A stretch of 64,000 bases of DNA, from the sequence record NC_052653.1; one strand, written 5' to 3'. Shown in pieces: positions 1-64,000 of this stretch. How positions within the stretch are numbered: position 1 is the stretch's first letter; each line of letters begins with the position of its first letter. Origin of the DNA: Escherichia phage vB_vPM_PD06. Made by a program: the position numbers and the translations under genes. The notes under the pieces are model-generated. The model was given only the letters and a program-made list of their open reading frames with translations. It had not been told where the DNA came from and did not search any database.

Positions 1-465
1 GAACTTAACCGTTATCCTAATGACAAATTCTCTGATGCACTTGCATTAATGGGTATCAGTATTACTGAACACGGCTATGCTGCAAAAGAAGTTAAACTTC
101 TGAAAGTTAACGGTGTAGATCGTACAGCAGATGTTTCGTCAGATACCGATATTGACGGTATGACAGCACAAGGTTTGTTTAGCGGTAATCGTTATGTTGT
201 AGCTGTAGATCATAAGTCAGGAGAAGAGCATCTTCCTGAAATGGAAGGGATTGTTACCGTAGAAGATAAAGATGAAGAAGGTGACTACTACTGGGGTGTA
301 GACCGTATCTTGCTAACGTATGATGAAAAACACATTCGTACAATGGGTGGTGACGGTTATCACTTTATGTTCACCGATGATAAAGGTAACAACATTGAAG
401 TTGTTATTAAAAACAAAGAACGTAAAAACTACACAGAGTATGTGTTTGGTGGTCGTTCTTACTAA
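1..465 (+). CDS. hypothetical protein, 5' end outside window
   Basis: Reading frame is open from position 1 and continuous with the listed ORF 49..465; no recognisable motif. Confidence 0.45.
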   Translation, partial: ELNRYPNDKFSDALALMGISITEHGYAAKEVKLLKVNGVDRTADVSSDTDIDGMTAQGLFSGNRYVVAVDHKSGEEHLPEMEGIVTVEDKDEEGDYYWGVDRILLTYDEKHIRTMGGDGYHFMFTDDKGNNIEVVIKNKERKNYTEYVFGGRSY

Positions 466-474
466 GTGATAAAA

Positions 475-497
475 GGAGGCGAAAGCCTCCTTTATTT
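475..497 (+). terminator. putative rho-independent terminator
   Basis: Inverted repeat GGAGGC-GAAA-GCCTCC followed by TTTATTTAT, directly after the stop at 465. Confidence 0.5.
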
Positions 498-499
498 AT

Positions 500-703
500 A
501 TGGAGGGTATTATGGATCATTATTTTGTTTTTAAAGATAAAGTTGATACAGCAGGTGGTCACGTTGCTAAAAATGATCGTGACATTAAAGAAGTATTAGG
601 AGATCTGATTAACATTTTAGAACAAAAAGAGTTGCTTTTAGATAAGGATATTGCTAGACTTCTTGGTGTGGGGACAAGTGATATACAAAGATTACCATTC
701 TAA
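500..703 (+). CDS. hypothetical small protein
   Basis: ORF track; GGAGGG lies 3 nt before an internal ATG at 512, so the true start may be 512. Confidence 0.35.
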   Translation: MEGIMDHYFVFKDKVDTAGGHVAKNDRDIKEVLGDLINILEQKELLLDKDIARLLGVGTSDIQRLPF

Positions 704-872
704 AGGGGAAGAAAATGCTTACAGATGATGAATATAAAGCTATCCAGGAAAAACTAACGGAGCTTGAAACTCTTGCTGCAAATCTTAAAGATCAATCACA
801 TGCTGGAAAGTTACTACGTCAAGAGATTAATAAAATTAAGCAGATGATATTCTTTTGGACGGAGGATTAAAA

Positions 873-1529
873 ATGACTGTTAAGCATATTTCTTTTGATG
901 TATGGAATACTCTTATTACTGCTAATCCTTTGTATGCAGAAGAACGCAACAAGGTTATTGCCGAGTATACCTCTTGTTCTGAGGCAGAAGCAGCTACCGT
1001 ATATAAAGAGGTAAAAACTCTCCTGGATTTAAAAGCAGAAAAAGGCGTTTGTGGAACGTCTAGGAATGCTTGGGAAACACTTTCTACTCGTTTGAACATT
1101 GATCTTGATAAGGTGGATGGATTAAAAAGAGACTGTTTAGCAATGTTTATAAAACATCCTCCAATATTGAACCCTGAGCTTTGCAAGAAGTTGGAAGAGC
1201 TAAGTTCAACCTATTCTTTGAGTATTAAGAGCAATACTAATTTTGTACCAGGTAGTTTCTTAGCTGTATATTCTGGCTTAACAAAATTACCATTTGACTT
1301 TATGCATTTTTCTGATGAGTTTTGCTTGTGTAAACCAGATCCTAGGTTTTTTAAACTCTCTTTTGATGAAATGGTAACGTTTGATCTCGCACCAGAGGAG
1401 ATTTTACACGTTGGAGATAGTTTGATCTATGATGGAAAAGCTGTTGACATAGGGATGAAGTTCTGTCATATTATTAATCCAGAAGATTTGTTGGCTAAAC
1501 TTAAAAAAGAGGAACTTATTAATGCGTAA
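873..1529 (+). CDS. HAD-superfamily-like hydrolase/phosphatase
   Basis: GGAGGA RBS at 861-866 before ATG 873 (listed ORF starts at 855). N-terminal FDVWNTL resembles HAD motif I (DxDGTL-like); C-terminal HVGDSLIYDGKAVDIG resembles HAD motif IV. Confidence 0.5.
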   Translation: MTVKHISFDVWNTLITANPLYAEERNKVIAEYTSCSEAEAATVYKEVKTLLDLKAEKGVCGTSRNAWETLSTRLNIDLDKVDGLKRDCLAMFIKHPPILNPELCKKLEELSSTYSLSIKSNTNFVPGSFLAVYSGLTKLPFDFMHFSDEFCLCKPDPRFFKLSFDEMVTFDLAPEEILHVGDSLIYDGKAVDIGMKFCHIINPEDLLAKLKKEELINA

Positions 1530-2379
1530 TCAAATTCAACATTTTGCTAATACTTTTACTAACCTGAAGGAAGCAAAATTTAACATTGCAGATTATTCCA
1601 AACTAAAGTTTGGTAGTAACCAGGCAGCAAAAAGAATGGGACGCATTCTGGCTGAAAGTTTCTTTTCTAAATATGAAGAACGACTAGTAAATGAAAGTTT
1701 TGTTGTTATTCCATCTCCATACAACTATGTGAAAAATGCAGCTACAGTGTTATCTGAACATTTTGTAGATCACCTCAACTACCTAATCTCTATCAAAGGA
1801 GGTAAAGCAGTAGAGTGGGATATCGTTCATCGTAAAGTGAGTTATATCAATGATTATGGATTTCTTAGCAAAGAAGATCGTAAGGCTTTGATCGATGGTG
1901 ACACTTTCTCTATCAATCGTGATTTCTGGGGTAATAAAACTCTGATTTTCATTGATGATGTTAATATTACAGGAACACACGAAGAAAAACTTATTGAAAT
2001 TTTAGACAAAGAAGGTGTTGAAAACGATACGTTTTTCCTGTACTTTGCAAAGTATGAAGGTACAGAAGCCAACACCGAAGCTGCGCTTAACTTCAACTAT
2101 ATCAATAACTTGGCAGCTTTTATTAAAATGATTAAGCAAGAAACTGATGCTAAATGTTTGGTTCGTCCTATTAAGTATCTAATGAGTCAAAGCGAAGTTG
2201 ATTTTAAAATTGCACTTTCACAACTTCCTTTGTATTATGTAGAACAACTGTTCTTTGGTTGCCTTGCAGAAGGTTACAATAATATTGAAAAATACAAAGA
2301 GAACTTTGATTTCCTGCGTCAATTTTTTGAAAGCAACATTATCAACAAATCTAATGTTAAAGGGGATTATTATGTCTAA
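1522..2379 (+). CDS. phosphoribosyltransferase-fold protein
   Basis: TLIFIDDVNITGTH matches the PRPP-binding loop of type I phosphoribosyltransferases (hydrophobic run, DD, then T-G-T). Start overlaps the upstream stop by 8 nt. Confidence 0.55.
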   Translation: MRNQIQHFANTFTNLKEAKFNIADYSKLKFGSNQAAKRMGRILAESFFSKYEERLVNESFVVIPSPYNYVKNAATVLSEHFVDHLNYLISIKGGKAVEWDIVHRKVSYINDYGFLSKEDRKALIDGDTFSINRDFWGNKTLIFIDDVNITGTHEEKLIEILDKEGVENDTFFLYFAKYEGTEANTEAALNFNYINNLAAFIKMIKQETDAKCLVRPIKYLMSQSEVDFKIALSQLPLYYVEQLFFGCLAEGYNNIEKYKENFDFLRQFFESNIINKSNVKGDYYV

Positions 2380-3088
2380 TAAAGTGACGACTTTCGGAGA
2401 TCCTATCACCAATATTACAGAAAAAGATTTTGGGCGTGTAGCAACAGATAAAGATGGTGTCTTAAGAATTCGTGTACAAGGCATTACAGCACAGGATGAA
2501 TATGCTGTGTATGTTTCAGGTCTTAATTATATTGATGATCGCATTACACAAAACTTTGCACTGATCGGTGGTGTAGAGAAAATGTACTGGGAAGATGAAA
2601 TTGTAACAAGTTATCCAGCAGGTATCATTGAGGTACACGGTGATCTTTTAGCAGCAGCCGAGAGAGGCGATATAGACGCTATAGCACACTGCTGTAACTG
2701 TTTTTGCACTATGGGTAGTGGTATTGCACCAAAAATTAAAAGCAAGTGGCCTGGTGCGTTTAAAGCAGATTGTGCCACTAAGCGTGGTGATTATAAAAAA
2801 TTAGGTACGTTTACTAAGTATACAGAAAACAATTTGACAATTTATAATTTATATGGACAATATGGTTATAGTCGTCGTGAGGAAGGTAAGCGTGACCTGA
2901 ATTATGAAGCTATCTACAATGCGTTAGATAGTATGGGAGACGATGTTGTATCTTCAGGCGGTAAAATTGTAGGTTTACCAATGCTTGGTTGTGGTTTGGC
3001 TGGAGGTTCTTGGAATATTGTAAAACTTATGATCGAAGAAACTCTAGTGAACAAAGGTTTAAATGTAATTGTTTACAAACTGAAATAA
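2372..3088 (+). CDS. macro-domain protein (ADP-ribose binding/processing family)
   Basis: Start set at internal ATG 2372 (listed ORF 2255 overlaps the upstream gene). AIAHCCNCFCTMGSGIA and GKIVGLPMLGCGLAGGSWNIV resemble the two glycine-rich macro-domain loops. Confidence 0.5.
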   Translation: MSNKVTTFGDPITNITEKDFGRVATDKDGVLRIRVQGITAQDEYAVYVSGLNYIDDRITQNFALIGGVEKMYWEDEIVTSYPAGIIEVHGDLLAAAERGDIDAIAHCCNCFCTMGSGIAPKIKSKWPGAFKADCATKRGDYKKLGTFTKYTENNLTIYNLYGQYGYSRREEGKRDLNYEAIYNALDSMGDDVVSSGGKIVGLPMLGCGLAGGSWNIVKLMIEETLVNKGLNVIVYKLK

Positions 3089-3097
3089 GGAGAAAGT

Positions 3098-3304
3098 ATG
3101 GCAGGTGTTTTAGCAGTATTAGGTTGTTTTATTGTTGTATTCTTGATTGTGTTAATCCCTAGTTGGCTACTGCTTTTAGCATACAACTATATGATTGACA
3201 TTATCGGTTTAGACTGGCATCATGTTCCTGTAACGTTTTGGAGTGTAGTCTGTGTGACGTTCATTCTTGCGGTACTTCGTGGTATCTTTCAATCTAACAA
3301 ATAA
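3098..3304 (+). CDS. small membrane protein, two predicted transmembrane helices
   Basis: 68 aa, two long hydrophobic stretches; RBS GGAGAAAG upstream. Confidence 0.4.
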   Translation: MAGVLAVLGCFIVVFLIVLIPSWLLLLAYNYMIDIIGLDWHHVPVTFWSVVCVTFILAVLRGIFQSNK

Positions 3305-3318
3305 GAGAGGATCTTTAT

Positions 3319-3567
3319 ATGCGTAAAGTAAATGTTGAAGTGCTTGAAAAATTTAAAAACACTCGTGATTGTACTATTGGTAAGGTTTATGAGGCTATTC
3401 TCCTTGAAGATGGAGATATTGTTCCTGCCCCGTATCACGCCTTTAATGGTCAGGTTAGCAAAGTGGAAGGTGGTCTTGCTGTTTGCTTTATTGATGATGT
3501 AGGTGATGCTGTAGCTTTCCCTATCATTAACAAAGAAGATAAACTTAAAATTACAGAACTGAACTAG
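3319..3567 (+). CDS. hypothetical protein
   Basis: ORF track; RBS GAGAGG upstream. Confidence 0.4.
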   Translation: MRKVNVEVLEKFKNTRDCTIGKVYEAILLEDGDIVPAPYHAFNGQVSKVEGGLAVCFIDDVGDAVAFPIINKEDKLKITELN

Positions 3568-3595
3568 TTGACTTTCTTTAAAAACAGTTTATAGT
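3568..3595 (+). promoter_or_regulatory. sigma70-like promoter (TTGACT, 16 nt, TATAGT)
   Basis: -35 TTGACT at 3568-3573 and -10 TATAGT at 3590-3595; followed by a hairpin GCGGAGG-ATTGT-CCTCCGC at about 3607-3626 in the leader of the TerC-like gene. Confidence 0.45.
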
Positions 3596-3644
3596 ATACG
3601 ACATATAGCGGAGGATTGTCCTCCGCATTAAAGAGGAGAAAAGA

Positions 3645-4622
3645 ATGCAACTGGGTTTCCCAATTATTGATGTGGTTGTTTTAGTGGGTATTTTAGTCTT
3701 GTCGATTTGTATTGATTTCTTCGGACACAGAGAAAACAAAGAAATCTCATTTAAATCTGCAATTGGCTGGTCAATTTTCTGGATTGGGGTATCATTAGCC
3801 TACTATGGTTTTGTATACTTCCAACACGGTGCTGATTTCGCGAGCTTGTTCTTGAGTGGGTATGTGTTGGAGAAATCTCTTTCTGTAGATAACTTAGTAG
3901 TATTTGTGGCAGTATTCGCAAGTTTTGGTATTAAAAGCACACACTTGCAACACAAGATTCTACTTTGGGGTATTGCAGGTGCGATTGTCTTCCGAGGTGT
4001 GTTTGTAGCAGTAGGCACTTACTTGTTGAGTTTGGGCTGGTATGTTAATATCTTCTTCGGTGCTGTCATCCTTTTCTGTGCAGCTAAAATGGTATTCGCT
4101 GGAGATAATGACGCAGAAGTTGATTACTCTAAACACTGGGCTACTCGCATTGTTCGTAAGCTGTTCCCTGTATCTGATCAGATGGATGGTGAGAAGTTCT
4201 TCACAATCAAAAATGGTGTTCGTGTAGCAACTCCTGCATTGGTTTGTGTGTTTGTAATGGAAATGGTTGACGTAATCTTTGCAGTAGACTCTGTTCCAGC
4301 AGTAATTGCAGTGACACAAGAACCTCTGCTTGTATTTTCTTCAATGCTGTGTGCAATTTTAGGTCTACGTGCTCTGTTCTTTGTCCTTAGTGTTGCACTG
4401 AAATATTTGGTTCATCTGGAGAAAGCAGTTATCGTAGTCCTGGTATTTGTGGGTGTAAAACTGATGTATCACCCGTTTGCAGAAACTCTGCACGCAAAAG
4501 TGAGTTTCCTGCCAGCACACATTGATCCGACGATCAGTATGTATATTGTGTTAGGTACTCTGGGGCTGGGTGTTATTGCAAGTTTAATCTTCCCTGAAAA
4601 AGAAGACCAGGCTGTTGCTTAA
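3645..4622 (+). CDS. terC: TerC-family integral membrane protein
   Basis: Polytopic membrane protein of 325 aa containing SVDNLVVFVAVFASFG and a second acidic-then-hydrophobic block (EMVDVIFAVDSVPAVIAV), as in TerC-family proteins; RBS AAGAGGAG. Confidence 0.6.
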   Translation: MQLGFPIIDVVVLVGILVLSICIDFFGHRENKEISFKSAIGWSIFWIGVSLAYYGFVYFQHGADFASLFLSGYVLEKSLSVDNLVVFVAVFASFGIKSTHLQHKILLWGIAGAIVFRGVFVAVGTYLLSLGWYVNIFFGAVILFCAAKMVFAGDNDAEVDYSKHWATRIVRKLFPVSDQMDGEKFFTIKNGVRVATPALVCVFVMEMVDVIFAVDSVPAVIAVTQEPLLVFSSMLCAILGLRALFFVLSVALKYLVHLEKAVIVVLVFVGVKLMYHPFAETLHAKVSFLPAHIDPTISMYIVLGTLGLGVIASLIFPEKEDQAVA

Positions 4623-4630
4623 TTCATTAA

Positions 4631-4650
4631 GCCCCTTCGGGGGCTTTGTT
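4631..4650 (+). terminator. rho-independent terminator
   Basis: GCCCC-TTCG-GGGGC hairpin followed by TTTGTT. Confidence 0.55.
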
Positions 4651-4661
4651 GAGGTGATCTG

Positions 4662-4868
4662 ATGGTGGTTTTACGTGTTCTTTGGATTCTGTTTGAAAAT
4701 ATTTGTTTTGCTTTAGGGTTATTTTGTTTGATTTTTATCTTGACAACATACATTGATAACCATACAATTACTATCAACAGGAACGGAGAACAGATGTATT
4801 GTTTCTCTAGGGATTTTAAAAATTGTGTCGAGACTTTAAATGAGAGGGTTACAAATGAAAAACATTAA
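4662..4868 (+). CDS. hypothetical small hydrophobic protein
   Basis: ORF track; hydrophobic N-terminus; GAGGTG precedes the start. May be spurious. Confidence 0.3.
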   Translation: MVVLRVLWILFENICFALGLFCLIFILTTYIDNHTITINRNGEQMYCFSRDFKNCVETLNERVTNEKH

Positions 4869-5445
4869 ATCTTTTATTGTTGCAGTTGTTTTAGGTAGTG
4901 CATTGCTGGTAGGTTGTGATGATTCTGAAAATGTACAAAACCAACGTTACCAACAAACACCAAATCAGATGGTAGATGAACAATATGTAAATCAACCTGC
5001 ACCTCAAGTTGTTCAAGCAGCACCTGCACAACCTTCAACAGTTGTTGTGCAAGGAGGCGGTAGTGGTTCTTCTGGTGTAGGTGAATTTGCTACAGGTATG
5101 CTTCTTGGTCATATGTTGAGTGGTAATAGTGGCGGTGGTGGTTATAGAGATGGCGGTAGCAATACAACAATTATTAATAACAACGCTGCTCCTACAACTA
5201 ACAGTAAATCATATACAACACAAAAGCATAGTTTTTATGATAAACAAGGGAATACATATACAACAACTAAACAAAACACAATTAAGCAGCAAAGTGTACA
5301 AACGTATTCACGCCCATCAACAACAAAAGTGAATAGTGATTACTCTGCTCGTAAGTCTTACTCAAGCCCTATTAGCTCTTATAGTAAGTCTTCGAAAAGT
5401 TATTCTTCGTCGAAACGTAGTTTTAGTAGCTCACGTCGTCGTTAA
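4855..5445 (+). CDS. predicted lipoprotein with Ser/Tyr/Thr-rich low-complexity tail
   Basis: Start set at MKNIK (4855). Signal peptide ending in lipobox LLVGC, then Gly-rich and S/Y/T/K-rich sequence ending SSSRRR. Confidence 0.5.
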   Translation: MKNIKSFIVAVVLGSALLVGCDDSENVQNQRYQQTPNQMVDEQYVNQPAPQVVQAAPAQPSTVVVQGGGSGSSGVGEFATGMLLGHMLSGNSGGGGYRDGGSNTTIINNNAAPTTNSKSYTTQKHSFYDKQGNTYTTTKQNTIKQQSVQTYSRPSTTKVNSDYSARKSYSSPISSYSKSSKSYSSSKRSFSSSRRR

Positions 5446-5480
5446 TAATTTAATACAGATTAAATAAGAAGGAGAAACAG

Positions 5481-6332
5481 ATGAAACTAGAAGTTGGTAA
5501 AGTGTATCGCCTGGAAGGTTGGATCTTTAATCAAGAAATTCTTGAGAAGAATAAAGATGGTTTTGAGTTTGTTGGTACTACCAAAGAAAGTATGCACGAT
5601 GACGAATACTGTAAATTCGTTGGTAAAAATACAGGTCAAGAACAATTTTGCTTTAAAAGCGCAATCGGTGATTATGCTTCTGTAATGCCAACGCCAGAAA
5701 AAACTTCGAAACAATATACTGTCTTTGGTGTAAAACTTGAAGAGCTTGTAGAACACCCACGTTTTGAAGAGTTTAAGGTTGCTGCAATGTGCAAGCATTC
5801 TGAAATTAAGATACATAATTTGTTTGATTTAGAAGATCGGTTTGATATCTTTATGTATGATCGCAGGGGAAAGCATTTTGATGCAACGACTTCAAAATTT
5901 GCTGCAACAGAGGATATTAAAATCCTTGATGTTGATACCTTTCTTGAGAGTGTATCGTTTGTATTCATTCCTAAATACAAAAAACGTAGTGATCATAAAC
6001 GTGTGAAAGGAACTCCTCGTAAAAAACGTACTGTAAACAAAGCAACTTTGCACTTCACTTCTGGTGATAAATATACTCTCAAAGGGTTTGAAAGTGTTTT
6101 GTATGATGCGGGAACGGGTAATATCAAGTTTATCATTAAGGCAACCTACAAAGGTACGGTATTGCACGAAGAGGCTGTTACACTACCTGTATTCGATATC
6201 TCTCGTGTTGAGGTACGGGGTGTTAAAGAGTCCTTCGATCTGGATTTCTTAACCACTAATGCTACTGGTTATGTTAACCTGGAAGCAGATGGAGCATTTA
6301 TTACTACAAATTATTTAGATATGTTTGTTTAA
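5481..6332 (+). CDS. hypothetical protein
   Basis: ORF track; RBS AAGGAGAAAC; no motif recognised. Confidence 0.5.
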   Translation: MKLEVGKVYRLEGWIFNQEILEKNKDGFEFVGTTKESMHDDEYCKFVGKNTGQEQFCFKSAIGDYASVMPTPEKTSKQYTVFGVKLEELVEHPRFEEFKVAAMCKHSEIKIHNLFDLEDRFDIFMYDRRGKHFDATTSKFAATEDIKILDVDTFLESVSFVFIPKYKKRSDHKRVKGTPRKKRTVNKATLHFTSGDKYTLKGFESVLYDAGTGNIKFIIKATYKGTVLHEEAVTLPVFDISRVEVRGVKESFDLDFLTTNATGYVNLEADGAFITTNYLDMFV

Positions 6333-6400
6333 TACTTAATTTGTGTTATGATGGTGGTACAGAGGTATCACCATCTACTAAAGAATATGGAGGAAATTGA

Positions 6401-7504
6401 ATGTCCAGTCCTTTTATCAGTGCCGTAAAAAGCAAACCGTCTGAAACGAGTGTATTCACGGCAACAACAGAAAAAAGTAAGTCTTTGTTTGCTCCAAGTG
6501 CTATGGATGCAAGCCCTGTATATGCCCCTGCTGTTGCACGACCTGTACAAATGCTGCCTCCAATGTCTCGTGAAGAGATTGAACAGGTTGGTGCTGATGC
6601 AGGACTTACTCTTCGTAACCTTAATGCGGAAGTGCTTAAACACCAGCGTTCATCTCAGGGAGATGAAATGAGTGAGCGTTTAACCGCACTTATTAAGCAA
6701 GCAAAGCAACTTGATCCTAATTCTATTAAACAATCTAAAGGTTTAGGTAAGCTAGTTAAGAAAGTATTAGGTATGAAAGAAGATTTGTTTGGAGAATTTG
6801 ACACCATCAATAATCGTATTGAAGGTTTGGTAAAGACACTCCAAACAGACTTGAAAAAAGAAGAAGATTCTTTACGATATCTGCAACGTTTAGAAGAGGC
6901 TATTGCAAAATATGCTCTTAGCTTAAACAGGGATATAGAGCTTCTAACAGCTACTTATGAAAAAGAAGAAGTTCACCTTAATACACTACCTGAAAATGAA
7001 GTAGAAGAGCGTCAACGTACTCGTGATACTATGGATCTGCTTGAAATTCGTATTGCAGACCTGAAAGCCTTGCGTTTACTGTGTGTTCAGATGGGGCCAC
7101 GTGTACAAAGTATGCAGAAAGTATCTGCAAGTTTGATGCGATCAGCCCGTAATATTGTGAATAATGTTATTCCTGCTTACTCTGCAAACTTTTCTATGTA
7201 TATTGAAAGTCTACGCCAGAAGAAAGCAGCCGATACACAGAACAATGTACTGAATGAATTTAATGCTGCTATTGCAATGGGTAGTGATCTGGCTGCACAA
7301 AACCAAATTGAAGCTACACAACTTGCTAATCGTCAAGTATTGGATATTGAGACATTACGTCGCGATCAAGAAAACTTAGTTAAAATGTTGGAAGAAACTA
7401 ATCGGATCAACACTGAAGCCCGTGCTGCTCGTATTGATTACATTCAAGAAGTGCAATCTCTTGAAGATGGTATGATTCAAACTGTTAAACGTGGTCTACT
7501 TTAA
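6401..7504 (+). CDS. TelA-like (toxic anion resistance family) protein, tentative
   Basis: 367 aa, largely helical/coiled-coil sequence of the size expected for TelA/KlaA proteins; call rests mainly on co-location with TerC-like, TerD-like and vWA genes. Confidence 0.4.
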   Translation: MSSPFISAVKSKPSETSVFTATTEKSKSLFAPSAMDASPVYAPAVARPVQMLPPMSREEIEQVGADAGLTLRNLNAEVLKHQRSSQGDEMSERLTALIKQAKQLDPNSIKQSKGLGKLVKKVLGMKEDLFGEFDTINNRIEGLVKTLQTDLKKEEDSLRYLQRLEEAIAKYALSLNRDIELLTATYEKEEVHLNTLPENEVEERQRTRDTMDLLEIRIADLKALRLLCVQMGPRVQSMQKVSASLMRSARNIVNNVIPAYSANFSMYIESLRQKKAADTQNNVLNEFNAAIAMGSDLAAQNQIEATQLANRQVLDIETLRRDQENLVKMLEETNRINTEARAARIDYIQEVQSLEDGMIQTVKRGLL

Positions 7505-7517
7505 GGAGAAATATATT

Positions 7518-7724
7518 ATGAATATTAAAATTTACAAACTGTCTGGTTCTATGATCGCTGTCCAGTACGACAATGAAGATCGTTATGTTCTCCTCCAGGA
7601 TGCTTGGTTAGATGATCCTAATGTATTTACTGTCCTGCGAGAACTACGTTCTGTCTATACCTATTCTTCTAAAGATGGTTTTGATAGTTCAACGATGGAT
7701 TTGGTAAAAGAGGAGAATGTGTAA
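7518..7724 (+). CDS. hypothetical small protein
   Basis: AGGAG RBS before internal ATG 7518 (listed ORF 7491). Confidence 0.4.
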   Translation: MNIKIYKLSGSMIAVQYDNEDRYVLLQDAWLDDPNVFTVLRELRSVYTYSSKDGFDSSTMDLVKEENV

Positions 7725-7927
7725 TGAATAAAGATATTCACTTAACTCGTGAAGAATTACAAACCATTATGGAAGATGCTTTCATTGATGGTTGGAAACA
7801 ATGTCAAGAGTCAAATTGGTATGATGCCGAAAACTTTTTGTATTATCATATGACTGCACCTGTAGACGAGCCAACACATTCTGAAACAACTTTGGCCTTA
7901 ATTGATCTTAAGGCTGGTGTATTTTAG
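7724..7927 (+). CDS. hypothetical small protein
   Basis: ORF track; AGGAG at 7711-7715. Confidence 0.4.
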   Translation: MNKDIHLTREELQTIMEDAFIDGWKQCQESNWYDAENFLYYHMTAPVDEPTHSETTLALIDLKAGVF

Positions 7928-8011
7928 TTGTAACTATCTCTTTAAACGAGTTACAAAAGATCACCAGAGAGGCTTTCTATTTAGGCTGGAGGGCAGGTAA
8001 AGGAGAAGACA

Positions 8012-8281
8012 GTGCTTAAATTTAATATCAAAGACGATAAATCAGATGAACCTAAATGTTTTGGAGAACTTGACGCAGGTGATACATTCGTATATTATGT
8101 TGCGTATCAAGATTCTGGTTTAGATACGTTCAGAAACTTAGTGTTTATTAAAGTTAATACAAACCAAGCAATGTGTCTGAACGGTTCACAAAGAGGTCAA
8201 CTTAGCTGTATTTCATATGATACAGAAATGGTAGAAGTGGATTTAGAAGTTACTAACATTACACTCAGAAAGGAGAAATAA
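8012..8281 (+). CDS. hypothetical small protein
   Basis: GTG start with AGGAG at 8001-8005. Confidence 0.4.
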   Translation: MLKFNIKDDKSDEPKCFGELDAGDTFVYYVAYQDSGLDTFRNLVFIKVNTNQAMCLNGSQRGQLSCISYDTEMVEVDLEVTNITLRKEK

Positions 8282-8282
8282 T

Positions 8283-9077
8283 ATGTCCAATAAAATCAGT
8301 CTTAAAAAACGTCAAGAAACTCTTACTGTATCTCTGCGTAAGAAAAAGATTAACGATGTTGTTCTTCGTGTCGGTAGCGCCTTAGATATTTCGGGTAGTA
8401 TGTGTGAGCTGTATCGTGATGGCACTGTTAGTGATTTTGTAGGTAAACTGCTGCCGTTTGGTATGAAGTTTGATGACAATGCACAGATTGACATGTGGGC
8501 TTTCAATAGTTCTTCTTTTGAACTGCCTCCTGCAACGGCTGATGTGTATGATGATTATGTCGGCTCTTGCATGTCTAATGTTTGCATCAACGGTGGTACT
8601 GCTTATGCTCCAGTAATGCAAGAGATCTATGATACATACTTCGGTAGTGTACCTATGAAAAATATTACACGCGAAGTCGTTGAGTATGAAGAAGTCCCGG
8701 CTAAGGGTTTCCTTGCTAAACTAACTGGTAAAAAAGAACTTGTAGAAGTAACACGTACTATTGTAGAACAGGTTGTAGATACTGATGCACAAGTTGATCG
8801 TACTCCTGCAATGATTTTCTTCCAAACTGACGGGGAAAACATGGATACTTCAGCAGTACGTAGCTTACTGAACAAACACCGCAATACGCCTGTTTACTGG
8901 TTTATGGTTGGTGTAGGTAATGCAAACTTTAAATTCCTGAAAGACTTGGCAAAAGAGTACGATAATGTTGATTTTATCGGTATTGCAGATTTGTCCTTGT
9001 CTGATGAAGAACTTTACGATAAACTGTTATCCGAAGAGTTTGGTGAGTGGGTTAAAAAATTCGGAGCAAAAGCGTAA
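8283..9077 (+). CDS. von Willebrand factor A (vWA) domain protein, TerY/TerF-like
   Basis: MIDAS-like DISGSM (DxSxS) near the N-terminus, downstream threonine-containing and acidic blocks; N-terminal ISLKK..VSLRKK echoes the start of the TerD-like protein. Confidence 0.55.
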   Translation: MSNKISLKKRQETLTVSLRKKKINDVVLRVGSALDISGSMCELYRDGTVSDFVGKLLPFGMKFDDNAQIDMWAFNSSSFELPPATADVYDDYVGSCMSNVCINGGTAYAPVMQEIYDTYFGSVPMKNITREVVEYEEVPAKGFLAKLTGKKELVEVTRTIVEQVVDTDAQVDRTPAMIFFQTDGENMDTSAVRSLLNKHRNTPVYWFMVGVGNANFKFLKDLAKEYDNVDFIGIADLSLSDEELYDKLLSEEFGEWVKKFGAKA

Positions 9078-9084
9078 AAAACGC

Positions 9085-9112
9085 TTGACTTTGTAGAAAA
9101 GATTAGTAAAAT
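9085..9112 (+). promoter_or_regulatory. sigma70-like promoter (TTGACT, 16 nt, TAAAAT)
   Basis: -35 TTGACT at 9085-9090 and -10 TAAAAT at 9107-9112, upstream of the TerD-like gene. Confidence 0.4.
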
Positions 9113-9149
9113 AGACAACGTAAATTAACAACAAAGGAGATAATAAATT

Positions 9150-9746
9150 ATGACTCAGAAAATTTCCCTGAAAAAAGGTTCTAGCGAAAAAGTTTCTCTG
9201 AAAAAGATCGCACCAGCACTGAAACGCATTCGTCTGGAATTCTCTTGGAAATCTAACGAAAAACTGGATCTGGATGTTAGTGCTCTGATTTGCCGACACA
9301 ATGCATCTGGTCTGCCGGAACTGTTGTCTCCTCGTCACCTGGTGTGCTACGCGCAGAAATTTGATCCTGAACGTTCTACTTTTGCAGGTGAAGATGTTCG
9401 TGATGGTGTAGGACAGATGGAGCAGATTGATGTTACACTGGATAATATCTCTGCTGAAGCACAGGAAATTGCATTCGTAATTACTATTGATGACGAAACG
9501 GGTAAGAAACGCCTTGGTCACGCTACCGAAGGTTTCCTTAAAATCTTCGATGATGAACGTAATGTTGAACTGCTGGACTTTGACTTCTTGGCTCCAGAAC
9601 TTGCAGGTAACACCATTTGCCACGTTGCCTCCCTGGTGCGAGAAGATAGCGAATGGAAACTGAAAGCGTATGGTGTAGGTAAAGCTGGGCTTGACATTTA
9701 CGATGTAGTTAAAGCGTTTGGCGCTGGCGACGATTGGTTCGAGTAA
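9150..9746 (+). CDS. terD: TerD-domain protein
   Basis: N-terminal ISLKKGSSEKVSLKK, LDLDVSALIC and acidic clusters (FAGEDVRDGVGQMEQIDVTL) match the TerD/TerZ/TerE fold pattern. Codon usage is conspicuously CTG/CGT/CCG/GAA-rich compared with neighbours. Confidence 0.7.
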   Translation: MTQKISLKKGSSEKVSLKKIAPALKRIRLEFSWKSNEKLDLDVSALICRHNASGLPELLSPRHLVCYAQKFDPERSTFAGEDVRDGVGQMEQIDVTLDNISAEAQEIAFVITIDDETGKKRLGHATEGFLKIFDDERNVELLDFDFLAPELAGNTICHVASLVREDSEWKLKAYGVGKAGLDIYDVVKAFGAGDDWFE

Positions 9747-9767
9747 TACGTCAAGTAATAAATCATA

Positions 9768-9790
9768 GCGCCCTTCGGGGCGCATATTTT
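9768..9790 (+). terminator. rho-independent terminator
   Basis: GCGCCC-TTCG-GGGCGC hairpin followed by ATATTTT. Confidence 0.55.
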
Positions 9791-9810
9791 AAATAAAAGA
9801 GGAGAAAACA

Positions 9811-10413
9811 ATGGGTATTACTTTAGAAGGTCAAAAACTTATTCGTAGCGGCAATTTTCTTGTAGATATTGACAACAATGAAGATTATGCTTTAGAAGTT
9901 AGTGATGTGCTGTTTGATGCTTTGCAGTCTGGTTTCAATTTTGAAGTTTATGAAGTAATCCGTGGAACTAAACTCAGAGAAACCCTTGGATCATCTAGTG
10001 ATGTTTATCCGGCAATCTGGCAATATTTCGGGTTGATGGAGGGTAAGACATATCTTACTGATAGTTATTCTGAAGATGTTGTTTATCTTGATATGGAAGA
10101 GTTTCGTCGTCTGTTCAAAAGTGAAGAAAATGAAGAAGAGGGTGAACTTTTTGAAGGAATTACTCTCGAAGGTAATGTTGAAATTGTGTACAAAGCAGGA
10201 AAAACATTCCACCTACGCGAAAACGGTAAAGCAAAAGTTGATTTTGTAAACAAGACAGTGACAACTGAACATAATTATCTTAAAGATGGTCAACCAGCTT
10301 TTGAGCGTGTAAAAATTAAATTTAAAGTGTTGTCTGCACTAGTTACGGATCAAGAACGTATTGATTTTGTAGAAGATGGTGTAGTAACTCATACAAAGGT
10401 TTACAATATCTAA
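9811..10413 (+). CDS. hypothetical protein
   Basis: ORF track; RBS AGAGGAG. Confidence 0.5.
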   Translation: MGITLEGQKLIRSGNFLVDIDNNEDYALEVSDVLFDALQSGFNFEVYEVIRGTKLRETLGSSSDVYPAIWQYFGLMEGKTYLTDSYSEDVVYLDMEEFRRLFKSEENEEEGELFEGITLEGNVEIVYKAGKTFHLRENGKAKVDFVNKTVTTEHNYLKDGQPAFERVKIKFKVLSALVTDQERIDFVEDGVVTHTKVYNI

Positions 10414-10505
10414 CAGAGTGTAAGAGGGGGATAATCCCCCTCCACTTGCAAAATAGCCTCTTCTGTGTTACAATAAAAGTTCGTTTAACAAAATAGGAGG
10501 CAAGT

Positions 10506-11015
10506 TTGTCAATAAAAACCTTTGTCGCAATTGCGTTACTATCCTTAACTGCTTTTACATTTACACCTGTTGTGGCGCAAGCCGAAGCTGCAAACGTAAA
10601 AACTGCTAAAGTAGTTCACAAGTGTACAAAGCGTGATAGTAAAGAAAATCTATTAGCTTGTGCAATCTATGCAGAAAGTCGTAATCAAGGAAAGCGCGGT
10701 ATGTCTGCTGTTGGTAATGTAGTATTGAATAGGGCTAGAGATTCATATTTCCCTGATACTATAAAAGAAGTTTTGTTTCAGAAAGGACAATTCTCTTACA
10801 CGAAGACATTCAACGTTATGGAACACGATAAGTGGAAGGAAGCTAAGGCTATAGCAGAACGTCTACTTTATCTCGATAACCATTTTCCAGAACTACGAAT
10901 TGCATTAGATATTACAAAAGGAGCATTATACTTTAAAAAATCTACAATAAGAGCACACTGGGAAAAAGATATGGTTCTAGTGTACCGCTACAAAGAACAT
11001 CAATTCTATCGCTAA
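10506..11015 (+). CDS. secreted SleB-type cell-wall hydrolase; endolysin candidate
   Basis: TTG start after AGGAGG; N-terminal signal peptide (AFTFTPVVAQAEA); CAIYAESRNQGKRGMSAVGNVVLNRA and QKGQFS resemble the SleB/Hydrolase_2 family. Confidence 0.55.
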   Translation: MSIKTFVAIALLSLTAFTFTPVVAQAEAANVKTAKVVHKCTKRDSKENLLACAIYAESRNQGKRGMSAVGNVVLNRARDSYFPDTIKEVLFQKGQFSYTKTFNVMEHDKWKEAKAIAERLLYLDNHFPELRIALDITKGALYFKKSTIRAHWEKDMVLVYRYKEHQFYR

Positions 11016-11025
11016 GGAGATATAG

Positions 11026-11304
11026 ATGAAAGATGGCGTTATCGTTGCAAGTTATCTTGTTATTGGTCTTACAGAAGAGGATGTACATTACATTAGGAAA
11101 CATTTAGAACAGTTTGCAATGATGTTCATCGAAGACGAAGACAATGTGGATGTTTATTCAATTGAAATGATCAATGATAACGTCTATCCTTGTATAGCTT
11201 TACGAGTCGATGAAGATGTTTGGGAACGTTTTTCACGTAGTCACGATAATGTTGAATGTTCTATGGTTATGTCACAAAACAACATACTGGGAGTGTTACA
11301 CTGA
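11026..11304 (+). CDS. hypothetical protein
   Basis: ORF track; RBS AAGGAG. Confidence 0.4.
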   Translation: MKDGVIVASYLVIGLTEEDVHYIRKHLEQFAMMFIEDEDNVDVYSIEMINDNVYPCIALRVDEDVWERFSRSHDNVECSMVMSQNNILGVLH

Positions 11305-11534
11305 TGGCTGATGTTATTGAAGTTAACTTTAAAACAAAAAAGAAAGTTGATAAGTATACAATCTTAAAAAATATTTGCGTTGTGTGCTTCAATTCTGTAA
11401 TATATGACTCACGTAAGGGCGAAGATGAAAATGAACCTTACATCCAGATTTCTAAAGGTAAAGGGCAGTGTATCTGCAAAAACTGTGCTGTAGCAATTAA
11501 GGAGGTTGTAGATGAAAACCATTGGGATCAATGA
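11304..11534 (+). CDS. hypothetical Cys-rich small protein (possible zinc ribbon)
   Basis: Start set at internal ATG 11304; contains CVVC and CICKNC pairs. Confidence 0.35.
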   Translation: MADVIEVNFKTKKKVDKYTILKNICVVCFNSVIYDSRKGEDENEPYIQISKGKGQCICKNCAVAIKEVVDENHWDQ

Positions 11535-11706
11535 TACTGGTGAAGTTGTAAAATCTTGGGATGATCTTAGTGGTATCCCTACAGATAAACTGATTAAACT
11601 GCGTGATGTTTGTCGTGATCATCTTAATGAAACATATAAAGAGTATATGGAAGCACGAGATCACAGTTTAGCTATCCAAATGGAACTCGCAAAACGTAAT
11701 CAATAG
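11512..11706 (+). CDS. hypothetical small protein
   Basis: ORF track; RBS AAGGAGG. Confidence 0.4.
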   Translation: MKTIGINDTGEVVKSWDDLSGIPTDKLIKLRDVCRDHLNETYKEYMEARDHSLAIQMELAKRNQ

Positions 11707-11763
11707 GTAAAACCATTTGGACTTTTTAGTCTAAAAATGCTAAAGTAATAATACGGAGGGAGT

Positions 11764-12327
11764 ATGATATTTCACATAACTCCCTATCTTTCTGGAGATA
11801 TTGGAAAAGGTATCAATGACACAATAAGTGTCTTACCAGAAGATAGTTGGATTTGCCTAAGAGACATTGATACAATGTTTCTTCTTCCAGAACAACCTGC
11901 TTGGTTGGAATCAATAGTCCGTTCAAATCCTGATTTTGATGTTCTTGGTGCATCTTGTAATAGATTGGGATCAACATATCAATTATTTAATAATGAAAGA
12001 AGTGAAGATCCAAATATATTACACCACATTGAGATTGCAAAAAGAGCACATCTAGAATGGGGAAACTCAATAGAGGAAGTACCTACAGATGCTATCTTAG
12101 CAGGATTCTTTCTTCTCTTTCGTAAGAGTCTGTGGAATGAAATCCCTTTTGAGGAAAGATCAATACAGTTTGATATAATTTTCTCTAAAGCATTACACGC
12201 TAACAATAAAAGGCTAGGTTTACTACGTGGGTTATATTTATTTCACACATACCGTTTAGGTAATGATGATCCTAGAAAAGCTGTTTCACACCTTTTACAT
12301 TGTCAAGACATGAATAAAATTATTTAA
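11764..12327 (+). CDS. hypothetical protein
   Basis: ORF track; RBS GGAGGGAG. Confidence 0.45.
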   Translation: MIFHITPYLSGDIGKGINDTISVLPEDSWICLRDIDTMFLLPEQPAWLESIVRSNPDFDVLGASCNRLGSTYQLFNNERSEDPNILHHIEIAKRAHLEWGNSIEEVPTDAILAGFFLLFRKSLWNEIPFEERSIQFDIIFSKALHANNKRLGLLRGLYLFHTYRLGNDDPRKAVSHLLHCQDMNKII

Positions 12328-12336
12328 GGAGTTATT

Positions 12337-13023
12337 TTGGAAAATACAAAAATTGGTGTTGGTGTTATTACTGTAGGTAAGCGTCCTCTTAAAGATTATC
12401 TTGTGACTGATCCTAATGCTACTTTTGTTGTGCAGTATGATCGGGAACGAAAAGGTGTTGCATATGCCCGTAATGAACTGATGAAAAAGTTTTATGATGA
12501 AGGGTATGATTACTGGTTTATTTTTGATGATGATTGCTATCCGGTTGTGCCAGGTTGGGAAACATATTTTGTAAAACAGGCTAAGGAAAATGGTTGGGAT
12601 TTCTTTGGTATGCCTGAATATTTTAAAGATAAAGTAAAAGGTATTGAGGGTGAAGTGGTTATTTGGGAACTAGGTATGTGTCAGTTTGGTATGTATTCCC
12701 GTGCAGTTATTGAGAAAGCTGGCTATTTCCGCTCATACACCCACGGTTATGGATATGAAGATGCAGAGTGGATTCAGCGCGTTCCACTGGCAGGTTTGAA
12801 CCGAGGTATTCAGGGCGTACCATGTCCTATTCGAATTATGGCGTTTATCCATCCTGACGATGTGTTTGGAGATAATCCTTTACCTTTTGCGAATCTGTCA
12901 AAAGAAGAGAAAGAACAGGGGATTGGTGTAAACTGGGAACAATATAAACAATCACTGGAGGATCTTCGCAATGGTAAAACTTTTATCTCTTATGAGGAGG
13001 CTCAAAAATATGGTAAGTGCTAA
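12337..13023 (+). CDS. hypothetical protein, possible DXD-type glycosyltransferase
   Basis: TTG start with AAGGA RBS; DYWFIFDDDCYP could be a DXD motif. Weak call. Confidence 0.3.
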   Translation: MENTKIGVGVITVGKRPLKDYLVTDPNATFVVQYDRERKGVAYARNELMKKFYDEGYDYWFIFDDDCYPVVPGWETYFVKQAKENGWDFFGMPEYFKDKVKGIEGEVVIWELGMCQFGMYSRAVIEKAGYFRSYTHGYGYEDAEWIQRVPLAGLNRGIQGVPCPIRIMAFIHPDDVFGDNPLPFANLSKEEKEQGIGVNWEQYKQSLEDLRNGKTFISYEEAQKYGKC

Positions 13024-13984
13024 TACTCCTGTACTTAAGTGTGATAATAAGTTAGGCAGTGGTTGTGATTACCATCGTATTGTAATGCCGTTTGCGGGAA
13101 ATACGTTCAAACCTAAGAAAGACGTTTTAGTTTTTAATAGAGTGTACTCTCGTGGATCAGACGAGGTTAAACGCCTGAAGGCACAAGGTGTTAAGATTAT
13201 TGTTGACTTAGATGACTTTTATTCACTTAATCCTGAACATTATATGGCTGGCGTATTTACTAATCACTCAAAGACTATTGTAGAGATGGTTAAGTTAGCA
13301 GATGTTGTTACAGTAACAACAGAATACCTGGCTTACAAAATTCGTCATTTAAACCGTAATGTTGTCGTTATTAGAAACGCACTACCTTACGACGAAGGTC
13401 AATTTACTTTGACAAAAGACCGTTATTCTGACACGCCTATTATTTGGGCTGGAGGAGCAAGCCATGAACCTGATTTATCTCTTGTAGCTAATACATTTGA
13501 TGATACACTATTGACAATTGCAGGGTATGAAGTGTATCCTTCTGCACCTGTTGGAAATAATAGTCAGTATCTAACTACTGCGGAGTGGGTTAAAATAAAA
13601 CGTAAAATTCCAAATGCACAGTATAAACCAGCTATTAAAAATTTAGGTGAGTATATGTCTGTGTATGACGGTCACAGTATTGCAATTGCTCCTCTGGTAG
13701 ATAATGACTTCAACAACTGTAAAAGCAATTTGAAGATTTTGGAAGCAGGTGCAAAGGGTCTTCCTATTATCTGTTCTCCTGTGCTGCCGTACTTCAATCC
13801 GGTAGATGCAAAGGCTGTTATTTATGCAGACTCTAAAGCATCTTGGCATTATGAAGTTGTCAAGCTAATGAGGAACCCTAGATACACAGAAGATCGTGGT
13901 ATGATGCTTGCAGAACACGTTCGTCTTAATTATAATCTTGCAGATGCCAATGAACTGCGTCGTCAAGTTATTGAAAGTCTTTAA
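13010..13984 (+). CDS. glycosyltransferase-like protein, paralog 1
   Basis: Start set at ATG 13010 (GAGGAGG RBS). Shares blocks with the next gene (CDYHRIVMPF vs CDFHRIILPY; IAPLVDNDFNNCKSNLKILEAGAKGLPIICSP vs IAPLVNNHFNNAKSNLKILEAGAKGLPLVCSP); the last block resembles the C-terminal E..G motif of GT-B glycosyltransferases. Confidence 0.45.
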   Translation: MVSANTPVLKCDNKLGSGCDYHRIVMPFAGNTFKPKKDVLVFNRVYSRGSDEVKRLKAQGVKIIVDLDDFYSLNPEHYMAGVFTNHSKTIVEMVKLADVVTVTTEYLAYKIRHLNRNVVVIRNALPYDEGQFTLTKDRYSDTPIIWAGGASHEPDLSLVANTFDDTLLTIAGYEVYPSAPVGNNSQYLTTAEWVKIKRKIPNAQYKPAIKNLGEYMSVYDGHSIAIAPLVDNDFNNCKSNLKILEAGAKGLPIICSPVLPYFNPVDAKAVIYADSKASWHYEVVKLMRNPRYTEDRGMMLAEHVRLNYNLADANELRRQVIESL

Positions 13985-13995
13985 CAAGGAGCCAT

Positions 13996-14940
13996 ATGCC
14001 TAATATTATTCTTGACACACGTGGACATGAGAGGTATAGTGTATGTGATTTTCATAGAATCATTTTGCCATATAAACGCAAACTGACCATTAATCCTAAG
14101 CATAATATTTTTGTGTTCAATGGAGTACCAACTCGTGGAAAGCCAGGTTTCCTGGCTCTTAAACAACTTGGGTTTAAATTGGTAATGGATCTGGATGATT
14201 CTTTAATTATTCCTGAAGGGCATATGCTTGAAGGATTATTTGAAAATCAAATCCGAGATGACCTAAAATGGTTCCTTGAAAGAAGCGATCTTGTAACTAC
14301 AACAACTCCAGCATTAAAGGTTGAATTAAGCCAATACAATGATAATGTACATATTGTGCCTAACGGACTACCTTTTGATGAAGGACAGTTTGTTCTTACG
14401 AAAGATCGTTATTCTAAAAGTCCACTGGTTTGGGCGGGAAGTGAAACACATAAACATGATTTAGCAATTCTCCCTGCTTTTGGTAAAGAGTTAACTTTAT
14501 GTGGATTTCGTAGAGATCACGAAGAGTTAAGTAGTGCTCAATGGTTGCAAATTAAAGAAGAGATTCAACCAGATTGTGTTTATGAAGGTATTCGTCCTTA
14601 TGAGTGTTATATGGAAGCATACGATGGTCATCAAATCTCCATAGCTCCATTAGTAAATAATCATTTTAATAATGCCAAAAGTAATTTAAAAATTCTTGAA
14701 GCTGGTGCTAAAGGTTTGCCACTCGTTTGTTCACCAAGAGAGAACTATTATACTGAAGAGTTTAAAGATCTAATCTTCTTTGCTGATTCAGTTAAAGAGT
14801 GGAAAGATATTGTAGAATACTTAATCGAATCTCCTGATGTTTGTATTGAGAAAGGATTGGCTCTTGCTAAGTATGTAAGAGATAACTACAATATTGATGA
14901 TTTAAATGAAACCCGCAGACTGCTTATCGAGGATTTATAA
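13996..14940 (+). CDS. glycosyltransferase-like protein, paralog 2
   Basis: Tandem paralog of 13010..13984 with the same conserved blocks; RBS AAGGAG. Confidence 0.45.
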   Translation: MPNIILDTRGHERYSVCDFHRIILPYKRKLTINPKHNIFVFNGVPTRGKPGFLALKQLGFKLVMDLDDSLIIPEGHMLEGLFENQIRDDLKWFLERSDLVTTTTPALKVELSQYNDNVHIVPNGLPFDEGQFVLTKDRYSKSPLVWAGSETHKHDLAILPAFGKELTLCGFRRDHEELSSAQWLQIKEEIQPDCVYEGIRPYECYMEAYDGHQISIAPLVNNHFNNAKSNLKILEAGAKGLPLVCSPRENYYTEEFKDLIFFADSVKEWKDIVEYLIESPDVCIEKGLALAKYVRDNYNIDDLNETRRLLIEDL

Positions 14941-15209
14941 TGAACACTTTTGATTTTGAGTATAAACAAGATAATAAAGAACCTATTATTGTTGAAGTAG
15001 ATTACTATTATGAAGAACCTAATCCTTTCTCACGAGAAAGTGATTGGGATTATTATGGTGGCCTTATTGTTGATGGTATTAGGTTCTATTCTGGTACAAA
15101 AGAACTTTTTGATATAGATATTTCCCCATCGGAAATTGTTTACCAATTTAAGAAACATATGGAAGATTTGGAAATGCAATATATTATGGAGACAAACGAA
15201 TCATTTTAG
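14940..15209 (+). CDS. hypothetical acidic small protein
   Basis: ORF track; ATG overlaps the upstream stop. Confidence 0.4.
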   Translation: MNTFDFEYKQDNKEPIIVEVDYYYEEPNPFSRESDWDYYGGLIVDGIRFYSGTKELFDIDISPSEIVYQFKKHMEDLEMQYIMETNESF

Positions 15210-15221
15210 TAGGAGAATCAT

Positions 15222-16994
15222 GTGTCTTATGTTGTAAATAAATATGGGTATAACATTGACCTAAGTCAAGAAGGACATACTGGGTGTCCTCGTTGTATGA
15301 AAGGAGGGCGTGATCGATCACAAAACAATTTGATGGTATACGGCTTAGATGCCGATGAAGACCATCGAGGCGCACATTGTTTTTCTTGTGGCTTTACTAT
15401 CCCTGATCAAAAATGGTTAAATGCACACGGCGAAGAAATTGAAGAGGAGGATATCTTGGGTAGTGAGTTTAATCCAGAAGTACATGATAAACTAAAAGCC
15501 AGCACTGGAACTAATCCAAAAGGTTATCGCGGTATTCGTGAAGATATCTCTAAACCTTTCGGTGTACGCTATATGTACGATGAAGCTACTGGCGAAGTAA
15601 TTTCAACACTATACCCTACAACTAAAGATTACAATATTGCTGGGTATAAACAACGTATTGATCCAAAAGATTTTTCGCATCCTATCGGTGAAACAGGAAA
15701 GGATTGTGATCTCTTTGGGGAGTTTAAATATCGTAACCACAGCGGTACTATTCTAATCGTTGGTGGTGAACACGATATGCTGGCTGCAACACAGATGCTA
15801 AAAGATTATAACAAGGGCGGTAAATATCCTGTTCCTGCTGTAGTATCTGGTACTTGTGGCGAAACATCTCTGCATAAGCAGCTTCAACATCGTTATAAAT
15901 TCTTAGATCAATTTAAAAAGATTGTTCTGTGTATGGATAATGATGAAGCTGGACGTGCAGCAGTTGAGAAATGTGTTAAAATCTTACCACGTAATAAAGT
16001 TTACGTGATGGAACTAACAGATGTTAAAGATCCTAACCAGGCACTAGTAGAAGGAAAAATTGATCACTTTCTTGATCGCTTTTTCAAAGCTAAACTGTAC
16101 ACACCTGCTGGTGTTTATGCTTCTAACGTACTGTATGAAGCAGCCTTGGAATGTCTGGAAGCTAAAATGATTACTCTTCCTCCATTCATGCGTGTTGCTT
16201 CTAATATGTTAGGTGGAGGCTTGGTAGAAGAAGAAATTACTGTTATACTTGCAAAAACAAGTATTGGTAAGACACTGTTGGTTAACGAGATTACGAAACA
16301 CATTATTCTTGCACACCCAGAACATACTCTTGGTATTTTATCTTTGGAGGCAACGTATAAGAAGTATTCTCGTAACTTACTGTCTTCATTCTTGCACATC
16401 CCTCTTCACCGTAAAACAAAAGAAGAGAAGGAAAAGATTTTAAAAGATAATGAAGAAAAGATTCGTGATTTTTACGAACGAGAAGATGGAACACCACGTT
16501 TCTATGTTTGTGATGATCGTGGAGCTAACGTAGATGTGATTAAAGAGAAGGTTCTGGAAATGATTATTTATTTCGGAGTAACCATTCTTGTTATCGACCC
16601 TTATTCTGATTTGCTTTCTGGTATGGACGTGTCACAACAAGAGGAACTTGCGACGTGGCTCAAACGCATTATGAAAGAGTACGCAATTACCATTGTTGTA
16701 ATTTCACACGTTAAAAAGTCTTCTAACAATAGTAATGAACATATTGTAGAAGATGATGCAATGGGTAGTAGCTTCCTTGCTAAAGGTGCTGGTATCACAA
16801 TTGCGCTGGAGCGTGATAAACAAGCTGAAGATCCTATGGAACGTAACCGCACATATTGCTACATTCTAAAGAACCGTGAGTTCTCAGAGACTGGTGCAGC
16901 AGGTAGTTTCTTCTATGAGATTAAAACAGCTACACTTCACGATTACGATCAATACACAAGTAACCCAGAGAATATTCCTGATGGTTCTTATTAA
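15222..16994 (+). CDS. DNA primase-helicase (zinc ribbon, TOPRIM and DnaB-like helicase domains)
   Basis: GTG start after AGGAGA. N-terminal Cys4 zinc ribbon (CPRCMKGG...CFSCGF); TOPRIM-like acidic blocks (IVGGEHD, CMDNDEAG); P-loop AKTSIGKT; Walker-B-like ILVIDPYSD. Confidence 0.75.
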   Translation: MSYVVNKYGYNIDLSQEGHTGCPRCMKGGRDRSQNNLMVYGLDADEDHRGAHCFSCGFTIPDQKWLNAHGEEIEEEDILGSEFNPEVHDKLKASTGTNPKGYRGIREDISKPFGVRYMYDEATGEVISTLYPTTKDYNIAGYKQRIDPKDFSHPIGETGKDCDLFGEFKYRNHSGTILIVGGEHDMLAATQMLKDYNKGGKYPVPAVVSGTCGETSLHKQLQHRYKFLDQFKKIVLCMDNDEAGRAAVEKCVKILPRNKVYVMELTDVKDPNQALVEGKIDHFLDRFFKAKLYTPAGVYASNVLYEAALECLEAKMITLPPFMRVASNMLGGGLVEEEITVILAKTSIGKTLLVNEITKHIILAHPEHTLGILSLEATYKKYSRNLLSSFLHIPLHRKTKEEKEKILKDNEEKIRDFYEREDGTPRFYVCDDRGANVDVIKEKVLEMIIYFGVTILVIDPYSDLLSGMDVSQQEELATWLKRIMKEYAITIVVISHVKKSSNNSNEHIVEDDAMGSSFLAKGAGITIALERDKQAEDPMERNRTYCYILKNREFSETGAAGSFFYEIKTATLHDYDQYTSNPENIPDGSY

Positions 16995-17004
16995 GGAGAG
17001 AAAT

Positions 17005-17400
17005 ATGAAAGACAACGAAAATATCCTCTATGGGGTATCCCCTTCTGCGTTAGGGTATGATTATACGAAAACTGTTGCTAAGTTTAAATTTCAAGATGGA
17101 TCGGAGTTAGAACCATATGGTTATGCTTATGGTGAACATTTGTGGTTTGAGGATGGTTGCCTATACCTTCTCATTCAAACTACCAGTGGTTTTGTGGGAG
17201 AGCTTGTAGATCGTATGCTGAAAAATGTTAGTGATAAAGTTGTTCTTGATATCGCTAGTAAGGATGAAAACATTAATAACATTGTTTCCACTTTTAGTGG
17301 CTTAACAGGGACAGTTAAAATTGACCGTGTAGGCTTGAGAAATACCAATGGTGTCCCTAATTGCCTTATTAAAGTACAATTAAGTGCTGACAATAAATAA
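17005..17400 (+). CDS. hypothetical protein
   Basis: Start set at ATG 17005 (GGAGAG RBS); listed ORF 16876 overlaps the primase-helicase. Confidence 0.45.
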   Translation: MKDNENILYGVSPSALGYDYTKTVAKFKFQDGSELEPYGYAYGEHLWFEDGCLYLLIQTTSGFVGELVDRMLKNVSDKVVLDIASKDENINNIVSTFSGLTGTVKIDRVGLRNTNGVPNCLIKVQLSADNK

Positions 17401-17404
17401 CAAG

Positions 17405-17425
17405 AAGGGGCGAAAGCCCCTTTAC
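17405..17425 (+). terminator. rho-independent terminator (GGGGC-GAAA-GCCCC)
   Basis: Perfect hairpin followed by TTT; the same hairpin recurs at 28570-28583. Confidence 0.5.
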
Positions 17426-17490
17426 AAAACAATTAATTTATGGTACAGTATTAACAAATTAAGACTTTAGAAATATTTTAAGGAGGGAGA

Positions 17491-20400
17491 ATGGGAGCTT
17501 TTACTTTCGACATTGAAAGTAACAACTTGCTTAATGACGAAAGTGTAGATTACTTGGCAAGTCCATATCGTTTAAAAGATAGTTTTGCAATGCACTGTAT
17601 TGTGTGCGAAAGTCATGATACTGGAGAGATTATTGCTTTCCATGATGGTGATAAATATCTTTTCGATGGTCGTCCGTATATTGAGACTGACGGAAAGTAT
17701 GAATACCGACTGGAGGAATATGAGCATTTAGAATATACCCATTTCCCTCTTAAAGATTTTCCTGATTTTGTAAATGGAACAGGTAAATTTAAAGGTAATT
17801 CAAACTATAAAATTACCAAAGTAGTTGGACACAACATCATTAACTTCGACTTACTGGCAATTAAATTATTTTTTAAACTCAACTACAGTATTAAGTACAA
17901 TACTTGGGGTAATAGTAACATTGAAATTTGTGATACTATGATCTTAAGTAAGACACTAAACCCTGATCGCTTCGGTGGTCATAGTCTGGCAGAGTTATCT
18001 AAGAAAGCTGGAGGGGATGTTAAAATTGATTTTAGAAAAAACATTCCTGAAACTGAAAGATTTAGAACATTTGCAGCAGATATGCTGTATTACTGTATTT
18101 ACGATAACAAAGCTAACACCGCAGTGTTCCGTTATTTGATGGAAGAGTGGGGTGATTATAACAAGTGGTCTGAACCATTTAACTTAGAACAACGTGTAGC
18201 TGATATTATTACACGTCAAGAGCACCGTGGCTTTGCTTTCAATATGAAACAAGCAGAAGATAATATTCGTGATCTGGATGCTCGAATGGAAGCATGTCGT
18301 TTAGAGGCAGAACCTGTGCTACCTCCTAAACCTGCTACTAAAGGTTATTTGAAATCATTCATTCCACCTAAACTACAGTTTAAAAAGAATGGTGAGCCTT
18401 CAAGTAACATGATAAAGTTTGCAGAGAAACATTCTGGTGAACTTGTACAAAAAGAAGATGGTTGGTGGTTATTTGCATTAGGTAAAGAGTTTAAACTACC
18501 TATTCCAGCAGAAGAACCTATTTGTGATCCTACAGTACCTGCTACTTTAGACGACACTACACATATTAAAAATTGGTTAGTTGGTTTAGGTTGGAGTCCA
18601 TCTGAATATAAAGATAAAGATATCACTCTTAAATCTGGCACTAAGATTAAGAAAGATGAAGCACAAATGGAGAAAGCTATTCGTGACTATGTTGATCAAA
18701 CATTAGCATCTAACTTCTGCCAGGATAGATGTGATCATCTGGAGTGCACACCAGAAACTTTGGAATGGAAACTAAGAGATCGTATTGCTAAAGCTAAAGG
18801 TCGTGGTGTTAAAGTGCTTACTAACCCTTCCTTTACAAAAGGGCAAGAGAAGGATATTTGTCCTAACTTGGAAGCACTGGGTGAAAAGTTCCCTTATGCT
18901 ACGCAGATTGTGCAGTATCTTACGTATAAACATCGTAGAAACTCTATTCTAGGTGGTGGTGCTGATTGGGAAGAGGATGAAGAGGATTACGATAAAGGTT
19001 ATCTGGCGGCAGTAAGAGCTGATGGTCGTATACCAACTCCTGCTGCAACGTGTGATGCAGCTACGTCTCGTATGAAACATAGGTTAGTAGCAAATATCCC
19101 ACGTGTAACATCTCTGTACGGATATGAAATGCGTAACTTATTTGGTGTAGAAGTTCCAAAATACTTCCAAATTGGTTATGACTTTGATTCTCTTGAGGCA
19201 AAAATAGAATCACACTACTGTGTACCTATGGATGCACAAGCACTAACCCGTAAAGGTTGGGTTGGTTATCACGATCTACAAGAAGGGGATGAAATCTTAG
19301 GATATAACCCAGAAACAGGACTTAAAGAATGGACTAAAGTAAAAGGTAAGGTCTTCTATAAAAATAGTAAGACGTTTGAGATTAAAGGAAAATCCCATAC
19401 TTATCGTGCAACAGCAGATCACCGTTGGTATGTTAATACTCGTAGTACAGGGAATACTTATGTGCCTAAAGTCAGAACAACTGCCGAGCTTTGCACAGGA
19501 GATAACATTATTTGTAATGCTCCATTTAACATGGAACAAGATCAAGTAAATAGTTTAACTTCTGTTCAACAAGGTAAATGGGATGTTCCGTGGGTAGAAC
19601 GTGTAGTTAATATGTCTCATGCCGAGCGTGTGGCTTTCTTGGAAGGTTTTTTGATTGCGGATGGTTACTGGCACAAACATAAACAAAAACCTGTTTGGCG
19701 CTGGGCGCAGAACCCAGGAGAACTTTTTGAAGCAGCCTTAACTGCCTCATACCTGGTTCATGGGGGTAATATTTCTGTAGCCTTCAATACGAAAGACCAG
19801 AAAGTAAAAGTGGCAACGTTGGCTAACCGCTCTCACATCCCTGTTCAAAGTCTGACTATTGAAGAATGGGGTGTAGAAGATGTTTGGTGTCCACAAACAG
19901 AACTCGGTACATGGGTTATGCGTCAGAAAGACTGCATCACGATTACAGGGAATTGTTGGCGGTACGAGCAGGAACCACACGAATATTGTAATGCTCTATT
20001 GTTGGAAAAACCTAATGATGTTCATACAATGATGGCTCGACGTATTTCTGACACTATTGGTCGTAAGTTTGAACGAAGCCCTGCTAAATCTGTTAAGTAT
20101 GGTATTACTTATGGTGCTCAAGCTGCAAAAGTAGCAAAAACTATAGGTAGTGATATGTATACAGGACAGCTTGTATACGATGCTTTCTGGGAAGCTGCAA
20201 AACCTCTTGCGCTTCTTAAAGAACGTCTGCATGACTTTTGGGTTAAAACAGGTAAGAAATACATTCTTGGTATTGATGGTAGGAAAGTACCTACACGATC
20301 TGCACACGCAATACTTAACTCTCTGTTCCAGAGTGGTGGTGTTATTTGTGCAAAAAGAGCAATGGTTATCTACGATGATCTTATCGAAGAAGAAGGATTA

Positions 20401-20805
20401 GCTGTTGACTTTTTTGTTGATGACTGGAAAAATAAGTCATTCGTTCAACAAATGATTGCATATCACGATGAAGCACAGCTTGAAGTAACTCGTGATCTGG
20501 TGCATTTTAAATGGTTCTCTAAAGAATCTTTAGGTTGGACTCAAGTTGATGATCCAGAAGAACAAAAGAAAATTGATAAAGAATGTTTGGATAAAGTTAA
20601 TGCCTGGAAAGAAGAGGAAGAGAAACGTACTGGCAAGATTTGGGCTAACGTACATGAATCTCCGAAAGGTGGTTGGTTTACAGCCTACAGTCGTGCTGGA
20701 GAATTAGCATCTATCGCTGTTAATAAAGCTGGTGAGTATTACAATCTTAATGTACCTCTAACTGCTGGTTACGATGTTGGTAGTTCATGGTCAACTTGTC
20801 ACTGA
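17491..20805 (+). CDS. family A DNA polymerase with 3'-5' exonuclease domain, interrupted by an intein
   Basis: FDIESN (Exo I DxE); polymerase motif A DFDSLEAKIESHY; motif B RRISDTIGRKF...KYGITYGA; motif C AYHDEAQLE. A 245-aa Hint/LAGLIDADG insertion lies between motifs A and B. Confidence 0.85.
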   Translation: MGAFTFDIESNNLLNDESVDYLASPYRLKDSFAMHCIVCESHDTGEIIAFHDGDKYLFDGRPYIETDGKYEYRLEEYEHLEYTHFPLKDFPDFVNGTGKFKGNSNYKITKVVGHNIINFDLLAIKLFFKLNYSIKYNTWGNSNIEICDTMILSKTLNPDRFGGHSLAELSKKAGGDVKIDFRKNIPETERFRTFAADMLYYCIYDNKANTAVFRYLMEEWGDYNKWSEPFNLEQRVADIITRQEHRGFAFNMKQAEDNIRDLDARMEACRLEAEPVLPPKPATKGYLKSFIPPKLQFKKNGEPSSNMIKFAEKHSGELVQKEDGWWLFALGKEFKLPIPAEEPICDPTVPATLDDTTHIKNWLVGLGWSPSEYKDKDITLKSGTKIKKDEAQMEKAIRDYVDQTLASNFCQDRCDHLECTPETLEWKLRDRIAKAKGRGVKVLTNPSFTKGQEKDICPNLEALGEKFPYATQIVQYLTYKHRRNSILGGGADWEEDEEDYDKGYLAAVRADGRIPTPAATCDAATSRMKHRLVANIPRVTSLYGYEMRNLFGVEVPKYFQIGYDFDSLEAKIESHYCVPMDAQALTRKGWVGYHDLQEGDEILGYNPETGLKEWTKVKGKVFYKNSKTFEIKGKSHTYRATADHRWYVNTRSTGNTYVPKVRTTAELCTGDNIICNAPFNMEQDQVNSLTSVQQGKWDVPWVERVVNMSHAERVAFLEGFLIADGYWHKHKQKPVWRWAQNPGELFEAALTASYLVHGGNISVAFNTKDQKVKVATLANRSHIPVQSLTIEEWGVEDVWCPQTELGTWVMRQKDCITITGNCWRYEQEPHEYCNALLLEKPNDVHTMMARRISDTIGRKFERSPAKSVKYGITYGAQAAKVAKTIGSDMYTGQLVYDAFWEAAKPLALLKERLHDFWVKTGKKYILGIDGRKVPTRSAHAILNSLFQSGGVICAKRAMVIYDDLIEEEGLAVDFFVDDWKNKSFVQQMIAYHDEAQLEVTRDLVHFKWFSKESLGWTQVDDPEEQKKIDKECLDKVNAWKEEEEKRTGKIWANVHESPKGGWFTAYSRAGELASIAVNKAGEYYNLNVPLTAGYDVGSSWSTCH
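19219..19953 (+). mobile_element. intein with LAGLIDADG homing-endonuclease domain, inside the DNA polymerase
   Basis: Starts at Cys (CVPMDAQALTRKGWVGYHDLQEGDEIL, Hint block A), block B TADHRWYV, LAGLIDADG-like ERVAFLEGFLIADGYW, ends ...ITGN followed by Cys. 735 nt = 245 codons. Removal joins motif A directly to CWRYEQ. Confidence 0.7.
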
Positions 20806-20832
20806 CATCTCTTTGATTTTAAAGGAGTTTTT

Positions 20833-21429
20833 ATGCTTACCGTGTATGGTGAAGGTATTAATGATTTGGAAGGCGAGAGTACACTACCTGGTAGTAAGAA
20901 ACTAACGCCGCATTATATGAAATGGATGGCTATGTTGGGGAGGTGTTACTCCCCTTGTCAACAAGAACGTGATCCTTGTTATAAGGGGGTGACGGTTTGT
21001 GAAGAATGGAAGTTGTTCTCCAATTTCTATTCCTGGTTGCAAACTTGGGATAACTGGGAAAACTTAGAACTTGATAAAGATATTATAGGAGGGAGAGTTT
21101 ACTCTCCCGATACCTGTCTTTTAGTAACAGGAGATCTTAATAAGTTCTTAGCTTATAGAGTAAGTAAAAGATCTCATGGGACTATGGTAGGCTGTAGTTA
21201 CGAGAAAGATCGTAAAAAGTATAAAGCCAACATAAAAGTAGGCAGTCGCATGAAAACGCTGGGACGTTTTAATACTGAAATTGAAGCGCATCTTTGCTGG
21301 TTGAAAGCTAAGGCAGAGCAGCTTACAAAATTCTTTGAAACTGAAGATGAAAGAGTTGTTCCACATCTTAAAGCACTATGTAATGAAATGCTTGAGCATG
21401 TAGAACAACATAAAGAGTGGACACGATAG
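20833..21429 (+). CDS. hypothetical protein, possible DNA-binding/HNH-associated domain
   Basis: W..M..RC...Y..V.VCEEW..F..F pattern is reminiscent of DNA-binding modules of phage homing endonucleases; no clear HNH catalytic motif seen. Confidence 0.35.
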   Translation: MLTVYGEGINDLEGESTLPGSKKLTPHYMKWMAMLGRCYSPCQQERDPCYKGVTVCEEWKLFSNFYSWLQTWDNWENLELDKDIIGGRVYSPDTCLLVTGDLNKFLAYRVSKRSHGTMVGCSYEKDRKKYKANIKVGSRMKTLGRFNTEIEAHLCWLKAKAEQLTKFFETEDERVVPHLKALCNEMLEHVEQHKEWTR

Positions 21430-21437
21430 GAGAAAAT

Positions 21438-22031
21438 ATGAATATTGAAGATCAAAAAGTACGAGCTTTAGAAGTATTACGTATGTGCCAACTGGTAGAT
21501 CCGTTTGCAATTGTAGCTGGCGGCGCTGTACGCGACTGGCGATTAGAAACACCTGCGCAAGATATTGACATTTACTTGCGTATGCCTAACCACAATACAA
21601 CCGTACTGGTAGAGAAATTTTTGATGTTGGGTGTTGGTGCACGTAATGTTAAACAACTTACTAAGCAAACAGAACACACTTATGCCGAACTACCACATTT
21701 GAAATGGGTATTTGAAGCATACTATAAAGATCTTAAGTTTAACTTTATGATCATGGAAGAAGGTGTACGCAGTGAAATCGTATGGAACTTTGACGTAGCT
21801 ATTTGCCTGTGTTACTGGGATGGTCTAAATTATGTATATCATCCAGATTTTGAATTTGCATTGAAAACTAATATTTGCACTATTAATCACCGATACACAG
21901 GTAAAGAAGCACACGTCCGTAAAATGGCAGAACGTTTCCCTATGTTCCGCTTTGTAAAAGACGTTTTCATTCCCAAAGAACCAGAAGTACGTACACTGGA
22001 TTCGTTTAACAACGAAGAATTTAAGATTTAA
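21438..22031 (+). CDS. hypothetical protein
   Basis: Start set at ATG 21438 (AGGAGAAAAT RBS). Confidence 0.45.
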   Translation: MNIEDQKVRALEVLRMCQLVDPFAIVAGGAVRDWRLETPAQDIDIYLRMPNHNTTVLVEKFLMLGVGARNVKQLTKQTEHTYAELPHLKWVFEAYYKDLKFNFMIMEEGVRSEIVWNFDVAICLCYWDGLNYVYHPDFEFALKTNICTINHRYTGKEAHVRKMAERFPMFRFVKDVFIPKEPEVRTLDSFNNEEFKI

Positions 22032-22033
22032 GT

Positions 22034-22063
22034 GTTGACAAACCTTACAATTATGTGTTATTA
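22034..22063 (+). promoter_or_regulatory. strong sigma70-like promoter (TTGACA, 18 nt, TATTAT)
   Basis: -35 TTGACA at 22034-22039 and -10 TATTAT at 22058-22063, 12 nt upstream of ATG 22075. Confidence 0.5.
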
Positions 22064-22074
22064 TGAGGACTTGA

Positions 22075-22473
22075 ATGACAGACAATCGTTCTAAAATCTT
22101 AGTCGAGACGTTCTACAGTAGAGAAACTAATCGTCTTGAACTAACTAAAAAAGATGTTGAACCTCAAGATAATACCTTTTTTATTCAAATACTATGTCTC
22201 TTTGGTGGATACAACCGTTTAACAGTGCGGGTAGAAGACAAAGAGATATCTGAAACCACTATCACAAAACGTGAACTAATGCTACTACAGGACACAATAC
22301 GAGATGTTTTGGACAATCCTGGAAAAGCAAAAGTAATTAACCTTGGTGGAGAAAAGATACAAATTCTCCATTTTGAAAGTGGTGAAATAGGATTTGGTAT
22401 TGGTCTTGGTAAATACCTGTTGGAAGAAACTGACGCTACTCTTTTACGAGAGTTTTGTGTTAAAGTAATGTAA
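22075..22473 (+). CDS. hypothetical protein
   Basis: ORF track; GAGGA RBS. Confidence 0.45.
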   Translation: MTDNRSKILVETFYSRETNRLELTKKDVEPQDNTFFIQILCLFGGYNRLTVRVEDKEISETTITKRELMLLQDTIRDVLDNPGKAKVINLGGEKIQILHFESGEIGFGIGLGKYLLEETDATLLREFCVKVM

Positions 22474-22489
22474 TTATAGAGGAGAATTT

Positions 22490-23437
22490 ATGCCAGTAAT
22501 TAATTCTGAAATCGACCGTCGTACTAAAAAAGAAGCATTCTGGGCTGAAGGTATTGTCGAATATGTCAAACTAGATAAGTTTGATGAAATGAAAGTCTCT
22601 TATATTAAGGTTGCAGGTCAACCAGATAAGAAAATTGAATCAACTCACAAAGCATCTCTGCTTATTAAAGAGAAAGGTGCTGGTGCTGATGATAAAGGTG
22701 TTTGGGTTAGCCTAGGTGAAGTTAAACTGCACCCAGAACATGAAAACCTGCAAGTTAAAGATGGTGATAAGTGGGTTACTATCGAAAAAGGTGTAGAATT
22801 AACTATGGATGTTAAACCTTCCGAATGGAATGGCAAAACATACTACAATTCCTCTAAAGGTAAAATCACTATTCTTTCAACAGAAGGTGTTCAGCAAGCA
22901 CAATCCTCTTCAAAAGGTGGAAATAAGCCATCTAATAATGACGGTAGCAAGCCTAACTACAAAAAACGTGATACCGTAGGGATTGAAACAGGACACGCTG
23001 TAAACGGCGCTCTGGAGCTTCTACGTGCTGGTGTGAAAGGTGATGCTTTCGACTTGGCTGGTGTGGTACAATCTGCAACTGTTACTCTGAAAGCTGAAAT
23101 TGCTAAAGATCGTGGCGTTGATGTGACTGATTATGATCTTGGTGCTTCAGTTGGACACGCAATTCTTAACGCTTGTCGTGATCATACAGGTAAAACTGTA
23201 ACGGCAGAAGAGATTATTGAAGCTGCTCGTGAAGTTCTTGCTTTGTCTGATAAAGTAGCTGCTGCTATCCGTGGAATGTCTACTCCAGTACAAGAAGTTA
23301 AGAAAGAAACTAAAAAAGTAGAGAAGAAAGAGCCAGCACCGAAAGAACCAGAACCTGTTGTTCAAGATTTCGATGATGATATCCCATTTGCTCCTATTGG
23401 TTTGCAATATGGTCGAAACTTCCTGCACTGTTTCTAA
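22490..23437 (+). CDS. single-stranded DNA-binding protein-like
   Basis: Gly/Ser/Asn-rich flexible linker followed by DFDDDIPF, identical to the acidic C-terminal tip of E. coli SSB; here 15 more residues follow the tip. RBS GAGGAG. Confidence 0.5.
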   Translation: MPVINSEIDRRTKKEAFWAEGIVEYVKLDKFDEMKVSYIKVAGQPDKKIESTHKASLLIKEKGAGADDKGVWVSLGEVKLHPEHENLQVKDGDKWVTIEKGVELTMDVKPSEWNGKTYYNSSKGKITILSTEGVQQAQSSSKGGNKPSNNDGSKPNYKKRDTVGIETGHAVNGALELLRAGVKGDAFDLAGVVQSATVTLKAEIAKDRGVDVTDYDLGASVGHAILNACRDHTGKTVTAEEIIEAAREVLALSDKVAAAIRGMSTPVQEVKKETKKVEKKEPAPKEPEPVVQDFDDDIPFAPIGLQYGRNFLHCF

Positions 23438-23461
23438 TAGTTAAATATTGTGTGAATATAA

Positions 23462-23485
23462 GGAGCCTAACGGCTCCTTTTCTTT
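23462..23485 (+). terminator. rho-independent terminator
   Basis: GGAGCC-TAAC-GGCTCC followed by TTTTCTTT. Confidence 0.55.
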
Positions 23486-23497
23486 GAAGGAGATATA

Positions 23498-24229
23498 ATG
23501 AGCGAATTTGTAAACAACACTGCATTAAACTACCTGCAAACCCTCGAAAGCAATAGTGTAGATTTGATTCTTACTGACCCACCATATGCTATTTCTCGTG
23601 ACACAAATTTTCAATCTGGAGAGCCTACTGGAAAAGATACGGATAGATTCCGTGTATCTTACAACTTTGGTGACTGGGACGTTGTAGATATTCCTTACTT
23701 TAAAGAAGTATTCAAAGAAGCCTATAGGGTGCTTAGAAAAGGTGGTACTTGCATAGTTTGGTATGATATCTGGAAGATCCAGGAGCTACGTGAAATCCTT
23801 GAACCGCTTGGTTTTCGTATGTTCCGTACTATTGAATGGATTAAAACAAACCCTGTACCCATCAACAGTGGTGTTAACTACCTTAGTAACGCTAAAGAGA
23901 TGGCTATTGTTTGTGTTAAAGGTTCGAAGCCAACCTTCAATGCTTCCTACCATAAGGGTGTGTTTGAGTATCCTATCTATCAAGGAGCAGATCGTTTTCA
24001 TCCGACACAAAAACACTTGACTTTGTTTTGTGACCTTATTAATATACATACCAACGAAGGAGATGTAGTCTTAGACTTCTTCTCTGGAAGTGCAACAACA
24101 CAAGTTGCGGCACTTTTAACAGGTAGAGAATACTTAGGCTGTGAAGCCGATGTAAATATTTTTAAGCAAGCGGAGGAACGACTAAATGAGTACACTGAAC
24201 AGCAAAATCACCCTGAAAGCACTGATTAA
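23498..24229 (+). CDS. DNA methyltransferase (N6-adenine or N4-cytosine, beta class)
   Basis: DPPY catalytic motif (LILTDPPYAI) near the N-terminus and FxGxG-like AdoMet motif (DFFSGSATT) near the C-terminus; this motif order is typical of beta-class amino-methyltransferases. Confidence 0.7.
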   Translation: MSEFVNNTALNYLQTLESNSVDLILTDPPYAISRDTNFQSGEPTGKDTDRFRVSYNFGDWDVVDIPYFKEVFKEAYRVLRKGGTCIVWYDIWKIQELREILEPLGFRMFRTIEWIKTNPVPINSGVNYLSNAKEMAIVCVKGSKPTFNASYHKGVFEYPIYQGADRFHPTQKHLTLFCDLINIHTNEGDVVLDFFSGSATTQVAALLTGREYLGCEADVNIFKQAEERLNEYTEQQNHPESTD

Positions 24230-24617
24230 CAACGGTATGAATTTGGACTCTGGTCTGTCTCCAAAGATTTCTATGGCACGACTGGAACAAGTTACTGGTC
24301 TTCGTCAAGTAAGTAATGGCGGTAAGATTATTCGTGATGACGCTGTACCTTTTAATAAATTTCAGATTGAACGTCACTACGATCCTGTAACTGCAAGTCT
24401 TACTGGTGTAACTTTCTCAGGTTATCGTACTGCTGGATACCAACGTAAGGTTGTAGCTGAACGTATTAAGAGTCGCAAACAGAAAATTGCAACATTGAAG
24501 AAACTGGTAGAGAAAGATGTTTCAGAACTTCTTAACTTGTATGAAACTCTTGAAACAAAAGGTGAAAATCATAAACTCTTCTCTAAAGAAGATGTGAGCG
24601 TAATTTTCACTGATTAA
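24186..24617 (+). CDS. hypothetical protein
   Basis: ORF track; GGAGGA RBS; overlaps the methyltransferase 3' end by 44 nt. Confidence 0.4.
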   Translation: MSTLNSKITLKALINNGMNLDSGLSPKISMARLEQVTGLRQVSNGGKIIRDDAVPFNKFQIERHYDPVTASLTGVTFSGYRTAGYQRKVVAERIKSRKQKIATLKKLVEKDVSELLNLYETLETKGENHKLFSKEDVSVIFTD

Positions 24618-24629
24618 GATAAAAGAAAA

Positions 24630-24654
24630 GGAGCCAATAGGCTCCTTTTTGTTT
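24630..24654. terminator. bidirectional terminator between convergent early and late arms
   Basis: GGAGCC-AATA-GGCTCC hairpin flanked by an A-run upstream and a T-run downstream; separates the last plus-strand gene (ends 24617) from the first minus-strand gene (ends 24653). Confidence 0.55.
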
Positions 24655-26539
24655 ATGTAACATTGACTGTAAATCTGACAAGAGGTGATAACACGTCATT
24701 ATCAGCATCATAATGTGCAACATCAAACACTGCTGTACCTGCTGCAAACCCGTATTGTTCAACCTGATCTGCATAAGTAAATGTGTAAGTGTTAGTATCA
24801 AGAGTTTGTTCTGTAAGAATTGCTGCTGTGAGGACGTTTACATTTCGGAAGTAATGTTTGGTATATCCTGCTGGTTCCCAAGAAATAATTGCATCTTGGT
24901 TAGCTTGTCTTACAGCGGCTCCTCCTGTTGGAACAGCCATATCAACCCAAACAGGTGACGTTGATGTTAGGTCTGTACCGTCTGCTGCTGATTTAGCAAG
25001 TTTTGTAGCTGCTGTCTGGTATATAGAAGAAATATAATGGATACGACCATCAATACCTTCTTCATAAACATAACCACTGTAGCGTTCAGCACCATCCACC
25101 CAAGAACCAATGATAACATCGTCACGTGCTGTAGAGATGGTTCTTTGTACATTTCTGTATTTCTGCCAATCCACACCATTAACTTCTACACCATATAGAT
25201 AAGAACGTCCTAGGATCTGCCAAACAATTTTTGCTTGAGAAGCAGGAACTATTGTACGCATCTTATCAAAGATAGCTATCGTAGCATCATGGTAACGTGT
25301 AGTGTTACTGTATCTACCTGCAACAGTCGAAGATGCTGATACAGCATCATTTTCACCTTGTCCCCAAATAATTGCTTTAACCTTACTTGCATAAGGTGTG
25401 ACTTTAGTGATAAAGTTAGTTAAGCATGGCCCGTCTGCTGTGTTATCCAGATCATACCAGTAGTTGTCTGGTGTACCTGTTCCGGCTTTATCATCTGCAT
25501 ATTTATCTGCTGCTGACGATCCAGAAGCTGCATTTAACGGAAGAACTTCAGCATTTGCTAAACCACGTTGCGTAGCATATGCATTACGGGTTGTTGTGCT
25601 ACTCATTGCTGCTTTATTTGCACCAGATAATTCTGTAAAGTGTGCATTTACGTTATCTTGTCCAGCAAAGACAATAACTTCTTTAATGAATGAATCATCT
25701 GTAGCTATTGAGTTATTAAAGATAACGGCTGCTGCTTTGGTGCTCTTAACGCTAATTTTAAGGTATGTTGGAGCAAACCCATAAAGAGGAATAGAGTCAG
25801 AGATATCAAAGTAGGCGTAAGTATTCGTGGTTGTTGTAGTCCACTGGACACTGTTATTACTTAAATCTAATACTTCTACAGTATAAGTATCACCATCTAG
25901 CGGATCAGCTACATCCCAAGCAACACGAATGTCTCCATAGCTGTTTGCCACGGCTGTTACATTAGAAATAACAGGAACAGCATTAACACCTAAATAAGAA
26001 CTATCAGAGGCCACCACTGTTCCTTGATAAGTTGCAGTGCAACCTATACGGCAACTGCCATCTTTAAGAGCAGTTATTAATCCTGTAGGACTTACAGTAG
26101 CTACTTCTGGATCTGTTGTGGTGTACGTAATTACCATATCTGGAAGGTCTTTAGCACCTTCTGGACTGATTGTAGCAACCAATTGTTGAGTAGTTCCTGC
26201 ATCCATAGCAGACAGACTTTCAGTGTACACACTTAATTCTGAAGCATAGCCACCAGATTGATCAGTTAAGACAGCACCTAAATTATTTTTAGCTGTCATT
26301 ATTGCATCAAAACCGCCTTCAGCAACAAACTCCATCATACCGTTATTATCTATAACCATTTTGGTATTATCTGAAGATGAAAAAGCTATATCAAATAACG
26401 CACCATCTTCTGGTGAAACTGTGTATGTCAGTTGCTTTTTACTACCAACTATTGCAATACCAATAGAGGAAGTGGTTATAGATGTAGCTGTTACTACTGA
26501 AGCTGATGTTGTTGACATAAATAAAGGAATAGGATACAT
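24653..26539 (-). CDS. tail fibre/spike protein with Ig-like (Big_2-like) repeats and an SGNH/SASA-like esterase domain
   Basis: N-terminal Ig-like repeats (LTYTVSPEDG..., VATISPEGA...VITYTTTDPEVATVSPTGLITALKDG); central blocks FAGQDNVNAH, IIWGQGENDA and DGRIHY resemble sialate-O-acetylesterase/SGNH blocks, but Asp replaces the expected Ser in the first block. Confidence 0.5.
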   Translation of the reverse strand: MYPIPLFMSTTSASVVTATSITTSSIGIAIVGSKKQLTYTVSPEDGALFDIAFSSSDNTKMVIDNNGMMEFVAEGGFDAIMTAKNNLGAVLTDQSGGYASELSVYTESLSAMDAGTTQQLVATISPEGAKDLPDMVITYTTTDPEVATVSPTGLITALKDGSCRIGCTATYQGTVVASDSSYLGVNAVPVISNVTAVANSYGDIRVAWDVADPLDGDTYTVEVLDLSNNSVQWTTTTTNTYAYFDISDSIPLYGFAPTYLKISVKSTKAAAVIFNNSIATDDSFIKEVIVFAGQDNVNAHFTELSGANKAAMSSTTTRNAYATQRGLANAEVLPLNAASGSSAADKYADDKAGTGTPDNYWYDLDNTADGPCLTNFITKVTPYASKVKAIIWGQGENDAVSASSTVAGRYSNTTRYHDATIAIFDKMRTIVPASQAKIVWQILGRSYLYGVEVNGVDWQKYRNVQRTISTARDDVIIGSWVDGAERYSGYVYEEGIDGRIHYISSIYQTAATKLAKSAADGTDLTSTSPVWVDMAVPTGGAAVRQANQDAIISWEPAGYTKHYFRNVNVLTAAILTEQTLDTNTYTFTYADQVEQYGFAAGTAVFDVAHYDADNDVLSPLVRFTVNVT

Positions 26540-26559
26540 TTAATCTCCTTAAATAATAA

Positions 26560-26576
26560 GCCCCCGAAGGGGCTTT
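26560..26576 (-). terminator. hairpin with T-run on minus strand
   Basis: GCCCC-CGAA-GGGGC inverted repeat; on the minus strand it is followed by TTATTATTT, downstream of the collagen-like fibre gene. Confidence 0.4.
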
Positions 26577-26578
26577 GA

Positions 26579-28549
26579 TTATGTGCGTTTAGCAACAATA
26601 GCATCCACGTAATCGCCAACACCACAATATGTTAGTTGTAGTATTGTTACTCCGTTAGGATCTGTATTAATATCACTGGAACCAATTACTTTGTAAGATG
26701 GATCTAAAGTAACAGTACGACCTCCAGTGGCATCTTGGATAAGATAAACTATTGCAGAGAATGGTTTAGGTTTTGTACTATCTTCGACACCAGGCCATGC
26801 TTTTATAGTAGCGTTACCAGTAAGATTCAACACATTCATGTTATGTGTTCCTGGAGGTGTCCAGTCCCCTGTAACAGAATTGTTGGTATATGCTGTAACC
26901 TCTATAAAATTAGTTGTTACTTTTGTTGGAACTATATCTTGACCATCTACAGAATTAGTGAGTTCTTCCCATGCCCCATCTTTACGAGCATAAGTCTTAC
27001 CATCACTAGGTGCATCTGTGATACTAGGTAGTGTACCTTGAGAAGTCCAGACAGTTGCAGATGTTTTTAAGAACACCTCGCCAGTGGAGATATTAAAGGC
27101 ATAATCACCTTGTTTACCATCACTAGAGATTGGATCTGTTGTTTTAACAATCCAAGTTGCACCGTCTGTACCGTTAGTACCAGCGTCACCTTTCTCACCT
27201 TTTTCACCCTTATCACCTTTCAAACTACCCATATCTACATATTCAGCAGTTTGAGTTTGTTCATTATAGGTGTAAATGTAAAGATGACCTGTATCTTCCG
27301 TCAGATAAGCATCACCGTAATTGGCTGTAGGAGGAAGCGCACTTGCAGACGCAACGTGTCCTTTTGCAGTGATTGGAGTACCAGCTAAACGACCAACATT
27401 TGTCCACTCTGTGGCTCCTTGCAACCAGACCCAAAGTTCATTATTGATCAGATAACCATCACCCTCTTCTCCAGTTTGTGGTAGTTCAGAAGTGTTAGTC
27501 AGAATGTCAATAATGGTCAACCCTGCACCAGTTGGCCCCGTCAAGCCTTGTATACCCTGTGCACCTTGATCACCCTTGTCTCCCTTATCACCTTTTTCTC
27601 CTTTCAGAGAGGCAATATATTCGTCAATAGTACCAACGTTACCAGCATTTAACCAGACTTGATAAGCTGAATCACCAGTGTTACCCTTATCACCTTTGTC
27701 GCCTTTATCTCCTTTTGGCCCCACTATAGCACCCATATTGATCCATTCTACACCGTTTGACACGTATAGATATGTACCAACACTCCATGCTTGAGATGTG
27801 TTTCCATGAGATGCAGAAGGAAGATCTGAAACGGAATTAGCTGCGCCTTGGTAATCAAAACCATTAGCATTATTACCTGGCACACCTTGTGGCCCCTCTG
27901 GGCCAGGCTCCCCTTTATCACCTTTAATTGAAGCAAGATAATCTAGTTCTGTACCTTCATTTCCTGCTGCAAGCCATACTTCATAAGCAGATTTACCTTC
28001 TGGCCCCTGTGAGTTTACTTTTCTCCAAGCAGTACCATCCCAAGCATACATATTCTCGCCTACAATCCATGCATCCCCTGCATTGTTTCCACTTGTAGGT
28101 AATTGGTTGGTATTAGATAGTGTCCCTAATAGCTTTAATGGAGCACCTGGATCACCTTTTAAAGAAGCCAACCACTGTGTCTCAGTACCTTGGAAACCAT
28201 TGTCTACGGCAATCTGGTAAGCTGATTTACCAGCTTCTGGGATGGATTCTCTAAGATCTTCAATTTCAGCTTCAATAGCATCTAATTCTGATTCTATTTG
28301 AGCAATGTCATCTGCATTACCCACATTTTTCCAAGCTGTATCTGAAATCCCTCCAGTAGATGTAGGAGTAGAGTTAGCAGGTACAACTTTAGGTAGAGAA
28401 CCTTTCCACTGATAGTAGTTACCGTCAGCTTCAAAGAGCAATGCTTCACGAGCATCTCTTAAGGTAAAACCACTTGCAAAACTTCTACGCTTTCTATAGC
28501 GAGACTCTACCATGTCTGCAATGGCACTATTTGGACGTGTTAAAATCAC
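26579..28549 (-). CDS. tail fibre protein with collagen-like G-X-Y tracts and internal repeats
   Basis: G-X-Y tracts GPKGDKGDKGDKGNTGD, KGEKGDKGDKGDQGAQGIQGLTGPTGAG and LKGDKGEKGEKGDAGTNG; three copies of a SAY(Q/E)VWL.AGN.GT...Y(L/I)AS(L/I)KG module; four copies of an LP..G....W..G module. Confidence 0.7.
   Translation of the reverse strand: MILTRPNSAIADMVESRYRKRRSFASGFTLRDAREALLFEADGNYYQWKGSLPKVVPANSTPTSTGGISDTAWKNVGNADDIAQIESELDAIEAEIEDLRESIPEAGKSAYQIAVDNGFQGTETQWLASLKGDPGAPLKLLGTLSNTNQLPTSGNNAGDAWIVGENMYAWDGTAWRKVNSQGPEGKSAYEVWLAAGNEGTELDYLASIKGDKGEPGPEGPQGVPGNNANGFDYQGAANSVSDLPSASHGNTSQAWSVGTYLYVSNGVEWINMGAIVGPKGDKGDKGDKGNTGDSAYQVWLNAGNVGTIDEYIASLKGEKGDKGDKGDQGAQGIQGLTGPTGAGLTIIDILTNTSELPQTGEEGDGYLINNELWVWLQGATEWTNVGRLAGTPITAKGHVASASALPPTANYGDAYLTEDTGHLYIYTYNEQTQTAEYVDMGSLKGDKGEKGEKGDAGTNGTDGATWIVKTTDPISSDGKQGDYAFNISTGEVFLKTSATVWTSQGTLPSITDAPSDGKTYARKDGAWEELTNSVDGQDIVPTKVTTNFIEVTAYTNNSVTGDWTPPGTHNMNVLNLTGNATIKAWPGVEDSTKPKPFSAIVYLIQDATGGRTVTLDPSYKVIGSSDINTDPNGVTILQLTYCGVGDYVDAIVAKRT
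27163..27721 (-). repeat. collagen-like triplet-repeat coding tracts
   Basis: On the plus strand, runs of CACCTTT/CACCCTT/ATCACC units (reverse complement of GGT GAT AAA GGT) at about 27671-27721, 27521-27604 and 27163-27223. Confidence 0.6.
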
Positions 28550-28567
28550 TTTACTACTCCTTTTATA

Positions 28568-28590
28568 AAGGGGCGAAAGCCCCTTTTAAT
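28568..28590 (-). terminator. hairpin GGGGC-GAAA-GCCCC between tail fibre genes
   Basis: Same hairpin as at 17405-17425, with A/T-rich flanks on both sides. Confidence 0.4.
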
Positions 28591-31004
28591 TAAGCATTAT
28601 TGACAGTAACAAAAGTAACAGGGTTCAGAGCTTTAATTTGTGTATTCTCTGCTGTAGGTGTTACAATTGGATCTGCAATATCTATTGTGTACAAACTATT
28701 TGTCACATATGTAGCACGTGCTATAGTTGTCACAAGATCGCCGCCATTTGCACCTGCACCTGGAATAACAATCTTAGTACCTGCTGCTTTAGCGTAGCCA
28801 TTACTAGCCCAGTTTAAAGCATTAGACTGTAGATAGGTTTGACCTGTAACAGTTGCTTTTATTTTCTCATTATCACTAAAGAAAGCACCACCTGCTGTAA
28901 CAACGTGTTTTTTACCGCTTGCACAATGAATAACTGTTCCAGTAGGGAAGTCACGCCCACCTGGGAATTCATCATAATCTGTAAAATATTGTTCAGAAAT
29001 AGTGGTTAAGACTGGCCCACGATGACCTGTACCATCAACAGCAGTTGGAACACCAAAGTTATTTCCAACCTGATCGCAACGATCCGTGTAGATTTTAGCA
29101 AAAGAAACTGTTGTTTCATCTCCGCTAAGTGCTGTACATCCTACCCACTTCATATAAGTGAATTGGCTGCGAGTATAGAAACCGCCACCACTTCCTTCTC
29201 CGCTCCCGTGTTGACCAATAAAGTCAATACTACGGCAACGAATATTATTAAAAGTAGAGCTAGATGGTAGCCCACGCCATTTAAAATCATTACAATTGAT
29301 GTTACTAACAATTGTAGAGTTTTCCCAGGCGTCTGATCCAGCCGTTGCAATCTCAATCGAAGATTCTGGAATATCCAAATTCTTAATTGTAAAGTTAATT
29401 GGTGGCCCCGCATATCTTCCACCGTTAACACCCCAGTCAATAAAGACCATGCGTGTTGAAACAGACGGATCATTAAGCAGATAACCAGTTAAACCATCAA
29501 CTTCAAAGTCTTGGCATCCGTATAATGCAACACCACAAGTAGTTAAACCTGTACCTGTTGAAACTGCTGTGTTAGGATAAACTTCGTTATCACGTATTGT
29601 GAAGTTTTTACCCATTTCAACGTGTAGACATTGACGGCAATTGTAAACTCTATTTCCAACGATACTGAAGTTACGTACATATTGTGAATCAGGAGCATCA
29701 ACACCATATGGGCCACTACCTGCTACACCAATACCAATACCCCAGTTTGCACCTTGTCCAGAAGCATCTACGTTAGCAATGTGGTTATTCTCGATGATCA
29801 AACCTTCAGTGTAGTGTCTTTGAACTACGTTAAGTTCAATAGCATCACCTTTAATATCGTGAATATAGTTGTTAGAGTAACGCCCATAGGTCATTACTTC
29901 TCCAGTACCTTGTTGCAGGATCGCATATTTACAACCATACATTTCGTTGTAACTGAAGTCCAACGTACCTTCACTTGTCATTGCTTGCATTAAAAATGCT
30001 GCTGTAGATGTTGCGTTGGAGAAGATATTACGATAGAATCGGCAATCACCACCTAACATCTTAACATAACATTTTTCAAAGCGAACGTTTTCAATCCAAC
30101 AGGACACAGTAGAAATCATTGTTCCACCGTTACCAGTGAATGTACCACCATACCAACGAATACCAGACATAGCAATTGAGCTTGTGAATCTATAATTCTT
30201 ATCTGCACGTACTTGAATGTTATTCGTGTTAGCGAAAGTAATGGTTTTTAGAATTGCTTGAGTATCATCGGTAACTCCATCACCAATTGCACCAAACTGC
30301 TCAGGCGTTACAAAGTATTGAGCTTGTAACAGGTTGCCTCCAGATGGAAGACCAACCATTGCTGCACCAGTGGTAGATGACAAAAGGTTTTTCTCTACGT
30401 AAGAAGTAGAGGCTGTTGTTTTACCAATAAAAGCAAACAATTTGTTAGGTAGACCAGTAGACGGATCTAAACCTAATGGTTCTGCCAGAATAATTTTACT
30501 ATCTTTGATAGTAAATGCTTCACCTTGAATCTGAATTACACCGTTAATGGTGACAATAGCATTATCAAAGATATAAGGAGGACTGATTTCTGTTTCATAT
30601 CCTGTAGCACCTTTAAAATACCAAGGATACACATCTGAAGCTAACTGTTCAGTTTTAAGAGCGTACAGAGTCCAGTTACTGTCCCCTACAGGTGTGCCCC
30701 GCATAGGTACAGGGTTCGCAGTAGTGGCAGATGGGGCATAATAGTACCCACTCAAGATACCGTTTTCAAAATAACGTAACTGGTTAAATACAGTTTCAGT
30801 TGATCCTGCTGACCAAGCAACAGGACTCTTAAAGAAGAAGTTATCAACAAGTGCTTTACGCAGTGTAGGTATTAAACCTGTTTCGGTTTCTACAGTTGCT
30901 GTAGCATCCCCATTAATAACATCATGCATCTGGTTAGACGAGAATATAACCAGATCAACACCTTGTTCTAGTGTCGTAGCAGGATATGTTGGAAAATTCG
31001 CCAT
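28590..31004 (-). CDS. tailspike protein with parallel beta-helix (pectate-lyase-like) fold; depolymerase candidate
   Basis: 804 aa with periodic short Gly/Asn/Val/Ile-rich repeats typical of right-handed beta-helices (NNYIHDIKGDAIELNV, IIENNHIANVDASG, FSIVGNRVYNC, FTIRDNEVYPN). Confidence 0.55.
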   Translation of the reverse strand: MANFPTYPATTLEQGVDLVIFSSNQMHDVINGDATATVETETGLIPTLRKALVDNFFFKSPVAWSAGSTETVFNQLRYFENGILSGYYYAPSATTANPVPMRGTPVGDSNWTLYALKTEQLASDVYPWYFKGATGYETEISPPYIFDNAIVTINGVIQIQGEAFTIKDSKIILAEPLGLDPSTGLPNKLFAFIGKTTASTSYVEKNLLSSTTGAAMVGLPSGGNLLQAQYFVTPEQFGAIGDGVTDDTQAILKTITFANTNNIQVRADKNYRFTSSIAMSGIRWYGGTFTGNGGTMISTVSCWIENVRFEKCYVKMLGGDCRFYRNIFSNATSTAAFLMQAMTSEGTLDFSYNEMYGCKYAILQQGTGEVMTYGRYSNNYIHDIKGDAIELNVVQRHYTEGLIIENNHIANVDASGQGANWGIGIGVAGSGPYGVDAPDSQYVRNFSIVGNRVYNCRQCLHVEMGKNFTIRDNEVYPNTAVSTGTGLTTCGVALYGCQDFEVDGLTGYLLNDPSVSTRMVFIDWGVNGGRYAGPPINFTIKNLDIPESSIEIATAGSDAWENSTIVSNINCNDFKWRGLPSSSTFNNIRCRSIDFIGQHGSGEGSGGGFYTRSQFTYMKWVGCTALSGDETTVSFAKIYTDRCDQVGNNFGVPTAVDGTGHRGPVLTTISEQYFTDYDEFPGGRDFPTGTVIHCASGKKHVVTAGGAFFSDNEKIKATVTGQTYLQSNALNWASNGYAKAAGTKIVIPGAGANGGDLVTTIARATYVTNSLYTIDIADPIVTPTAENTQIKALNPVTFVTVNNA

Positions 31005-31345
31005 TAATTTTTGTCCTTACTTTGTGTGCGCTTTGTAATCTCCTCTAGCATTAATTGAACAGGAGCATTTTTTAAATCCATTATTTTTTCAATCTTCTGT
31101 TCTAAGGCAGTATTATTTGCCATTAATGTAGAGTTGATCTGGTTAAGCATTTGAGCAAGTTCTGCTTTGGTAGCATAAGTGGATTCAACAAACACCAACT
31201 TCTTTTCTAGTTCACGGTATTTCTCTTCCATTTTGTCCAAATCACTTGCCATATCATCTATCTTCTGTTTGAAGACCACCCAGATTACACCAATAAGAGG
31301 GATAATCGCCTCTTTAGCGATATCCCATACTTCTGTTAGCTCCAT
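31004..31345 (-). CDS. hypothetical protein with N-terminal transmembrane helix and coiled coil
   Basis: AIIPLIGVIWVVF hydrophobic segment followed by a charged helical region. Confidence 0.4.
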   Translation of the reverse strand: MELTEVWDIAKEAIIPLIGVIWVVFKQKIDDMASDLDKMEEKYRELEKKLVFVESTYATKAELAQMLNQINSTLMANNTALEQKIEKIMDLKNAPVQLMLEEITKRTQSKDKN

Positions 31346-31354
31346 ACATTACCC

Positions 31355-31906
31355 CTATTTCTTAGGTCTTGTAGGCCAAGTTATATTAGGTGCATCTTCA
31401 ACGTTAATTTGAATCAGTGTTGCACGATATAGTTTAACTTTTCCTAACCAATCTTTTTGTTCTTGAGATAAACCTTGTAATTCCTCTAAATCTTGAATCG
31501 CAGACACTTGATTCGTAGCCCAAGTTAACTCCTTTTCTAACTTAAGAGTAGCATCTTCAATAGCAAGACTATTGTGAGGAACAAATTTACCTTCAACATA
31601 TTGCCAAGAGCCAATATTACTTTCATCTTCTATTTTATCTGGTGCATTATATGTAACTAAAATAGATTGTCCGGCAGGGAAATAGGTAGTAACATCTTTA
31701 GTAGCACCACGTACAATATTATTATCATCTAAGGTAATGAAATAAGCGTCGGGATATTCAGCCATCAAAGTTTTTTGAAGTTGATACCAATCATTACCAT
31801 CCTTGTCTTGCAAAAAACCACCGCCAACAGAAAGATAAAGAATGTTCTCCTCTGTTAATTCCGGTTCGTACAATTCAAAACCTGTAAAAATAACATCTTT
31901 TTTCAT
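31355..31906 (-). CDS. hypothetical protein (tail-associated by position)
   Basis: ORF track and location among fibre genes. Confidence 0.4.
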   Translation of the reverse strand: MKKDVIFTGFELYEPELTEENILYLSVGGGFLQDKDGNDWYQLQKTLMAEYPDAYFITLDDNNIVRGATKDVTTYFPAGQSILVTYNAPDKIEDESNIGSWQYVEGKFVPHNSLAIEDATLKLEKELTWATNQVSAIQDLEELQGLSQEQKDWLGKVKLYRATLIQINVEDAPNITWPTRPKK

Positions 31907-31915
31907 AGACTCTCC

Positions 31916-32899
31916 TTATGAAACGTTGGTTACTGTTATCCAGCTACCATTAATATAATATTGTAGCGGGGCTGACCAATACCAAGCACCACGAAGTTCT
32001 TTCTTATCACCAAAGCCCCAACCTGTGATCACGTGACCAGCATAGAAACGAGACTCGGACACACCAGCTTGGATACGTGCTCCTAGACGGATAGAAGACA
32101 CAACAGAAGAAACTCTATTGTTAATGTTATTAATTTGGCCTTGCAAGTTGCTATTAACGTTGTTAATATTATTTTGCAGTGTACTTTGCAATGAGTTTAG
32201 TCTTGAGTTAAGATAATCTAATCTTACAAGAGCATTACCATTGCCAGTATCTTGACCAGAATTAGAACGAGGATTGTCTATTAAAACATAACCTGCATCA
32301 TACAAACGGACTCCACAAGATGTTCCTCCAGTAGATGGATTTATTCTATAAATATAGAGTTGACCACCTGCACCTGGTTCAGAAGACATATTGCCTACTG
32401 TTTGTCCATTATAGTTTCTAAAAAATAATGTTGCAGGATCTGTAGCACCTGTACCACAAGTGTAAATATCACCTGCATAGATAGCACCACCATTATCACG
32501 CTTAACAAGGACATTCCCTACAACTTGGCTTGATGTTGCGTCTGTAATGTTAGCTGATAAGTGATTGTGACTGTTATCTACGACTTGAATAGATAATGTT
32601 ACAGCAGCATTACCATTCCATGTAACTTCACCTGTAGCATCACCTGCCATTGTAATTTTAGTACCGACTATAGGAAGATATGTCGTAGGCAATGTTGGGA
32701 AGAATTCATCTTGCATATAGCGAATCCAAGACCCAATATTGTTTAAGATCCAGTTCATTTCTTCACAAGTCATAATCTGACCAAAGTCCATACCGACATT
32801 ACGGATGGTTTCTTTTGGTCTAATCTTGTTTGTGTTTCCCGTTCCTGGGAGGGTTACTGTTTGTGTCGCCCAGTCAGGGTAGTATTGTGGCTTTGCCAT
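31916..32899 (-). CDS. putative tail fibre protein
   Basis: Asn/Gln/Ser-rich coiled segment (NINNVNSNLQGQINNINNRVSSVVS) and Gly-rich beta-like regions. Confidence 0.45.
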   Translation of the reverse strand: MAKPQYYPDWATQTVTLPGTGNTNKIRPKETIRNVGMDFGQIMTCEEMNWILNNIGSWIRYMQDEFFPTLPTTYLPIVGTKITMAGDATGEVTWNGNAAVTLSIQVVDNSHNHLSANITDATSSQVVGNVLVKRDNGGAIYAGDIYTCGTGATDPATLFFRNYNGQTVGNMSSEPGAGGQLYIYRINPSTGGTSCGVRLYDAGYVLIDNPRSNSGQDTGNGNALVRLDYLNSRLNSLQSTLQNNINNVNSNLQGQINNINNRVSSVVSSIRLGARIQAGVSESRFYAGHVITGWGFGDKKELRGAWYWSAPLQYYINGSWITVTNVS

Positions 32900-32912
32900 T
32901 AAGGGTAACTCC

Positions 32913-33542
32913 TTATTCTATTTGAGCTATCAGCATAGTCATTCGCCCTGTATCATCTCCTTCAGCCTCTGTGTAAAGAGAACCTAAACCACCTATACCA
33001 TGAGGTGGATTTGTGGCATAATAGGAAGTGAAACCAAAGGCTGAACCCGCTTTCGCACCTAAGCGATAACTACTTAGGATCGGGAAAACGTTAAGTAACT
33101 GTGCTACTGCCTGATCGGATTGTAGACACAAATTATAAAAGAATACGTCGAATGTTTTATTTAATCCAACGTATGTATTAATCGTTTCTTTTTCTGTTCC
33201 TGTAAAACGAGCGAACATATCAATGATATCATCTCGCGTACCAGAAGACGCAACACGATAAGCCCTGATTTTTAATATTGTACGATACTCTTCATCTGTA
33301 GCACCATTTCTTTCCATCCCCATTTCTTCACCAATAAGATCTAAATACTTACCAGTTGCAGTAGAGATTAAGCGGTGTTTGGCAAGATAGATCATTGCCT
33401 GATCTATCTTTTGTTTTTCGCTAGAAATGATATAGAGTAGTTTGACAATGTTCGGAGAAGATTTAAAATCTTCAATCAGTAGGTCTTTAACATCTTCATT
33501 GATACTATCCCACGTTGTCACATGGTCAACACTCACTGCCAT
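32913..33542 (-). CDS. hypothetical structural protein
   Basis: ORF track; late module. Confidence 0.4.
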   Translation of the reverse strand: MAVSVDHVTTWDSINEDVKDLLIEDFKSSPNIVKLLYIISSEKQKIDQAMIYLAKHRLISTATGKYLDLIGEEMGMERNGATDEEYRTILKIRAYRVASSGTRDDIIDMFARFTGTEKETINTYVGLNKTFDVFFYNLCLQSDQAVAQLLNVFPILSSYRLGAKAGSAFGFTSYYATNPPHGIGGLGSLYTEAEGDDTGRMTMLIAQIE

Positions 33543-33544
33543 TT

Positions 33545-35032
33545 TTAGACTCCGTACTCGTAGGAAATATTATCAAGGTCAAAGGATGGTACAACATTGT
33601 ACGCTGGAGTAATATCTCCCTCATTATATTTACTGTCATCCTCAGTATTAAGTTTAACATAAACACGGAGAGAAGTCAAGCGTCCGAACGCAAGTGCAGA
33701 ATAAATTACACCTTTTATCTGATCGTTAGTTACTGTTGACCCTAATTCAAAATAAGCCTGTAAGTTTGCAAGAGCAGAAACAATATTTTCCCTTTCTGTT
33801 GTACTTAACACACTACCATTGCCAGTTTGATACACCAGTTTAAGCGAGTATTCCGCATTATCCCCAGGAGAAAAACGAATTACTTCTTGACCACCATCTT
33901 CTGTTATGATAGTAATTGCTGTTGTACCATAGGTTAAGGTGTTAATAGGCTTAGTATTATAAATAACCTGTGCAACTTCTTCTGCTGTACCACCATACAC
34001 AATAGTCTGGAATGTCATAGCTGGAGCATGTTCCTGATCATGTAGTGTAGGGTTATCATAAATCTTAACCTTTGTCACACCATCTGTCAGTAGTAGAGCT
34101 TTAACAATAGCAGCACGAGTAGCAGCATTAGCTTCATCCATATTATCATTGAAACGAGAGCGGAATTCTGCATCTGTTTCAACATCCGTACCTGGAGAGA
34201 ATGGATAGAAGTTACCTGTATCTAAAAAGCCTGTAAACGTTGAAGAAATACCTGTAATACTTTCTGTACCTACTGGATTATAACCAACGTCTGAACACGT
34301 AACTGGAATTTCACTCCATTTTGTACCAATTGCAATAGATGCGTAAAATTTCACTGGTGTTACTAGACCTATTGGGTTAACATTATCTTCTGGATTATAA
34401 CCCATATAAACATTACTAGCATCATTCCATACTAAAGCACGATCTGTTGTTGATACGTTAGCTTTAATGAAATTCGTGAGATCTAAAATAAAGTTTGTAT
34501 TGCTAGGACTTAATGTTTTACTGTTAAGACCACCATCAATAGCACTTTGAATGTAGAAAGTAATAGAAGTTTCACCAGAAGCTGTTGCGTTTGCTTTAGA
34601 AATGGTGTATGCTCCAATCTTAGCATTCAACATTGTTGGTGCACTGACATAATATGTCAAATCGTTATCGGCATTAAAATAAACATCTGTGCTTAGCTCA
34701 TAAGTCCAAGCTGCCTTATTGTTAGATTTAACATAAGCATGACCACTACCAGCAGAAGCAGCTTTACGATAAAAACCTCTTTTAGAGAAGATTTCATCAA
34801 GGTAAATACCTTCTGCACCATCTAAGGTTTGGGTATTGTAAACACCTTGCATACCTTCCCAAAGGGTGTAATCTGTGTATGCAATAATACGGAACAGTTG
34901 ACCAAAGACAGTATCTTCAGATGTAGCTGTATCTGCACCGAAAGTGTTTTTCAATGCTGTCATATAATTATTTAAAATATCATCAAACGTTGGAATTACA
35001 AAACCAGCATCTGTTAAACCATAATCTGCCAT
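33545..35032 (-). CDS. hypothetical baseplate/tail structural protein
   Basis: 495 aa; translationally coupled to the next gene; late module. Confidence 0.4.
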   Translation of the reverse strand: MADYGLTDAGFVIPTFDDILNNYMTALKNTFGADTATSEDTVFGQLFRIIAYTDYTLWEGMQGVYNTQTLDGAEGIYLDEIFSKRGFYRKAASAGSGHAYVKSNNKAAWTYELSTDVYFNADNDLTYYVSAPTMLNAKIGAYTISKANATASGETSITFYIQSAIDGGLNSKTLSPSNTNFILDLTNFIKANVSTTDRALVWNDASNVYMGYNPEDNVNPIGLVTPVKFYASIAIGTKWSEIPVTCSDVGYNPVGTESITGISSTFTGFLDTGNFYPFSPGTDVETDAEFRSRFNDNMDEANAATRAAIVKALLLTDGVTKVKIYDNPTLHDQEHAPAMTFQTIVYGGTAEEVAQVIYNTKPINTLTYGTTAITIITEDGGQEVIRFSPGDNAEYSLKLVYQTGNGSVLSTTERENIVSALANLQAYFELGSTVTNDQIKGVIYSALAFGRLTSLRVYVKLNTEDDSKYNEGDITPAYNVVPSFDLDNISYEYGV

Positions 35033-35277
35033 TAATTATCCTCCTTATCAGGGGCAGGTGATCTGCCCCAACGTAAATCTATTAAATTCTTCATTAGTCT
35101 GGATGGTGTGATCATAAAAACAAAAGCCCAGCCCATCCATTCAGGAATTTCTTTATCAATTCCCAAATAAATAAACATACTGGACATAACAATCATACCA
35201 ATAGCATTCCAAACTTTAGTAGAACTGACTTTATTATCAGGATATGTACAAAACATACCTATTAAAAATTTTCTCAT
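35032..35277 (-). CDS. small membrane protein, two predicted transmembrane helices
   Basis: 81 aa with two hydrophobic segments; could be holin-like, unproven. Confidence 0.35.
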   Translation of the reverse strand: MRKFLIGMFCTYPDNKVSSTKVWNAIGMIVMSSMFIYLGIDKEIPEWMGWAFVFMITPSRLMKNLIDLRWGRSPAPDKEDN

Positions 35278-35582
35278 GGTGCGTTCTCATTACTTTTTAA
35301 ATCACGATATACAGCTAATTCCCCAAGGTCTACAGAACCCGCTGAATGCACAAGTACAGCAGCACTAAGACTAATGGCAGTAGTACCTGGGGCAATATCA
35401 GCAGGTAGGGAATACGCCCTTTGCGTCTCCTTATCATAGATAACCTTATACCCACCCAAATCCACACCAACTGAGAAGTAAACAACCTCAGATTGTTTAA
35501 CTCCAAAGTGACGGGCTACTGCTTGTTTATTGGTTAAGATTCCGGTTGAACCTTTACCACCTTGGGAGAACATTTCGTTCAT
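35274..35582 (-). CDS. hypothetical protein
   Basis: ORF track; overlaps the next gene by 4 nt. Confidence 0.4.
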   Translation of the reverse strand: MNEMFSQGGKGSTGILTNKQAVARHFGVKQSEVVYFSVGVDLGGYKVIYDKETQRAYSLPADIAPGTTAISLSAAVLVHSAGSVDLGELAVYRDLKSNENAP

Positions 35583-35829
35583 AACAACCTCTTTGTTTTT
35601 CTAAGTAAGCCCCTCTTTGGAGGGGCTTGCAGTGGTAGTGACAACACTTTGAGTTAGTACGATAGTAACTAAAGACAAGATTAACCCTGCTACGATATGT
35701 TTTCATCATTTTATCACATGGCGATGACATGCGCTTGCAGGACATAGTTTGTATGGGTTGTGCGGAATGCCATTTTTGGCCTCTTGTCATCAATAAGTAA
35801 GTATTCATTTCCCCCGCCGAAGCGGGGTT

Positions 35830-37947
35830 TTATATTAAACCATACACTACATTGTGTATTGTTAAACTGCCAATCGAGTTCCCAACATTAAAATTCACCT
35901 CAGCCTTGTATGCTCCTTGAGGGACTGAATCCACTAAAGCATAAAAATTGAATGTGTCGCCTACTGGGATGTTATACCCTATGGAATCCGCAACAGCATT
36001 TCCTTGCTGGTCCAGGAATCTAATTGACGCCAGGGTTGTTGTTAGATTTTTAGCCCAAAAACCAAGCTGAAAATAACGACCAGGCTCACAATCAATGATT
36101 GTTTGGGTGAAATTAGCTGCTGCCTCAGCTGATGGTACAGATAAAACAAAAGAAGTTGAAAACATTAAATCATTAGGAACATCGTTTGCTGTAGTAGCAG
36201 TGACAACTCCTGTTCCAGTTTGCGATAGTGTCCAGTTAGATGTGTTTAAAAACTGTCCTGAGCCATTACTGATGCTATTAATATAAGGGCTTACAATGCT
36301 CCCTAAATTCCAGTTACTTGTGATAAATCCTGCCCGTGGATAGCACCCTCTGGACATTACTTTTTTGCTCGCGCCACCTATCAACTGTCTTGTGGGAAAT
36401 CCAGTAGCAATCGTTGTATTCCCATAGAGGGATAACGAGCAATTATTTAGGCTAACAACCCCATCGCCGTTGCTAACAATAGGTACACTGGTATACCCGT
36501 CTGGGAGTAGTATCGTCGAATTACTGACGGTTAATCGTGAACTGCCCTCCACAGTAAACCCAACGAAACTCTGACCAGGTTGGTACTCAATGTTACCGTT
36601 TGTGAAAACCACTGTTGCGTTATCGGATAGCGCAACAGCAGGGTCAAAATATCCTGATTTTTTACCTGCTGGCAGAGAGCAGCCATCGAATATAAATTGA
36701 CCATTAACAAATGTGAAAGGTCCACCGTTGTCAACCATCCAACAATGATTAAATCTTATAACTTCACCGGAATTTGCTGGTGAATTGAAAATAACAGAAT
36801 TTGTAAAACTTCTGGACAACGCACATTTATCAAAAAGAATACGATATGCATTATCAAGAAACTCAATCCCGGCAGTTGAGATAAACCCACTATTAGAGAT
36901 TCTTAACTCTGATACTTCACCACTGGTAGAACCACCGATAGCCAATTTCCTGGAACCTTTCCCGACGAATGACACACCACTAATCAAAGAAGTTGCGTTA
37001 ATTGCATCTCTGTTAGTGTAATCAGCGCCTGTATTAATGATGGTTAGGTAGTAGTCACCGGTTACAGATGAAGATTCTGTTAAAGTACATTTATTTTTTC
37101 CAATAAGTGCGCCTTTTGCTATGTCGAAAATAATTGGTGTTGTTATCTCTCCTGAAACAGGGACTACACAGTCAAACCCGGCAGCGTTTATTGTGTTGAT
37201 GAATACCGCCAAATCTTCGGTTCCAGTATAACCAGCATCATACACATCCACGGAACCATTGAAGAATTTTCTTTTCCATACCACACCGTTTCCGGGGAAG
37301 GTAACAATATTGTCTATAGCTGTATCCGCGCTAACAGCTACCATAATACCACCACCAAAGTTAAAACCGCTCACATACGAATCAAGTATTATGGAATCAC
37401 CAATTGATCCTGATATTGATGATAACTCAGAAACTGATGATGCAGTTCCTATATAAGACAAGCCATTTGTTTTATTTAAATCACCCCTCAGGGTGGCATC
37501 ACCAACACTAGCCCACGCACTAGGACCAACACCACCGGTTGATGTAGGGGTTGAGTCAGCGGGAACAGCTTTAGGGAAAGCACCACCCCATGTATAGCAC
37601 TGTCCACCTGCAATATACCAAACAGCATCAGTATTATTATTTAATGTAGCACCATCCTCAAAGCTACCATCAACAAGTGTTAACCCCGCTTCAGCAAGAC
37701 TACGACGCCACTGTTCACGATCATTAAGAAGATTGTTATTCAACTCTTCCTGAACAGTATTACCATTTGAGGATTGTATTAAATCTGCTCCATCTGTATC
37801 TTTCAACTGGGTGGCTAAAACCACCCCAGTGTCAGTAAGAAAATTAGAAACTGTGCTTTTAACGGTCTTATCAGGTTGGTCTAAAACTAGGTAATCAGAA
37901 CCATTAACTTTTGATGTTTCCGGTAAATTAGTAATTGTAGTTGACAT
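35830..37947 (-). CDS. tailspike protein (beta-helix-like) sharing an N-terminal motif with the collagen-like fibre
   Basis: CYTWGGAFPKAVPADSTPTSTGGVGPSAWASVG closely matches YYQWKGSLPKVVPANSTPTSTGGISDTAWKNVG in the 26579..28549 protein; the remainder is Gly/Asn/Ser/Thr-rich repetitive beta sequence. Confidence 0.55.
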   Translation of the reverse strand: MSTTITNLPETSKVNGSDYLVLDQPDKTVKSTVSNFLTDTGVVLATQLKDTDGADLIQSSNGNTVQEELNNNLLNDREQWRRSLAEAGLTLVDGSFEDGATLNNNTDAVWYIAGGQCYTWGGAFPKAVPADSTPTSTGGVGPSAWASVGDATLRGDLNKTNGLSYIGTASSVSELSSISGSIGDSIILDSYVSGFNFGGGIMVAVSADTAIDNIVTFPGNGVVWKRKFFNGSVDVYDAGYTGTEDLAVFINTINAAGFDCVVPVSGEITTPIIFDIAKGALIGKNKCTLTESSSVTGDYYLTIINTGADYTNRDAINATSLISGVSFVGKGSRKLAIGGSTSGEVSELRISNSGFISTAGIEFLDNAYRILFDKCALSRSFTNSVIFNSPANSGEVIRFNHCWMVDNGGPFTFVNGQFIFDGCSLPAGKKSGYFDPAVALSDNATVVFTNGNIEYQPGQSFVGFTVEGSSRLTVSNSTILLPDGYTSVPIVSNGDGVVSLNNCSLSLYGNTTIATGFPTRQLIGGASKKVMSRGCYPRAGFITSNWNLGSIVSPYINSISNGSGQFLNTSNWTLSQTGTGVVTATTANDVPNDLMFSTSFVLSVPSAEAAANFTQTIIDCEPGRYFQLGFWAKNLTTTLASIRFLDQQGNAVADSIGYNIPVGDTFNFYALVDSVPQGAYKAEVNFNVGNSIGSLTIHNVVYGLI

Positions 37948-37955
37948 TTTTACTC

Positions 37956-40115
37956 CTATATATAAAATTTTTGTGTTGTTACTAAATCTTCTCCAGATTT
38001 AGTGGCTAATGTAATTCCACTTATAGTGGCAATCTCAACATTTACCTGTTTAAGAGTGATATCTTGCAAGTAGCAATTCAAAGGCACATTACCCATATAA
38101 AACACTTGGGATTTTGAATTAAGAACAGTTATTGAATCATGCATTATTTGTGGGTAAGCCCATATGTATTGATATAAACCAACAAACTTCTGATCATTCA
38201 ATACAATATTACCTATAATCATTTTCCACAAATATGTTCTGTAGTCTGATTCAGGATCAAAGCCATATAATGGTGCTAGAGTTGCGTCTGGAACAAACCC
38301 TGCAAGATAATGTATCTTATCATAACTAAAACCTAGTTGCTCATTAGGTATTTTGATAGCGTCGAAAGATCTTTCCATCTGACCTTCCAACAACCAGTCA
38401 TAACATTCTGAACAATAAAAGTCAAAGTTTTCTGGGATATAATAATCTTTAGGGAAGTTAACAAACTCCATCATACCGTTACCTAAAATGGATGGCACAA
38501 ATGGTAATAATGTAACTTTAGCTCCAGGATAGGCTAATTTAGTATCTGTTGCAAATTTAGCAACACGCAGTCCTAATGTTTTAGATAGGAATGCATAATA
38601 TTCATCATATGGTGTACCAGTTTTATAATTCTTAACTGTACCAACATCTTGTGCATATAATCCAGTTTCATTATTAAATGCAACTTTGGTTGCATAATCA
38701 TAAATACACGGGAGATTGGTAGCTGTGTTATACCACCACCACGGTTCACCAACCTGAATAATAACAGGAAGATCATTGGCAGCGGATATAGAAGCTATCT
38801 TATTTATTACACCTTGTAAATAATTCATCCCTTCATCAATTGAAGGAGATAAAACATAACTTGGTGGCTCATAACCTGTAGCAGCCAGATCATCATTCCA
38901 AGTATGTTGTACCCATTCTACAGGACACACTGTACTCATAAGTTCAAAACTTAAGGAGTTCATTACTGTGTAGCCCATAGCTTTTGCATTAGCGTGGAAA
39001 TTATCAAACCAGGCTTCTGTTGCTGGGTTTAAATATTCTGTTCTATTCAAAGCCCATTTATTAGATCCAGCATCCCAACTAAATTGATAATAGTGTGACA
39101 TACCATTATAATGGTTAATCATATCTCTATAACCTAATCTATAGGTGTTAGAAATAACTCGCTCTGGGGTTAGGTTATACATATCATCATAAGATGTACA
39201 CATTCTTATGGTGTGTGCTGGAACATTTAAATTACCCATATTCATCATACTATAACCCGTATCAGGTTCCAGTATGGTAAACTTAAAGGAAAGATCCTCA
39301 TTGTCTACAGGAATAATATCTTCAATTTCTTGATACCTTGTGGAGATCAAGGAGAAGAACATATTATCTATCTGTGTAGTGTCAACAACAATATCATTTT
39401 CTGGCCCAGATTTTAAATTTGAGAAATCTAATTTTATTGTTGCTGTTTTACCATCCTCTGAAACTTCTTCTGCATAAAAGTTTAGAGATACATAATGAAC
39501 TGTTTCATCCTTCAGTGTCACTGTTAAGGATGGCAATAATTTTTCTTCTTTTAATCCAGGAACACCTTGACTAAGTTCCATTTTAAACCAAAGTTTCTCT
39601 TTACTTAAGTCAGAATGTTCTTGGTAGCCTAATCCTTTGTGATCATATTTATCGTAAGTTGACCAAATAATCCCAGCAAGACCAGCCACTGTCCTATTAA
39701 CCATTCTTGCTGTGAAAGAATCACCATTAGAGATAATAGAACAACTTTCTGTTGCTTGAGAATCTATTGTCCAAAACTTAGGATCAAACATTCTAGACTT
39801 CACAACAGGCCAAGTTAGCGGGGTTGTATTCGATTGATTAGTCGTAATAACACAACGAATTTCTTCATTGATCATCATGTTATTTTGACTTATGCTAGTA
39901 ATCTCAAGAGTAAAATAAAGATCTAAAGAGTTTGCCGGACGTTCATATACATCAACCACCACAGTAGCAGAATCTGCATCAGAAGGGAACGTTACTGTTC
40001 CCTGTTTAGCTACATAATCTCTACCAGCGACCGCCGTTCCATCGACGGTCTTATAGCTGAATGAACTGGCATTTACTCTCGTATTTCGAGTTACAGTAAA
40101 AATAGCCTGTTTCAT
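37956..40115 (-). CDS. large hypothetical structural protein
   Basis: 719 aa; late module. Confidence 0.45.
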   Translation of the reverse strand: MKQAIFTVTRNTRVNASSFSYKTVDGTAVAGRDYVAKQGTVTFPSDADSATVVVDVYERPANSLDLYFTLEITSISQNNMMINEEIRCVITTNQSNTTPLTWPVVKSRMFDPKFWTIDSQATESCSIISNGDSFTARMVNRTVAGLAGIIWSTYDKYDHKGLGYQEHSDLSKEKLWFKMELSQGVPGLKEEKLLPSLTVTLKDETVHYVSLNFYAEEVSEDGKTATIKLDFSNLKSGPENDIVVDTTQIDNMFFSLISTRYQEIEDIIPVDNEDLSFKFTILEPDTGYSMMNMGNLNVPAHTIRMCTSYDDMYNLTPERVISNTYRLGYRDMINHYNGMSHYYQFSWDAGSNKWALNRTEYLNPATEAWFDNFHANAKAMGYTVMNSLSFELMSTVCPVEWVQHTWNDDLAATGYEPPSYVLSPSIDEGMNYLQGVINKIASISAANDLPVIIQVGEPWWWYNTATNLPCIYDYATKVAFNNETGLYAQDVGTVKNYKTGTPYDEYYAFLSKTLGLRVAKFATDTKLAYPGAKVTLLPFVPSILGNGMMEFVNFPKDYYIPENFDFYCSECYDWLLEGQMERSFDAIKIPNEQLGFSYDKIHYLAGFVPDATLAPLYGFDPESDYRTYLWKMIIGNIVLNDQKFVGLYQYIWAYPQIMHDSITVLNSKSQVFYMGNVPLNCYLQDITLKQVNVEIATISGITLATKSGEDLVTTQKFYI

Positions 40116-40123
40116 TATTTTCC

Positions 40124-43000
40124 TTATTTGGTTACATCAACACTAATATCATTCATAGTTAGAACAGTTAGTGTTGGTATGTTACTATTATCCAAAATTG
40201 GTAAAGCGTTTTGAGGGTTTAGTTTACGATACAAGGCATATAAACCAAAACCACGTAATAGTTCTCCAGCATGGAAACCAAAGAACATTCCGTTATCTGA
40301 ATCTGGGCGTGGTGCAACACTCCAGGAACCATTCATCGGATGGTTAGGGGAAAGCACAATATAGTTTTGCTGAATCAGATCAAAACATCTGTCTGCTACA
40401 ATACCAATGTTTGGAATTTGTGAATCATAACCTGCCAAGCCCATGATTGAACAACCCGCCATAAACAGTGCAGACATATGACTAGTAAAGTCATCTATAG
40501 GTGCAAGAACTGTACCATCTGGATTAAAGATAGTTGGTGTTCTTCCATCATTATTGTCTTGGAACCATTTAAGGTAGTTGATCCAATTTTTACAAACAGT
40601 TACTAGTTTTTCAGGAGGTGTTTCTCCTCTTTGTACAAGTTCGTATACAGCATGACAAGCACAGTAGAATGCACGAGCTTCATAACCATCCCACGCTTTT
40701 TCATTCCAGTGTTTCATTGTAAACGTATTAGGTTCACCGTATTTTCTTGCATCCCAACGATCCCACACATATGCTTGTGCCATAGGCCCAGGCATCACAG
40801 GATCAAACGTGTTATAAAACCACATTTGAGCATCATACAAGAAATCAATACTGTTGTTTAAACGTGTCCAATCAATATCCCTACCTGCGAAACAGTATAA
40901 GGAAGGATACTGGTATCCTGGGTATGGAATACCACGCCATCCATCGTATAATGCAGTGTTTGGGTCACTGATATTAGAGAATGGAATTATTCCTGGTGTG
41001 TAATTAAGACTATTTAACTTATAGTCAATAATAGTACAATCACCTAACTTAGCAGTATGAGGATTTGAAGCCTGTACAGTAATACGGAAGTACATGGTAT
41101 AATCATCACCAGAAGATGACGAATATCTTTCAGGTACATCGTTAATACAATAGAAATCTATTGTTCCTGTTAAACCATTGACAGGAGCCGTATCAAGAAC
41201 TAAATTTACCTGATCTACAGCAGTAAGATTTATTGCTGAAGGTTTAGGATCTGTTTCTGGATGATTAGGCTGGTAAGCACTTAACTTAAAAGCAGAGGCT
41301 GATAAAGTCTTCGTACTCCATGCCCCTTGCGTTTTAGGCAGCATAGCCCACCATCTCCAACCTTGAGCATCCGTGATAGTCATGTTAAAGTCATCTTCAT
41401 ATGTTCTATATGTAATAGACTTAACATTAGCTTTTGATGTAGGAGTTAACCAAAAACCAACAGTGATACCACCATCCGTATCCATTGATGCAGTAACAAT
41501 CTGGTCATTATTAGTTCCAGCAATACCTGTTACATACTTATATTGTACCACAGTATTGTCACCCCAGTCAACAATAATTCGCGGATCTGCGATAATATAT
41601 GTTCCACCACTAGGAGGGGTACTTCTCATAAAGCTGGATAGTGGAATATCCATGCTTGTCATATTAGCTGTACCTAGTGGTAAGCCACAACGGTAAGTTA
41701 CTGTGTTATTTTCATCTTTGGTCTTACTTAATTCCAACTCTGGACGGAAAAGAATACCATGTCCTGCGTCATCTACACCTTGAAACTGAACTCGTAATTT
41801 AGAGTTCTGATCAACTTTAAACCAAATGGATTGCTGTTCTAATGTTGTTTGAGCAGCAACATCTTGTCTAATAACAATATAACCTAAAGTATCTCTTGAA
41901 TATTTAGGTATTGCTGTAGATGGATACGAATAATCGTAAGAGATGCCATCTGTAAACGGAATAGTTGCATATGTAGACTTACGGAAGAATTTATCAAACA
42001 TATCAATGTTTGAGTAATCTTGACACACTAACAGTGAAGATTGCCAGCATAGCCAATATTTTCTTTCTCCTGTAATTTGGTACATCAGGTAATTAGCATC
42101 ACACCACCAAGTTTCGGCATCTGACGCATTATCCTGAAAGCCAATTTCTACCGGAACGTTAACTGGTCTGTTATGCCACATAGTGTTACGCTCCATTAAA
42201 TAACCACCGTGTTCAACAGGGTTACAAGTCGCATAGTTAAATTTATATGTACCGTTTACAGAAGTATTTTTTAGTTGAACTGTTCCGTATTGAGATGTTG
42301 GAAAACCTTCTTCTAAGATATTTCCATCCCAATCAACTTTACGTCCTAGACGATCAATGATCCAATCAACATCCCATTGATCTCCATTCTTAGACCAATC
42401 TGTTGTACCATCTGCATTAACAGCATATACTGTAGCGTTTACAGAGTTCCATCCTAGATTACCATTAAAAGCAAACCATGCTTTATCAAGGTATTCTCCC
42501 CAATGTGGAGCACCATGAGGAATAACTGTTCTACCGTTAGTCCACGTCATTAAGCTACCCTTAAAACCTCCGTGTGTAGGGTAGCCATCATCTGTAAGAG
42601 GATAGTGTGCAAGACGTGGTTCTTTACCGTTAATAATCCAGTTAGGGCGATATTTTGCTGGCGGATCTGGGATAGGTTGACCACCAAAGAAGTAATCTAT
42701 ATAGGCTTGCCAATATTTTTTAGCAGAGTCTAAATACTTTGTATCGCCGGAAGCCAGGTATGCATAAGCGCAACCAAGAATAAGCACGGATTGACCTTCT
42801 GTTGTAGCATCCCCGTTTGGTTGCCCTTCTTGAGCAGTCCAGTTTATAAAGTGTCTGTTATTAGCTAGAACGTTTTGTGGGTTTAATACATAGTGTTGCA
42901 CTGTAGGATCTACAGTTAAACCTGTATTACGATCTAAGAACTGAATATGTCCATCGATCAGTTGAAAAACATTGTCAATTCTGTGCTTAATTCTTGACAT
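40124..43000 (-). CDS. large hypothetical structural protein (baseplate/tail)
   Basis: 958 aa, Trp/Tyr/Asn-rich; late module. Confidence 0.45.
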   Translation of the reverse strand: MSRIKHRIDNVFQLIDGHIQFLDRNTGLTVDPTVQHYVLNPQNVLANNRHFINWTAQEGQPNGDATTEGQSVLILGCAYAYLASGDTKYLDSAKKYWQAYIDYFFGGQPIPDPPAKYRPNWIINGKEPRLAHYPLTDDGYPTHGGFKGSLMTWTNGRTVIPHGAPHWGEYLDKAWFAFNGNLGWNSVNATVYAVNADGTTDWSKNGDQWDVDWIIDRLGRKVDWDGNILEEGFPTSQYGTVQLKNTSVNGTYKFNYATCNPVEHGGYLMERNTMWHNRPVNVPVEIGFQDNASDAETWWCDANYLMYQITGERKYWLCWQSSLLVCQDYSNIDMFDKFFRKSTYATIPFTDGISYDYSYPSTAIPKYSRDTLGYIVIRQDVAAQTTLEQQSIWFKVDQNSKLRVQFQGVDDAGHGILFRPELELSKTKDENNTVTYRCGLPLGTANMTSMDIPLSSFMRSTPPSGGTYIIADPRIIVDWGDNTVVQYKYVTGIAGTNNDQIVTASMDTDGGITVGFWLTPTSKANVKSITYRTYEDDFNMTITDAQGWRWWAMLPKTQGAWSTKTLSASAFKLSAYQPNHPETDPKPSAINLTAVDQVNLVLDTAPVNGLTGTIDFYCINDVPERYSSSSGDDYTMYFRITVQASNPHTAKLGDCTIIDYKLNSLNYTPGIIPFSNISDPNTALYDGWRGIPYPGYQYPSLYCFAGRDIDWTRLNNSIDFLYDAQMWFYNTFDPVMPGPMAQAYVWDRWDARKYGEPNTFTMKHWNEKAWDGYEARAFYCACHAVYELVQRGETPPEKLVTVCKNWINYLKWFQDNNDGRTPTIFNPDGTVLAPIDDFTSHMSALFMAGCSIMGLAGYDSQIPNIGIVADRCFDLIQQNYIVLSPNHPMNGSWSVAPRPDSDNGMFFGFHAGELLRGFGLYALYRKLNPQNALPILDNSNIPTLTVLTMNDISVDVTK

Positions 43001-43473
43001 TAAATCACTCCTGCCATCACTAAACTACCTATCCAGGTAGCTCCATTATCATAACTAACAAATTCAAAAATATCTGTAGCTCCCTGTTTATAACTCAAAA
43101 CAGGAGCTCGACCAAAACTCCATTTAACAGATTGAGGCCACGTTACTTTATTTGCTCCACTTCCTTGACGTAGGGATAGAGTAAAGTTTTGAACAATGTT
43201 AGTTGTAACTGGAACATTACTAAATGAAATACTGCAAGTTGGACTAGATAAAGTGGCAGAGAAATACTCTGCCGTGCTAATATCTAAAGCTAGGGTATTT
43301 GTAACAGTACCCCTTGCAGAAAGACGATTTCGTGTAACACCAGCACCAGCAAGAAGAACACGTAATGATGTTTTCTTAGTGATGCCTGATTGATCTGTTA
43401 CAAAATAATCTGTGTCTGAAACAGATGTTGTTACAGGTAGATCAGACACCTTGATTGTAGTTAAATCAGCCAT
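43000..43473 (-). CDS. hypothetical structural protein
   Basis: ORF track; start overlaps the upstream stop. Confidence 0.4.
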   Translation of the reverse strand: MADLTTIKVSDLPVTTSVSDTDYFVTDQSGITKKTSLRVLLAGAGVTRNRLSARGTVTNTLALDISTAEYFSATLSSPTCSISFSNVPVTTNIVQNFTLSLRQGSGANKVTWPQSVKWSFGRAPVLSYKQGATDIFEFVSYDNGATWIGSLVMAGVI

Positions 43474-44101
43474 TATTATTTGTAGCTCCCATTGTTGCTG
43501 TTATAGCATAGTTGTAATTGGTTGCAAGACCTTTATTGGCTTCGTTAACAAGGTATTTTTCAAGCAATGCCTCGTTAGACCACTCATTCCACCAAGTAGA
43601 ATAAGTATCTTTAGGAAGACCAACAATGTTAATAAAGCGATAGAGTCTATTTGCAGATTCAACAATTTCAAATGCTTCACAAGTGATTGCTGCATTATCA
43701 TCACCAGCCTCTGGATAGATATATTCTTCAGACGGCTGTGTACTGAATAGAGCACTAACAACTTGTTCACCAACTGTAACAGTAACGTTCATTGAGTAAT
43801 ACCTATCATCTCTATCATAAGAGGATGTGTAGGAATTAATATTATCTATATAAACATTACTTGCGATAGTTGATAAGAAAATGCGATCAACAATCTCTTT
43901 CTTCTTGGCAACACCAATAATCTCTTGCAGATATGGAACCCCAAAATTAGAGTTGAGGAACCATTCTCCACGGAAAGTTCTAAGTGTTATTCCAAGCGTC
44001 TGTGCTGCAATTTCACTTTTAGTTGTGGTTAGTGTTAAATCACCATCCACCATTACTAAATCGTTAGAACCATCAAGTTTTAAATCAAATGGTATTCCCA
44101 T
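43466..44101 (-). CDS. hypothetical baseplate protein
   Basis: ORF track. Confidence 0.4.
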   Translation of the reverse strand: MGIPFDLKLDGSNDLVMVDGDLTLTTTKSEIAAQTLGITLRTFRGEWFLNSNFGVPYLQEIIGVAKKKEIVDRIFLSTIASNVYIDNINSYTSSYDRDDRYYSMNVTVTVGEQVVSALFSTQPSEEYIYPEAGDDNAAITCEAFEIVESANRLYRFINIVGLPKDTYSTWWNEWSNEALLEKYLVNEANKGLATNYNYAITATMGATNNNG

Positions 44102-44104
44102 CTG

Positions 44105-44842
44105 TTAACCTCCATTTGGTTTGTCGGAAGTAACAGTGCTACCACCAGTTTCAACACCGCGTACAGGGTGTGTATGTGTGTGTAAACCAATGCCGCCACT
44201 ATCTTTCATACGACCGTCAGGTGTGATTGTTAAACCGTTTAAATTTACAGTGCCACCTTTATATGTCATAGTCCCACCTTGCAGTGTAAGTTTTCCTCCT
44301 CCTGCATCAGTAAGAACGATACTGTCTGGTGTCATATCTATTTTCATACCTTGTGTGTTGTACACAGATATATTACCGTTAGGATCAAACGAAGCGTAAG
44401 TTTGCTTATTATTTGAGATAACAACTTTTTCAGAATCTACTTCTTCTGAAGAATCTGTAGCTGTTGCTATCTTAGGAATAAAACAGGCTGGATACAAACC
44501 ACAAGGTTGAATTAATGTTCCGCTGCTGGCTGTATCCCCGTCTGTCTGGAAAGCATTCGACGGATCTCTTTCTGAAAAGACAACAACACCAATATCTCCT
44601 GCTTTAATTGGAAATGAAATTCTACCTGTACCACCACCATTTACCATAAAAGGAACATCGTGGAATGTTGGGTAATCTATTTCATCTTCAGTAGATCTGG
44701 TATTTTTTACGATAGATTCTAAAGTTACTGTCTTAGATCCATAATCTACACCAATTACCCTTACAGGTAAAGATGTATGTACTTCCGCAACTTGCTCGTT
44801 GATTAATCCACGGATTGCTGTTACAAAATTTAAAGCATCCAT
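44105..44842 (-). CDS. putative baseplate spike/assembly protein
   Basis: Gly-rich beta-type C-terminus (KLTLQGGTMTYKGGTVNLNGLTITPDG); position among baseplate genes. Confidence 0.4.
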   Translation of the reverse strand: MDALNFVTAIRGLINEQVAEVHTSLPVRVIGVDYGSKTVTLESIVKNTRSTEDEIDYPTFHDVPFMVNGGGTGRISFPIKAGDIGVVVFSERDPSNAFQTDGDTASSGTLIQPCGLYPACFIPKIATATDSSEEVDSEKVVISNNKQTYASFDPNGNISVYNTQGMKIDMTPDSIVLTDAGGGKLTLQGGTMTYKGGTVNLNGLTITPDGRMKDSGGIGLHTHTHPVRGVETGGSTVTSDKPNGG

Positions 44843-44844
44843 TT

Positions 44845-45855
44845 CTAGCCCTTCTTAATAATTGCAGATACAGATACAGACTCTACTTCAGTTGTCCAGT
44901 CTTTACCTTCCCTATCTCCTGTATGAACAACAGATACTACCTTAAAACCACCATCGTAGTTATGGCTCTTGAGCCAAACAGTTTTTTCTGGTAGGATAGC
45001 ACCGTTCATTTCACATCTGAACTTAACACCATCTGTAGGCTTTTTAGCTTTCTTAGAAGATTTAGTTACTTTTTGTGTCGGTTTAATATCGTTGTGGAAA
45101 GGTTCTGGACTACCAATTAAACCTGTTTCTGCACTAATATATGCGCATCTTGCACTAGACATTTGTGATCTTGGTGTTACGTAAACAGATCCGTCTTGTA
45201 TTGACACATTATGATCAATACCTTTACAGATACTTTCTAAGTAATGTGATGTGTTCCCACACATAGCTGTTGCAGATGATAAAGTTTTCTCTGTGTCTAC
45301 GTGAATATTACCTTCTGTAGTACCTAAATCTTTAACTAAATCTTTAACAACCTTACTTACTTTTGTACCTTTCGGATAACTTCTGCTTGTCCTTGCTTCG
45401 GAGATGTTAATACCACCATCCAGACAATGTAACACTGTACGTCTGTCTGTATTGTTAAAGGTATCACTCACCCATTGCACCGTTCCCTTAAAGATCATAA
45501 TTAACTCTTGACCTTCATAACCTACCGCTAAAGCAACAGCCAAGTTGTTACGAATACCTTTGTTAATATAATTAACAGTATCATCACTTAGGTTATAAAT
45601 AGTTATCTCGGCTTGATTAGGATCTTTGTTATTATCTTTTCTTATTGTGAAAGATATTTGGTGCTCCGTAATAACATACAAGTTAGGGGTTGATTTTTTA
45701 GCATCCCCTAGTTTAGTATCTAAGTCTACTGTAGATTTGAAAGAGGAATTTTTTGTCCTTTTTTCTTTAGTATTAGTAGCTGTACCTATTAACAGTTTGT
45801 ATGCTCTGTTTAGATTTGGTGCAGGAGCTTTTGTGTAATTTCTTTCTTCTGCCAT
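44845..45855 (-). CDS. hypothetical baseplate protein
   Basis: ORF track. Confidence 0.4.
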   Translation of the reverse strand: MAEERNYTKAPAPNLNRAYKLLIGTATNTKEKRTKNSSFKSTVDLDTKLGDAKKSTPNLYVITEHQISFTIRKDNNKDPNQAEITIYNLSDDTVNYINKGIRNNLAVALAVGYEGQELIMIFKGTVQWVSDTFNNTDRRTVLHCLDGGINISEARTSRSYPKGTKVSKVVKDLVKDLGTTEGNIHVDTEKTLSSATAMCGNTSHYLESICKGIDHNVSIQDGSVYVTPRSQMSSARCAYISAETGLIGSPEPFHNDIKPTQKVTKSSKKAKKPTDGVKFRCEMNGAILPEKTVWLKSHNYDGGFKVVSVVHTGDREGKDWTTEVESVSVSAIIKKG

Positions 45856-45870
45856 TTAAAACTCCTTTTA

Positions 45871-46290
45871 TCATGCTTGATATGGAAGAGCGTCGATATA
45901 AACCAAAGCAAATCTTTTATCTACACCTGTGTCATAGTAATTAGGTCTACCGTTTATTTTAACAGTATCTACCAAATAGAGTTGACCATCCGGTACAGAT
46001 TCTATATACTTATATGGTTCTAGAAGATCTAAACCATTGGTTACTTTAAAAGTTACACTAGGATTGTCTCCTGATAATCCTAATTGCATTTGCCAGGATT
46101 GATCTCTTGTATTCCATCTCAAACGTATATCATAATCTACTCCATCGAGAGTTACCGTATATGTTTGGTCTGGGTACTGTTCTGTAGGTAAGTACCAAGA
46201 ATAATAACCTAAATTTCGATCAATAAATACTGCATTGTAGCCACTATTAGATGTGCTTCTACTGATCTTTGAATAAGATGAAATAGCCAA
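45871..46290 (-). CDS. hypothetical structural protein
   Basis: ORF track. Confidence 0.4.
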   Translation of the reverse strand: MAISSYSKISRSTSNSGYNAVFIDRNLGYYSWYLPTEQYPDQTYTVTLDGVDYDIRLRWNTRDQSWQMQLGLSGDNPSVTFKVTNGLDLLEPYKYIESVPDGQLYLVDTVKINGRPNYYDTGVDKRFALVYIDALPYQA

Positions 46291-46301
46291 AAATTTTCTC
46301 C

Positions 46302-47012
46302 TTATTTTTTACCATCTGCACTGTGATCACTAAGATGTTCTGTACCAGTTGCTTTCCCTGTTCTTGCATCCAAATCAGCATCTGGACTAGTACCTTTCTT
46401 GTTTTTAACACCTGTATTCTTATTTGGTTTTGTCTTAAGTGCAATAGCATTTGTTTCCCCGTAGGAAACTAATCTTACTTGTTCAAATTCCAAGTCAAAT
46501 TGCATTGCATATTCTGTTTGATATTCATATGATATGCCTTTCAAAATAACATTCTCATACACCTTATGTTCTGTTATTAAAATGATAGGCTGTCTTTCAT
46601 CAAATATTTTATCTAAGTAAGTAATTGCTTGACTGATACGAGTACCGTTAACACCAGCACTATATAGCATATCTCGCATCAATCTCACAGGTGTCTCTGT
46701 AATCATTCCTGATAAAGAGAAAGTATTATTTTTAACTTGAACGTGATCAGATACGTTAGCTCCATTTTCTACAGGATAACTAGTTACATCTGCTTGACGT
46801 TTTACACCGATATTTGGAACAGCATCAAAAACTATAGCTTGGTAGTTTTGAATATATTGATCACTTGCACTATTGTAAACGCTTGCTAAAATACAAAAAC
46901 CATTCTCCCCTTTCACAGTAGAGGCAGAGTTATTTGTGTTTTTTGTAGAGTTTATATCTTGTTCCGCTTTATAAACCGCTTGAACGTGTTGTTCTGGAGT
47001 GTTTGCTGCCAT
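46302..47012 (-). CDS. hypothetical structural protein
   Basis: ORF track; first gene after the tape-measure terminator/promoter. Confidence 0.4.
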   Translation of the reverse strand: MAANTPEQHVQAVYKAEQDINSTKNTNNSASTVKGENGFCILASVYNSASDQYIQNYQAIVFDAVPNIGVKRQADVTSYPVENGANVSDHVQVKNNTFSLSGMITETPVRLMRDMLYSAGVNGTRISQAITYLDKIFDERQPIILITEHKVYENVILKGISYEYQTEYAMQFDLEFEQVRLVSYGETNAIALKTKPNKNTGVKNKKGTSPDADLDARTGKATGTEHLSDHSADGKK

Positions 47013-47059
47013 ATAATTTTACCTCTTAATGTGATAAGAAACATTCTCCCTTATCACTC

Positions 47060-47089
47060 ATTTTATCACGAAAAACAACTCTTTGTCAA
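47060..47089 (-). promoter_or_regulatory. sigma70-like promoter on minus strand (TTGACA, 18 nt, TAAAAT)
   Basis: Minus-strand reading: TTGACA (plus 47084-47089) and TAAAAT (plus 47060-47065), upstream of the 46302..47012 gene. Confidence 0.4.
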
Positions 47090-47100
47090 GACAAATAAAA

Positions 47101-47120
47101 AGCCCCGCCGAAGCGAGGCT
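47101..47120 (-). terminator. rho-independent terminator after tape-measure gene
   Basis: Minus-strand hairpin AGCCTCGC-TTCG-GCGGGGCT followed by TTTTATTTG. Confidence 0.5.
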
Positions 47121-47127
47121 TTATGCA

Positions 47128-49107
47128 TTAACCACCAGTAGAAGATTGTCCACTGCTTAACTGAAGAGTTAAACCTTGTGAGAAGTTACTAAAACTGGTA
47201 TTCATTGTCGCATCTAGATAATTACTAAAACCATAGCCATCTGGAATAACATTAATCTGGAATGCGTTGTCTGGGATAACAACCGTATTCTCTACACTTA
47301 ATGGTACTGGAACACCTTGGCGTGGTGTTAGCATAGATGCTGTTAAATCAGGTCTATTGTAACCGATACTAGAAGCACTTGGGTTTAAGGCACTAGTTAA
47401 GAAACTACTATCAAAGTCACCTAAAGGTTGATTTTCAGGTTTATGTTGATCTCTTCCAATAGGCCAATAAGCCCAAGGATTACCACCAACCTGTGCATCG
47501 TACCCATACTGCGTACCATTATAATAATCTCTTACAGCTTCTTTAGAATTGTTTTTTGGCCCAACCTTATTTGAAAAATCAAGGAAATATTTCGCAATTT
47601 TTGCAAGGCTACTTACAATACTACCAGACATTTCACCAAGACCACGAGCAGCTTCTTGGAAAGTTTTCATATTCTCTGCAAAATCTGGTGCAGATTTTAA
47701 ACCATCCATGAATCCTATAAGTAAGTTATTGGTAAAACCTTCTCCTGCTGCACTAATTTGTGCTCTTAGCTTAACAAAATCTTGTGCTGCTTTGATGTTT
47801 TCATCGTTAAGAGTTGCTCCTGAATTTTTTAACATATCCAAGACTTTCATGTACTCTTTACCGTTATCCAAAAACATACGTTGGTAGTGCATTAAGTCAT
47901 CACCAAGGTTTTCCATCAAACGACCAATTTGCGCGGAGTTCATTCCTCTTTTTTGACCTTCATTAACAAGTGCTTGAACAAAGTCTAAAGGTCTGTTCTG
48001 GAATTTAGCAACGTCTTCTTTCGACCAACCAAATTGGTTCATGATTTCATTAATACCACTATCTCCACCTTTCCATTTACCTGATTTTTCATCAAATTCG
48101 GAGTGGAGTACAGTATTACCTAAACGTTCACGAACGTCTTTAATATTGTCAATGGCTTTAATAATGCTGGCAGAGTCTACACCGTTCATCTCACCCCAAG
48201 TACGCATTGTTAAAATTGCATTAGGGTTTACCTGTACGTTCTGACCACCTTTACTAACCATATTAATACGTTCTGCCGCAGTTGTGATACTTTCAGCTAT
48301 TTTGCTTATACCTTGATATAAACCAGCACCTAAAAGAGCAGCACCAAACATAGCAGGGTTAAGAGCAATAGCAGCATTACCTACACCAGATAGCTTACGT
48401 TGTCTGTCGCGTTGTCTTGCTTCTTTTTCTCTTCTTTGCTGACGTTCGAAATCCTTTCTTTCTCTTTCTCGGATACGCTGTCTTCTTTTATCTTCTGCTT
48501 CTTGCAGACGGGCAATTCTACGTCTAGCTCTCTCTTCATCAAGAAGTTGTGCATTCTTCTCTTTATGAGATCTGCGTAGTTCTTCTAACTGTCTAGCCAA
48601 AGTATTATTCATTTGTTGGCTAGTGATCACACCTTTACGATAAAGTTCAACAGTTTCTTCTACAATCTTTTTAGATTTTTCTAGAATTCTGCTGTCTGCT
48701 TTTGTAAAAGGCATAGCTTTAAAACTAAAATCGTCTTGCTTCATATTAGCAAGTGCTGCACGTTTAGCGGCGGCTTCTGCGGCTCTTTCTTCTGGTGTTT
48801 TACGTCCTCCAGAAGATCCAGAACCACCTCTACCACTTCCTCCTTTTCCACCACCACTTGAACCTCCGGTTGGTGGGATTGGTGGAGGATTACCGCCGCC
48901 AAGACCTGACATTTGCTGCCTTATTCTTTTAGCATACTCTTCCATACTTTTAAACTGACGACGCATTTTAGTCATATTTAAAGATGGTTCAATAGATTCT
49001 GTAAAAGTTTTAAGGTTTTTAATTGCGTCTTTAGTATTTTTTAAACTGTCTTTATCTACAGTAAACGTTACTGTATTCTTAATCTTGGAAGTGTTAATTT
49101 CTAACAA
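47128..49107 (-). CDS. tail tape measure protein
   Basis: 659 aa; long charged coiled-coil region (EERARRRIARLQEAEDKRRQRIRERERKDFERQQRREKEARQRDRQRK), Gly-rich stretch (GGGNPPPIPPTGGSSGGGKGGSGRGGSG); sits after the tail chaperone pair. Confidence 0.65.
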   Translation of the reverse strand: MLEINTSKIKNTVTFTVDKDSLKNTKDAIKNLKTFTESIEPSLNMTKMRRQFKSMEEYAKRIRQQMSGLGGGNPPPIPPTGGSSGGGKGGSGRGGSGSSGGRKTPEERAAEAAAKRAALANMKQDDFSFKAMPFTKADSRILEKSKKIVEETVELYRKGVITSQQMNNTLARQLEELRRSHKEKNAQLLDEERARRRIARLQEAEDKRRQRIRERERKDFERQQRREKEARQRDRQRKLSGVGNAAIALNPAMFGAALLGAGLYQGISKIAESITTAAERINMVSKGGQNVQVNPNAILTMRTWGEMNGVDSASIIKAIDNIKDVRERLGNTVLHSEFDEKSGKWKGGDSGINEIMNQFGWSKEDVAKFQNRPLDFVQALVNEGQKRGMNSAQIGRLMENLGDDLMHYQRMFLDNGKEYMKVLDMLKNSGATLNDENIKAAQDFVKLRAQISAAGEGFTNNLLIGFMDGLKSAPDFAENMKTFQEAARGLGEMSGSIVSSLAKIAKYFLDFSNKVGPKNNSKEAVRDYYNGTQYGYDAQVGGNPWAYWPIGRDQHKPENQPLGDFDSSFLTSALNPSASSIGYNRPDLTASMLTPRQGVPVPLSVENTVVIPDNAFQINVIPDGYGFSNYLDATMNTSFSNFSQGLTLQLSSGQSSTGG

Positions 49108-49126
49108 GGGTAATCCTCCGTATTAC

Positions 49127-49354
49127 TTATGAATCTGGAATTAATTTTTTCATAGCCGTATCCAGTTCTCTTATTGTTCTCTGTTGACCACGTTTAATAT
49201 CCGCATCTTTAACGTGAAGATCTTGTACATAGTCTTCAAATGTTAAATATTCATAAATTTTAAGTAGATAATCTACACCATAATTATCTAACGAGGACAA
49301 GGTTTCGGAGGTATTCTTAATTACCTTACAAAGAATTACTTCATACCATGTCAA
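49127..49354 (-). CDS. tail assembly chaperone, -1 frame extension (T-like part)
   Basis: In the -1 frame relative to 49402..49884; this frame is open from the slippery site at 49465-49471 down to the stop at 49127. Confidence 0.55.
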   Translation of the reverse strand: MTWYEVILCKVIKNTSETLSSLDNYGVDYLLKIYEYLTFEDYVQDLHVKDADIKRGQQRTIRELDTAMKKLIPDS

Positions 49355-49401
49355 GCTAAGGGTTTGTGAGGCAATTTCAATTGCTGATTTAATTGCCGGA
49401 C

Positions 49402-49884
49402 TTAACTCTTCGCTAGAGTCTCTATTCCTTGAAATTGGGTCAACAGTTTTCCGAAACCTCGTTTGAAAAAAGGGGCATAGTTCACCTCAAGAACTTTTGC
49501 AGCTAAGTCAACAACTAATTCTGGGTGAGCAAAAAACAATTCATCAAAATTATCGGAAACACTGTGTCCTGCTTCTGTGTAAACTTCATCTAAAATTTTA
49601 CGTAAGAATGCAGCTAAGTTTTTTTCTTCCAGACCACTGAATAATTGGATCAGTGCCATAGCAATACGAGCTTCTAGATCTTCGTCTGCTGACATAAGAG
49701 CAGTATTATACATTGTCATAGGAACAGCCAGTACACTACCTAGTTCTGGAATCCTTTCAAAAACTTTAGTCGGACTCCACTTGAGAACTCTAAATTTTAC
49801 ACTGCGTCCTTCATCCAGATCAATTTCAACCATTACTTCTGGACGAGCAAATTTTGCAATAGTATTATCTTTTTGTTGTTCCAT
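49402..49884 (-). CDS. tail assembly chaperone (G-like)
   Basis: 160-aa ORF between the tail tube and tape measure genes; contains U_UUU_UUC heptamer about 20 codons before its stop. Confidence 0.55.
   Translation of the reverse strand: MEQQKDNTIAKFARPEVMVEIDLDEGRSVKFRVLKWSPTKVFERIPELGSVLAVPMTMYNTALMSADEDLEARIAMALIQLFSGLEEKNLAAFLRKILDEVYTEAGHSVSDNFDELFFAHPELVVDLAAKVLEVNYAPFFKRGFGKLLTQFQGIETLAKS
49465..49471 (-). other. candidate -1 programmed ribosomal frameshift site (T_TTT_TTC)
   Basis: Minus-strand CCT TTT TTC in frame 0 (plus-strand GAAAAAA at 49465-49471); slipping -1 reads PFFQTRFRK... with no stop until 49127. Confidence 0.55.
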
Positions 49885-49902
49885 TATTTCCTCTCTTTAA
49901 AA

Positions 49903-49930
49903 ATAAAGGGCATTTCTGCCCTTTTTATTA
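49903..49930 (-). terminator. hairpin with flanking A/T runs between tail tube and chaperone genes
   Basis: AAAGGGCA-TTTC-TGCCCTTT with T-run on the minus strand; possible attenuator. Confidence 0.4.
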
Positions 49931-50407
49931 CTGAATAGTTAGAGCACTAATAGAGTTAAGTGCGTTAACACCAACACCTACAGTAGAACGAAGTAGGCTT
50001 GCATCTTTAAGACCAATTACCCATTGGTTTTCTTGAATAGTTTCACCAATAGTATCGTCCGGTTGGCTTTGAATCCAACCAATTGTGCTGATATAATATC
50101 CGCGAGGGTCTTCCAGATATACGCTAAATGCTACTTGACGAGTAGAATACATCGTTTGTGCATAAGCAGCAAGGACTTCGTTTGCTGGAGAAGTACGTTG
50201 CAGTGACATTGTTAGCGTACCTAAACGGTTACGACTAAGCGCCAGGGAAACGTCACCATCAGTACCTGAATATGGGTTGATGATATCGTTAGTTTTGTTA
50301 ATAACAATTTTGGTATCTGCGGCGAAACCCCAAGGTTCCCAACCACCCAAAGACAGGATTACTTGAGAAGGATCATAGGCCATTACGCCAGTAAGCATTT
50401 TATCCAA
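49928..50407 (-). CDS. putative tail tube protein
   Basis: 159 aa; lies between the putative sheath and the chaperone/tape-measure genes. Confidence 0.45.
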   Translation of the reverse strand: MDKMLTGVMAYDPSQVILSLGGWEPWGFAADTKIVINKTNDIINPYSGTDGDVSLALSRNRLGTLTMSLQRTSPANEVLAAYAQTMYSTRQVAFSVYLEDPRGYYISTIGWIQSQPDDTIGETIQENQWVIGLKDASLLRSTVGVGVNALNSISALTIQ

Positions 50408-50465
50408 AGTGGATCTCCTTTTATACTACTTTTCATATAAGCGGGGTTTCCCCCGCTGCTTTTAA

Positions 50466-51872
50466 TTATGAAGATACAGTAGAGCTATTGGAATTCTGGC
50501 TATTTGCAGTGCGGTTCGTCAGAACGTTTACCTGCACTTTAACATAGTGGAAGAATCCAGCATATACGTATTCAATAACCATACCATCAACCAAACGTGC
50601 ATTGATTTGAGCATCAGTCATATCTGCACGAGATGGGATATAGATAGTAGGTTTAAGGCTTACCAGAAGTCCTGTTTCCTCTGAAGTTACTACCTCATTG
50701 GCAATAGAACCATTGTTAATACCTACTTGGATTGGGTTTGCAGTAACAGCCTGACGAATCAAAGCAAGACCAGCAGAAGTTGCTCTAACACCACTACCAA
50801 GCATAGATTGCTGTTTAAATAGAGCGAACAGAGATTCTTCTACGCGAGCTTTGAACCACAGAGCGTGTACCACATAGTCAACATAGAAACCACTAACCAT
50901 GAAACCATCACGGTAGAACAGAACACCGTGTTCTTTACGGTAAATATTACCATTCTGTTGAACGATAAAGTTTTCTGCTGTCTGACCAAGTTTTTCAATC
51001 TCGATACCAACAAGGGTTTTACCATGCAGGGTAGTAGTACCTGGTGTTGCAGAGCAGATAGAACCAACTACAGCAGCTTCTGGGAACACTGTATCAGCGT
51101 TAGTCATCCACAATGCCATACAAGTGTTATTGTAGCCCATATCACCTAAGCGTTCTAGAATGTTATCTTCTTGTTTAGTTAGAACACCTGGTTGCGAGGT
51201 AGAGAAGAAATACACTTTATCGTGCTCTTCTACATAACCTGCTAGATCGATAATATCTTGTTCTGCGTGAGAATCAGATAGTAACCAGAACCAACTGTTT
51301 TCATAATCTGCAATTTTAGCAATATCTTCTAAGATATCATTTGCATATTCTACTTTAGTTGTGAATCCTGAACTATCCATAGTAGCGTATTTACCTGCAA
51401 CTGGGGTTACAGTGATAACACTACCATCGTTTGACACAGTGAAGAATTCTTTATACACCATGTCTGCGTTGATCATTTCTGTTAAACCAACAACAATCTC
51501 TTGAGCAGTTGCAGTATCATCGGCAACAAACTTGAAGTCCTTGCTTTTTGAATTTGCTTTAATAGTGATAACGTAAGTTGCACTATCTTCAACTACTGGA
51601 GTTAGAGTTGTTTTAGAAACATCACGCTTACCGACGATAACTTGTTCTGGTGCGAACAGACCGTCAAATAGTAGTTTTGCCATTTTATAAGCTGGATCGG
51701 CAGTGCCAAAACCTGCTTGCAGAAGTGCGTCTGAAGAAGTGAAATAATCTACAAGATTGCCAGTAACGTTATGCCCTGTAAGAATTAGAGGGATATCAAA
51801 CTGTGTTTCACTAATTGAAGTAGCACCGTAGGTAAGGGTTACGGAAACTACCTTATCACGAAAAGTTGCCAT
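50466..51872 (-). CDS. putative contractile tail sheath protein
   Basis: 468 aa; directly upstream of the tube-chaperone-tape measure block. Call is by gene order, not a motif. Confidence 0.5.
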   Translation of the reverse strand: MATFRDKVVSVTLTYGATSISETQFDIPLILTGHNVTGNLVDYFTSSDALLQAGFGTADPAYKMAKLLFDGLFAPEQVIVGKRDVSKTTLTPVVEDSATYVITIKANSKSKDFKFVADDTATAQEIVVGLTEMINADMVYKEFFTVSNDGSVITVTPVAGKYATMDSSGFTTKVEYANDILEDIAKIADYENSWFWLLSDSHAEQDIIDLAGYVEEHDKVYFFSTSQPGVLTKQEDNILERLGDMGYNNTCMALWMTNADTVFPEAAVVGSICSATPGTTTLHGKTLVGIEIEKLGQTAENFIVQQNGNIYRKEHGVLFYRDGFMVSGFYVDYVVHALWFKARVEESLFALFKQQSMLGSGVRATSAGLALIRQAVTANPIQVGINNGSIANEVVTSEETGLLVSLKPTIYIPSRADMTDAQINARLVDGMVIEYVYAGFFHYVKVQVNVLTNRTANSQNSNSSTVSS

Positions 51873-51892
51873 TTATGCTCCTGTTAGAAACT

Positions 51893-52594
51893 TTATTCCA
51901 ATGAATTATCCGTTGGGATATACTTAATTAATGATCCATCATCAGTCGTCGTAAAGTAATAAGTTTTACTTCTGTGAGCAACAATGTAAATCTTATCCAA
52001 AGGAAGATCTATTGGAGTAGGATCATCGTAATCATCTCTGAACGAATGAATGTTCATATTAATTGCTTCAATTTCGGTAGTTACTAAATCCTCAATAACC
52101 ATCGTAGTATTGAATGTAAGAAATATTCTCGCTCTTTGTTCAGTTTTATCTCCATCCAGAACAGTGTTAGCCTGTGCAACATTTGTTGCAGACAAGAAGC
52201 TAATACCTTTGGAATAAAGATACTGGTATTTTAATTCATCTGCACCACGAAGTGCCGCAAGAACATAACTTAAAAGTGTCATTGGTCTTCCTCTAAAAGC
52301 CATAAGTTCTATTTCATACTTATTGTCCATTAGATATGAAAACGCATCTTCACTAAAAGAATATTTTTGTGACCAACCACCTGAATCATCAGATGATACA
52401 ATACGTAATGTCAGATATGGGGTTGTTGGTTTAACAAATGGTTTATCCATAACATAAACCGGAAGCCCCACGAGTCTTTGTAAGAACTTAGCGATATTTA
52501 ATAATATCGTATTTTCATACAATTCAATTTGTTCGTAGATATTAGCCAAAATTACCACCCTCCTCAGAATAAGAATAGGTGTTATTCTGGTCAT
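51893..52594 (-). CDS. hypothetical head-tail joining/tail completion protein
   Basis: ORF track; overlaps the upstream gene by 53 nt, so the true start may be downstream. Confidence 0.35.
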   Translation of the reverse strand: MTRITPILILRRVVILANIYEQIELYENTILLNIAKFLQRLVGLPVYVMDKPFVKPTTPYLTLRIVSSDDSGGWSQKYSFSEDAFSYLMDNKYEIELMAFRGRPMTLLSYVLAALRGADELKYQYLYSKGISFLSATNVAQANTVLDGDKTEQRARIFLTFNTTMVIEDLVTTEIEAINMNIHSFRDDYDDPTPIDLPLDKIYIVAHRSKTYYFTTTDDGSLIKYIPTDNSLE

Positions 52595-52958
52595 CTAGAA
52601 TAGCAACACAATGTGTGTGTATTAAGAAAGATGTTCTTGTCCAATCTTTCAAAGAATAAATGGAAAACCATTGTCCATCTATTAGTATTTGGTCAGATAA
52701 TTGATCTGATCCTTGCTGAATGCCTCTGATTTCTGTTTTTGTCCAGAAGCTATATTGTGCCTTAGATCTGTATCCTTCTGGCAGTGCTTGAAGTGTTCTA
52801 CCTGATATTGGTTGCAAACTTGCAGCCTCTATTGTAAAGTCTTCGTATGCTACTGTATTACCCATATTGGAAATTGGCGAATCAGGATCTTGAACATAGG
52901 TTCTTTTACGACCCTGATACGTTGTAAGATCAAGGAGAGTAAATTGGTCTAATAGCAT
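52542..52958 (-). CDS. hypothetical head-tail connector protein
   Basis: ORF track; position between capsid and tail genes. Confidence 0.4.
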   Translation of the reverse strand: MLLDQFTLLDLTTYQGRKRTYVQDPDSPISNMGNTVAYEDFTIEAASLQPISGRTLQALPEGYRSKAQYSFWTKTEIRGIQQGSDQLSDQILIDGQWFSIYSLKDWTRTSFLIHTHCVAILDDQNNTYSYSEEGGNFG

Positions 52959-53002
52959 TGTATCTCCTTTTTAGTATACATCAAAAACAGACTTATTGCA
53001 AG

Positions 53003-53491
53003 TTATTTTTTAGAACGACCCTTCTTGATTTCTGATTCAATACTGTTAATTAAGTGTCCAGTATCAATAAGAATATGAGAAGAGTAGTTACCTTTATCTC
53101 TACGGATTTTGATAGTCACAGGAGATAGTGGTCTATAACGTTGCAGAGCAATCGCTTTAGCAATAGATTCTCGTGAAACTTTTGCAATAGGTTCAAAGGC
53201 AGCTAAACCCCTTCCACGAAGTAAATAATCTCTAAACACTTCATCAAAATGTTTAGGTATTTCTTTGCTGGCGTGGACTGCACCATCCGTTAAAAACGGA
53301 CGTGCAGGAGTATTGTTTGTTTCATTACCAAACTGTTGTATGGCAGCAATTGCAGGGATAGTGAGATCTGATTCTGGATGGCGAACAGCAGTAAGAAAAC
53401 CAGCATCTATTTCTATATTATCCAGAGCCAGCATTTTACTAAAATATTCATCTAACGACATATCATCGCCACGTTTGATCTCACATTTCAT
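53003..53491 (-). CDS. hypothetical head-tail connector protein
   Basis: ORF track. Confidence 0.4.
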   Translation of the reverse strand: MKCEIKRGDDMSLDEYFSKMLALDNIEIDAGFLTAVRHPESDLTIPAIAAIQQFGNETNNTPARPFLTDGAVHASKEIPKHFDEVFRDYLLRGRGLAAFEPIAKVSRESIAKAIALQRYRPLSPVTIKIRRDKGNYSSHILIDTGHLINSIESEIKKGRSKK

Positions 53492-54039
53492 TATTTATCC
53501 CTTCTGTAGTAACCAATGGGGCCATAGTTTCTGGCATACTTGATATTTCTCGTATGTCGATCTACACTACCAACACCACCTAAACCATTTACTGAATTAG
53601 GATCACTGTTGACACGATCAATTTCACGAGCATCAACACCACCAACTAATACTTTACTCGTTACACCTCTACCAGAAGTACAACCAGGTATCATCATATC
53701 ACCATCAAGATATCCTTTATAGATATTTTCCCAAGGTGAGATGTATTCTGTCTGTCCAGTACCAAAGGTTACTTCAACCTGTACTTCGCCAACTTTCTCT
53801 TTTCTAGAAAGAGCACCACCTGTCTGTGTATTATGATTTAGTACGTCTGTATTCCACAAGTATTCAAGTACAGAGATCAGACTGTTCCACAATACGGCAC
53901 ATTTATTGGCATCATCATTTCCTAGCACATCTATCCACGTTTGAATGATCTGTTCAATCATTGCATCAGGAAGTGTTTCTTGTGAAGGATTAAACACCAA
54001 TATACGGATCATAGGTACAAGGTCACTAGCTACAAGCAT
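53491..54039 (-). CDS. hypothetical head-tail connector protein
   Basis: ORF track. Confidence 0.4.
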   Translation of the reverse strand: MLVASDLVPMIRILVFNPSQETLPDAMIEQIIQTWIDVLGNDDANKCAVLWNSLISVLEYLWNTDVLNHNTQTGGALSRKEKVGEVQVEVTFGTGQTEYISPWENIYKGYLDGDMMIPGCTSGRGVTSKVLVGGVDAREIDRVNSDPNSVNGLGGVGSVDRHTRNIKYARNYGPIGYYRRDK

Positions 54040-54051
54040 GTAAACCTCCTA

Positions 54052-54420
54052 TTACTTTTTAGTGCGCTGTGCACGTTTCTTTGCTGGTGTGTCTACTGCT
54101 TTAACTTCAATTTTATCTTGCGTTTTTAATTCTACAGGTGCATAATCTTCATAGCTAACGAGATAGTAACCAGGATGTTCTTCACTTCCGAAAGGATGAA
54201 CCTGAATTCCTGTCTCTTCACGTAGACGAACTAAGAAGTGAATAAAGTTACCGCCAAGGGCTACTCTACCATCTGTAGTATAGAATGACATAGGTGGAGC
54301 AACACTAAGTGTCTTACCTGCATCTAATGCAGGAGATAGTGAAGCAAAATCCATAATCATTTCATGGTAGCTAAAATATGTTTTCAGTACAGCGTTACCC
54401 ATAATCGTGTTTCCTCTCAT
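54052..54420 (-). CDS. hypothetical head-associated protein
   Basis: ORF track; first gene after the capsid-gene terminator. Confidence 0.4.
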   Translation of the reverse strand: MRGNTIMGNAVLKTYFSYHEMIMDFASLSPALDAGKTLSVAPPMSFYTTDGRVALGGNFIHFLVRLREETGIQVHPFGSEEHPGYYLVSYEDYAPVELKTQDKIEVKAVDTPAKKRAQRTKK

Positions 54421-54445
54421 TGTTAGTGGGACACATAATAAAAAA

Positions 54446-54466
54446 GCCCACCCGCAAGGGGCAGGC
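54446..54466 (-). terminator. rho-independent terminator after major capsid gene
   Basis: Minus-strand hairpin GCCTGCCCC-TTGC-GGGTGGGC followed by TTTTTTATT. Confidence 0.55.
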
Positions 54467-54487
54467 TTTTTAGAATCCCGTTAAGGA

Positions 54488-55489
54488 TTAAGCAGTAGTC
54501 AGTTTAACTACCAGTTCTGGACGGGTATTAACCGCCAGCAGGGAGAATTCAGACTGTAGCTGTACAGTGCGGTGTTCAGATACCATAAAGGTATACAGAT
54601 CACGAGCAACAGTGTTAGCCAGTTCTGGAGTATCCGCTGGAGCATAGTGCGCCTGGAACATATCTGGAATACCCATTGGCAGAACAAACGCTTCACCAGC
54701 AGGGATGTTACCGTGGATATCTTCGATGTAGGTTACACCATTCCATTCGAATACCTGAACGTCCATATTACCGCTTAGGCGGTCACGCAGAAGGTTCGGA
54801 GTACCTTGGAAGTATTGATAAGCCTGGCGAACAAACGGAGAGTTAACCAGAGAAGCAAAGAACTCACGAGAGCACAGAGCAACGATACGAGTAGCGGTAG
54901 AACCGTCTTGTTTCTGATCGATGATGTATGCACGAGCTTCTTTCTCAATGGTAGCAGCCGGAGAAACAGTAGTAGAAGCGAAGTCTACAGATACTGATTT
55001 CTGGGTAGCACCCCATTCGGTGTACCAGTTGTATGCAGAGTTAGCTGCACCACCAACACCATTGTATGCACGACCCATTACTGCTTCTGCAAAGATTTTT
55101 TCTTTAGTTTTTGCAACATCACGCAGGATTTGAGTCATATAGCGGTTAACAACTTCCGCTTCGGTACGCAGGTTATCATTGATGCCACCCATAGCGAAGC
55201 TACGGAAGGATTGAATATCCTGTGCCTTAATGTTCTTATCCAGAGGGAAGAACGGAATACGGAAGACTTTAACGCTTGGAGCGTCCATAGTCAGGAAGTT
55301 ACGCTCACCACCACGTTCACGTGCTGGGATCAGACCATCTGCATTTTTCTGTCTGCCAATTTCGATAGCAGTGGTAGCATGATACTGAACATCAAACAGG
55401 TTCAGACTTGCGATAAGTGTATCAGGAGTTTCTTGTAGCTCAATCATTGGGCTAAAGTCAACAACCTGATCTAAGATAATAGCTGGCAT
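54488..55489 (-). CDS. major capsid protein
   Basis: 333 aa, G+C-richer codon usage than neighbours; order portal, scaffold, small decoration-like protein, this gene, terminator mirrors lambda-like head modules. Confidence 0.6.
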   Translation of the reverse strand: MPAIILDQVVDFSPMIELQETPDTLIASLNLFDVQYHATTAIEIGRQKNADGLIPARERGGERNFLTMDAPSVKVFRIPFFPLDKNIKAQDIQSFRSFAMGGINDNLRTEAEVVNRYMTQILRDVAKTKEKIFAEAVMGRAYNGVGGAANSAYNWYTEWGATQKSVSVDFASTTVSPAATIEKEARAYIIDQKQDGSTATRIVALCSREFFASLVNSPFVRQAYQYFQGTPNLLRDRLSGNMDVQVFEWNGVTYIEDIHGNIPAGEAFVLPMGIPDMFQAHYAPADTPELANTVARDLYTFMVSEHRTVQLQSEFSLLAVNTRPELVVKLTTA

Positions 55490-55510
55490 GTATAAATCTC
55501 CTATTAAAAA

Positions 55511-55903
55511 TTAAGAAGTGAAAACAACTTTTTCAGTCAGTTTCAGATCGTGAGTTTCCAGTGCTGCAACGCCAGCGTCATCAATCAGATCACCACTCTT
55601 GTAGTAAACTGCATAACGGTTGAGAGTCAGGTCACGTACACCAACAACTGCGGTGAAAGTGTCACCTACTGCAACATCATCGATCCCGAACAGTGCGTCA
55701 GTCCACAGCAGAACTTTAACAGCTTCACCAGCAGAAGCAGCTTCTGTGTTGTCAGCTTTCAGTACAGAACCAATTTTCATGGTTGCAGTTTTAACCAGGT
55801 TCACTTCACGAACACAGTGACCTAGGTCAGAACTAAATACTCCACCCAGAACAAGGTGTCCAAATTCCTGGCGGTAGTTTGATAAAGAAATTCCAGTTGC
55901 CAT
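55511..55903 (-). CDS. putative head decoration protein
   Basis: 130 aa, immediately upstream of the major capsid gene; call by size and position. Confidence 0.4.
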   Translation of the reverse strand: MATGISLSNYRQEFGHLVLGGVFSSDLGHCVREVNLVKTATMKIGSVLKADNTEAASAGEAVKVLLWTDALFGIDDVAVGDTFTAVVGVRDLTLNRYAVYYKSGDLIDDAGVAALETHDLKLTEKVVFTS

Positions 55904-55921
55904 TAATTAAATCTCCTTAGA

Positions 55922-57037
55922 TTATTTCTGGGCTTTTTTAAGTTCAGCAGCTTTTTGACGAATCAGTTCAGAAGCAGATTTAGCAACAGGTTCTTTGTTT
56001 TCAACATCAACACCTACTTCTTTGCCAAATTCTTTCTTAACTGTTTCAACTTCTTCGCGAGCTTTTTCAAATGCAGTAACAACAGTTTCAGCAATTTCTT
56101 TGTTATCTACTAGGTATTTAACAAGTGCTTCAACTTTGTCTTCTTCAACATAGCCATAAGACTTAATTACATTGGTATAGTCTTCTTCGATACGAGCAAT
56201 TTCTGCTTTACGAAGTTCTTCGGCTTCTGCCTTAGCTTTGTTGATTTCTTCCTGTGCTTTAGCTTCTGCCTCTGCACGAGCTTCAGCAGCAGCTTTTTCT
56301 ACCGCTTCTGCAATCTGTGCTTTAATAAGGTCTTGCACCTCAGCAGATTTCAGGAATTCTTCTTTGTTAATATTTTCCAAAGGGGTATCTCCTTTATTTA
56401 TATCGGTTGTGTTTGCAGATTCAAGATCTGCTGGATTATCCTCTGCAATCACAGAGTCTTTATTAGTACGAGCTTCGTGAGCTTTTACTAAATAATCTTT
56501 TACGTGATCAAACTTAATTGCGCTCTTAACTAGATCACCTAGAGCATCATCAATCAAGTTATCAAAGAAATCCAGGGAAACTAAAACATCACCGTCTACT
56601 ACTTCATAGTCCGTTGTTTGTACTACTGGTTTTGCAACATCACCAACTTCAACAAGAAGTCCGTTAATGGTAAAATCAGTAGAGAACATTCCATAGTCAG
56701 AACAGAAAATAACAATGCCATTATCAAAATCGGCATCGACTACATAAACCCAATCCCAACCAGATTCGTATTTTTCACGAACGGCATCAGATAATGATCC
56801 CATAAGTTGGTTCATATATGATTTACGTAATTCAGTAACGTCTTCACCCATTTTTTCTAGAGCTTCTAATTTAGTGAAGCTAATGTCTGGGTTGTCGCCA
56901 GATTTAAAAAGTAGAGGGGTATTAAAGCCAGAAGCAGCACCACCTTGAAATTCGAAGGTGTAAGCAATGTGTGCTCCGCAAGAATCTTCCGTAGCTTTAC
57001 CCGAAAAGTCTACGTCAGCTAGATATGTATGTGCCAC
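55922..57037 (-). CDS. putative scaffolding protein (possibly with N-terminal protease-like domain)
   Basis: C-terminal half is Ala/Glu/Lys-rich coiled coil (AEAVEKAAAEARAEAEAKAQEEINKAKAEAEELRKAEIARIEE); sits between portal and capsid genes. Confidence 0.5.
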   Translation of the reverse strand: MAHTYLADVDFSGKATEDSCGAHIAYTFEFQGGAASGFNTPLLFKSGDNPDISFTKLEALEKMGEDVTELRKSYMNQLMGSLSDAVREKYESGWDWVYVVDADFDNGIVIFCSDYGMFSTDFTINGLLVEVGDVAKPVVQTTDYEVVDGDVLVSLDFFDNLIDDALGDLVKSAIKFDHVKDYLVKAHEARTNKDSVIAEDNPADLESANTTDINKGDTPLENINKEEFLKSAEVQDLIKAQIAEAVEKAAAEARAEAEAKAQEEINKAKAEAEELRKAEIARIEEDYTNVIKSYGYVEEDKVEALVKYLVDNKEIAETVVTAFEKAREEVETVKKEFGKEVGVDVENKEPVAKSASELIRQKAAELKKAQK

Positions 57038-57039
57038 AA

Positions 57040-64000: not shown

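Follow-up and report, generated by a model that had tools for sequence, protein, structure and literature searches.

Ter systems have been described in virulent tailed phages by Iyer, Anantharaman, Krishnan, Burroughs & Aravind 2021 (Viruses 13:63, PMC7824862), for example in Acinetobacter phage vB_AbaM_ME3 and Caulobacter jumbo phages, where PRTase and HAD "signal biosynthesis" enzymes occur with TerD, TerC, TerF-type vWA and TelA proteins, and a role in competition with superinfecting phages was proposed. These examples are jumbo phages, "related smaller tailed phages" being named in passing, and in CcrColossus about 28 kb separate the HAD-PRTase pair from TerD. TerC, TerD, TerF-vWA and TelA are also reported together in the lytic phages ZCKP1 (a phAPEC8-like Klebsiella phage), phiKp34 and phiPsa374 (a Pseudomonas phage); the passages on tellurite-type genes in these accounts name those genes and not the HAD-PRTase_3 pair, and they likewise invoke colicin and phage resistance (PMC8386662, PMC6141743, PMC9796965).

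Outside phages, the enterobacterial terZABCDEF determinants (IncHI2 plasmid R478, the E. coli O157 island) are credited with conferring tellurite resistance, phage inhibition and colicin resistance (Whelan 1995 and Taylor & Summers 1979, as cited in PMC8386662, PMC6141743 and PMC9796965). A bacterial example of the same domain set is on the chromosome of Pedococcus sp. KACC 23699, which encodes TelA, TerD, TerC-like, vWA-TerF-like, HAD and PRTase_3 proteins.

Composition and conservation of the phage block

The window analysed here, a stretch of 64,000 nucleotides from Escherichia phage vB_vPM_PD06 (NC_052653.1), comes from a phi92-like myophage (Justusliebigvirus) and in this region is 99% identical to deposited genomes, in which the same genes are already labelled (GenBank). 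The phage is virulent, infects E. coli and is roughly 147 kb in size. The features are as follows.

873-1529, + strand: HAD-superfamily hydrolase of a Ter-linked clade (PF00702, NCBIfam HAD-IA, PHROG 14393, motif alignment)
1522-2379, + strand: PRTase_3 (ComF-like) type I phosphoribosyltransferase (PF15610, homologue motifs, AF2 model, Foldseek)
2372-3088, + strand: macro-domain protein, SCO6735/BT1257/TARG1/DarG-like class (PF01661, PDB matches, DarG models)
3098-3304, + strand: small two-helix membrane protein, same position kept in phAPEC8-like phages
3319-3567, + strand: 82-aa protein (PHROG 17459)
3568-3595, + strand: sigma-70-like promoter TTGACT-16-TATAGT, upstream of terC
3608-3626, + strand: leader hairpin upstream of terC, after the promoter
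3645-4622, + strand: TerC/Alx-family polytopic inner-membrane protein of a metal-export family (PF03741, TIGR03718)
4740-4768, + strand: sigma-70-like site TTGACA-17-TACAAT, upstream of the lipoprotein gene
4855-5445, + strand: lipoprotein (lipobox LLVGC, PHROG 21570, N-terminal hydrophobic segment)
5481-6332, + strand: 283-aa lineage-specific protein
6401-7504, + strand: TelA-family all-helical protein (PF05816)
7491-8281, + strand: three small ORFs of 77, 67 and 89 aa (PHROGs 26823, 14200, 11278)
8283-9077, + strand: vWA-TerF-like protein, MIDAS motif DISGS (PF10138)
9085-9112, + strand: sigma-70-like site TTGACT-16-TAAAAT, upstream of terD
9150-9746, + strand: TerD-domain protein (PF02342)
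9768-9783, + strand: GC-rich hairpin GCGCCC-TTCG-GGGCGC with a T-rich tail

All block genes lie on the + strand, at the coordinates given by the initial annotation. Its domain calls across 873-9746 (HAD, PRTase, macro, TerC, lipoprotein, TelA, vWA and TerD) were each confirmed by profile searches, with Pfam and NCBIfam supporting TerD, TerC, vWA and PRTase, and the motifs that it quoted (LIFIDDVNITGTH, DISGSM, SVDN and GCGLAGG), together with the lipobox LLVGC, were found in the translations. The block is a phage-lineage version of a Ter system, located in the replication/early arm with sigma-70-like promoters in front. It is composed of a cytoplasmic two-enzyme unit (HAD-family hydrolase and PRTase_3) and a membrane-associated set (TerC/Alx transporter, coiled-coil TelA, MIDAS-bearing vWA-TerF-like protein and TerD beta-sandwich protein), among which phage-specific small membrane proteins and an inner-membrane lipoprotein are interspersed. 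Compared with the systems of PMC7824862 its components are contiguous, and a macro gene, the lipoprotein and lineage-specific ORFs are interleaved. Neither TerB nor ATP-grasp domains were detected among the ORFs of the block in Pfam and NCBIfam profile searches, and in such searches the ORFs of 68, 82, 283, 77, 67 and 89 aa matched phage-only PHROGs at most. The block is not new, its genes being annotated in GenBank records and such phage genes described in papers; Iyer et al. 2021 and several papers on phage genomes between them already cover Ter systems containing PRTase and HAD as well as the idea of superinfection exclusion.

Synteny with the sister genus Phapecoctavirus extends over the entire block, and in phAPEC8 the gene order is the same, with amino-acid identities of 78.5% (TelA), 80.8% (TerD), 71.6% (TerC), 67.8% (vWA) and 65% (PRTase); the orthologous block is also present in ZCKP1, of the sister genus. 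In related phages the set is conserved together, and the block is ancestral to the subfamily Stephanstirmvirinae. Estimates of dN/dS against Phapecoctavirus were all below 1, with domain-assigned genes at 0.08-0.29. Relatives carry an additional 187-aa gene between the 67-aa and 89-aa ORFs that the window lacks. The 283-aa protein has no membrane segment, had no Pfam, PDB or NCBIfam match, and had 2 and 17 relatives in two large protein searches.

The likeness to bacterial Ter neighbourhoods that had been proposed holds for the Pedococcus cluster, whose HAD has the same Asp-x-Trp motif as that of the phage; the cluster differs in its four TerD paralogues, two PRTase_3 genes, DUF475-type TerC, gene order and low protein identity (32% in the best PRTase segment). 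With terZABCDEF the phage has TerC, TerD-family and TerF-vWA proteins in common. However, it has one TerD and lacks TerB, the identity of its TerD to plasmid TerD-family proteins reaches about 31% at most, and a search of enterobacterial plasmids, including ter plasmids, found no PRTase_3. We conclude from these differences that the block is not a recent copy of a host ter operon. The low TerD identity and the missing PRTase_3 also mean that the R478 ter phenotypes may not transfer to the phage module.

The HAD-PRTase_3 pair and the macro gene

The PRTase scored 143.5 bits with PRTase_3 (PF15610), has an intact PRPP loop (IFIDDVNITGTHE) with motifs invariant in 65 homologues, and carries an additional helical domain at its C-terminus. 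Structure prediction, which the initial annotation had suggested, gave an AF2 model (pLDDT 92.4) with a predicted type I PRTase fold and Foldseek matches to HGPRT, PyrR and ComF. The HAD gene, which shares its last 8 nt with the beginning of the PRTase gene, scored 25.6 bits with the Pfam Hydrolase model (PF00702), slightly below the cut-off of 26.4, and several NCBIfam HAD-IA models matched, every one under its cut-off. Its motif I, FDVWNTL, retains the nucleophile Asp and has Trp in place of Asp+2, a substitution that is invariant in the Ter-linked HAD clade (motif alignment, 30 loci) and is a small new point. The HAD family assignment stands, but the protein lacks the Asp+2 general acid of phosphatases, which makes a step in which a phosphatase produces a nucleoside uncertain.

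Of 46 loci examined, 45 have a HAD gene immediately upstream of PRTase_3, usually overlapping it, and in 17 of those loci Ter genes occur within 10 kb, in differing gene orders. These Ter-linked loci include seven unrelated viral contigs of 150-350 kb as well as the Pedococcus chromosome. The recurrence of the pair with TerD, vWA, TelA and TerC in varied orders, on unrelated contigs and in a bacterium makes a functional linkage credible, and its survival through rearrangement argues for shared function. Together with the gene order kept in phAPEC8-like phages, this co-recurrence rules out a chance grouping of the block genes. In many phages, among them Rhizobium phages and five other loci, the pair has no Ter gene within 10 kb, so it is able to work without nearby Ter proteins.

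One rival explanation is plain nucleotide salvage, in which the PRTase would recycle a base for phage DNA synthesis and the HAD protein would be a nucleotidase, both unrelated to the Ter genes. The pair does often lie among nucleotide-metabolism genes (ribonucleotide reductase (RNR) genes upstream here; adenylosuccinate-synthetase-like, NT5C, DHFR and metallophosphatase genes near it in other phages). Nevertheless, we consider salvage very unlikely: a phosphatase acting after the PRTase would reverse it, PRTase_3 is only 8-18% identical to characterised salvage enzymes and thus remote from all of them, and the Ter linkage is repeated across lineages.

The macro gene (PF01661 31 bits, cut-off 22), which starts at about 2354 in GenBank relatives, encodes a protein with PDB matches to 5e3b, 2fg1, TARG1 and DarG (E-values of 1.8e-15 to SCO6735 and 2.8e-10 to TARG1). 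Its domain belongs to the same group as T4 Tk.4-type proteins (PHROG 335), SCO6735, BT1257, TARG1 and DarG, and it has the GCGLAGG loop common to SCO6735 and BT1257. An N-terminal extension of ~85 aa, shared by only about 70 phage records, sets it apart from this group; it scores 50 bits with DarG models, whose cut-off is 250, and the C-terminal DarT-binding part of DarG is missing. Relatives occur in 2,907 phage records, compared with 154 for the PRTase, and outside Stephanstirmvirinae the gene is absent from HAD-PRTase/Ter loci except for a single distant copy in one viral contig (L034). The macro domain itself was correctly recognised, but its placement in the Ter module probably does not hold: the gene is found widely in phages as an independent one of the T4 Tk.4/PHROG 335 kind and should not be counted as a Ter component, and its product is probably an independent de-ADP-ribosylase.

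These data also bear on the possibility that HAD, PRTase and macro proteins form a three-enzyme counter-defence unit able to break down or rebuild immune signals or marks derived from NAD+ or ADP-ribose, aimed for example at DarTG, Thoeris or other NADase systems, with Ter adjacency incidental. In its favour, phi92-like phages have the three genes overlapping or end to end, the macro domain is similar to DarG, TARG1 and SCO6735, and degradation of ADP-ribose signals has been suggested as a role of macro domains in phages (PMC7824862). We nonetheless regard such a unit as unlikely, because nearly all of the phage records with macro relatives lack PRTase_3, HAD-PRTase_3 loci outside Stephanstirmvirinae have no adjacent macro gene, neither PRTase_3 nor HAD matched a PADLOC model, and the pair is linked to Ter genes in bacteria (Pedococcus). 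The type I fold of PRTase_3 seen with Foldseek also argues against it, this fold being unlike that of Nampt-type enzymes.

The membrane-associated set and its proposed role

TerC (PF03741, 133 bits) has about 8-9 hydrophobic segments and scored 322.8 bits on the TIGR03718 TerC/Alx "metal homeostasis membrane protein" model (cut-off 246.4). TelA (118 bits) and the vWA-TerF-like protein (133 bits) are without membrane segments, and the TelA model consists of long helices predicted at low confidence. In TerD (98 bits), alignment to PDB 2kxt and 3ibz shows that the acidic Ca-binding run of Klebsiella TerD, GDNRTGEGDGDDE, is partly degenerate (GEDVRDGVGQME). The lipoprotein, whose ORF is open from 4840 and whose PHROG 21570 alignment begins at residue 6, has Asp at +2 (an inner-membrane retention signal), a low-complexity Q/N/S/G-rich sequence and a basic C-terminus.

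The TerC score, together with papers that deal with Alx as a Mn2+ exporter, with metal chaperones of the TerC family and with zinc resistance involving Klebsiella TerC, would fit auxiliary genes for metal homeostasis, with TerC/Alx exporting Mn2+ or another divalent cation or delivering it to secreted proteins, while TerD and the intact vWA MIDAS site would buffer cations. Metal levels in the infected cell would then be set to suit phage enzymes, for instance the anaerobic ribonucleotide reductase encoded nearby, and not to defend the envelope, and RNR genes do lie directly upstream of the block in related phages. This proposal leaves the recurrent linkage to HAD-PRTase_3, TelA and vWA unexplained, the TerD run is degenerate, and we judge it unlikely.

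Our tentative best guess is protection of the envelope, or superinfection exclusion, in the infected cell. Host RNA polymerase would express the block genes soon after infection; the PRTase would join PRPP to an acceptor resembling a base, and the product would be processed by the HAD enzyme into a nucleoside-like metabolite, which, with divalent cations, would act beside TerC on TerD, vWA and TelA at the membrane's inner face. The Ter assembly would keep the envelope sealed and energised, so that superinfecting phages and pore-forming colicins would be excluded until the phage's own lysis, while the macro protein would separately remove ADP-ribose marks or signals. The same model for phage Ter systems is already in Iyer et al. 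2021 (PMC7824862).

Observations that favour envelope protection are the domain identities, synteny, low dN/dS, HAD-PRTase_3 pairing, Ter linkage, intact PRPP loop and predicted type I PRTase fold. So do the polytopic TerC, the lack of membrane segments in TelA, vWA and the 283-aa protein, the lipoprotein Asp at +2, the coding-strand promoter-like sites and the literature on plasmid ter determinants, which give the same kind of phenotype (phage inhibition, colicin resistance). Against it stand the HAD Trp, the partly lost TerD acidic run, the lack of a TerB or ATP-grasp gene, the Ter-free HAD-PRTase_3 phages, a promoter-site total no higher than in shuffled sequence and the distance from plasmid proteins. 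Our literature search returned no experiment on any phage Ter gene. The same anatomy could instead serve mainly to resist host suicide effectors that depolarise the inner membrane or make holes in it, buying the phage time during abortive infection. The literature cited by these phage papers does credit ter determinants with resistance to pore-forming colicins, but such a role would be pure inference, and we think it quite improbable.

Promoter-like sites and hairpins

Transcription of the block probably runs in several units, not as a single operon. The best promoter-like sites were on the coding strand in 9 of 9 cases, three of them in intergenic gaps, while such sites totalled 46 compared with 40.5 +/- 6.3 in shuffled sequence, which is no excess. 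The region's best sigma-70-like match (11/12) is that upstream of the lipoprotein gene; the site upstream of terD is not conserved in phAPEC8. The site corresponding to the terC promoter is annotated as a host-dependent promoter in phAPEC8, where the -35 element and the leader hairpin are conserved, the hairpin with one compensatory pair change. This conserved hairpin, which matched no Rfam family, is a second small new point. The hairpin at 9768-9783, with its T-rich tail, is a likely terminator at the end of the block.

A Ter gene set in the early arm of a phi92-like phage

A nucleotide search with 873-9746 matched 90 phage records, in 51 of which a single stretch took in 80% or more of the query; the top matches (99% identity) were Enterobacteria phage ECGD1, Escherichia phages W22, SD2 and PHB05, and relatives of phi92. 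Because of these matches, and because a close relative, the BASEL phage JohannJBalmer (Bas62), is classified in the Stephanstirmvirinae, Justusliebigvirus, we conclude that the window comes from a virulent, phi92-like E. coli myophage. Four records bearing the name 'Campylobacter phage' (MG065639, MG065645, MG065656 and MG065689) give Campylobacter jejuni as the host yet are 98.3% identical to the block, and probably represent phi92-like phages that were mislabelled or entered as contaminants.

The block lies in a plus-strand arm that begins, in relatives, with anaerobic ribonucleotide reductase genes immediately upstream and continues past the block with genes for endolysin, glycosyltransferases, primase-helicase, family A DNA polymerase and DNA methylase. 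At ~24.5 kb (about 24300-24650) both GC skew and gene orientation switch, dividing this replication/early arm from a minus-strand block of large genes that are probably structural. A listed 138-aa ORF at 49-465 is not a separate gene: the window start truncates a 386-aa gene known from relatives, of which this ORF is the C-terminal portion (residues 249-387). Six tRNA genes (Ile-GAT, Met-CAT, Leu-TAG, Phe-GAA, Pro-TGG and Gln-TTG) are clustered on the minus strand at 62883-63598.

The initial annotation had named HAD, PRTase, macro, TerC, TelA-like, vWA and TerD domains in 873-9746, and Pfam and NCBIfam profile searches bore out all of its domain calls, with HAD just under the Pfam cut-off.

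Profile matches in the block
873-1529, plus strand: HAD 'Hydrolase' PF00702, 25.6 bits against a cut-off of 26.4, supported by several HAD-IA NCBIfam models
1522-2379, plus strand: PRTase_3 PF15610, 143.5 bits
2372-3088, plus strand: Macro PF01661, 31 bits (cut-off 22)
3645-4622, plus strand: TerC PF03741, 133 bits, and TIGR03718 TerC/Alx, 322.8 bits (above cut-off)
6401-7504, plus strand: TelA PF05816, 118 bits
8283-9077, plus strand: vWA-TerF-like PF10138, 133 bits
9150-9746, plus strand: TerD PF02342, 98 bits (cut-off 25.3)

The block therefore holds the parts by which a Ter system is recognized: a TerC membrane protein, a TerD-domain protein, TelA, a TerF-type vWA protein, and a linked PRTase and HAD. 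The gene-neighbourhood definition of the system is reportedly that of Anantharaman, Iyer & Aravind 2012, in which a TerB domain and ATP-grasp enzymes are said to occur in many, not all, Ter clusters. No ORF of 49-12327 had a Pfam match to TerB or ATP-grasp, though a highly diverged version may exist among the ORFan proteins. Whereas the classical terZABCDEF operon has several TerD paralogues and TerB, the phage block has one TerD and no recognizable TerB, and so is not an operon of that type. Of these proteins, the macro domain alone matched a PADLOC defence model (DarG); the Ter, PRTase and HAD proteins matched none.

The observation of a Ter-like module in this phage was correct and the interpretation placed on it sound, yet the finding is already documented and will not surprise a specialist. 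Several matching records already label these genes, with names such as "tellurite resistance protein", "tellurium resistance protein TerC", "phosphoribosyltransferase", "vWA domain protein", "macrodomain protein" and "HAD-like superfamily protein". Phage Ter systems, including a version with PRTase and HAD in Acinetobacter phage ME3, were described by Iyer et al. 2021 (PMC7824862), who proposed that TerB and TerD sense a nucleoside or nucleotide signal produced by the enzymes, that TerC changes membrane transport, and that TelA and TerF-vWA build sub-membrane structures, and who suggested that phages deploy the system against superinfecting phages. The paper on ZCKP1, a phAPEC8-like phage, describes four genes related to tellurite and suggests that they serve in colicin resistance and in the exclusion of superinfecting phages, and terC, terD, terF and telA are reported for phiKp34 and phiPsa374. 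A metagenomic study assigned phi92 gp172, gp173 and gp178 as TerD and tellurite-resistance genes. Our literature search for experiments on any phage Ter gene, whether on tellurite resistance, phage inhibition or colicin resistance, found none.

To this record we make modest additions: the strict HAD-PRTase_3 pairing, an Asp-x-Trp HAD motif, divergence from the host ter operon, and a conserved hairpin in the terC leader. Of the stress and defence genes of bacteria that are still poorly understood, Ter genes rank with the most widespread, and a compact single-copy set in an E. coli phage that grows readily and lends itself to genetics could make a handy model for learning what the PRTase and HAD produce and what TerC, TelA, vWA and TerD do.

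Conservation and linkage of the block

Gene-neighbourhood comparison upheld the reading of these genes as a group: the block is kept together in the related phage phAPEC8 and a like set occurs in the Pedococcus chromosome. In phAPEC8, which belongs to the sister genus Phapecoctavirus, the order is the same (HAD, PRTase, macro, small membrane protein, TerC, lipoprotein, a relative of the 283-aa protein, TelA, vWA, TerD and endolysin). Amino-acid identity between the two phages ranges from 50% (HAD and macro) to 81% (TerD), dN/dS is 0.08-0.29 with dS saturated, and the Ter proteins are conserved to the same degree as the endolysin.

We collected 46 loci (some redundant) containing PRTase_3, drawn from cultured Rhizobium and Caulobacter phages, metagenomic phage contigs and 17 IMG/VR contigs and, on the bacterial side, 21 loci in bacterial genomes and metagenome-assembled genomes. 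HAD lies directly upstream of PRTase_3, mostly overlapping it, in 45 of the 46, and the pair is effectively invariant. TerD, vWA-TerF, TelA and TerC were found within 10 kb of the pair at 17 of the 46 loci, in varied gene orders.

Gene orders at four loci with linked Ter genes
L034: TelA, vWA, then HAD, PRTase, TerD
L037: TerC, vWA, TerD, TelA, HAD, PRTase
L041: TerC, TerD, vWA, HAD, PRTase
Pedococcus chromosome: TelA, TerD, TerD, DUF475/TerC, vWA-TerF, TerD, TerD, HAD, PRTase_3, PRTase_3

In comparative genomics, linkage that is kept despite rearrangement, in lineages of phages and bacteria alike, is what usually marks a shared function. Given this linkage, the conservation in a sister genus and the invariant pair, we conclude that the grouping of the block genes is meaningful. 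The inference of shared function is limited, however, by two further results. The pair stands without Ter genes nearby in phages of Rhizobium, in several large viral contigs, and on plasmids and chromosomes of rhizobia. The PRTase and TelA of the phage, moreover, find their closest relatives overwhelmingly on contigs that are phage-like or of phage size.

Recognizable bacterial TelA proteins share only ~20-27% identity with the phage TelA. Recent capture from a host ter operon was ruled out, because the phage TerD is at most ~31% identical to TerD-family proteins from 2,246 plasmids and a plasmid search found no PRTase_3 on enterobacterial plasmids; the same two results indicate that the module is an old phage-lineage version.

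At rhizobial loci (L011-L024, e.g. L021 8834-11591 from Sinorhizobium terangae) the pair forms part of a small island flanked by a 151-aa ORF and a ClpP-like protease gene, with a HipA-family toxin gene close by and no Ter genes within 10 kb. A Clp protease gene also occurs ~1.4 kb upstream of the pair in phage contig L006.

The HAD-PRTase_3 pair, the macro gene and a proposed function

The structure prediction called for by the initial annotation gave a confident AF2 model of the PRTase (pLDDT 92.4), with a Rossmann-like type I PRT core and an additional C-terminal helical domain. The PRPP-binding loop of type I enzymes, in which a Thr/Gly-rich turn comes after two acidic residues, is kept, with D145, D146, T150 and G151 invariant across 65 homologues. 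A sequence search of the PDB returned nothing useful and no characterized close relative, so that a fold search was needed; Foldseek with the model gave 43 PDB matches at E<=0.001, and the matches listed are PRT-fold proteins, namely one ppGpp-bound hypothetical protein together with HGPRT, PyrR, ComF and OPRT, to which identity is only 8-18%. The additional C-terminal helical domain keeps TM-scores down to 0.3-0.5. A literature search on PRTase_3 itself found nothing.

The HAD protein has motifs common to 30 loci: FD9VWNTL with the nucleophile Asp, SNT (the Ser/Thr of motif II), the Lys of CKPDP (III) and GDSLIYD (the acidic pair of IV). In HAD phosphatases and mutases an Asp at nucleophile +2 is the general acid/base, and dehalogenase-type HADs have an aromatic residue there. 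In the HAD partners of PRTase_3 from phages and bacteria (loci L002-L030) the motif is FD[VLF]W.TL, with an invariant Trp at +2, and the +2 Asp is absent from every aligned member. The invariant Trp makes the label "phosphatase" insecure for this HAD clade. The model TIGR01428 matches the HAD protein weakly.

Simple nucleotide salvage is highly improbable as the role of the pair. A bolder proposal, to which we give little credence, is that HAD(Asp-x-Trp)-PRTase_3 would be a dedicated synthase of a ribosylated small molecule rather than a nucleotidase/salvage couple, and that its product would switch a phage TerD/vWA/TelA/TerC membrane assembly that blocks entry of competitor DNA or neutralizes membrane-targeting suicide effectors. 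If so, the phage would own a system of small-molecule signalling that shares its parts with a bacterial defence system.

The macro protein stands apart from the rest of the module. Its identity as a macro domain stood, since PF01661 scores above cut-off and a PDB search, with matches to 5e3b, 2fg1, TARG1 and DarG, placed it in the TARG1/DarG/SCO6735-like class, the closest solved relatives being Streptomyces SCO6735, Bacteroides BT1257, human TARG1 and DarG. Its membership in the Ter set did not stand: macro relatives occur in 2,907 phage records (T4-like, where they are named Tk.4, FelixO1-like and Pseudomonas phages), compared with 154 for PRTase_3 and 141 for TerD, and no macro gene adjoined the pair outside the Stephanstirmvirinae in the bacterial, metagenome and IMG/VR loci. 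We count placing the macro gene outside the Ter set as a further modest addition. A DarG antitoxin identity was rejected; the DarG model gave 50 bits (cut-off 250) over model positions 3-147 of 338, which is the macro part only, the C-terminal DarT-binding domain was unmatched, and the neighbours are PRTase and a small membrane protein, not darT. At the positions that we take to be the catalytic Lys (and Asp) of TARG1/DarG, the phage protein appears to have Gly-Gln and Ala, as SCO6735 does. An N-terminal extension of ~85 aa is common to only about 70 records. The simplest reading is that the protein is an enzyme that removes ADP-ribose and serves a separate role. Counter-defence by HAD, PRTase and macro acting in concert, which the contiguity of the three genes in this phage and phAPEC8 would suit and the absence of that contiguity elsewhere would not, is a quite unlikely alternative.

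Hydrophobic segments number about 8-9 in TerC, and there are none in TelA, vWA or the 283-aa protein. The phage TerD aligns end to end with the PDB TerD structures 2kxt and 3ibz, but lacks three of the acidic residues in the prominent GDGDDE run of Klebsiella TerD. The predicted TelA structure is of low confidence (pLDDT 56.6), and Foldseek gave generic helical bundles, none at E<=0.001.

We tentatively favour a mechanism in which the cytoplasmic HAD-PRTase_3 pair would make a small ribosylated metabolite that, with divalent cations, would act, on the membrane's inner surface next to TerC, on TerD, vWA and TelA; the resulting assembly would preserve the envelope of the infected cell and exclude other phages and pore-forming colicins up to lysis. 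This whole chain is plausible, at somewhat less than even likelihood. A metal-homeostasis role with TerC/Alx at its centre, which would fit the TerC/Alx assignment and leave the linked enzyme pair to one side, is rather unlikely, and a guard against abortive infection, which would draw on the same membrane proteins, is very unlikely.

Interleaved genes and transcription signals

The lipoprotein encoded at 4855-5445 has, in translation, the lipobox LLVGC followed by Asp, and Asp after the lipobox Cys is an inner-membrane retention signal in E. coli. The ORFs of 68, 82, 283, 77, 67 and 89 aa matched phage-specific PHROGs only. Relatives of the 283-aa protein numbered 2 in an indexed search and 17 among 1.84 billion representative proteins; a Cas12g identity was dismissed, as the PADLOC matches were only marginal (E about 0.003-0.006). 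A 200-aa ORF (PHROG 22473) at 9811-10413, between terD and the endolysin gene, is missing in phAPEC8 and has weak relatives in two viral contigs only (L033 and L037). Neither the 283-aa nor the 200-aa protein had a match in Pfam, NCBIfam or the PDB, and both are treated as lineage-specific ORFans. A 187-aa gene (PHROG 14928) that JohannJBalmer (L001 10049-10612) and phAPEC8 carry between the 67-aa and 89-aa ORFs is missing from the window at 7927-8012, which accounts for the ~467-bp length difference in megablast matches. A minus-strand ORF at 9027-9785 (252 aa), antisense to terD, was rejected as a non-coding artefact because of the strong family matches on the coding strand and positive GC skew throughout the arm.

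Promoter-like sites in the block (46) were not in excess over the number expected from shuffled sequence (40.5), so the scan was rejected as statistical evidence, and only single sites, by their position and conservation, are suggestive. Nine sites have at least 10 of 12 matches, all on the coding strand, and three of these lie in intergenic gaps.

Candidate transcription signals
3568-3595, plus strand: sigma-70-like promoter site before terC, intergenic
4740-4768, plus strand: promoter-like site before the lipoprotein gene, 11/12 matches, intergenic
9085-9112, plus strand: promoter-like site before terD, intergenic, not conserved in phAPEC8
9768-9783, plus strand: GC-rich hairpin with a T-rich tail, 3′ of terD

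The -35 element before terC is kept in phAPEC8, whose depositors marked a host-dependent promoter there. The terC 5′ leader contains a hairpin at 3608-3626, GCGGAGGA-TTG-TCCTCCGC, with the -10 element upstream and the ribosome-binding site downstream, and its phAPEC8 counterpart (L002 about 13596-13614), GCGGGGA...TCCCCGC, differs by one compensatory base-pair change. Bacterial TerC/Alx genes often have an upstream riboswitch. A riboswitch, of the yybP-ykoY type or another, was rejected here: the leader is too short and holds a simple conserved hairpin only, and an Rfam scan of it gave no match at gathering level and only noise when permissive. The promoter-like sites in gaps and the hairpin after terD suggest that the block, with its early or middle genes all in one orientation, is probably divided into several units rather than being one operon.

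Directly 3′ of the Ter block, a SleB-type cell-wall hydrolase gene (10506-11015; Pfam Hydrolase_2, 72 bits; endolysin PHROGs) encodes a hydrophobic signal-like N-terminus and is preceded by a promoter-like site at 10446-10474. It is followed by a series of glycosyltransferase-like genes (11764-14940), one of which weakly matches PF20691, the TET-associated glycosyltransferase family (23.3 bits, below cut-off), and whose products could modify the cell surface or DNA.

Follow-up and report, generated by a model that had tools for sequence, protein, structure and literature searches.

Translational codon bias in a TerD-family gene of Escherichia phage vB_vPM_PD06

The TerD gene and its conserved neighbourhood

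The window analysed here is a stretch of 64,000 nt from Escherichia phage vB_vPM_PD06 (NC_052653.1), a phi92-like E. coli myophage (Justusliebigvirus, Stephanstirmvirinae). It carries a TerD-domain protein gene together with three further genes of Ter families and several candidate expression signals:

3645..4622, plus strand: TerC-family membrane protein gene (Pfam PF03741, E 1.2e-38)
6401..7504, plus strand: TelA-like protein gene (Pfam PF05816, E 5.5e-34)
8283..9077, plus strand: vWA-TerF-like protein gene, immediately upstream of TerD (Pfam PF10138, E 1.5e-38)
9085..9112, plus strand: sigma-70-like promoter candidate TTGACT-16 nt-TAAAAT (consensus scan, 10/12 matches)
9134..9139, plus strand: Shine-Dalgarno sequence AAGGAG, 10 nt upstream of the TerD ATG
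9150..9746, plus strand: TerD-domain protein gene, an intact ORF of 198 aa and a codon-usage island
9768..9790, plus strand: hairpin of intrinsic-terminator type (GCGCCC-TTCG-GGGCGC, then ATATTTT), 22 nt past the stop codon (terminator scan)

The TerC, TelA, vWA-TerF-like and TerD families are all encoded on the plus strand and constitute an abbreviated phage Ter module, and no match to a TerB- or TerA-specific family was obtained among the ten ORFs scanned with Pfam. TerD follows the vWA gene and precedes an endolysin gene. The gene order of the module is common to phi92, phAPEC8 and Klebsiella phage 05F01, which represent three lineages of the Stephanstirmvirinae (synteny is based on reciprocal protein matches in the case of phAPEC8; for 05F01, most of whose genes are labelled 'hypothetical', gene size and position served as the criteria), and two tandem TerD genes are present in Klebsiella phage KP13-16. 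Abbreviated Ter modules with the same four components, which here lie on one strand, have been described in virulent and jumbo phages, and a role in superinfection exclusion has been proposed for them (Iyer et al., 2021, PMC7824862; Klebsiella phage phiKp34, PMC8386662). The suggestion that these modules have a role at the membrane and help the phage to compete with superinfecting ones (PMC7824862) applies equally here, as a hypothesis only; expression level and codon adaptation are discussed in neither paper. Proteins of the TerD, TerC, TelA and TerF families occur widely among bacteria and plasmids and in many virulent phages.

The product of the TerD gene shows no sequence-level difference from phi92 gp172 ('putative stress protein'; 100% identity), which occupies the same genomic position, and shares 81% identity with phAPEC8 gp066, again at the same position. 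Ortholog records from Justusliebigvirus and Phapecoctavirus often read 'hypothetical protein' and are silent on codon adaptation and expression. In a profile-HMM search the protein matched the Pfam family TerD (PF02342) with an E-value of 5e-28 and a score of 98.2 bits (cut-off 25.3), its residues 5-180 corresponding to profile positions 3-178 of 187, and sequence matches in the PDB were found to 2kxt (E 9e-15) and 3ibz (E 3e-13). The AlphaFold2 model (mean pLDDT 90.1, pTM 0.89) was matched by Foldseek, each time with a probability of 1.0, to the PDB entries 3ibz (E 1.7e-13; TM 0.72 query-normalised, 0.80 target-normalised), 2kxt (E 2.4e-12; TM 0.68 and 0.76, respectively) and 2qz7. Profile and model together identify the product as a TerD family member that is predicted to adopt the TerD beta-sandwich fold.

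Bacterial TerD, TerE and TerZ (terZABCDEF; Klebsiella 2KXT, Streptomyces 3IBZ) belong to the same Pfam family and share this fold, the target-normalised TM scores spanning 0.76-0.80. The terZABCDEF operon is associated with tellurite resistance, phage inhibition and colicin resistance. The N-terminal motifs (I/V)SLxKG and DLD(A/V)S of the family are present in phage TerD, as are SLxKG and DLD(A/V)S in its bacterial counterparts; in an alignment of 18 phage and bacterial TerD sequences, six of their positions show no variation (S6, L7, K9, D40, L41 and D42) and two hardly any (G10 and S44). An NMR study of Klebsiella TerD reportedly defined the acidic Ca2+-binding motif GDN(R/L)TG(E/A)GDGDDE. 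At the position of this bacterial Ca2+-site motif, GDNRTGEGDGDDE, the aligned phage protein departs from the canonical form and reads G-E-D-V-R-(gap)-D-G-V-G-Q-M-E, and the consensus of the phage clade, G[EDA]DVR-DG[TV]Gx[ML]E, is two residues shorter, with three acidic positions replaced. Since the motif is degenerate in the phage clade, the molecular activity of phage TerD is uncertain. The alignment furthermore revealed a C-terminal extension, FGxxxxW[FY][ED], which is particular to the phage clade and, like the virulent-phage context, distinguishes it from bacterial TerD. In PHROGs, TerD (phrog_5698) and the vWA protein are both filed under 'unknown function', and neither TerD nor six neighbouring proteins matched a PADLOC defence model.

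The promoter candidate sits in the 72-nt gap between the vWA and TerD genes and is shared by phages of the phi92 type, whereas phAPEC8 and Klebsiella phage 05F01 lack it. Promoter-like sites are barely more frequent in the region than expected from shuffling (39 found, 31 expected), and sigma-70-like sites also precede structural genes. The AGGAG core of the Shine-Dalgarno sequence is invariant upstream of TerD in all three lineages. Translation-initiation features were considered as a cause of high TerD expression and rejected as not exceptional: the duplex energy of the Shine-Dalgarno sequence is average (27th of 70), and the region where translation starts folds weakly, though not uniquely so (-3.0 kcal/mol; rank 8 of 70 from the weakest). 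The hairpin downstream of the stop codon has a fold energy of -14.0 kcal/mol, and GC-rich hairpins that cannot be aligned with one another are located at the same position in phAPEC8 (-17.5) and 05F01 (-18.4), so the terminator position is kept in three lineages with unrelated sequences. A search of the whole window with Rfam at gathering thresholds returned six tRNAs only, which means that no known riboswitch or leader lies upstream of TerC or TerD. In phages of the phi92 type, promoter-like site, strong Shine-Dalgarno sequence, ORF and hairpin terminator may form a small expression unit of TerD's own, placed at the end of the conserved TerC...TelA...vWA (TerF-like)...TerD module and adjoining the endolysin gene.

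Codon usage of the TerD gene

The first-pass annotation had described a codon-usage island at the TerD-like gene with a bias similar to that of the capsid and decoration genes, and a per-gene comparison of GC3 and codon adaptation index (CAI) with its neighbours bears out both statements. Using the Sharp-Li E. coli table as weights, TerD reaches a CAI of 0.529, as opposed to a mean of 0.287 (sd 0.088) for the 75 ORFs of the window, and ranks third of 75, behind only the two head genes listed first below; the tRNA genes at the end of the list are considered further on:

54488..55489, minus strand: major capsid protein gene (Pfam Phage_cap_E, E 9e-40; CAI 0.584, z=16.9)
55511..55903, minus strand: head decoration protein gene ('head decoration' annotation in PHB05; CAI 0.583, z=9.2)
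62883..63598, minus strand: part of a tRNA cluster (Ile-GAT, Met, Leu-TAG, Phe, Pro-TGG, Gln-TTG; ARAGORN and Rfam)

A second set of weights, computed from 30 genes for ribosomal proteins and elongation factors of E. coli K-12, correlates with the Sharp-Li table at r=0.976. In the close relative PHB05, whose complete genome was scored, TerD comes third among 213 ORFs with either table (z=3.2 with the K-12-derived weights); the Sharp-Li weights were rejected as a source of the bias, the ranking being unchanged. As a null model, synonymous codons were resampled 5000 times from the window background with the amino-acid sequence held fixed. The resulting CAI of 0.284 +/- 0.025 places TerD at z=10, its observed value was reached in none of the 5000 resamples, and a G-test of its codons against background usage gave p=1.6e-9.

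The codons that carry the bias are in part others than those first named, namely CTG, CGT, CCG, GAA and AAA. CTG is indeed discriminating, accounting for 15 of the 21 leucine codons compared with 13% in the background. CCG, however, encodes only one of five prolines, and CGT (5/9; background 47%), GAA (15/17; 78%) and AAA (15/17; 75%) are preferences of the genome as a whole. Further discriminating codons are CAG (5/5), CAC (4/4), TGC (3/3), TCT (8/13) and GGT (10/14), while TTA, CTA, ATA, AGA, TCA and CAA are absent from the gene. The neighbours had also been set apart by their A/T-ending codons; this holds insofar as GC3 is 0.376 in TerD and about 0.26 in neighbouring genes, but most TerD codons likewise end in A or T, and the difference lies in codon choice. 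In fact, the T-ending codons GGT, TCT and GTT are among those preferred in TerD as well as in the capsid and decoration genes, with which the TerD bias agrees codon by codon.

In a principal component analysis of relative synonymous codon usage (RSCU), the main axis, PC1, follows host CAI (rho 0.79), whereas GC3 does not vary with it (rho 0.13). On PC1 TerD ranks second of 143 genes, surpassed by the major capsid gene alone, and on the GC3 axis it does not stand out. The bias is translational and not compositional in kind. TerD shares the codon preferences of this phage's capsid and decoration genes, as known for virion genes under translational selection; in contrast to these, none of the records examined labels it as structural.

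The bias is also reflected in the relation of the gene to the phage tRNAs, a full set of 16 of which is present in the PHB05 genome. Codons read by phage tRNAs make up only 4 of 77 (5%) in TerD versus 33% genome-wide, the lowest value among 141 genes (p=4e-9), and the A-ending codons cognate to phage tRNAs are avoided. The capsid gene (17%) and the decoration gene (14%) avoid these codons less completely than TerD. Within the Ter module, CAI falls from TerD (0.53) through the moderately elevated vWA gene (0.404, z=5.0 against the null; ninth of 213 ORFs with the Sharp-Li and seventh with the K-12-derived weights) and the slightly elevated TerC gene (0.345, z=3.7) to the TelA gene, which is not elevated (0.273, z=1.7). 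The position of TerD above the rest of the module suggests unequal stoichiometry.

Persistence of the bias and its possible origins

The phAPEC8 ortholog, with 80.8% amino-acid and 78% nucleotide identity to the window gene, has a CAI of 0.535, uses CTG for 18 of its 19 leucines and ranks first of 52 ORFs. Of the 20 ortholog pairs compared in this region none is as well conserved as TerD, and 63 of 160 conserved codons (39%) differ synonymously between the two genes; among conserved degenerate codons, 41% differ between the phi92 and phAPEC8 types, compared with a neighbour average of 47%. The optimal-codon state is balanced, 26 sites being optimal in the window gene alone and 24 in phAPEC8 alone, and per-gene CAI correlates between the two genera with rho 0.88. 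The 48% identical ortholog of Klebsiella phage 05F01 ranks fourth of 52 ORFs by CAI, and the tandem TerD genes of KP13-16 show a weak bias (ranks 5 and 15 of 58 ORFs), which indicates that extreme optimisation is not universal. In the unrelated Cronobacter phage vB_CsaP_009 (Privateervirus), TerD has a CAI of 0.480, next to 0.475 for the major head protein, and ranks third of 61 ORFs. The pattern is clear in phAPEC8 and the Cronobacter Privateervirus and weaker in the Klebsiella phages 05F01 and KP13-16. Judged from these comparisons, the bias is conserved across genera and appears to be kept by selection.

Several other accounts of the bias have to be weighed against such selection. An artefact of amino-acid composition, short length or chance might be suspected in a gene of just 197 codons for which several of the named codons (GAA, AAA, CGT) are genome-wide preferences, but its probability is negligible in view of the fixed-amino-acid null and the G-test, and the bias was replicated with independent weights, with a reference-free PCA and in orthologs. 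The first-pass annotation had offered recent acquisition from an enterobacterial ter locus as one of two explanations, that is, a gene from a plasmid terZABCDEF operon or an O157-type ter island which still carries unameliorated donor codons. Membership of the Pfam TerD family, a GC content of 0.447 compared with a window average of 0.38, and the similar CAI of enterobacterial terD (0.531) fit such an origin. This reading is nevertheless refuted as far as the searches reach, and it is highly improbable: nucleotide BLAST of 9150..9746 with 11-base words gave no match to any of 72,556 plasmids and 5,426 E. coli genomes, all 2,334 plasmid matches obtained with tblastn lie below 60% identity (the best listed at 32% or less), and identity to TerZ, TerD and TerE of the E. 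coli plasmid ter operon is just 29-30%. Among 5.8 billion proteins, bacterial matches do not exceed 33%, save for one fragment labelled Xanthomonadaceae (125 aa, 525 bp, 80% identity). Moreover, GC3 in plasmid ter genes is about 0.50, compared with 0.376 in TerD, and orthologs with identities as low as 48% are syntenic in Justusliebigvirus, Phapecoctavirus and a lineage of Klebsiella phages. A close bacterial donor thus appears to be absent.

An older transfer, in which the bias would be the slowly decaying relic of a highly expressed bacterial TerD and would not be under present selection, is very unlikely, if somewhat less so. The bacterial terD and terE genes are themselves codon-optimised, so that a donor gene could have been biased on arrival: in the E. 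coli plasmid ter operon the highest CAI values are those of terD (0.531) and terE (0.494), the other genes ranging from 0.26 to 0.41, and the TerD paralogs are the most optimised genes of the bacterial cluster, as in the phage. A relic would, however, be expected to decay toward the phage background of about 0.28, as in neighbouring genes, whereas synonymous sites are near saturation and both orthologs retain a CAI of about 0.53 with balanced optimal-state changes and per-gene CAI conserved between genera. The remaining account concerns timing in place of amount: TerD would be expressed early and translated before the 16 phage tRNAs are made, avoiding their codons without being exceptionally abundant. 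This is unlikely as the whole explanation, although the share of phage-tRNA-cognate codons is the lowest in the genome and lies below that of the late capsid genes, a host-type promoter-like site precedes TerD, and Ter genes are expressed early in infection in phage EmPhiS (bioRxiv 10.1101/2025.10.29.685362). The small ORFs of presumed-early regions of PHB05 (1-12 kb and 130-147 kb) have ordinary CAI values with few among the top 20, so that, if these genes are truly early, timing alone does not produce such a bias. The late capsid and decoration genes, in turn, share the preferences for CTG, CGT, GGT and TCT, which points to expression level, and timing and amount are not mutually exclusive.

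Expression and a possible role of TerD

The explanation preferred here, and considered probable, is that translational selection has acted over a long time for very high expression of TerD. The bias is of an ordinary kind, namely translational selection in a gene already in databases, it does not count as evidence of horizontal transfer, and gene, family and mechanism were all known before. TerD would be a long-standing resident of the phi92-like lineage, and its synonymous sites would be held in place by a very high demand for the protein, similar to that for the head proteins. With its use of CTG, CAG, CAC, TGC, TCT and GGT, the gene seems suited to the abundant tRNAs of the host, and it almost wholly avoids the A-ending codons which the rest of the phage genome favours and which the phage tRNAs decode. 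Of the 'very high early expression' first suggested as the alternative to acquisition, the 'high' is supported by PC1 and host CAI, capsid-like codons and conservation in orthologs, so that codon usage alone points to a probably abundant protein; for the 'early' the hints are indirect. Expression may begin early, before phage tRNAs accumulate. A literature search found no transcriptome, proteome or ribosome-profiling data for Stephanstirmvirinae phages, and the Ter genes are not mentioned in the BME3 paper.

The role of TerD may be a bulk, stoichiometric rather than catalytic one. Its beta-sandwich could be plentiful in the cytoplasm or beneath the membrane and bind ligands or metals in partnership with TerC, TelA and the vWA protein, and together these might stabilise or seal the envelope of the infected cell, in superinfection exclusion or stress protection, as the literature proposes for phage Ter modules. 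A more far-reaching proposal is put forward tentatively and is rather doubtful in its entirety: TerD, as the most host-tRNA-dependent gene, would be made on the scale of the capsid, as a bulk stoichiometric component and not a catalytic regulator, and would act from the first minutes either as a cytoplasmic metal or ligand buffer or as a sub-membrane coat with vWA, TelA and TerC. This coat might close the infected cell off from superinfecting phages or colicin-like pores, or guard it from premature envelope failure until lysis, and the neighbouring vWA protein could receive the phage-specific acidic and aromatic C-terminal tail (DWFE) in its MIDAS site. Were this so, TerD would be marked by its codon optimisation as the quantitatively dominant non-structural phage product, and the function of Ter systems, long unexplained, would become directly accessible to experiment.

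In phi92-like and phAPEC8-like phages TerD appears to be tuned by selection for expression on a par with the head proteins and beyond the other three module genes. Among the non-structural proteins of these coliphages, which are candidates for therapy, TerD is predicted to be very abundant and probably stoichiometric, a prediction which is cheap to test and may help the design of infection experiments with Ter modules. As a side observation on timing, the adjoining endolysin gene and the sigma-70-like sites found before structural genes too make an early onset of TerD expression no more than a tentative proposal.

Codon adaptation of the TerD gene

The 3-kb stretch surrounding the TerD gene at 9150..9746(+) shows 99% identity to Escherichia phages pEC-M2929-1AR.1, ECGD1 and other phi92-like myophages, which belong to Justusliebigvirus (Stephanstirmvirinae) and have genomes of ~146 kb; the GC content of the window is 38%. 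The 198-aa product is 100% identical to phi92 gp172 (“putative stress protein”), and the first-pass label “TerD-like” is borne out by a Pfam TerD match (PF02342, 98 bits) and by an AlphaFold2 model (pLDDT 90.1) with 3ibz, 2kxt and 2qz7, all solved TerD proteins, among its top structural matches. Four GenBank “Campylobacter phage” records (MG065639, MG065645, MG065656, MG065689) match E. coli phi92-like phages at 98% identity here, and the TerD they encode is identical; their stated host, C. jejuni, looks doubtful and may reflect, for example, coliphage carry-over.

GC3, per-codon counts and E. coli codon adaptation index (CAI) were computed for each of the 75 ORFs called in the window. With the Sharp-Li weights, TerD has a CAI of 0.529 (window mean 0.287, sd 0.088) and is exceeded only by the major capsid gene (54488..55489(-); 0.584; Pfam Phage_cap_E match) and the head-decoration gene (55511..55903(-); 0.583). 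When the amino-acid sequence was fixed and synonymous codons were redrawn from the window background, the null CAI was 0.284 ± 0.025 (z = 10) and the observed value was reached in 0/5000 resamples; a G-test of codon usage gave p = 1.6e-9. As a check on the Sharp-Li table, a second table was built from 30 E. coli K-12 ribosomal-protein and elongation-factor genes (5,185 codons; r = 0.976 between tables). Applied to the complete genome of PHB05, a close relative, these empirical weights place TerD third of 213 ORFs (CAI 0.614, z = 3.2), below capsid (0.653) and decoration (0.644) and above the fourth gene (0.551), a rank unchanged with the Sharp-Li table. Furthermore, in a reference-free PCA of RSCU across the 143 genes encoding 100 aa or more, PC1 (17% of variance) follows E. 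coli CAI (rho 0.79), not GC3 (rho 0.13); TerD lies second on this axis, after the capsid gene, and is ordinary on PC2, the GC3 axis. The codon-usage island proposed at this gene thus exists, lies where it was placed and far exceeds chance.

The codons singled out in the first-pass annotation fared unevenly. CTG does set TerD apart (15/21 Leu codons vs 13% in the background), whereas CCG is not used heavily (1/5 Pro) and CGT (5/9 vs 47%), GAA (15/17 vs 78%) and AAA (15/17 vs 75%) are preferred throughout the phage. Further true discriminators are CAG (5/5), CAC (4/4), TGC (3/3), TCT (8/13) and GGT (10/14), and TTA, CTA, ATA, AGA, TCA and CAA are never used. With a GC3 of only 0.376, the gene is thus not simply “G/C-ending.”

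The PHB05 genome encodes 16 tRNAs, including Leu-TAA, Leu-TAG, Ser-TGA, Thr-TGT, Gly-TCC, Gln-TTG and Pro-TGG, which read A-ending codons favoured by the bulk of the genome. One cluster in the window is:

62883..63598 (-), six of the 16 tRNA genes (Ile-GAT, Met, Leu-TAG, Phe, Pro-TGG, Gln-TTG)

Two mechanically called ORFs, 63259..63519(+) and 63523..63711(+), overlap tRNA genes in antisense; their GC3 is aberrant (0.48-0.54), and it is almost certain that neither is a gene. Counting the seven cognate codons plus ATA, the latter assuming that one of three CAT-anticodon tRNAs reads it, TerD uses phage-tRNA codons at 4 of 77 opportunities (5% vs 33% genome-wide, p = 4e-9), the lowest use among 141 genes (capsid 17%, decoration 14%). 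Of all these genes, TerD is thus the one whose codons are most fully suited to the tRNAs of the host itself. This avoidance would fit translation starting before phage tRNAs accumulate, and the onset of TerD expression is possibly early.

Origin and maintenance of the bias

Recent acquisition from an enterobacterial ter locus, which had been offered as one source of the bias, is refuted by the lack of nucleotide matches, by low protein identity and by conserved synteny. Blastn searches with 11-base words, covering 72,556 plasmids and the complete genomes of 5,426 E. coli, gave no match to the gene. Using tblastn, 2,334 plasmid records with ter genes were found, all below 60% identity to the TerD protein and the best listed at 32% or less; TerZ, TerD and TerE of an E. 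coli plasmid ter operon (GC3 ~0.50) are 29-30% identical. Among 5.8 billion protein sequences, matches above 48% identity are ~150-kb phage-sized contigs or short fragments, and bacterial matches reach at most 33%, apart from one 125-aa fragment labelled Xanthomonadaceae (80% identity, 525-bp contig). The gene order TerC ... TelA ... vWA ... TerD ... cell-wall hydrolase is common to phi92, phAPEC8 and Klebsiella phage 05F01, the TerD orthologs of the latter two being 81% and 48% identical in amino acids. Because this order is conserved in all three, their common ancestor within the Stephanstirmvirinae probably already had the gene.

A resident gene could still carry its bias as a decaying relic, which is unlikely: the phAPEC8 ortholog retains a CAI of 0.535 (the highest among the 52 ORFs of a 40-kb region; CTG at 18/19 Leu), with only 78% nucleotide identity and a different synonymous codon at 63 of 160 conserved residues. 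At 26 of these 63 sites the optimal codon is confined to the window gene and at 24 to phAPEC8, a balance that reflects equilibrium turnover rather than decay. Across 20 window/phAPEC8 ortholog pairs, the two genera differ at ~47% of conserved degenerate codons (at 41% in TerD, whose protein is the best conserved of the 20), and per-gene CAI correlates between them (rho 0.88). The 05F01 ortholog of TerD, at 48% identity, still ranks 4th of 52. By these tests, the bias is maintained by selection. A statistical artefact is unlikely in view of the resampling and G-test, and an effect of timing only is likewise unlikely. The best-supported reading, which we consider quite probable, is long-term translational selection on a resident phage gene whose product is required in very large and probably stoichiometric quantities. 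Already known are the gene and its family, Ter modules in phages, and the codon adaptation that highly expressed phage genes show; a search of the literature turned up no prediction placing TerD first in codon optimisation among the non-structural genes of these phages. Such a prediction is modestly interesting and easily testable.

The Ter module and its signals

TerD is the last gene of a same-strand module:

3645..4622 (+), TerC
6401..7504 (+), TelA
8283..9077 (+), TerF-type vWA protein
9150..9746 (+), TerD

Codon adaptation within the module is graded (TerD 0.53, vWA 0.404 with z = 5.0, TerC 0.345 with z = 3.7, TelA 0.27), which suggests unequal stoichiometry of the Ter proteins. The vWA and TerC genes are optimised above background; TelA and the gp171-like ORF 9811..10413(+) are not. 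The N-terminus of the vWA protein resembles that of TerD, and its sequence LDISGSM fits a DxSxS MIDAS-like motif.

The E. coli plasmid ter operon shows the same ranking, with terD (0.531) and terE (0.494) above the other ter genes (0.26-0.41). TerD of Cronobacter phage vB_CsaP_009 (Grimontviridae), which is unrelated, ranks 3rd of 61 ORFs in CAI, on a par with the major head protein; a 70-aa ORF directly after it (20659..20874) has the top CAI of the 40-kb region. The effect is weak in Klebsiella phage KP13-16, where two tandem TerD paralogs (19995..21220) precede another ORF and then TelA, an order unlike that of the window. Abbreviated Ter modules have been described in virulent and jumbo phages, with a proposed role at the membrane in countering superinfecting phages or xenobiotics (PMC7824862; PMC8386662), and phage EmPhiS expresses its Ter genes early during infection (bioRxiv 10.1101/2025.10.29.685362). 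Compared with bacterial TerD, the phage clade has a shortened, partly de-acidified Ca2+-site motif (loop residues 79-92) and a conserved C-terminal FGxxxxW[FY][ED](CP) extension (residues 181-198) absent from bacterial TerD/E/Z. Both changes make its ligand uncertain; the idea that the tail docks onto the adjacent vWA protein is purely speculative.

The following signals flank TerD:

9085..9112 (+), sigma-70-like promoter candidate TTGACT-16-TAAAAT in the 72-nt upstream gap, a consensus match only
9134..9139 (+), Shine-Dalgarno AAGGAG
9768..9790 (+), hairpin GCGCCC-UUCG-GGGCGC with T-rich tail, 22 nt past the stop codon, -14 kcal/mol

Among the three lineages compared, the promoter-like site is confined to the phi92 type; neither the strength of the Shine-Dalgarno nor the structure of the start region stands out. 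Hairpins at the equivalent position in phAPEC8 (-17.5 kcal/mol) and 05F01 (-18.4 kcal/mol) cannot be aligned with that of the window, and this sharing of position without sequence argues for a conserved terminator. Only the phi92 type has a 200-aa ORF, 9811..10413(+) (phi92 gp171; PHROG 22473, unknown function), inserted after TerD and ahead of the cell-wall hydrolase; in phAPEC8 and 05F01 the terminator is followed by a promoter-like site and directly by the endolysin gene.

Upstream of TerC, within 3568..3645(+), a promoter-like TTGACT-16-TATAGT precedes a perfect 8-bp GC-rich hairpin (GCGGAGGATTGTCCTCCGC) in the presumed 5' UTR, right before the Shine-Dalgarno. In bacteria, yybP-ykoY Mn2+ riboswitches often regulate genes of the TerC family; Rfam at gathering threshold gave no riboswitch match upstream of TerC.

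Other ORFs with high CAI

A 138-aa ORF at 49..465(+), without a Pfam or PHROG match, has the fourth-highest CAI in the window (0.457). The gene at 22490..23437(+), which closes the replication module immediately ahead of the tail genes, encodes a 315-aa protein (PHROG 4477, unknown function; no Pfam match) that is probably another very abundant non-structural protein. Its CAI (0.435-0.450) is the fourth highest of the whole genome, its phAPEC8 ortholog reaches 0.496, and the KP13-16 gene equivalent by position alone ranks first of 58.

What the first reader, a model, noticed from the sequence alone, without database searches (positions are those of the whole stretch)
10506..11015. Signal-peptide SleB-type endolysin candidate encoded far from the spanin pair
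The only recognisable cell-wall hydrolase is in the early arm, has a cleavable signal peptide, and is about 50 kb from the overlapped i-spanin/o-spanin genes at 61375..62041. No holin is evident next to either. This implies a secreted endolysin and an unconventional lysis gene layout, or an alternative role for this enzyme.
Basis: inference. Interest (0 to 1): 0.4.

Follow-up and report, generated by a model that had tools for sequence, protein, structure and literature searches.

The report
Exported SleB-like wall hydrolase, phi92 phage
The gene is real and encodes a secreted SleB-family cell-wall-cutting enzyme, but it is the already-annotated gp170 of phi92-like coliphages, which also carry a classic T4-type lysozyme just outside this window, so the scattered lysis-gene layout is normal for this phage group.

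Summary
The ORF at 10506..11015(+) exists as described. It has a TTG start and an AGGAGG ribosome-binding site, and encodes 169 aa with a textbook Sec signal peptide (…VVAQA↓EA). It carries a Pfam Hydrolase_2 (SleB/CwlJ) domain (E=6e-20) with the catalytic-Glu motif intact.

The overlapped i-/o-spanin pair at 61375..62041(−) is also real. It lies beside the large terminase gene, and no recognisable holin sits next to either locus.

The window is only 64 kb of a ~148-kb phi92-like genome (Justusliebigvirus, 98–99% identity), and the ORF is phi92 gp170. All 53 close relatives carry a 166-aa orthologue of T4 gene e lysozyme (52% identity, catalytic residues intact) in the part of the genome outside the window. 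"Only cell-wall hydrolase" therefore holds for the window, not for the phage.

Published work already reports this picture for rV5/phi92-type phages: two lytic proteins (PF00959 + PF07486), a signal peptide on the SleB-like one, spanins next to TerL, and no lysis cassette.

The most likely role is an accessory muralytic enzyme exported by Sec without a holin. It has its own conserved σ70 promoter and a conserved weak TTG start. Whether it helps lysis or remodels the wall earlier in infection is untested.

The feature is already known, so interest is low to moderate.

The parts
10423..10443 (+). GC-rich hairpin (GAGGGGG-ATAAT-CCCCCTC) just after the stop of the upstream gene (phi92 gp171 orthologue, 9811..10413). 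Probably a transcription terminator or insulator.
   Evidence: Fold of 10410-10505: -31.5 kcal/mol, z=-4.4. The hairpin is kept with compensatory changes in Phapecoctavirus Mt1B1_P17 and Klebsiella phage phi1_175008, the latter with a T-run. The simple terminator scan did not call it because it has no T-run here.
10446..10474 (+). Sigma-70-type promoter with an extended -10: TTGCAA, 17 nt, TGtTACAAT.
   Evidence: Promoter scan, TG flag = yes. The pattern is unique in the window, with 0.03 expected by chance. The -35 CTTGCAA and the TGTTAnAnT are invariant in four diverged genomes while the spacer varies. Function is inferred, not shown.
10495..10500 (+). Ribosome-binding site AGGAGG, 5 nt before the TTG start.
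   Evidence: Sequence. AGGAGGC and the TTG start are invariant in relatives. The phi92 record annotates the RBS.
10506..10583 (+). Signal peptide, residues 1-26 (MSIKTFVAIALLSLTAFTFTPVVAQA). The predicted SPase I site is after AQA, or alternatively after AEA at residue 28.
   Evidence: n/h/c-region anatomy and the -3/-1 rule. The h-region LLSLTAFTFTP is nearly invariant and the c-region is variable in 14 homologues. rV5 gp002 and a T5-like homologue have analogous cleavable signals. The CB7 paper reports a signal peptide on its orthologue (PMC7344957).
10584..11015 (+). Mature SleB/CwlJ-family (Hydrolase_2) catalytic domain, residues 27-169, plus the stop codon. It holds the YAE57SR catalytic-Glu motif and the conserved Cys40 and Cys52.
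   Evidence: Pfam PF07486 covers residues 61-168. PDB SleB alignments cover residues 45-113 and align E57 with the Glu of SleB YGESRG. C40, C52 and E57 are invariant in A1 and also present in rV5 gp002 as C30, C42 and E47.
11026..11706 (+). Three small ORFs of unknown function (phi92 gp169, gp168 and gp167 orthologues), tightly packed behind the hydrolase gene and probably co-transcribed. None has a TMD.
   Evidence: ORF list, phi92 annotation, PHROGs of unknown function, synteny conserved.
61610..62041 (-). i-spanin: 143 aa, N-terminal TMD at residues 15-36, coiled-coil periplasmic domain.
   Evidence: PHROG 4297 'Rz-like spanin' 5e-40. TMD.
61375..61704 (-). o-spanin: 109 aa, lipoprotein signal with Cys19. 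It overlaps the i-spanin gene by 95 nt and abuts the large terminase gene (59282..61366).
   Evidence: PHROG 1267 'Rz-like spanin' 2e-20. Sequence. SD2 annotates 'o-spanin' and 'terminase large subunit' at this position.
3098..3304 (+). Weak holin candidate only: 68-aa two-TMD protein (phi92 gp184 orthologue).
   Evidence: Two strong hydrophobic segments. PHROG 16065 is of unknown function. The protein is restricted to Stephanstirmvirinae and is annotated 'holin' in one record only, phage BME3. There is no functional evidence.

Best explanation
The ORF is the orthologue of phi92 gp170. It encodes a small, basic, single-domain peptidoglycan-cleaving enzyme of the SleB/CwlJ family (Pfam Hydrolase_2), whose characterised members are lytic transglycosylases.

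Proposed mechanism:
1. The gene is made with a cleavable Sec signal peptide, so the enzyme reaches the periplasm without a holin.
2. Two conserved cysteines (C40, C52) can form a disulfide there.
3. Output is probably kept low by a conserved weak TTG start codon. Transcription comes from a dedicated host-type sigma-70 promoter in the replication (early/middle) arm.
4. It is not the phage's sole endolysin. It is the second, accessory muralytic enzyme. The canonical cytoplasmic endolysin of this phage group is a T4 gene-e-type lysozyme encoded outside the window. The spanins sit next to the terminase gene, and the holin is unidentified.
5. Most likely it is pre-positioned in the periplasm and contributes to wall breakdown when the membrane is de-energised at lysis. 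Scattered lysis genes are the normal layout of rV5/phi92-type phages.

Shown here: the gene, the domain, the catalytic motif, the export signal, conservation of the promoter and start codon, the existence of the second lysozyme in all relatives, and the spanins.

Inferred: export and signal cleavage, the disulfide, expression timing and level, enzymatic activity on E. coli murein, and the helper-in-lysis role.
For: Identity:
- The window is 98-99% identical to phi92-like genomes, and the ORF is phi92 gp170.

Family:
- Pfam Hydrolase_2, 72 bits.
- SleB structures are the only PDB matches, with E57 aligned to the catalytic Glu motif. The catalytic Glu is essential for SleB lytic transglycosylase activity (PMC12331253).

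Export:
- Classic signal peptide, conserved in 14 homologues, in rV5 gp002 and in a T5-like homologue.
- A signal peptide and toxicity on expression in E. coli are reported for the CB7 orthologue (PMC7344957).

Accessory status:
- A T4-e-type lysozyme (PF00959, 52% identical to T4L, catalytic triad conserved) is present in 53 of 53 close relatives.
- A Phapecoctavirus paper reports 'two lytic proteins', PF00959 and PF07486 (PMC10793346).
- rV5 gp89 (PF00959) is called 'an obvious lysin' while gp002 is the SleB-like protein (PMC3606486).
- The SleB-like gene is kept across Vequintavirinae while the second enzyme type varies: M15, GH19 or a lysozyme-like enzyme (PMC7344957, PMC9862379, PMC11370258).

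Muralytic competence of the family on Gram-negative hosts:
- Vp670 CwlQ (PF07486, no signal peptide) is described as the only endolysin candidate of that podophage and was studied together with the holin HolA (PMC6180450).

Expression signals:
- The promoter, hairpin, RBS and TTG start are all conserved.
Against: - There is no experimental datum for gp170 or any signal-peptide member. The only hint is the CB7 toxicity, reported as 'data not shown'.
- A soluble, active muramidase released into the periplasm from an early promoter should be harmful before progeny are made. Some unknown restraint must therefore be assumed.
- SleB proper needs muramic-delta-lactam, which is absent from E. coli murein.
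- Strict vertical conservation alongside interchangeable canonical endolysins argues for a non-redundant job rather than a mere helper.
- Timing is inferred from position and promoter type only. rV5 has sigma-70 promoters all over its genome (PMC3606486).
- One paper reports no signal peptides in related phages (PMC10698182).
- The AlphaFold model was too poor to use, with pLDDT 55.
Confidence: 0.45

Rival explanations
1. Early periplasmic wall-remodelling factor with no direct role in lysis. The enzyme is secreted early from its own host-type promoter and makes limited cuts in murein. Possible purposes include allowing cell enlargement, altering the wall against superinfecting phages, or releasing anhydromuropeptides. 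Lysis itself is done by the T4-e-type lysozyme, a holin and the spanins.
For: - The gene has a dedicated sigma-70 promoter with an extended -10 directly after a hairpin, in the replication-gene arm.
- In rV5 the orthologue overlaps the start of rIIA, an early gene in T4.
- The conserved weak TTG start suggests low dosage.
- The gene is vertically conserved across rV5-, phi92- and T5-like phages, which each have another endolysin of varying type (PMC7344957, PMC11370258).
Against: - No precedent was found in the papers searched for an early secreted phage muramidase with such a role.
- Family members do act as lysis endolysins (Vp670 CwlQ, PMC6180450; pf16 putative endolysin, PMC5587285).
- Promoter type does not prove early timing in this group (PMC3606486).
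Confidence: 0.3
2. Principal, holin-independent secreted endolysin. gp170 is the enzyme that actually lyses the cell, and the T4-e-like protein is secondary or has another use.
For: - RefSeq and several records label it 'endolysin'.
- PHROG 938 'endolysin'.
- No holin can be identified anywhere in the relative's genome, which would fit a Sec-dependent route (PMC6658697).
- The CB7 orthologue is toxic in E. coli, and a two-TMD candidate holin overlaps it there (PMC7344957).
Against: - A full-length, catalytically intact orthologue of T4 lysozyme is universally conserved in the group.
- rV5 authors assign lysis to the PF00959 enzyme (PMC3606486).
- No membrane protein adjoins gp170 here. The downstream ORF is soluble and acidic.
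- An unrestrained secreted endolysin gives no control over timing.
Confidence: 0.15
3. SAR-type (signal-arrest-release) or membrane-tethered enzyme rather than a cleaved soluble one. The N-terminal segment is not cut. It holds the enzyme inactive in the inner membrane until depolarisation by a (pin)holin releases it.
For: - The h-region is rich in Ala, Ser and Thr (about 45%) and is unusually well conserved for a signal peptide.
- The Pakpunavirus homologue K8_033 has an N-terminal TMD with no AXA site.
- A conserved Cys lies 5 residues before the catalytic Glu, which recalls disulfide caging in P1 Lyz (own knowledge).
Against: - Pro at -6 and AQA at -3..-1 form a canonical SPase I site.
- The signal segment has no Gly run and no Cys.
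- The rV5 and T5-like homologues also have canonical cleavage motifs.
Confidence: 0.1

Closest known systems
phi92 gp170 (YP_009012502) and its orthologues in Stephanstirmvirinae and Vequintavirinae (rV5 gp002, PVP-SE1 gp243, CB7_83, CR3_087)
   Same: It is the same gene. It is about 98% identical to phi92 gp170 over 169 aa (close relatives score 98-99%), and the surrounding DNA is 98.1% identical to phi92. It is about 75% identical to Phapecoctavirus orthologues and 40% identical to rV5 gp002. All share the same length, signal peptide, Cys pair and catalytic motif.
   Different: Nothing material. In rV5 the gene is followed by rIIA rather than by small ORFs and glycosyltransferases. In CB7 a two-TMD ORF overlaps it (PMC7344957), and no such ORF exists here.
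Bacillus SleB / CwlJ spore-cortex lytic enzymes (PDB 4F55, 4FET; Pfam PF07486)
   Same: The catalytic-domain sequence family is shared, and the Glu of the Y-x-E-S-R motif is aligned. SleB also carries a signal peptide. In SleB the domain is a lytic transglycosylase (PMC12331253).
   Different: - gp170 has no N-terminal PG-binding domain and no YpeB-like partner.
- The host makes no muramic-delta-lactam cortex, so substrate specificity must differ.
- Sequence similarity is confined to roughly residues 45-113 at the single-sequence level.
Vibrio phage Vp670 CwlQ, with holin HolA
   Same: Hydrolase_2 catalytic domain in a phage of a Gram-negative host. It is the one family member for which I found experimental work on lysis (PMC6180450).
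   Different: CwlQ is 129 aa with no export signal. It is described as the only endolysin candidate in a 43-kb podophage. It is 28% identical to gp170.
Sec-exported endolysins with cleavable signal peptides (e.g. Oenococcus fOg44 Lys44) and SAR endolysins (P1 Lyz, phage 21 R)
   Same: All reach the wall by the host Sec system without needing a holin hole. In those systems activity is restrained until the membrane is de-energised (own knowledge; reviewed in PMC6116005, which I did not read in detail).
   Different: - The catalytic fold is different.
- In those phages the exported enzyme is the only endolysin and sits beside a holin or pinholin.
- Here it is a second enzyme, remote from every other lysis gene.
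T4 lysis gene layout (e, t, rI, spanin genes scattered)
   Same: Lysis genes are dispersed around a large virulent myovirus genome. The E-type lysozyme of the phi92 group is 52% identical to T4 E.
   Different: No homologue of the T4 holin T was recognised. No roughly 200-aa single-TMD protein appeared in the membrane-protein scan. T4 has no exported SleB-like enzyme.

Membership tests
Pfam PF07486 Hydrolase_2 (SleB/CwlJ cell wall hydrolase family) | Sequence match to the family profile above the curated gathering score | tested here: met
   72.2 bits against a cut-off of 27, E=5.8e-20, residues 61-168 on profile positions 2-100 of 100. All 19 close homologues carry the precomputed PF07486 hit.
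Pfam PF07486 Hydrolase_2 (SleB/CwlJ cell wall hydrolase family) | Catalytic glutamate just N-terminal of the Pfam core (Glu of Y-G-E-S-R-G in SleB) | tested here: met
   E57 in YAESR aligns with that Glu in 4F55 and 4FET. It is invariant in 15 sequences and present in the rV5, T5-like, Pakpunavirus and Vp670 homologues. That this Glu is the catalytic one (B. anthracis E151) is from my own knowledge. It fits the numbering: 4FET chain residue 120 plus 31 gives 151. Its essentiality is stated in PMC12331253.
Pfam PF07486 Hydrolase_2 (SleB/CwlJ cell wall hydrolase family) | SleB catalytic-domain fold | tested here: inconclusive
   AlphaFold2 on the 15-sequence alignment gave mean pLDDT 55 and pTM 0.45. 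The model is too poor for a fold search, so none was run.
Pfam PF07486 Hydrolase_2 (SleB/CwlJ cell wall hydrolase family) | Peptidoglycan-cleaving (lytic transglycosylase) activity | not testable with these tools
   This needs an enzyme assay on sacculi with muropeptide analysis.
Sec-exported (signal-peptide) endolysins | N-terminal cleavable type I signal peptide | tested here: met
   n-, h- and c-regions are present with Pro at -6 and A-Q-A at -3..-1. The Kyte-Doolittle peak is 2.06 and there is no lipobox Cys. The feature is conserved in homologues. No dedicated predictor was available, and cleavage itself has not been demonstrated.
Sec-exported (signal-peptide) endolysins | Is the enzyme that brings about host lysis at the end of infection | not testable with these tools
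   This needs phage genetics. A canonical T4-e-type lysozyme co-exists in all relatives, which counts against gp170 being the sole endolysin.
SAR endolysins | Weakly hydrophobic, Gly/Ala-rich N-terminal TMD that lacks a signal-peptidase site and can leave the membrane | tested here: not met
   A canonical AXA site follows the hydrophobic core, and there is no Gly in the core. This rests on sequence reasoning only.
Classical lysis cassette (holin-endolysin-spanin cluster) | A holin gene adjacent to the endolysin and/or the spanins | tested here: not met
   The neighbours of gp170 and of the spanins have no TMD-bearing holin-like ORF. No tested membrane protein in the window or in relative SD2 hits a holin family. 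The distance from gp170 to the spanins is 50.4 kb.
Two-component spanins, overlapped architecture | An inner-membrane protein with an N-terminal TMD plus an outer-membrane lipoprotein encoded in an overlapping +1 frame | tested here: met
   The i-spanin has a TMD at residues 15-36. The o-spanin has a lipobox with Cys19. The genes overlap by 95 nt. PHROG 'Rz-like spanin' hits are 5e-40 and 2e-20. The rV5 family is catalogued in PMC6139136.

The most novel reading that the evidence does not exclude
The signal-peptide SleB-like proteins of large virulent Gram-negative phages (rV5-, phi92- and T5-like lineages) could form a functional class of their own. On this reading they are low-dose, Sec-secreted periplasmic lytic transglycosylases, expressed from host-type promoters well before lysis. 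Their job would be wall remodelling or envelope conditioning rather than lysis, and the conserved Cys40-Cys52 pair next to the catalytic Glu may gate them. This would explain why they are inherited vertically while the true endolysin is swapped between genera.
Probability: 0.25. Interest if true: 0.55.

Novelty: already known. Interest (0 to 1): 0.22.

Why it matters
For annotation, it matters in two ways.
- A 64-kb window of a 148-kb phage genome cannot support 'only' statements.
- 'Endolysin' labels on this gene in RefSeq are by similarity only. Some gene callers also drop the TTG start and with it the signal peptide.

For biology, the open question is modest but real. Many large coliphages, Salmonella phages and Pseudomonas phages used in therapy cocktails keep an exported SleB-family enzyme in addition to a canonical endolysin. 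In the papers I could search, nobody has shown what it does or how the cell survives its secretion. A simple knockout and a time-course experiment would settle it. The enzyme class is also a possible source of small, basic, naturally exported muralytic enzymes.

Tried and rejected
1. Structure route. AlphaFold2 on the 15-sequence alignment gave pLDDT 55. I abandoned it and ran no fold search. The family-profile-versus-PDB search replaced it.

2. Holin hunt.
- I ran a Kyte-Doolittle scan of all arm-consistent ORFs of relative SD2.
- None hit a holin family.
- 35032..35277 is a generic 'membrane protein' PHROG inside the baseplate cluster.
- 31004..31345 is a TMD plus coiled-coil 'lipoprotein' PHROG in the tail-fibre cluster.
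- 3098..3304 is lineage-restricted and is labelled holin in one record only.
- The 'hol-like chemotaxis protein' of SD2 has no TMD and only coiled-coil noise in Pfam, so I rejected it.

3. Repeated promoter class. The idea that the promoter belongs to a repeated phage promoter class was rejected: there is only one copy in the window.

4. Envelope module. I considered that the adjacent glycosyltransferases make this an envelope-modification module. It is weakened because their only remote hits are to DNA-glycosylating enzymes.

5. Downstream inhibitor. I considered that the downstream 92-aa ORF is a YpeB-like inhibitor. It has no export signal and no family hit, so I dropped the idea.

6. Literature on timing. 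I found no transcriptome for rV5- or phi92-type phages. The SleB structure papers (PMC3415495, PMC3621120) and the BME3 paper could not be read.

7. Virion component. The 2026 phi92 whole-virion structure paper does not mention gp170, lysozyme or hydrolase. An exported protein would also not be packaged.

Full report
**What is at the coordinates**

Window 10506..11015(+) is an intact ORF of 169 codons. It starts at TTG, 5 nt after AGGAGG. The product matches Pfam PF07486 Hydrolase_2, the SleB/CwlJ 'cell wall hydrolase' family, at 72 bits against a gathering score of 27 (E=5.8e-20). It also matches PHROG 938 'endolysin'.

Among solved structures it matches only the catalytic domains of Bacillus SleB, 4F55 and 4FET. 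The E-value is 7e-6 for the single sequence and 1.3e-10 for a profile of 15 homologues. In those alignments Glu57 of the motif YAESR falls on the Glu of SleB's YGESRG. That residue is the catalytic glutamate, which is essential for SleB's lytic transglycosylase activity (PMC12331253). The residue identity is from my own knowledge and is consistent with the 4FET numbering.

The N-terminus is MSIK–TFVAIALLSLTAFTF–TPVVAQA↓EA. This is a textbook type I signal peptide: a basic n-region, a 15-residue hydrophobic core, Pro at −6 and Ala at −3/−1, with no lipobox cysteine. I had no SignalP-type tool, so cleavage is an inference from the sequence.

**The rest of the observation**

The two ORFs at 61610..62041(−) and 61375..61704(−) are a genuine overlapped two-component spanin pair. 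The i-spanin has an N-terminal TMD and the o-spanin has a lipobox with Cys19. They overlap by 95 nt, and their PHROG 'Rz-like spanin' hits are 5e-40 and 2e-20. They lie directly upstream of the large terminase gene, 50.4 kb from the hydrolase.

No neighbour of either locus looks like a holin. No other peptidoglycan hydrolase domain was found in the window's tail, baseplate or tape-measure proteins. A tblastn search with T4 E, the relative's E-like lysozyme and lambda R also found nothing in the window.

**What the window is**

The DNA is 98–99% identical to about 53 phi92-like Escherichia myoviruses (genus Justusliebigvirus, Stephanstirmvirinae), whose genomes are 145–150 kb. The window aligns to SD2 (PQ821640) from about 77.7 kb down to about 12.0 kb. 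It therefore covers only about 43% of the genome.

The ORF is phi92 gp170 (YP_009012502). It is called 'putative cell wall hydrolase' or, in RefSeq, 'endolysin', and the record notes similarity to PVP-SE1 gp243.

**The missing piece is outside the window**

SD2 encodes a free-standing 166-aa protein at 131361..131861. It matches Pfam PF00959 Phage_lysozyme. It is 52% identical over its whole length to T4 gene e lysozyme, and the equivalents of T4L Glu11, Asp20 and Thr26 are conserved. The ~50% full-length tblastn hits to annotated e genes of many T-even phages corroborate it independently.

This protein occurs at ≥95% identity in 53 phage records and at about 77% in Phapecoctavirus. That equals the number of close relatives of the window and nearly equals the 52 records that carry gp170 at ≥95%. 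Every sequenced member of the group thus appears to have both enzymes.

I cannot see the rest of this particular genome. At 98–99% identity it would be surprising if the gene were missing.

**What the literature already says**

- The rV5 genome paper calls gp89 (PF00959) 'an obvious lysin'. [quoted passage not shown] The SleB-like gene in rV5 is gp002, which overlaps the start of rIIA.
- The Certrevirus CB7 paper describes three PG-degrading candidates. One is a SleB-like protein that is conserved in all Vequintavirinae genera, has a signal peptide and is toxic when expressed in E. coli (data not shown). The paper also reports spanins next to the large terminase, no classical cassette, and a candidate class II holin overlapping the SleB-like gene (PMC7344957).
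- Other genera pair the SleB-like gene with a GH19 or M15C enzyme (PMC9862379, PMC11370258).
- The Center for Phage Technology could not identify a holin in the rV5-like phage LL12 (PMC6658697).

The 'unconventional layout' is thus the known norm for this supergroup, and the gene and its signal peptide have been noted before.

One paper on related phages reports that no signal peptides were detected (PMC10698182). That conflicts with the sequence and with the CB7 paper. A start-codon problem may explain it: SD2's annotators begin the gene at an internal GTG and so lose the signal peptide.

**Comparative anatomy**

Fourteen homologues at 61–80% identity keep the hydrophobic core (LLSLTAFTFTP) almost unchanged, while the cleavage region varies. 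They also keep Cys40, Cys52 and Glu57 invariant. rV5 gp002, at 40% identity, has the same plan: signal …VVA↓AP, Cys30, Cys42 and Glu47.

- A T5-like homologue has its own cleavable signal (…SQA↓SH).
- The Pakpunavirus homologue K8_033 has an uncleavable-looking N-terminal TMD.
- Vibrio podophage Vp670 CwlQ is the bare catalytic domain with no export signal. Its authors found no other endolysin candidate in that phage and studied CwlQ together with the holin HolA (PMC6180450).

Homologues occur in 1,221 phage records, almost all from Gram-negative hosts. The family therefore supplies the presumed cytoplasmic endolysin of at least one small phage, and exported versions in large phages that carry another endolysin.

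**Expression signals**

The 92-nt gap upstream holds three elements in order:
- a GC hairpin at 10423–10443;
- TTGCAA, 17 nt, TGtTACAAT at 10446–10474, an extended −10 promoter;
- AGGAGG followed by the TTG start.

In phi92, a Phapecoctavirus and a Klebsiella Stephanstirmvirinae phage, the −35, the extended −10, the RBS and the TTG start are all invariant. The spacer and flanks vary, and the hairpin shows compensatory changes. This promoter form is unique in the window, with 0.03 expected by chance.

I infer a dedicated host-RNA-polymerase promoter and a deliberately weak start codon, that is, low-level expression independent of the late programme. rV5 carries σ70 promoters throughout its genome (PMC3606486), so this does not prove early timing. 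I found no transcriptome for this group.

The gene heads a conserved string: three small soluble ORFs followed by four glycosyltransferases. The only remote similarities of those glycosyltransferases are to DNA-glycosylating enzymes, so I do not read the string as an envelope module.

**Holin**

It is confined to Stephanstirmvirinae and is labelled 'holin' in a single record, BME3. It remains a guess.

**Mechanism and verdict**

The best-supported reading, at about 0.45, has these steps:
1. gp170 is an accessory SleB-family muralytic enzyme exported by Sec without a holin.
2. It reaches the periplasm on its own, is probably disulfide-stabilised, and is kept at a low dose.
3. It contributes to wall breakdown at lysis alongside the T4-e-type lysozyme and the spanins.

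An early, non-lytic wall-remodelling role (about 0.3) fits the promoter, the gene's position and its vertical conservation at least as well on some counts, and cannot be excluded.

The step that no model explains is how a soluble periplasmic muramidase is kept harmless until lysis.

The gene, its domain, its signal peptide, the co-existing lysozyme and the scattered layout are all already in the literature and databases. I therefore rate the finding as already known, with low to moderate interest (0.22). A modest upside remains if the exported enzymes prove to be a distinct functional class.

Noticed in passing
window 3645..4622(+), 8283..9077(+), 9150..9746(+): A set of tellurite-resistance-type stress genes sits in the replication arm near the hydrolase. 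They are TerC (integral membrane, PF03741, 1e-38), a vWA-TerF-like protein (PF10138, 1.5e-38) and TerD (PF02342, 5e-28). Their role in a virulent coliphage is unclear.
   Followed up: no
window 11764..14940(+): Four consecutive glycosyltransferase genes lie downstream of the hydrolase operon head. One has weak similarity to TET-associated glycosyltransferase (PF20691, 6.8e-5) and to beta-glucosyl-HMC-alpha-glucosyltransferase (PHROG 842). Together with the dTDP-rhamnose genes elsewhere in relatives, this hints at DNA hypermodification.
   Followed up: partly
window 10456..10462 and 10495..10501: In RNA read through from upstream, GCCUCUUC can pair with the RBS AGGAGGC. The upstream partner lies inside the promoter spacer. 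Only read-through transcripts, not promoter-initiated ones, would therefore have the RBS masked.
   Followed up: no
window 10506..10571; SD2 (L004) 16207..16716: Annotation inconsistency. SD2's record starts the gene at an internal GTG (147 aa), which deletes the signal peptide. The phi92, Mt1B1_P17 and Klebsiella phage records use the conserved TTG start. This may explain a published 'no signal peptides' statement (PMC10698182).
   Followed up: partly
window 31004..31345(-): A 113-aa protein with an N-terminal TMD and a long coiled coil sits inside the tail-fibre cluster. It matches PHROG 15210 'lipoprotein' and has weak hits to an Rz-like spanin family (PHROG 739, 2.5e-4). It has i-spanin-like anatomy in an odd place.
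   Followed up: no
window 4840..5445(+): A 201-aa predicted lipoprotein (…ALLVG|C) with a long, low-complexity, Ser/Gly/Gln-rich mature part. It matches PHROG 21570, of unknown function.
   Followed up: no
window 35435..37796 and the 7922/7923 junction: Relative to SD2, the window has a non-aligning segment of about 2.4 kb that covers most of the 705-aa tailspike-like gene at 35830..37947, probably a receptor-binding-protein swap. The window also lacks a 468-bp segment that SD2 has (a phi92 gp175-like gene).
   Followed up: no
phage records MG065689, MG065656 (hits H22, H132): Records named 'Campylobacter phage' with host C. jejuni are about 98% identical to this E. coli phage group. The host labels are probably wrong, or the phage stocks were contaminated.
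   Followed up: no
window 17491..20805(+): The DNA polymerase gene is annotated in relatives as an intein-containing precursor: PaulScherrer places the intein at locus positions 13211..13945, and SD2 labels it 'intein-containing DNA polymerase precursor'.
   Followed up: no

Follow-up and report, generated by a model that had tools for sequence, protein, structure and literature searches.

Layout of the gene cassette

The window, i.e. the whole stretch of 64,000 nucleotides analysed here, belongs to a lytic coliphage of the genus Justusliebigvirus (phi92-like) and shows 98-99% DNA identity to 54 Justusliebigvirus records. Directly 5' of the primase/helicase and DNA polymerase genes it carries four tightly packed glycosyltransferase (GT) genes on one strand, followed by a small open reading frame:

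11764..12327, + strand: small probable GT-A-like glycosyltransferase, 187 aa (GT187); PHROG 14179, invariant D-x-D
12337..13023, + strand: GT-A fold (GT2-like) glycosyltransferase, 228 aa; invariant FDDD (DXD) and YG(Y/F)ED motifs
13010..13984 (ORF open from 12971), + strand: GT-B glycosyltransferase paralog 1, 324 aa from the ATG at 13010; PHROG 7162
13996..14940, + strand: GT-B glycosyltransferase paralog 2, 314 aa; PF13524, PHROG 7162
14940..15209, + strand: small acidic protein, 89 aa, pI 4.1; PHROG 4240 (function not assigned)

The initial annotation had placed the start of this unit at 12337 and thereby overlooked one of the four transferase genes; as the upstream gene matches PHROG 14179, the cassette begins at 11764. 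For paralog 1 we consider 13010 a likelier start than 12971, because a strong Shine-Dalgarno sequence (GAGGAGG) lies upstream of it, the homologs are 320-324 aa long and, counted from 12971, the PHROG match sets in only with residue 20. It is uncertain whether the small acidic protein is a cassette member. Its start overlaps the stop of paralog 2, and its homologs always lie directly 3' of GT genes, including the same position in Klebsiella phage KP2025 (49% identity) and in a metagenomic relative (L015). No terminator was predicted anywhere in the + strand run from 10.4 to 17.4 kb, and a promoter scan gave 33 matches compared to 26.6 ± 5.9 in shuffled sequence, i.e. no enrichment. A hydrophobic segment or membrane anchor is absent from all four GT proteins, and three of them are acidic. 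Since the phage's own DNA methyltransferase is acidic as well (pI 4.96), charge is uninformative as a test for DNA binding and was discarded.

The same four genes are found in conserved order, with 98-99% DNA identity over 11700-15300, in the phi92-like/phAPEC8-like phages phi92 (NC_023693), PHB05 (NC_052652) and EmilieFrey/Bas61 (MZ501063), and nothing of substance distinguishes the window from the published phi92-like cassette. The genes are already known and annotated as glycosyltransferases in public genomes: GenBank records of phi92-like relatives label either all four as "glycosyltransferase", or two as "putative glycosyltransferase" and two as "putative disaccharide synthase". Elsewhere in the window, an intein in the DNA polymerase sets this phage apart from some relatives. 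The cassette has also been tied to the phage dTDP-rhamnose pathway in the published literature, and a "putative dTDP glycosylation machinery" was described in phi92-like BASEL phages, yet without protection from restriction (PMC8594841). An experimental study of the genes was not found in the literature on phage rhamnosylation, Phapecoctavirus and rhamnose, virion glycosylation or Bas60-62, and the sequence records and papers searched contain no experimentally determined function.

Fold assignment of the four proteins

The profile and fold data make it very probable that all four genes encode genuine glycosyltransferases, with none of the four proteins matching NCBIfam. The tandem paralogy of the two GT-B genes, as originally noted, is borne out by 41% identity over 311 residues (E 3e-82). 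Both fall into PHROG 7162, which paralog 1 matches with an E value of 3e-149. Paralog 2 scores 26.8 bits against Pfam PF13524 (Glyco_trans_1_2) and thus lies above the cut-off of 25, whereas paralog 1 taken alone remains sub-threshold (14.4 bits), as do the Pfam GT1 models for this protein. The GT-B fold (GT4-like), with two Rossmann-like domains and an inter-domain cleft, is assigned confidently. All 15 family-invariant residues are retained in both paralogs (e.g. R21, D67, D68, N123, H152 and D155), and the C-terminal motif previously likened to GT-B enzymes proved to be real: K228, S229, K232 and E235 do not vary across 37 homologs, the two paralogs among them, and the donor-binding motif with its invariant Glu resides in "KSNLKILEAGAKGLP". 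The best fold matches are sucrose-phosphate synthase, BshA, PglH and PimA, whose substrates are small molecules or lipid-linked sugars and not proteins. Many of the top matches act on lipid-linked or wall glycans (PglH/WlaC, PglA, PimA, PimB, WaaG, WbnH, TarM). A PDB profile search with the family gave marginal hits only, namely trehalose and sucrose-phosphate synthases at E 0.01-0.05.

Single-copy and out-group homologs are all closer to paralog 1 than to paralog 2 (KP2025, 66% vs 38.5%; L015, 49% vs 41%; Burkholderia, 44% vs 36%). Judged by these sequence comparisons, paralog 1 is the ancestral copy and paralog 2 a lineage-specific duplicate, found in Justusliebigvirus and Phapecoctavirus.

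The possible DXD motif noted earlier in the gene at 12337-13023 was likewise substantiated, as the protein belongs to the GT-A enzymes and consists of a single Rossmann-like alpha/beta/alpha domain whose metal-binding motif, FDDD, is invariant. Among its fold matches, GlfT2, TarP, TarS and RmlT act on wall or lipid-linked glycans; RmlT and SpsA (crystallised with dTDP) share the fold, a likeness that does not fix donor specificity. A search of BFVD folds returned just generic viral GT2/GT25-like proteins, and a PDB profile search with the family yielded nothing meaningful.

GT187 is a probable GT-A-like glycosyltransferase, as predicted from its sequence family. The protein matches PHROG 14179 "glycosyltransferase" with an E value of 5e-113 and, in addition, the C-terminal half of PHROG 26101. 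Its family shares the invariant residues D34-x-D36, N66, R67, D137, H161 and H176. Pfam gives no match for the protein itself and sub-threshold GT2/GT21 matches in 8 of 46 homologs; alignment to the profile of the 228-aa GT-A protein by hhalign is weak (probability 10%), and a PDB profile search with the family produced nothing meaningful. A deep HMMER search recovered 664 representative homologs, many of which are fused to TOD1/MUCI70 GT-like, GT2 or Methyltransf_24 domains. The fusions to TOD1-like GT and methyltransferase domains indicate a role in glycan building combined with sugar tailoring.

Link to the rhamnose pathway

In a complete, 98%-identical genome, RmlB, RmlA, RmlC and RmlD were confirmed by Pfam; the corresponding genes fall outside the window. 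Across the phage subfamily the cassette is accompanied by genes for dTDP-L-rhamnose. GT187, GT-B and RmlC were searched by tblastn over 50,697 phage records and counted per genus. The counts are nearly identical for the three proteins, with 103/104/103 for Escherichia, 9/10/8 for Klebsiella, and 3/3/3 for both Justusliebigvirus and Phapecoctavirus. In the reduced cassette of Klebsiella phage KP2025, GT187 and a single GT-B form the conserved core and RmlC and RmlD are retained, while L015 carries an SDR sugar-nucleotide dehydratase/epimerase gene within its GT cassette. Cassette enzymes thus probably use phage-made dTDP-rhamnose as donor, although the co-distribution could also reflect mere shared ancestry within one subfamily.

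Proposed function and choice of acceptor

We tentatively propose that the cassette builds up, step by step, a glycan containing rhamnose on an acceptor other than DNA, our best guess being a structural protein of the virion. The four soluble cytoplasmic enzymes would form an assembly line in which each adds one sugar, at least one of them taking dTDP-rhamnose and the others UDP-sugars of the host. A short oligosaccharide with rhamnose among its sugars would result, carried by an acceptor produced in the infected cell; if this acceptor were a phage structural protein, as we presume, the virion would become glycosylated.

The choice of a virion protein as acceptor, which we regard as plausible at low confidence, is suggested by the genomic context of distant homologs. 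In L013, GT187-family genes lie in the head module between the terminase and portal/capsid genes, together with a GT2, a polysaccharide deacetylase and two Methyltransf_24 genes. In Cellulophaga phage phi17:1 GT187-family genes adjoin a Methyltransf_24 gene and are flanked by the gene for the MuF-like head protein on one side and the prohead protease/capsid genes on the other, and GT-B homologs are found directly 5' of terminase/portal/capsid genes in L012, L010 and a Streptomyces Zukovirus. Three of these five structural contexts are ambiguous, because the site upstream of terS in small phages also hosts morons and DNA-modification genes. In the phage studied here the cassette sits in the replication module and not beside structural genes, so that the placement expected of a virion cassette is seen in the distant homologs only. 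A homolog in Burkholderia dolosa adjoins, in a single case, an intimin/invasin-like gene, a context suggestive of adhesin glycosylation.

No report of glycosylated phi92-like virions was found in the literature searched. On a speculative reading, the cassette would provide the first case in which a phage of Gram-negative bacteria glycosylates its virion, one candidate site being the collagen-like tail fibre encoded at 26579-28549. Collagen-type G-X-Y runs occur in this tail fibre and in Cellulophaga phi17:1 and are absent from the other loci (partial). Given runs at two loci only, a systematic link between collagen repeats and the cassette was rejected.

Modification of a host surface glycan, which the initial annotation had offered as its alternative, is possible; the virion reading is better supported, and we consider the host envelope an unlikely target. 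Here, the transferases would act at the inner membrane face on undecaprenyl-linked or lipid A-core intermediates of O-antigen, ECA or the LPS core. The exported glycans would gain rhamnose-containing residues, whereby superinfection would be blocked or progeny kept off debris. In line with this, many of the top GT-B and GT-A fold matches act on lipid-linked or wall glycans, and phi92-like entry requires surface glycans and the LPS core (PMC8594841; PMC11990801). The lack of a membrane anchor in all four proteins and the acidity of three argue against it, and the phage annotation contains no flippase, polymerase or ligase. Moreover, homologs, often in head modules, are spread over phages whose hosts are not related (Streptomyces, Cellulophaga, a 735-kb megaphage), as would hardly be expected if the acceptor were a host-specific lipid. 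A strictly lytic life cycle also leaves little time for the cell surface to turn over.

Quite unlikely, in our view, is a soluble product or a role in host takeover. The enzymes would then make a free glycoside, attach sugars to a small metabolite, for instance the nucleoside-like compound postulated for Ter-associated PRTase/HAD modules, or modify a host protein or RNA. The name "putative disaccharide synthase" given to the GT-B genes by the BASEL annotators matches the free-glycoside version. Four different transferases and a dedicated rhamnose pathway, however, exceed what a disaccharide would need, homologs are present in other phages without Ter genes and within structural modules, and the data name neither a precedent nor a candidate acceptor.

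DNA as an unlikely acceptor

The initial annotation had also suggested that the GT genes, together with a DPPY methyltransferase at 23498-24229, serve DNA base glycosylation as a defence against restriction, and DNA glycosylation was raised by Olsen et al. (2020) as well. Rhamnose or other sugars would then be transferred onto bases of the replicating phage DNA, perhaps at sparse or sequence-specific sites. T4 alpha-GT (1y6f), T4 beta-GT (1c3j) and the T6/TET-associated glycosyltransferases (TAGT) are, like the cassette enzymes, phage-encoded, soluble users of nucleotide sugars with a GT-B (T4) or GT-A (TAGT) fold that are expressed with replication genes. The remaining evidence is unfavourable, and we regard this explanation as very unlikely.

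Firstly, the recommended comparison with the T4 glucosyltransferases turned out negative, as alpha-GT and beta-GT rank just 18th and 28th among the GT-B fold matches. A match to TAGT (PF20691) reaches 23.3 bits against a gathering cut-off of 27.5, covers profile positions 37-96, i.e. 60 of 205, and is confined to the generic nucleotide-binding/DXD segment. Secondly, no enzyme that would supply a hydroxylated base could be recognised. Phage J-01, which is 98% identical and completely annotated, has no hydroxymethylase, 5hoC synthase or TET/JBP among its listed genes, and its sole thymidylate synthase is a divergent ThyX and not of the ThyA type. A scan of the ten largest unannotated non-structural proteins, which small or very divergent proteins may escape, likewise revealed no TET/JBP or ThyA domain; neither survey found a TET/JBP dioxygenase of the kind expected alongside TAGT. 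The methyltransferase gene itself is real ("LILTDPPYAIS"; Pfam N6_N4_Mtase, E 2e-30). Located 8.5 kb downstream of the cassette, with the primase/helicase and DNA polymerase genes in between, it has no evident connection to the glycosyltransferases.

Thirdly, phi92-like phages do not behave as if their DNA were protected. Those of the BASEL collection proved "exceptionally susceptible" to restriction-modification systems (PMC8594841). Against Bas61 and Bas62, ARMADA II, which its authors think recognises unmodified DNA, achieves a 10^2-10^5-fold restriction, whereas hypermodified Straboviridae escape (PMC13463889). The first 12 phages of the Durham collection are described as having "non-modified genomes", and Paula, which GenBank assigns to Justusliebigvirus, is referred to as a Durham isolate. 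We infer that Paula is one of these 12 phages and identical to the BREX-sensitive phage "Pau" of Picton et al.; if so, this also speaks against DNA glycosylation. We therefore hold, with good confidence, that the cassette enzymes do not modify DNA in bulk. That they place rhamnose-containing glycans on DNA at sparse or sequence-specific sites, without a hydroxymethyl-pyrimidine precursor and unsampled by the restriction, BREX and ARMADA assays, is highly improbable; if true, it would represent a new type of DNA modification. Arginine rhamnosylation of the EF-P type and glycosylation of tRNA queuosine were dropped as targets, with nothing in their favour.

In conclusion, the cassette genes should not be read as an anti-restriction system of DNA in genome annotation. 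The phi92-like/phAPEC8-like phages are broad-host-range candidates for therapy and spend up to eight conserved genes, i.e. four transferases plus the rhamnose pathway, on a glycan. If this glycan is placed on the virion, it would affect how therapeutic phages are recognised by the immune system, bind to mucus and remain stable, and coliphages would join the actinophages as carriers of virion glycosylation. With the host envelope as target, the cassette would bear on superinfection exclusion and the design of phage cocktails.

Comparison with known glycosylation systems

Glycosylated virions have been described in mycobacteriophages, chloroviruses and giant viruses. Among phages, experimental proof of virion glycosylation comes from the mycobacteriophages, in which it is virus-encoded by GT operons of the Che8/Corndog type. 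These GT genes have no detectable sequence homology to the present cassette, and no mycobacteriophage was among the tblastn matches listed for GT-B paralog 2 and GT187 in the 50,697 phage records. No phage of the subfamily considered here is known to have a glycosylated virion protein. Rhamnose itself has precedents in viral glycans, as A064R of chlorovirus PBCV-1 combines rhamnosyltransferases with a methyltransferase and mimivirus employs virus-made rhamnose in the glycosylation of its fibrils. Among cellular systems, the spore-crust polysaccharide genes of Bacillus subtilis include CgeB of PF13524, SpsA, and SpsI-L for the dTDP-rhamnose pathway. Organism and acceptor proteins differ from those of the phage, and the likeness between the spore-crust genes and the cassette is one of family or fold only.

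A four-gene glycosyltransferase cassette

A 3.6-kb stretch spanning the glycosyltransferase genes shares 98-99% identity with 54 GenBank phage records, almost all of them Escherichia phages of the genus Justusliebigvirus (phi92-like, subfamily Stephanstirmvirinae; e.g. PHB05, ECGD1 and EmilieFrey, BASEL Bas61). Several records label the genes "glycosyltransferase" (x4), others two as "putative glycosyltransferase" and two as "putative disaccharide synthase"; the observation thus concerns public, named genes of predicted function. Four "Campylobacter phage" records (MG065639, MG065645, MG065650 and MG065656; host C. jejuni) are ~98% identical to E. coli Justusliebigvirus/Phapecoctavirus genomes and are probably mislabelled or contaminants. 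The genes named in the initial annotation are real, while a fourth, GT187, had been overlooked.

Genes of the glycosyltransferase cassette
11764-12327, +, GT187 (187 aa), probable minimal GT-A enzyme
12337-13023, +, GT-A (228 aa), predicted GT-A-fold glycosyltransferase
13010-13984, +, GT-B1, predicted GT-B-fold glycosyltransferase
13996-14940, +, GT-B2, predicted GT-B-fold glycosyltransferase

GT-B1 and GT-B2 are paralogous as initially proposed (129/311 identities, 41%, E 3e-82). GT-B1 most likely starts at 13010, the start given initially, where a GAGGAGG ribosome-binding site precedes the ATG; the resulting 324 aa is the usual homolog length and the PHROG alignment agrees. GT-B2 belongs to Glyco_trans_1_2 (PF13524), scoring over the curated Pfam cut-off, and a very confident AlphaFold model with 37 homologs as input (pLDDT 94.6, pTM 0.92) bears out the GT-B fold. 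The C-terminal block noted earlier, K-S-x-x-K-x-x-E, is invariant among these homologs and forms part of 15 residues invariant in the family and both paralogs, so that both copies look catalytically competent.

The DXD motif suspected upstream is found in GT-A as an invariant F-D-D-D, along with Y-G-(Y/F)-E-D. GT-A models as a GT-A domain (pLDDT 87.6) with GT2-like fold matches (GlfT2, ppGalNAc-T1, chondroitin polymerase, beta4GalT7, TarP, RmlT and SpsA). GT187 matches PHROG 14179 "glycosyltransferase" (E 5e-113), and HMMER, run in full against 1.8 billion representatives, yielded 664 relatives, many fused to a TOD1/MUCI70 GT-like, GT2 or Methyltransf_24 domain. D-x-D is invariant in this family, similarity to GT2/GT21 models is sub-threshold only, and its profile weakly matches that of GT-A. 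GT187 is taken here as a probable minimal GT-A enzyme.

A conserved 89-aa acidic ORF (14940-15209) and a primase/helicase gene are packed together with the four genes, with gaps of 9-12 nt or overlaps and no predicted terminator between them. The DPPY methyltransferase (23498-24229), likewise real, lies 8.5 kb from the cassette, with the primase/helicase and polymerase genes between them. The family A DNA polymerase ORF (17491-20805) carries a 245-aa in-frame insertion (19219-19953, +) lacking in the otherwise 99% identical polymerase of J-01, a complete genome 98% identical to the window phage. The insertion runs from a Cys to an Asn that precedes another Cys, and "LEGFLIADGY" within it resembles a LAGLIDADG motif; unflagged by Pfam, the insertion has the look of an intein containing a homing-endonuclease domain. 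A SleB-type cell-wall hydrolase (10506-11015, +; Pfam Hydrolase_2, E 6e-20), annotated as "endolysin" in relatives, is encoded upstream of the cassette at a distance of 750 bp; its N-terminus includes a hydrophobic segment resembling a signal. A complete Ter-like cluster (855-9746, +) stands just upstream of the cassette, and its gene order is kept in the distant metagenomic relative L015.

Ter-like cluster
855-1529, +, HAD hydrolase
1522-2379, +, ComF-like PRTase_3
2255-3088, +, Macro domain
3645-4622, +, TerC
6401-7504, +, TelA
8283-9077, +, vWA-TerF-like
9150-9746, +, TerD

Evolution and rhamnose link

By tblastn, GT-B occurs in 139 records among 50,697 phage genomes. Justusliebigvirus, Phapecoctavirus and the phiWec181 group carry it twice, a group of Klebsiella phages once; single distant matches fall in a 735-kb megaphage and Streptomyces Zukovirus. 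All single-copy or out-group homologs are nearer GT-B1 than GT-B2 (Klebsiella phage KP2025, 66% vs 38.5%; L015, 49% vs 41%; Burkholderia, 44% vs 36%), which identifies GT-B1 as the ancestral copy and GT-B2 as a derived duplicate, as judged from these identities. The Burkholderia homolog, chromosomal on B. dolosa contig JAIMDN010000082 (L005:3025-8440), follows an intimin/invasin-like autotransporter gene and a 571-aa gene lacking assigned function, a setting suggestive of bacterial adhesin glycosylation. KP2025 carries GT187 and one GT-B only, ahead of the same small ORF and primase, and the order in L015 is GT187, SDR dehydratase/epimerase, GT-A, GT-B, small ORF, primase. By gene content, the predicted core is thus GT187 plus GT-B1, to which GT-A and GT-B2 are additions. 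The KP2025 system (L007:8382-9924; L009:12836-14244) is a natural minimal version, useful experimentally.

Alongside its reduced cassette, KP2025 keeps RmlC and RmlD only. These would suffice, since enterobacteria, for their ECA synthesis, make dTDP-4-keto-6-deoxyglucose, on which RmlC acts. Genus counts in the phage database are nearly identical for RmlC, GT187 and GT-B, and the SDR gene within the L015 cassette is a sugar-nucleotide enzyme gene. Pfam confirmed RmlB, RmlA, RmlC and RmlD in J-01, ~75 kb from the cassette and thus outside the window. A complete dTDP-rhamnose pathway has been described in phi92-like and phAPEC8-like phages, with speculation on DNA glycosylation (Olsen et al., PMC7552041). 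Taken together, this supports, without proving, use of phage-made dTDP-rhamnose by at least one transferase.

The acceptor

None of the four proteins contains a hydrophobic segment; being soluble, they would act in the cytoplasm. The sole positive hints on the acceptor are the genomic contexts of distant homologs. Two unrelated phages carry GT187-family genes within their head-gene modules. In L013 the position is between terminase and portal/capsid, among GT2, polysaccharide deacetylase and two Methyltransf_24 genes and a UDP-galactopyranose mutase gene nearby, and in Cellulophaga phage phi17:1 between a MuF-like head protein and prohead protease/capsid genes, adjoined by Methyltransf_24. A 36-kb phage carries a homologous GT-A/GT-B pair directly upstream of terS-terL-portal-capsid; placements are similar in phage locus L010 and in Zukovirus, the latter with epimerase and methyltransferase. 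Larger glycan clusters, which include aminotransferases, dehydratases and Stealth-like genes, occur in other phages. Where glycans are built on proteins or polysaccharides, as by chlorovirus A064R, on mimivirus fibrils and mycobacteriophage capsids, or in the Bacillus spore crust with CgeB, SpsA and Sps rhamnose genes, sugar-tailoring enzymes and multi-GT fusions are typical; for known DNA modifications they are untypical. By this analogy and the head-gene contexts, we favour a phage structural protein as acceptor, on which the cassette enzymes would stepwise make a short rhamnose-containing glycan. Against this stand the position of the cassette in the replication module and the nearest solved folds, whose substrates are small molecules or lipid-linked sugars. 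Tblastn of GT-B2 and GT187 against the 50,697 phage records gave no mycobacteriophage among the organisms listed, so that no kinship with the enzymes studied experimentally in that group emerged; the literature searched contains no report of a virion glycoprotein in this phage group. The lateral tail-fibre protein (26579-28549, -) contains four short runs of collagen-like G-X-Y repeats in which GDK/GEK triplets abound, and phi17:1 also encodes a tail fibre with collagen repeats (L016:13786-16044); a systematic link could not be demonstrated.

Remodelling of the host envelope, initially proposed as a surface-glycan change, is a reading we consider unlikely. It is supported by the PglH, PimA, WaaG, TarP and RmlT-type fold matches and by the dependence of these phages on surface glycans; membrane anchors are missing from the proteins, however, and phages of unrelated hosts carry homologs. 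A soluble product or host-takeover target would fit the "disaccharide synthase" fold matches, as well as the cassette's conserved place downstream of a Ter-like cluster. We consider it quite improbable; four transferases exceed what such a product requires.

DNA base glycosylation, also proposed initially, we regard as very unlikely. As known in phages, it requires a hydroxylated base from a ThyA-family enzyme or TET/JBP dioxygenase. Neither is present in the full J-01 annotation, and no relevant domain occurs in its ten largest unannotated non-structural proteins. The sole J-01 "thymidylate synthase" is a divergent ThyX (Pfam Thy1 match; 35.5 bits vs the TIGR02170 cut-off of 87.9); this long protein (L004:44102-45073, 323 aa), with THR instead of the RHR motif, is the only one so named in the phage group. 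The TAGT match of GT-A is below threshold and confined to the generic nucleotide-binding/DXD segment, and among GT-B fold matches the T4 alpha- and beta-glucosyltransferases rank 18th and 28th and the HY126 DNA arabinosyltransferase 36th. [quoted passage not shown] ARMADA II, which in its authors' view recognises unmodified DNA, restricts Bas61 and Bas62 10^2-10^5-fold, while hypermodified Straboviridae escape (PMC13463889). According to a later paper, the first twelve phages of the Durham collection have "non-modified genomes". Paula, which GenBank lists as a Justusliebigvirus, has been cited as coming from Durham; we infer that it is among these twelve and is the BREX-sensitive "Pau". Together, these observations make bulk DNA glycosylation unlikely; sparse modification is possible.

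The genes and their glycosyltransferase label were already public, as were the link to rhamnose and the lack of protection from restriction. Our analysis adds the unit of four genes rather than two or three, the confident assignment of both folds, the probable ancestry of GT-B1 with a minimal core of GT187 and GT-B1 (with RmlC and RmlD), and the placement of relatives within phage head modules beside sugar-tailoring genes. The question of interest is what these widely used therapeutic-candidate phages glycosylate. With the T4 glucosyltransferases and the HY126 arabinosyltransferase, the cassette GT-B proteins share a fold kinship common to all GT-B enzymes.
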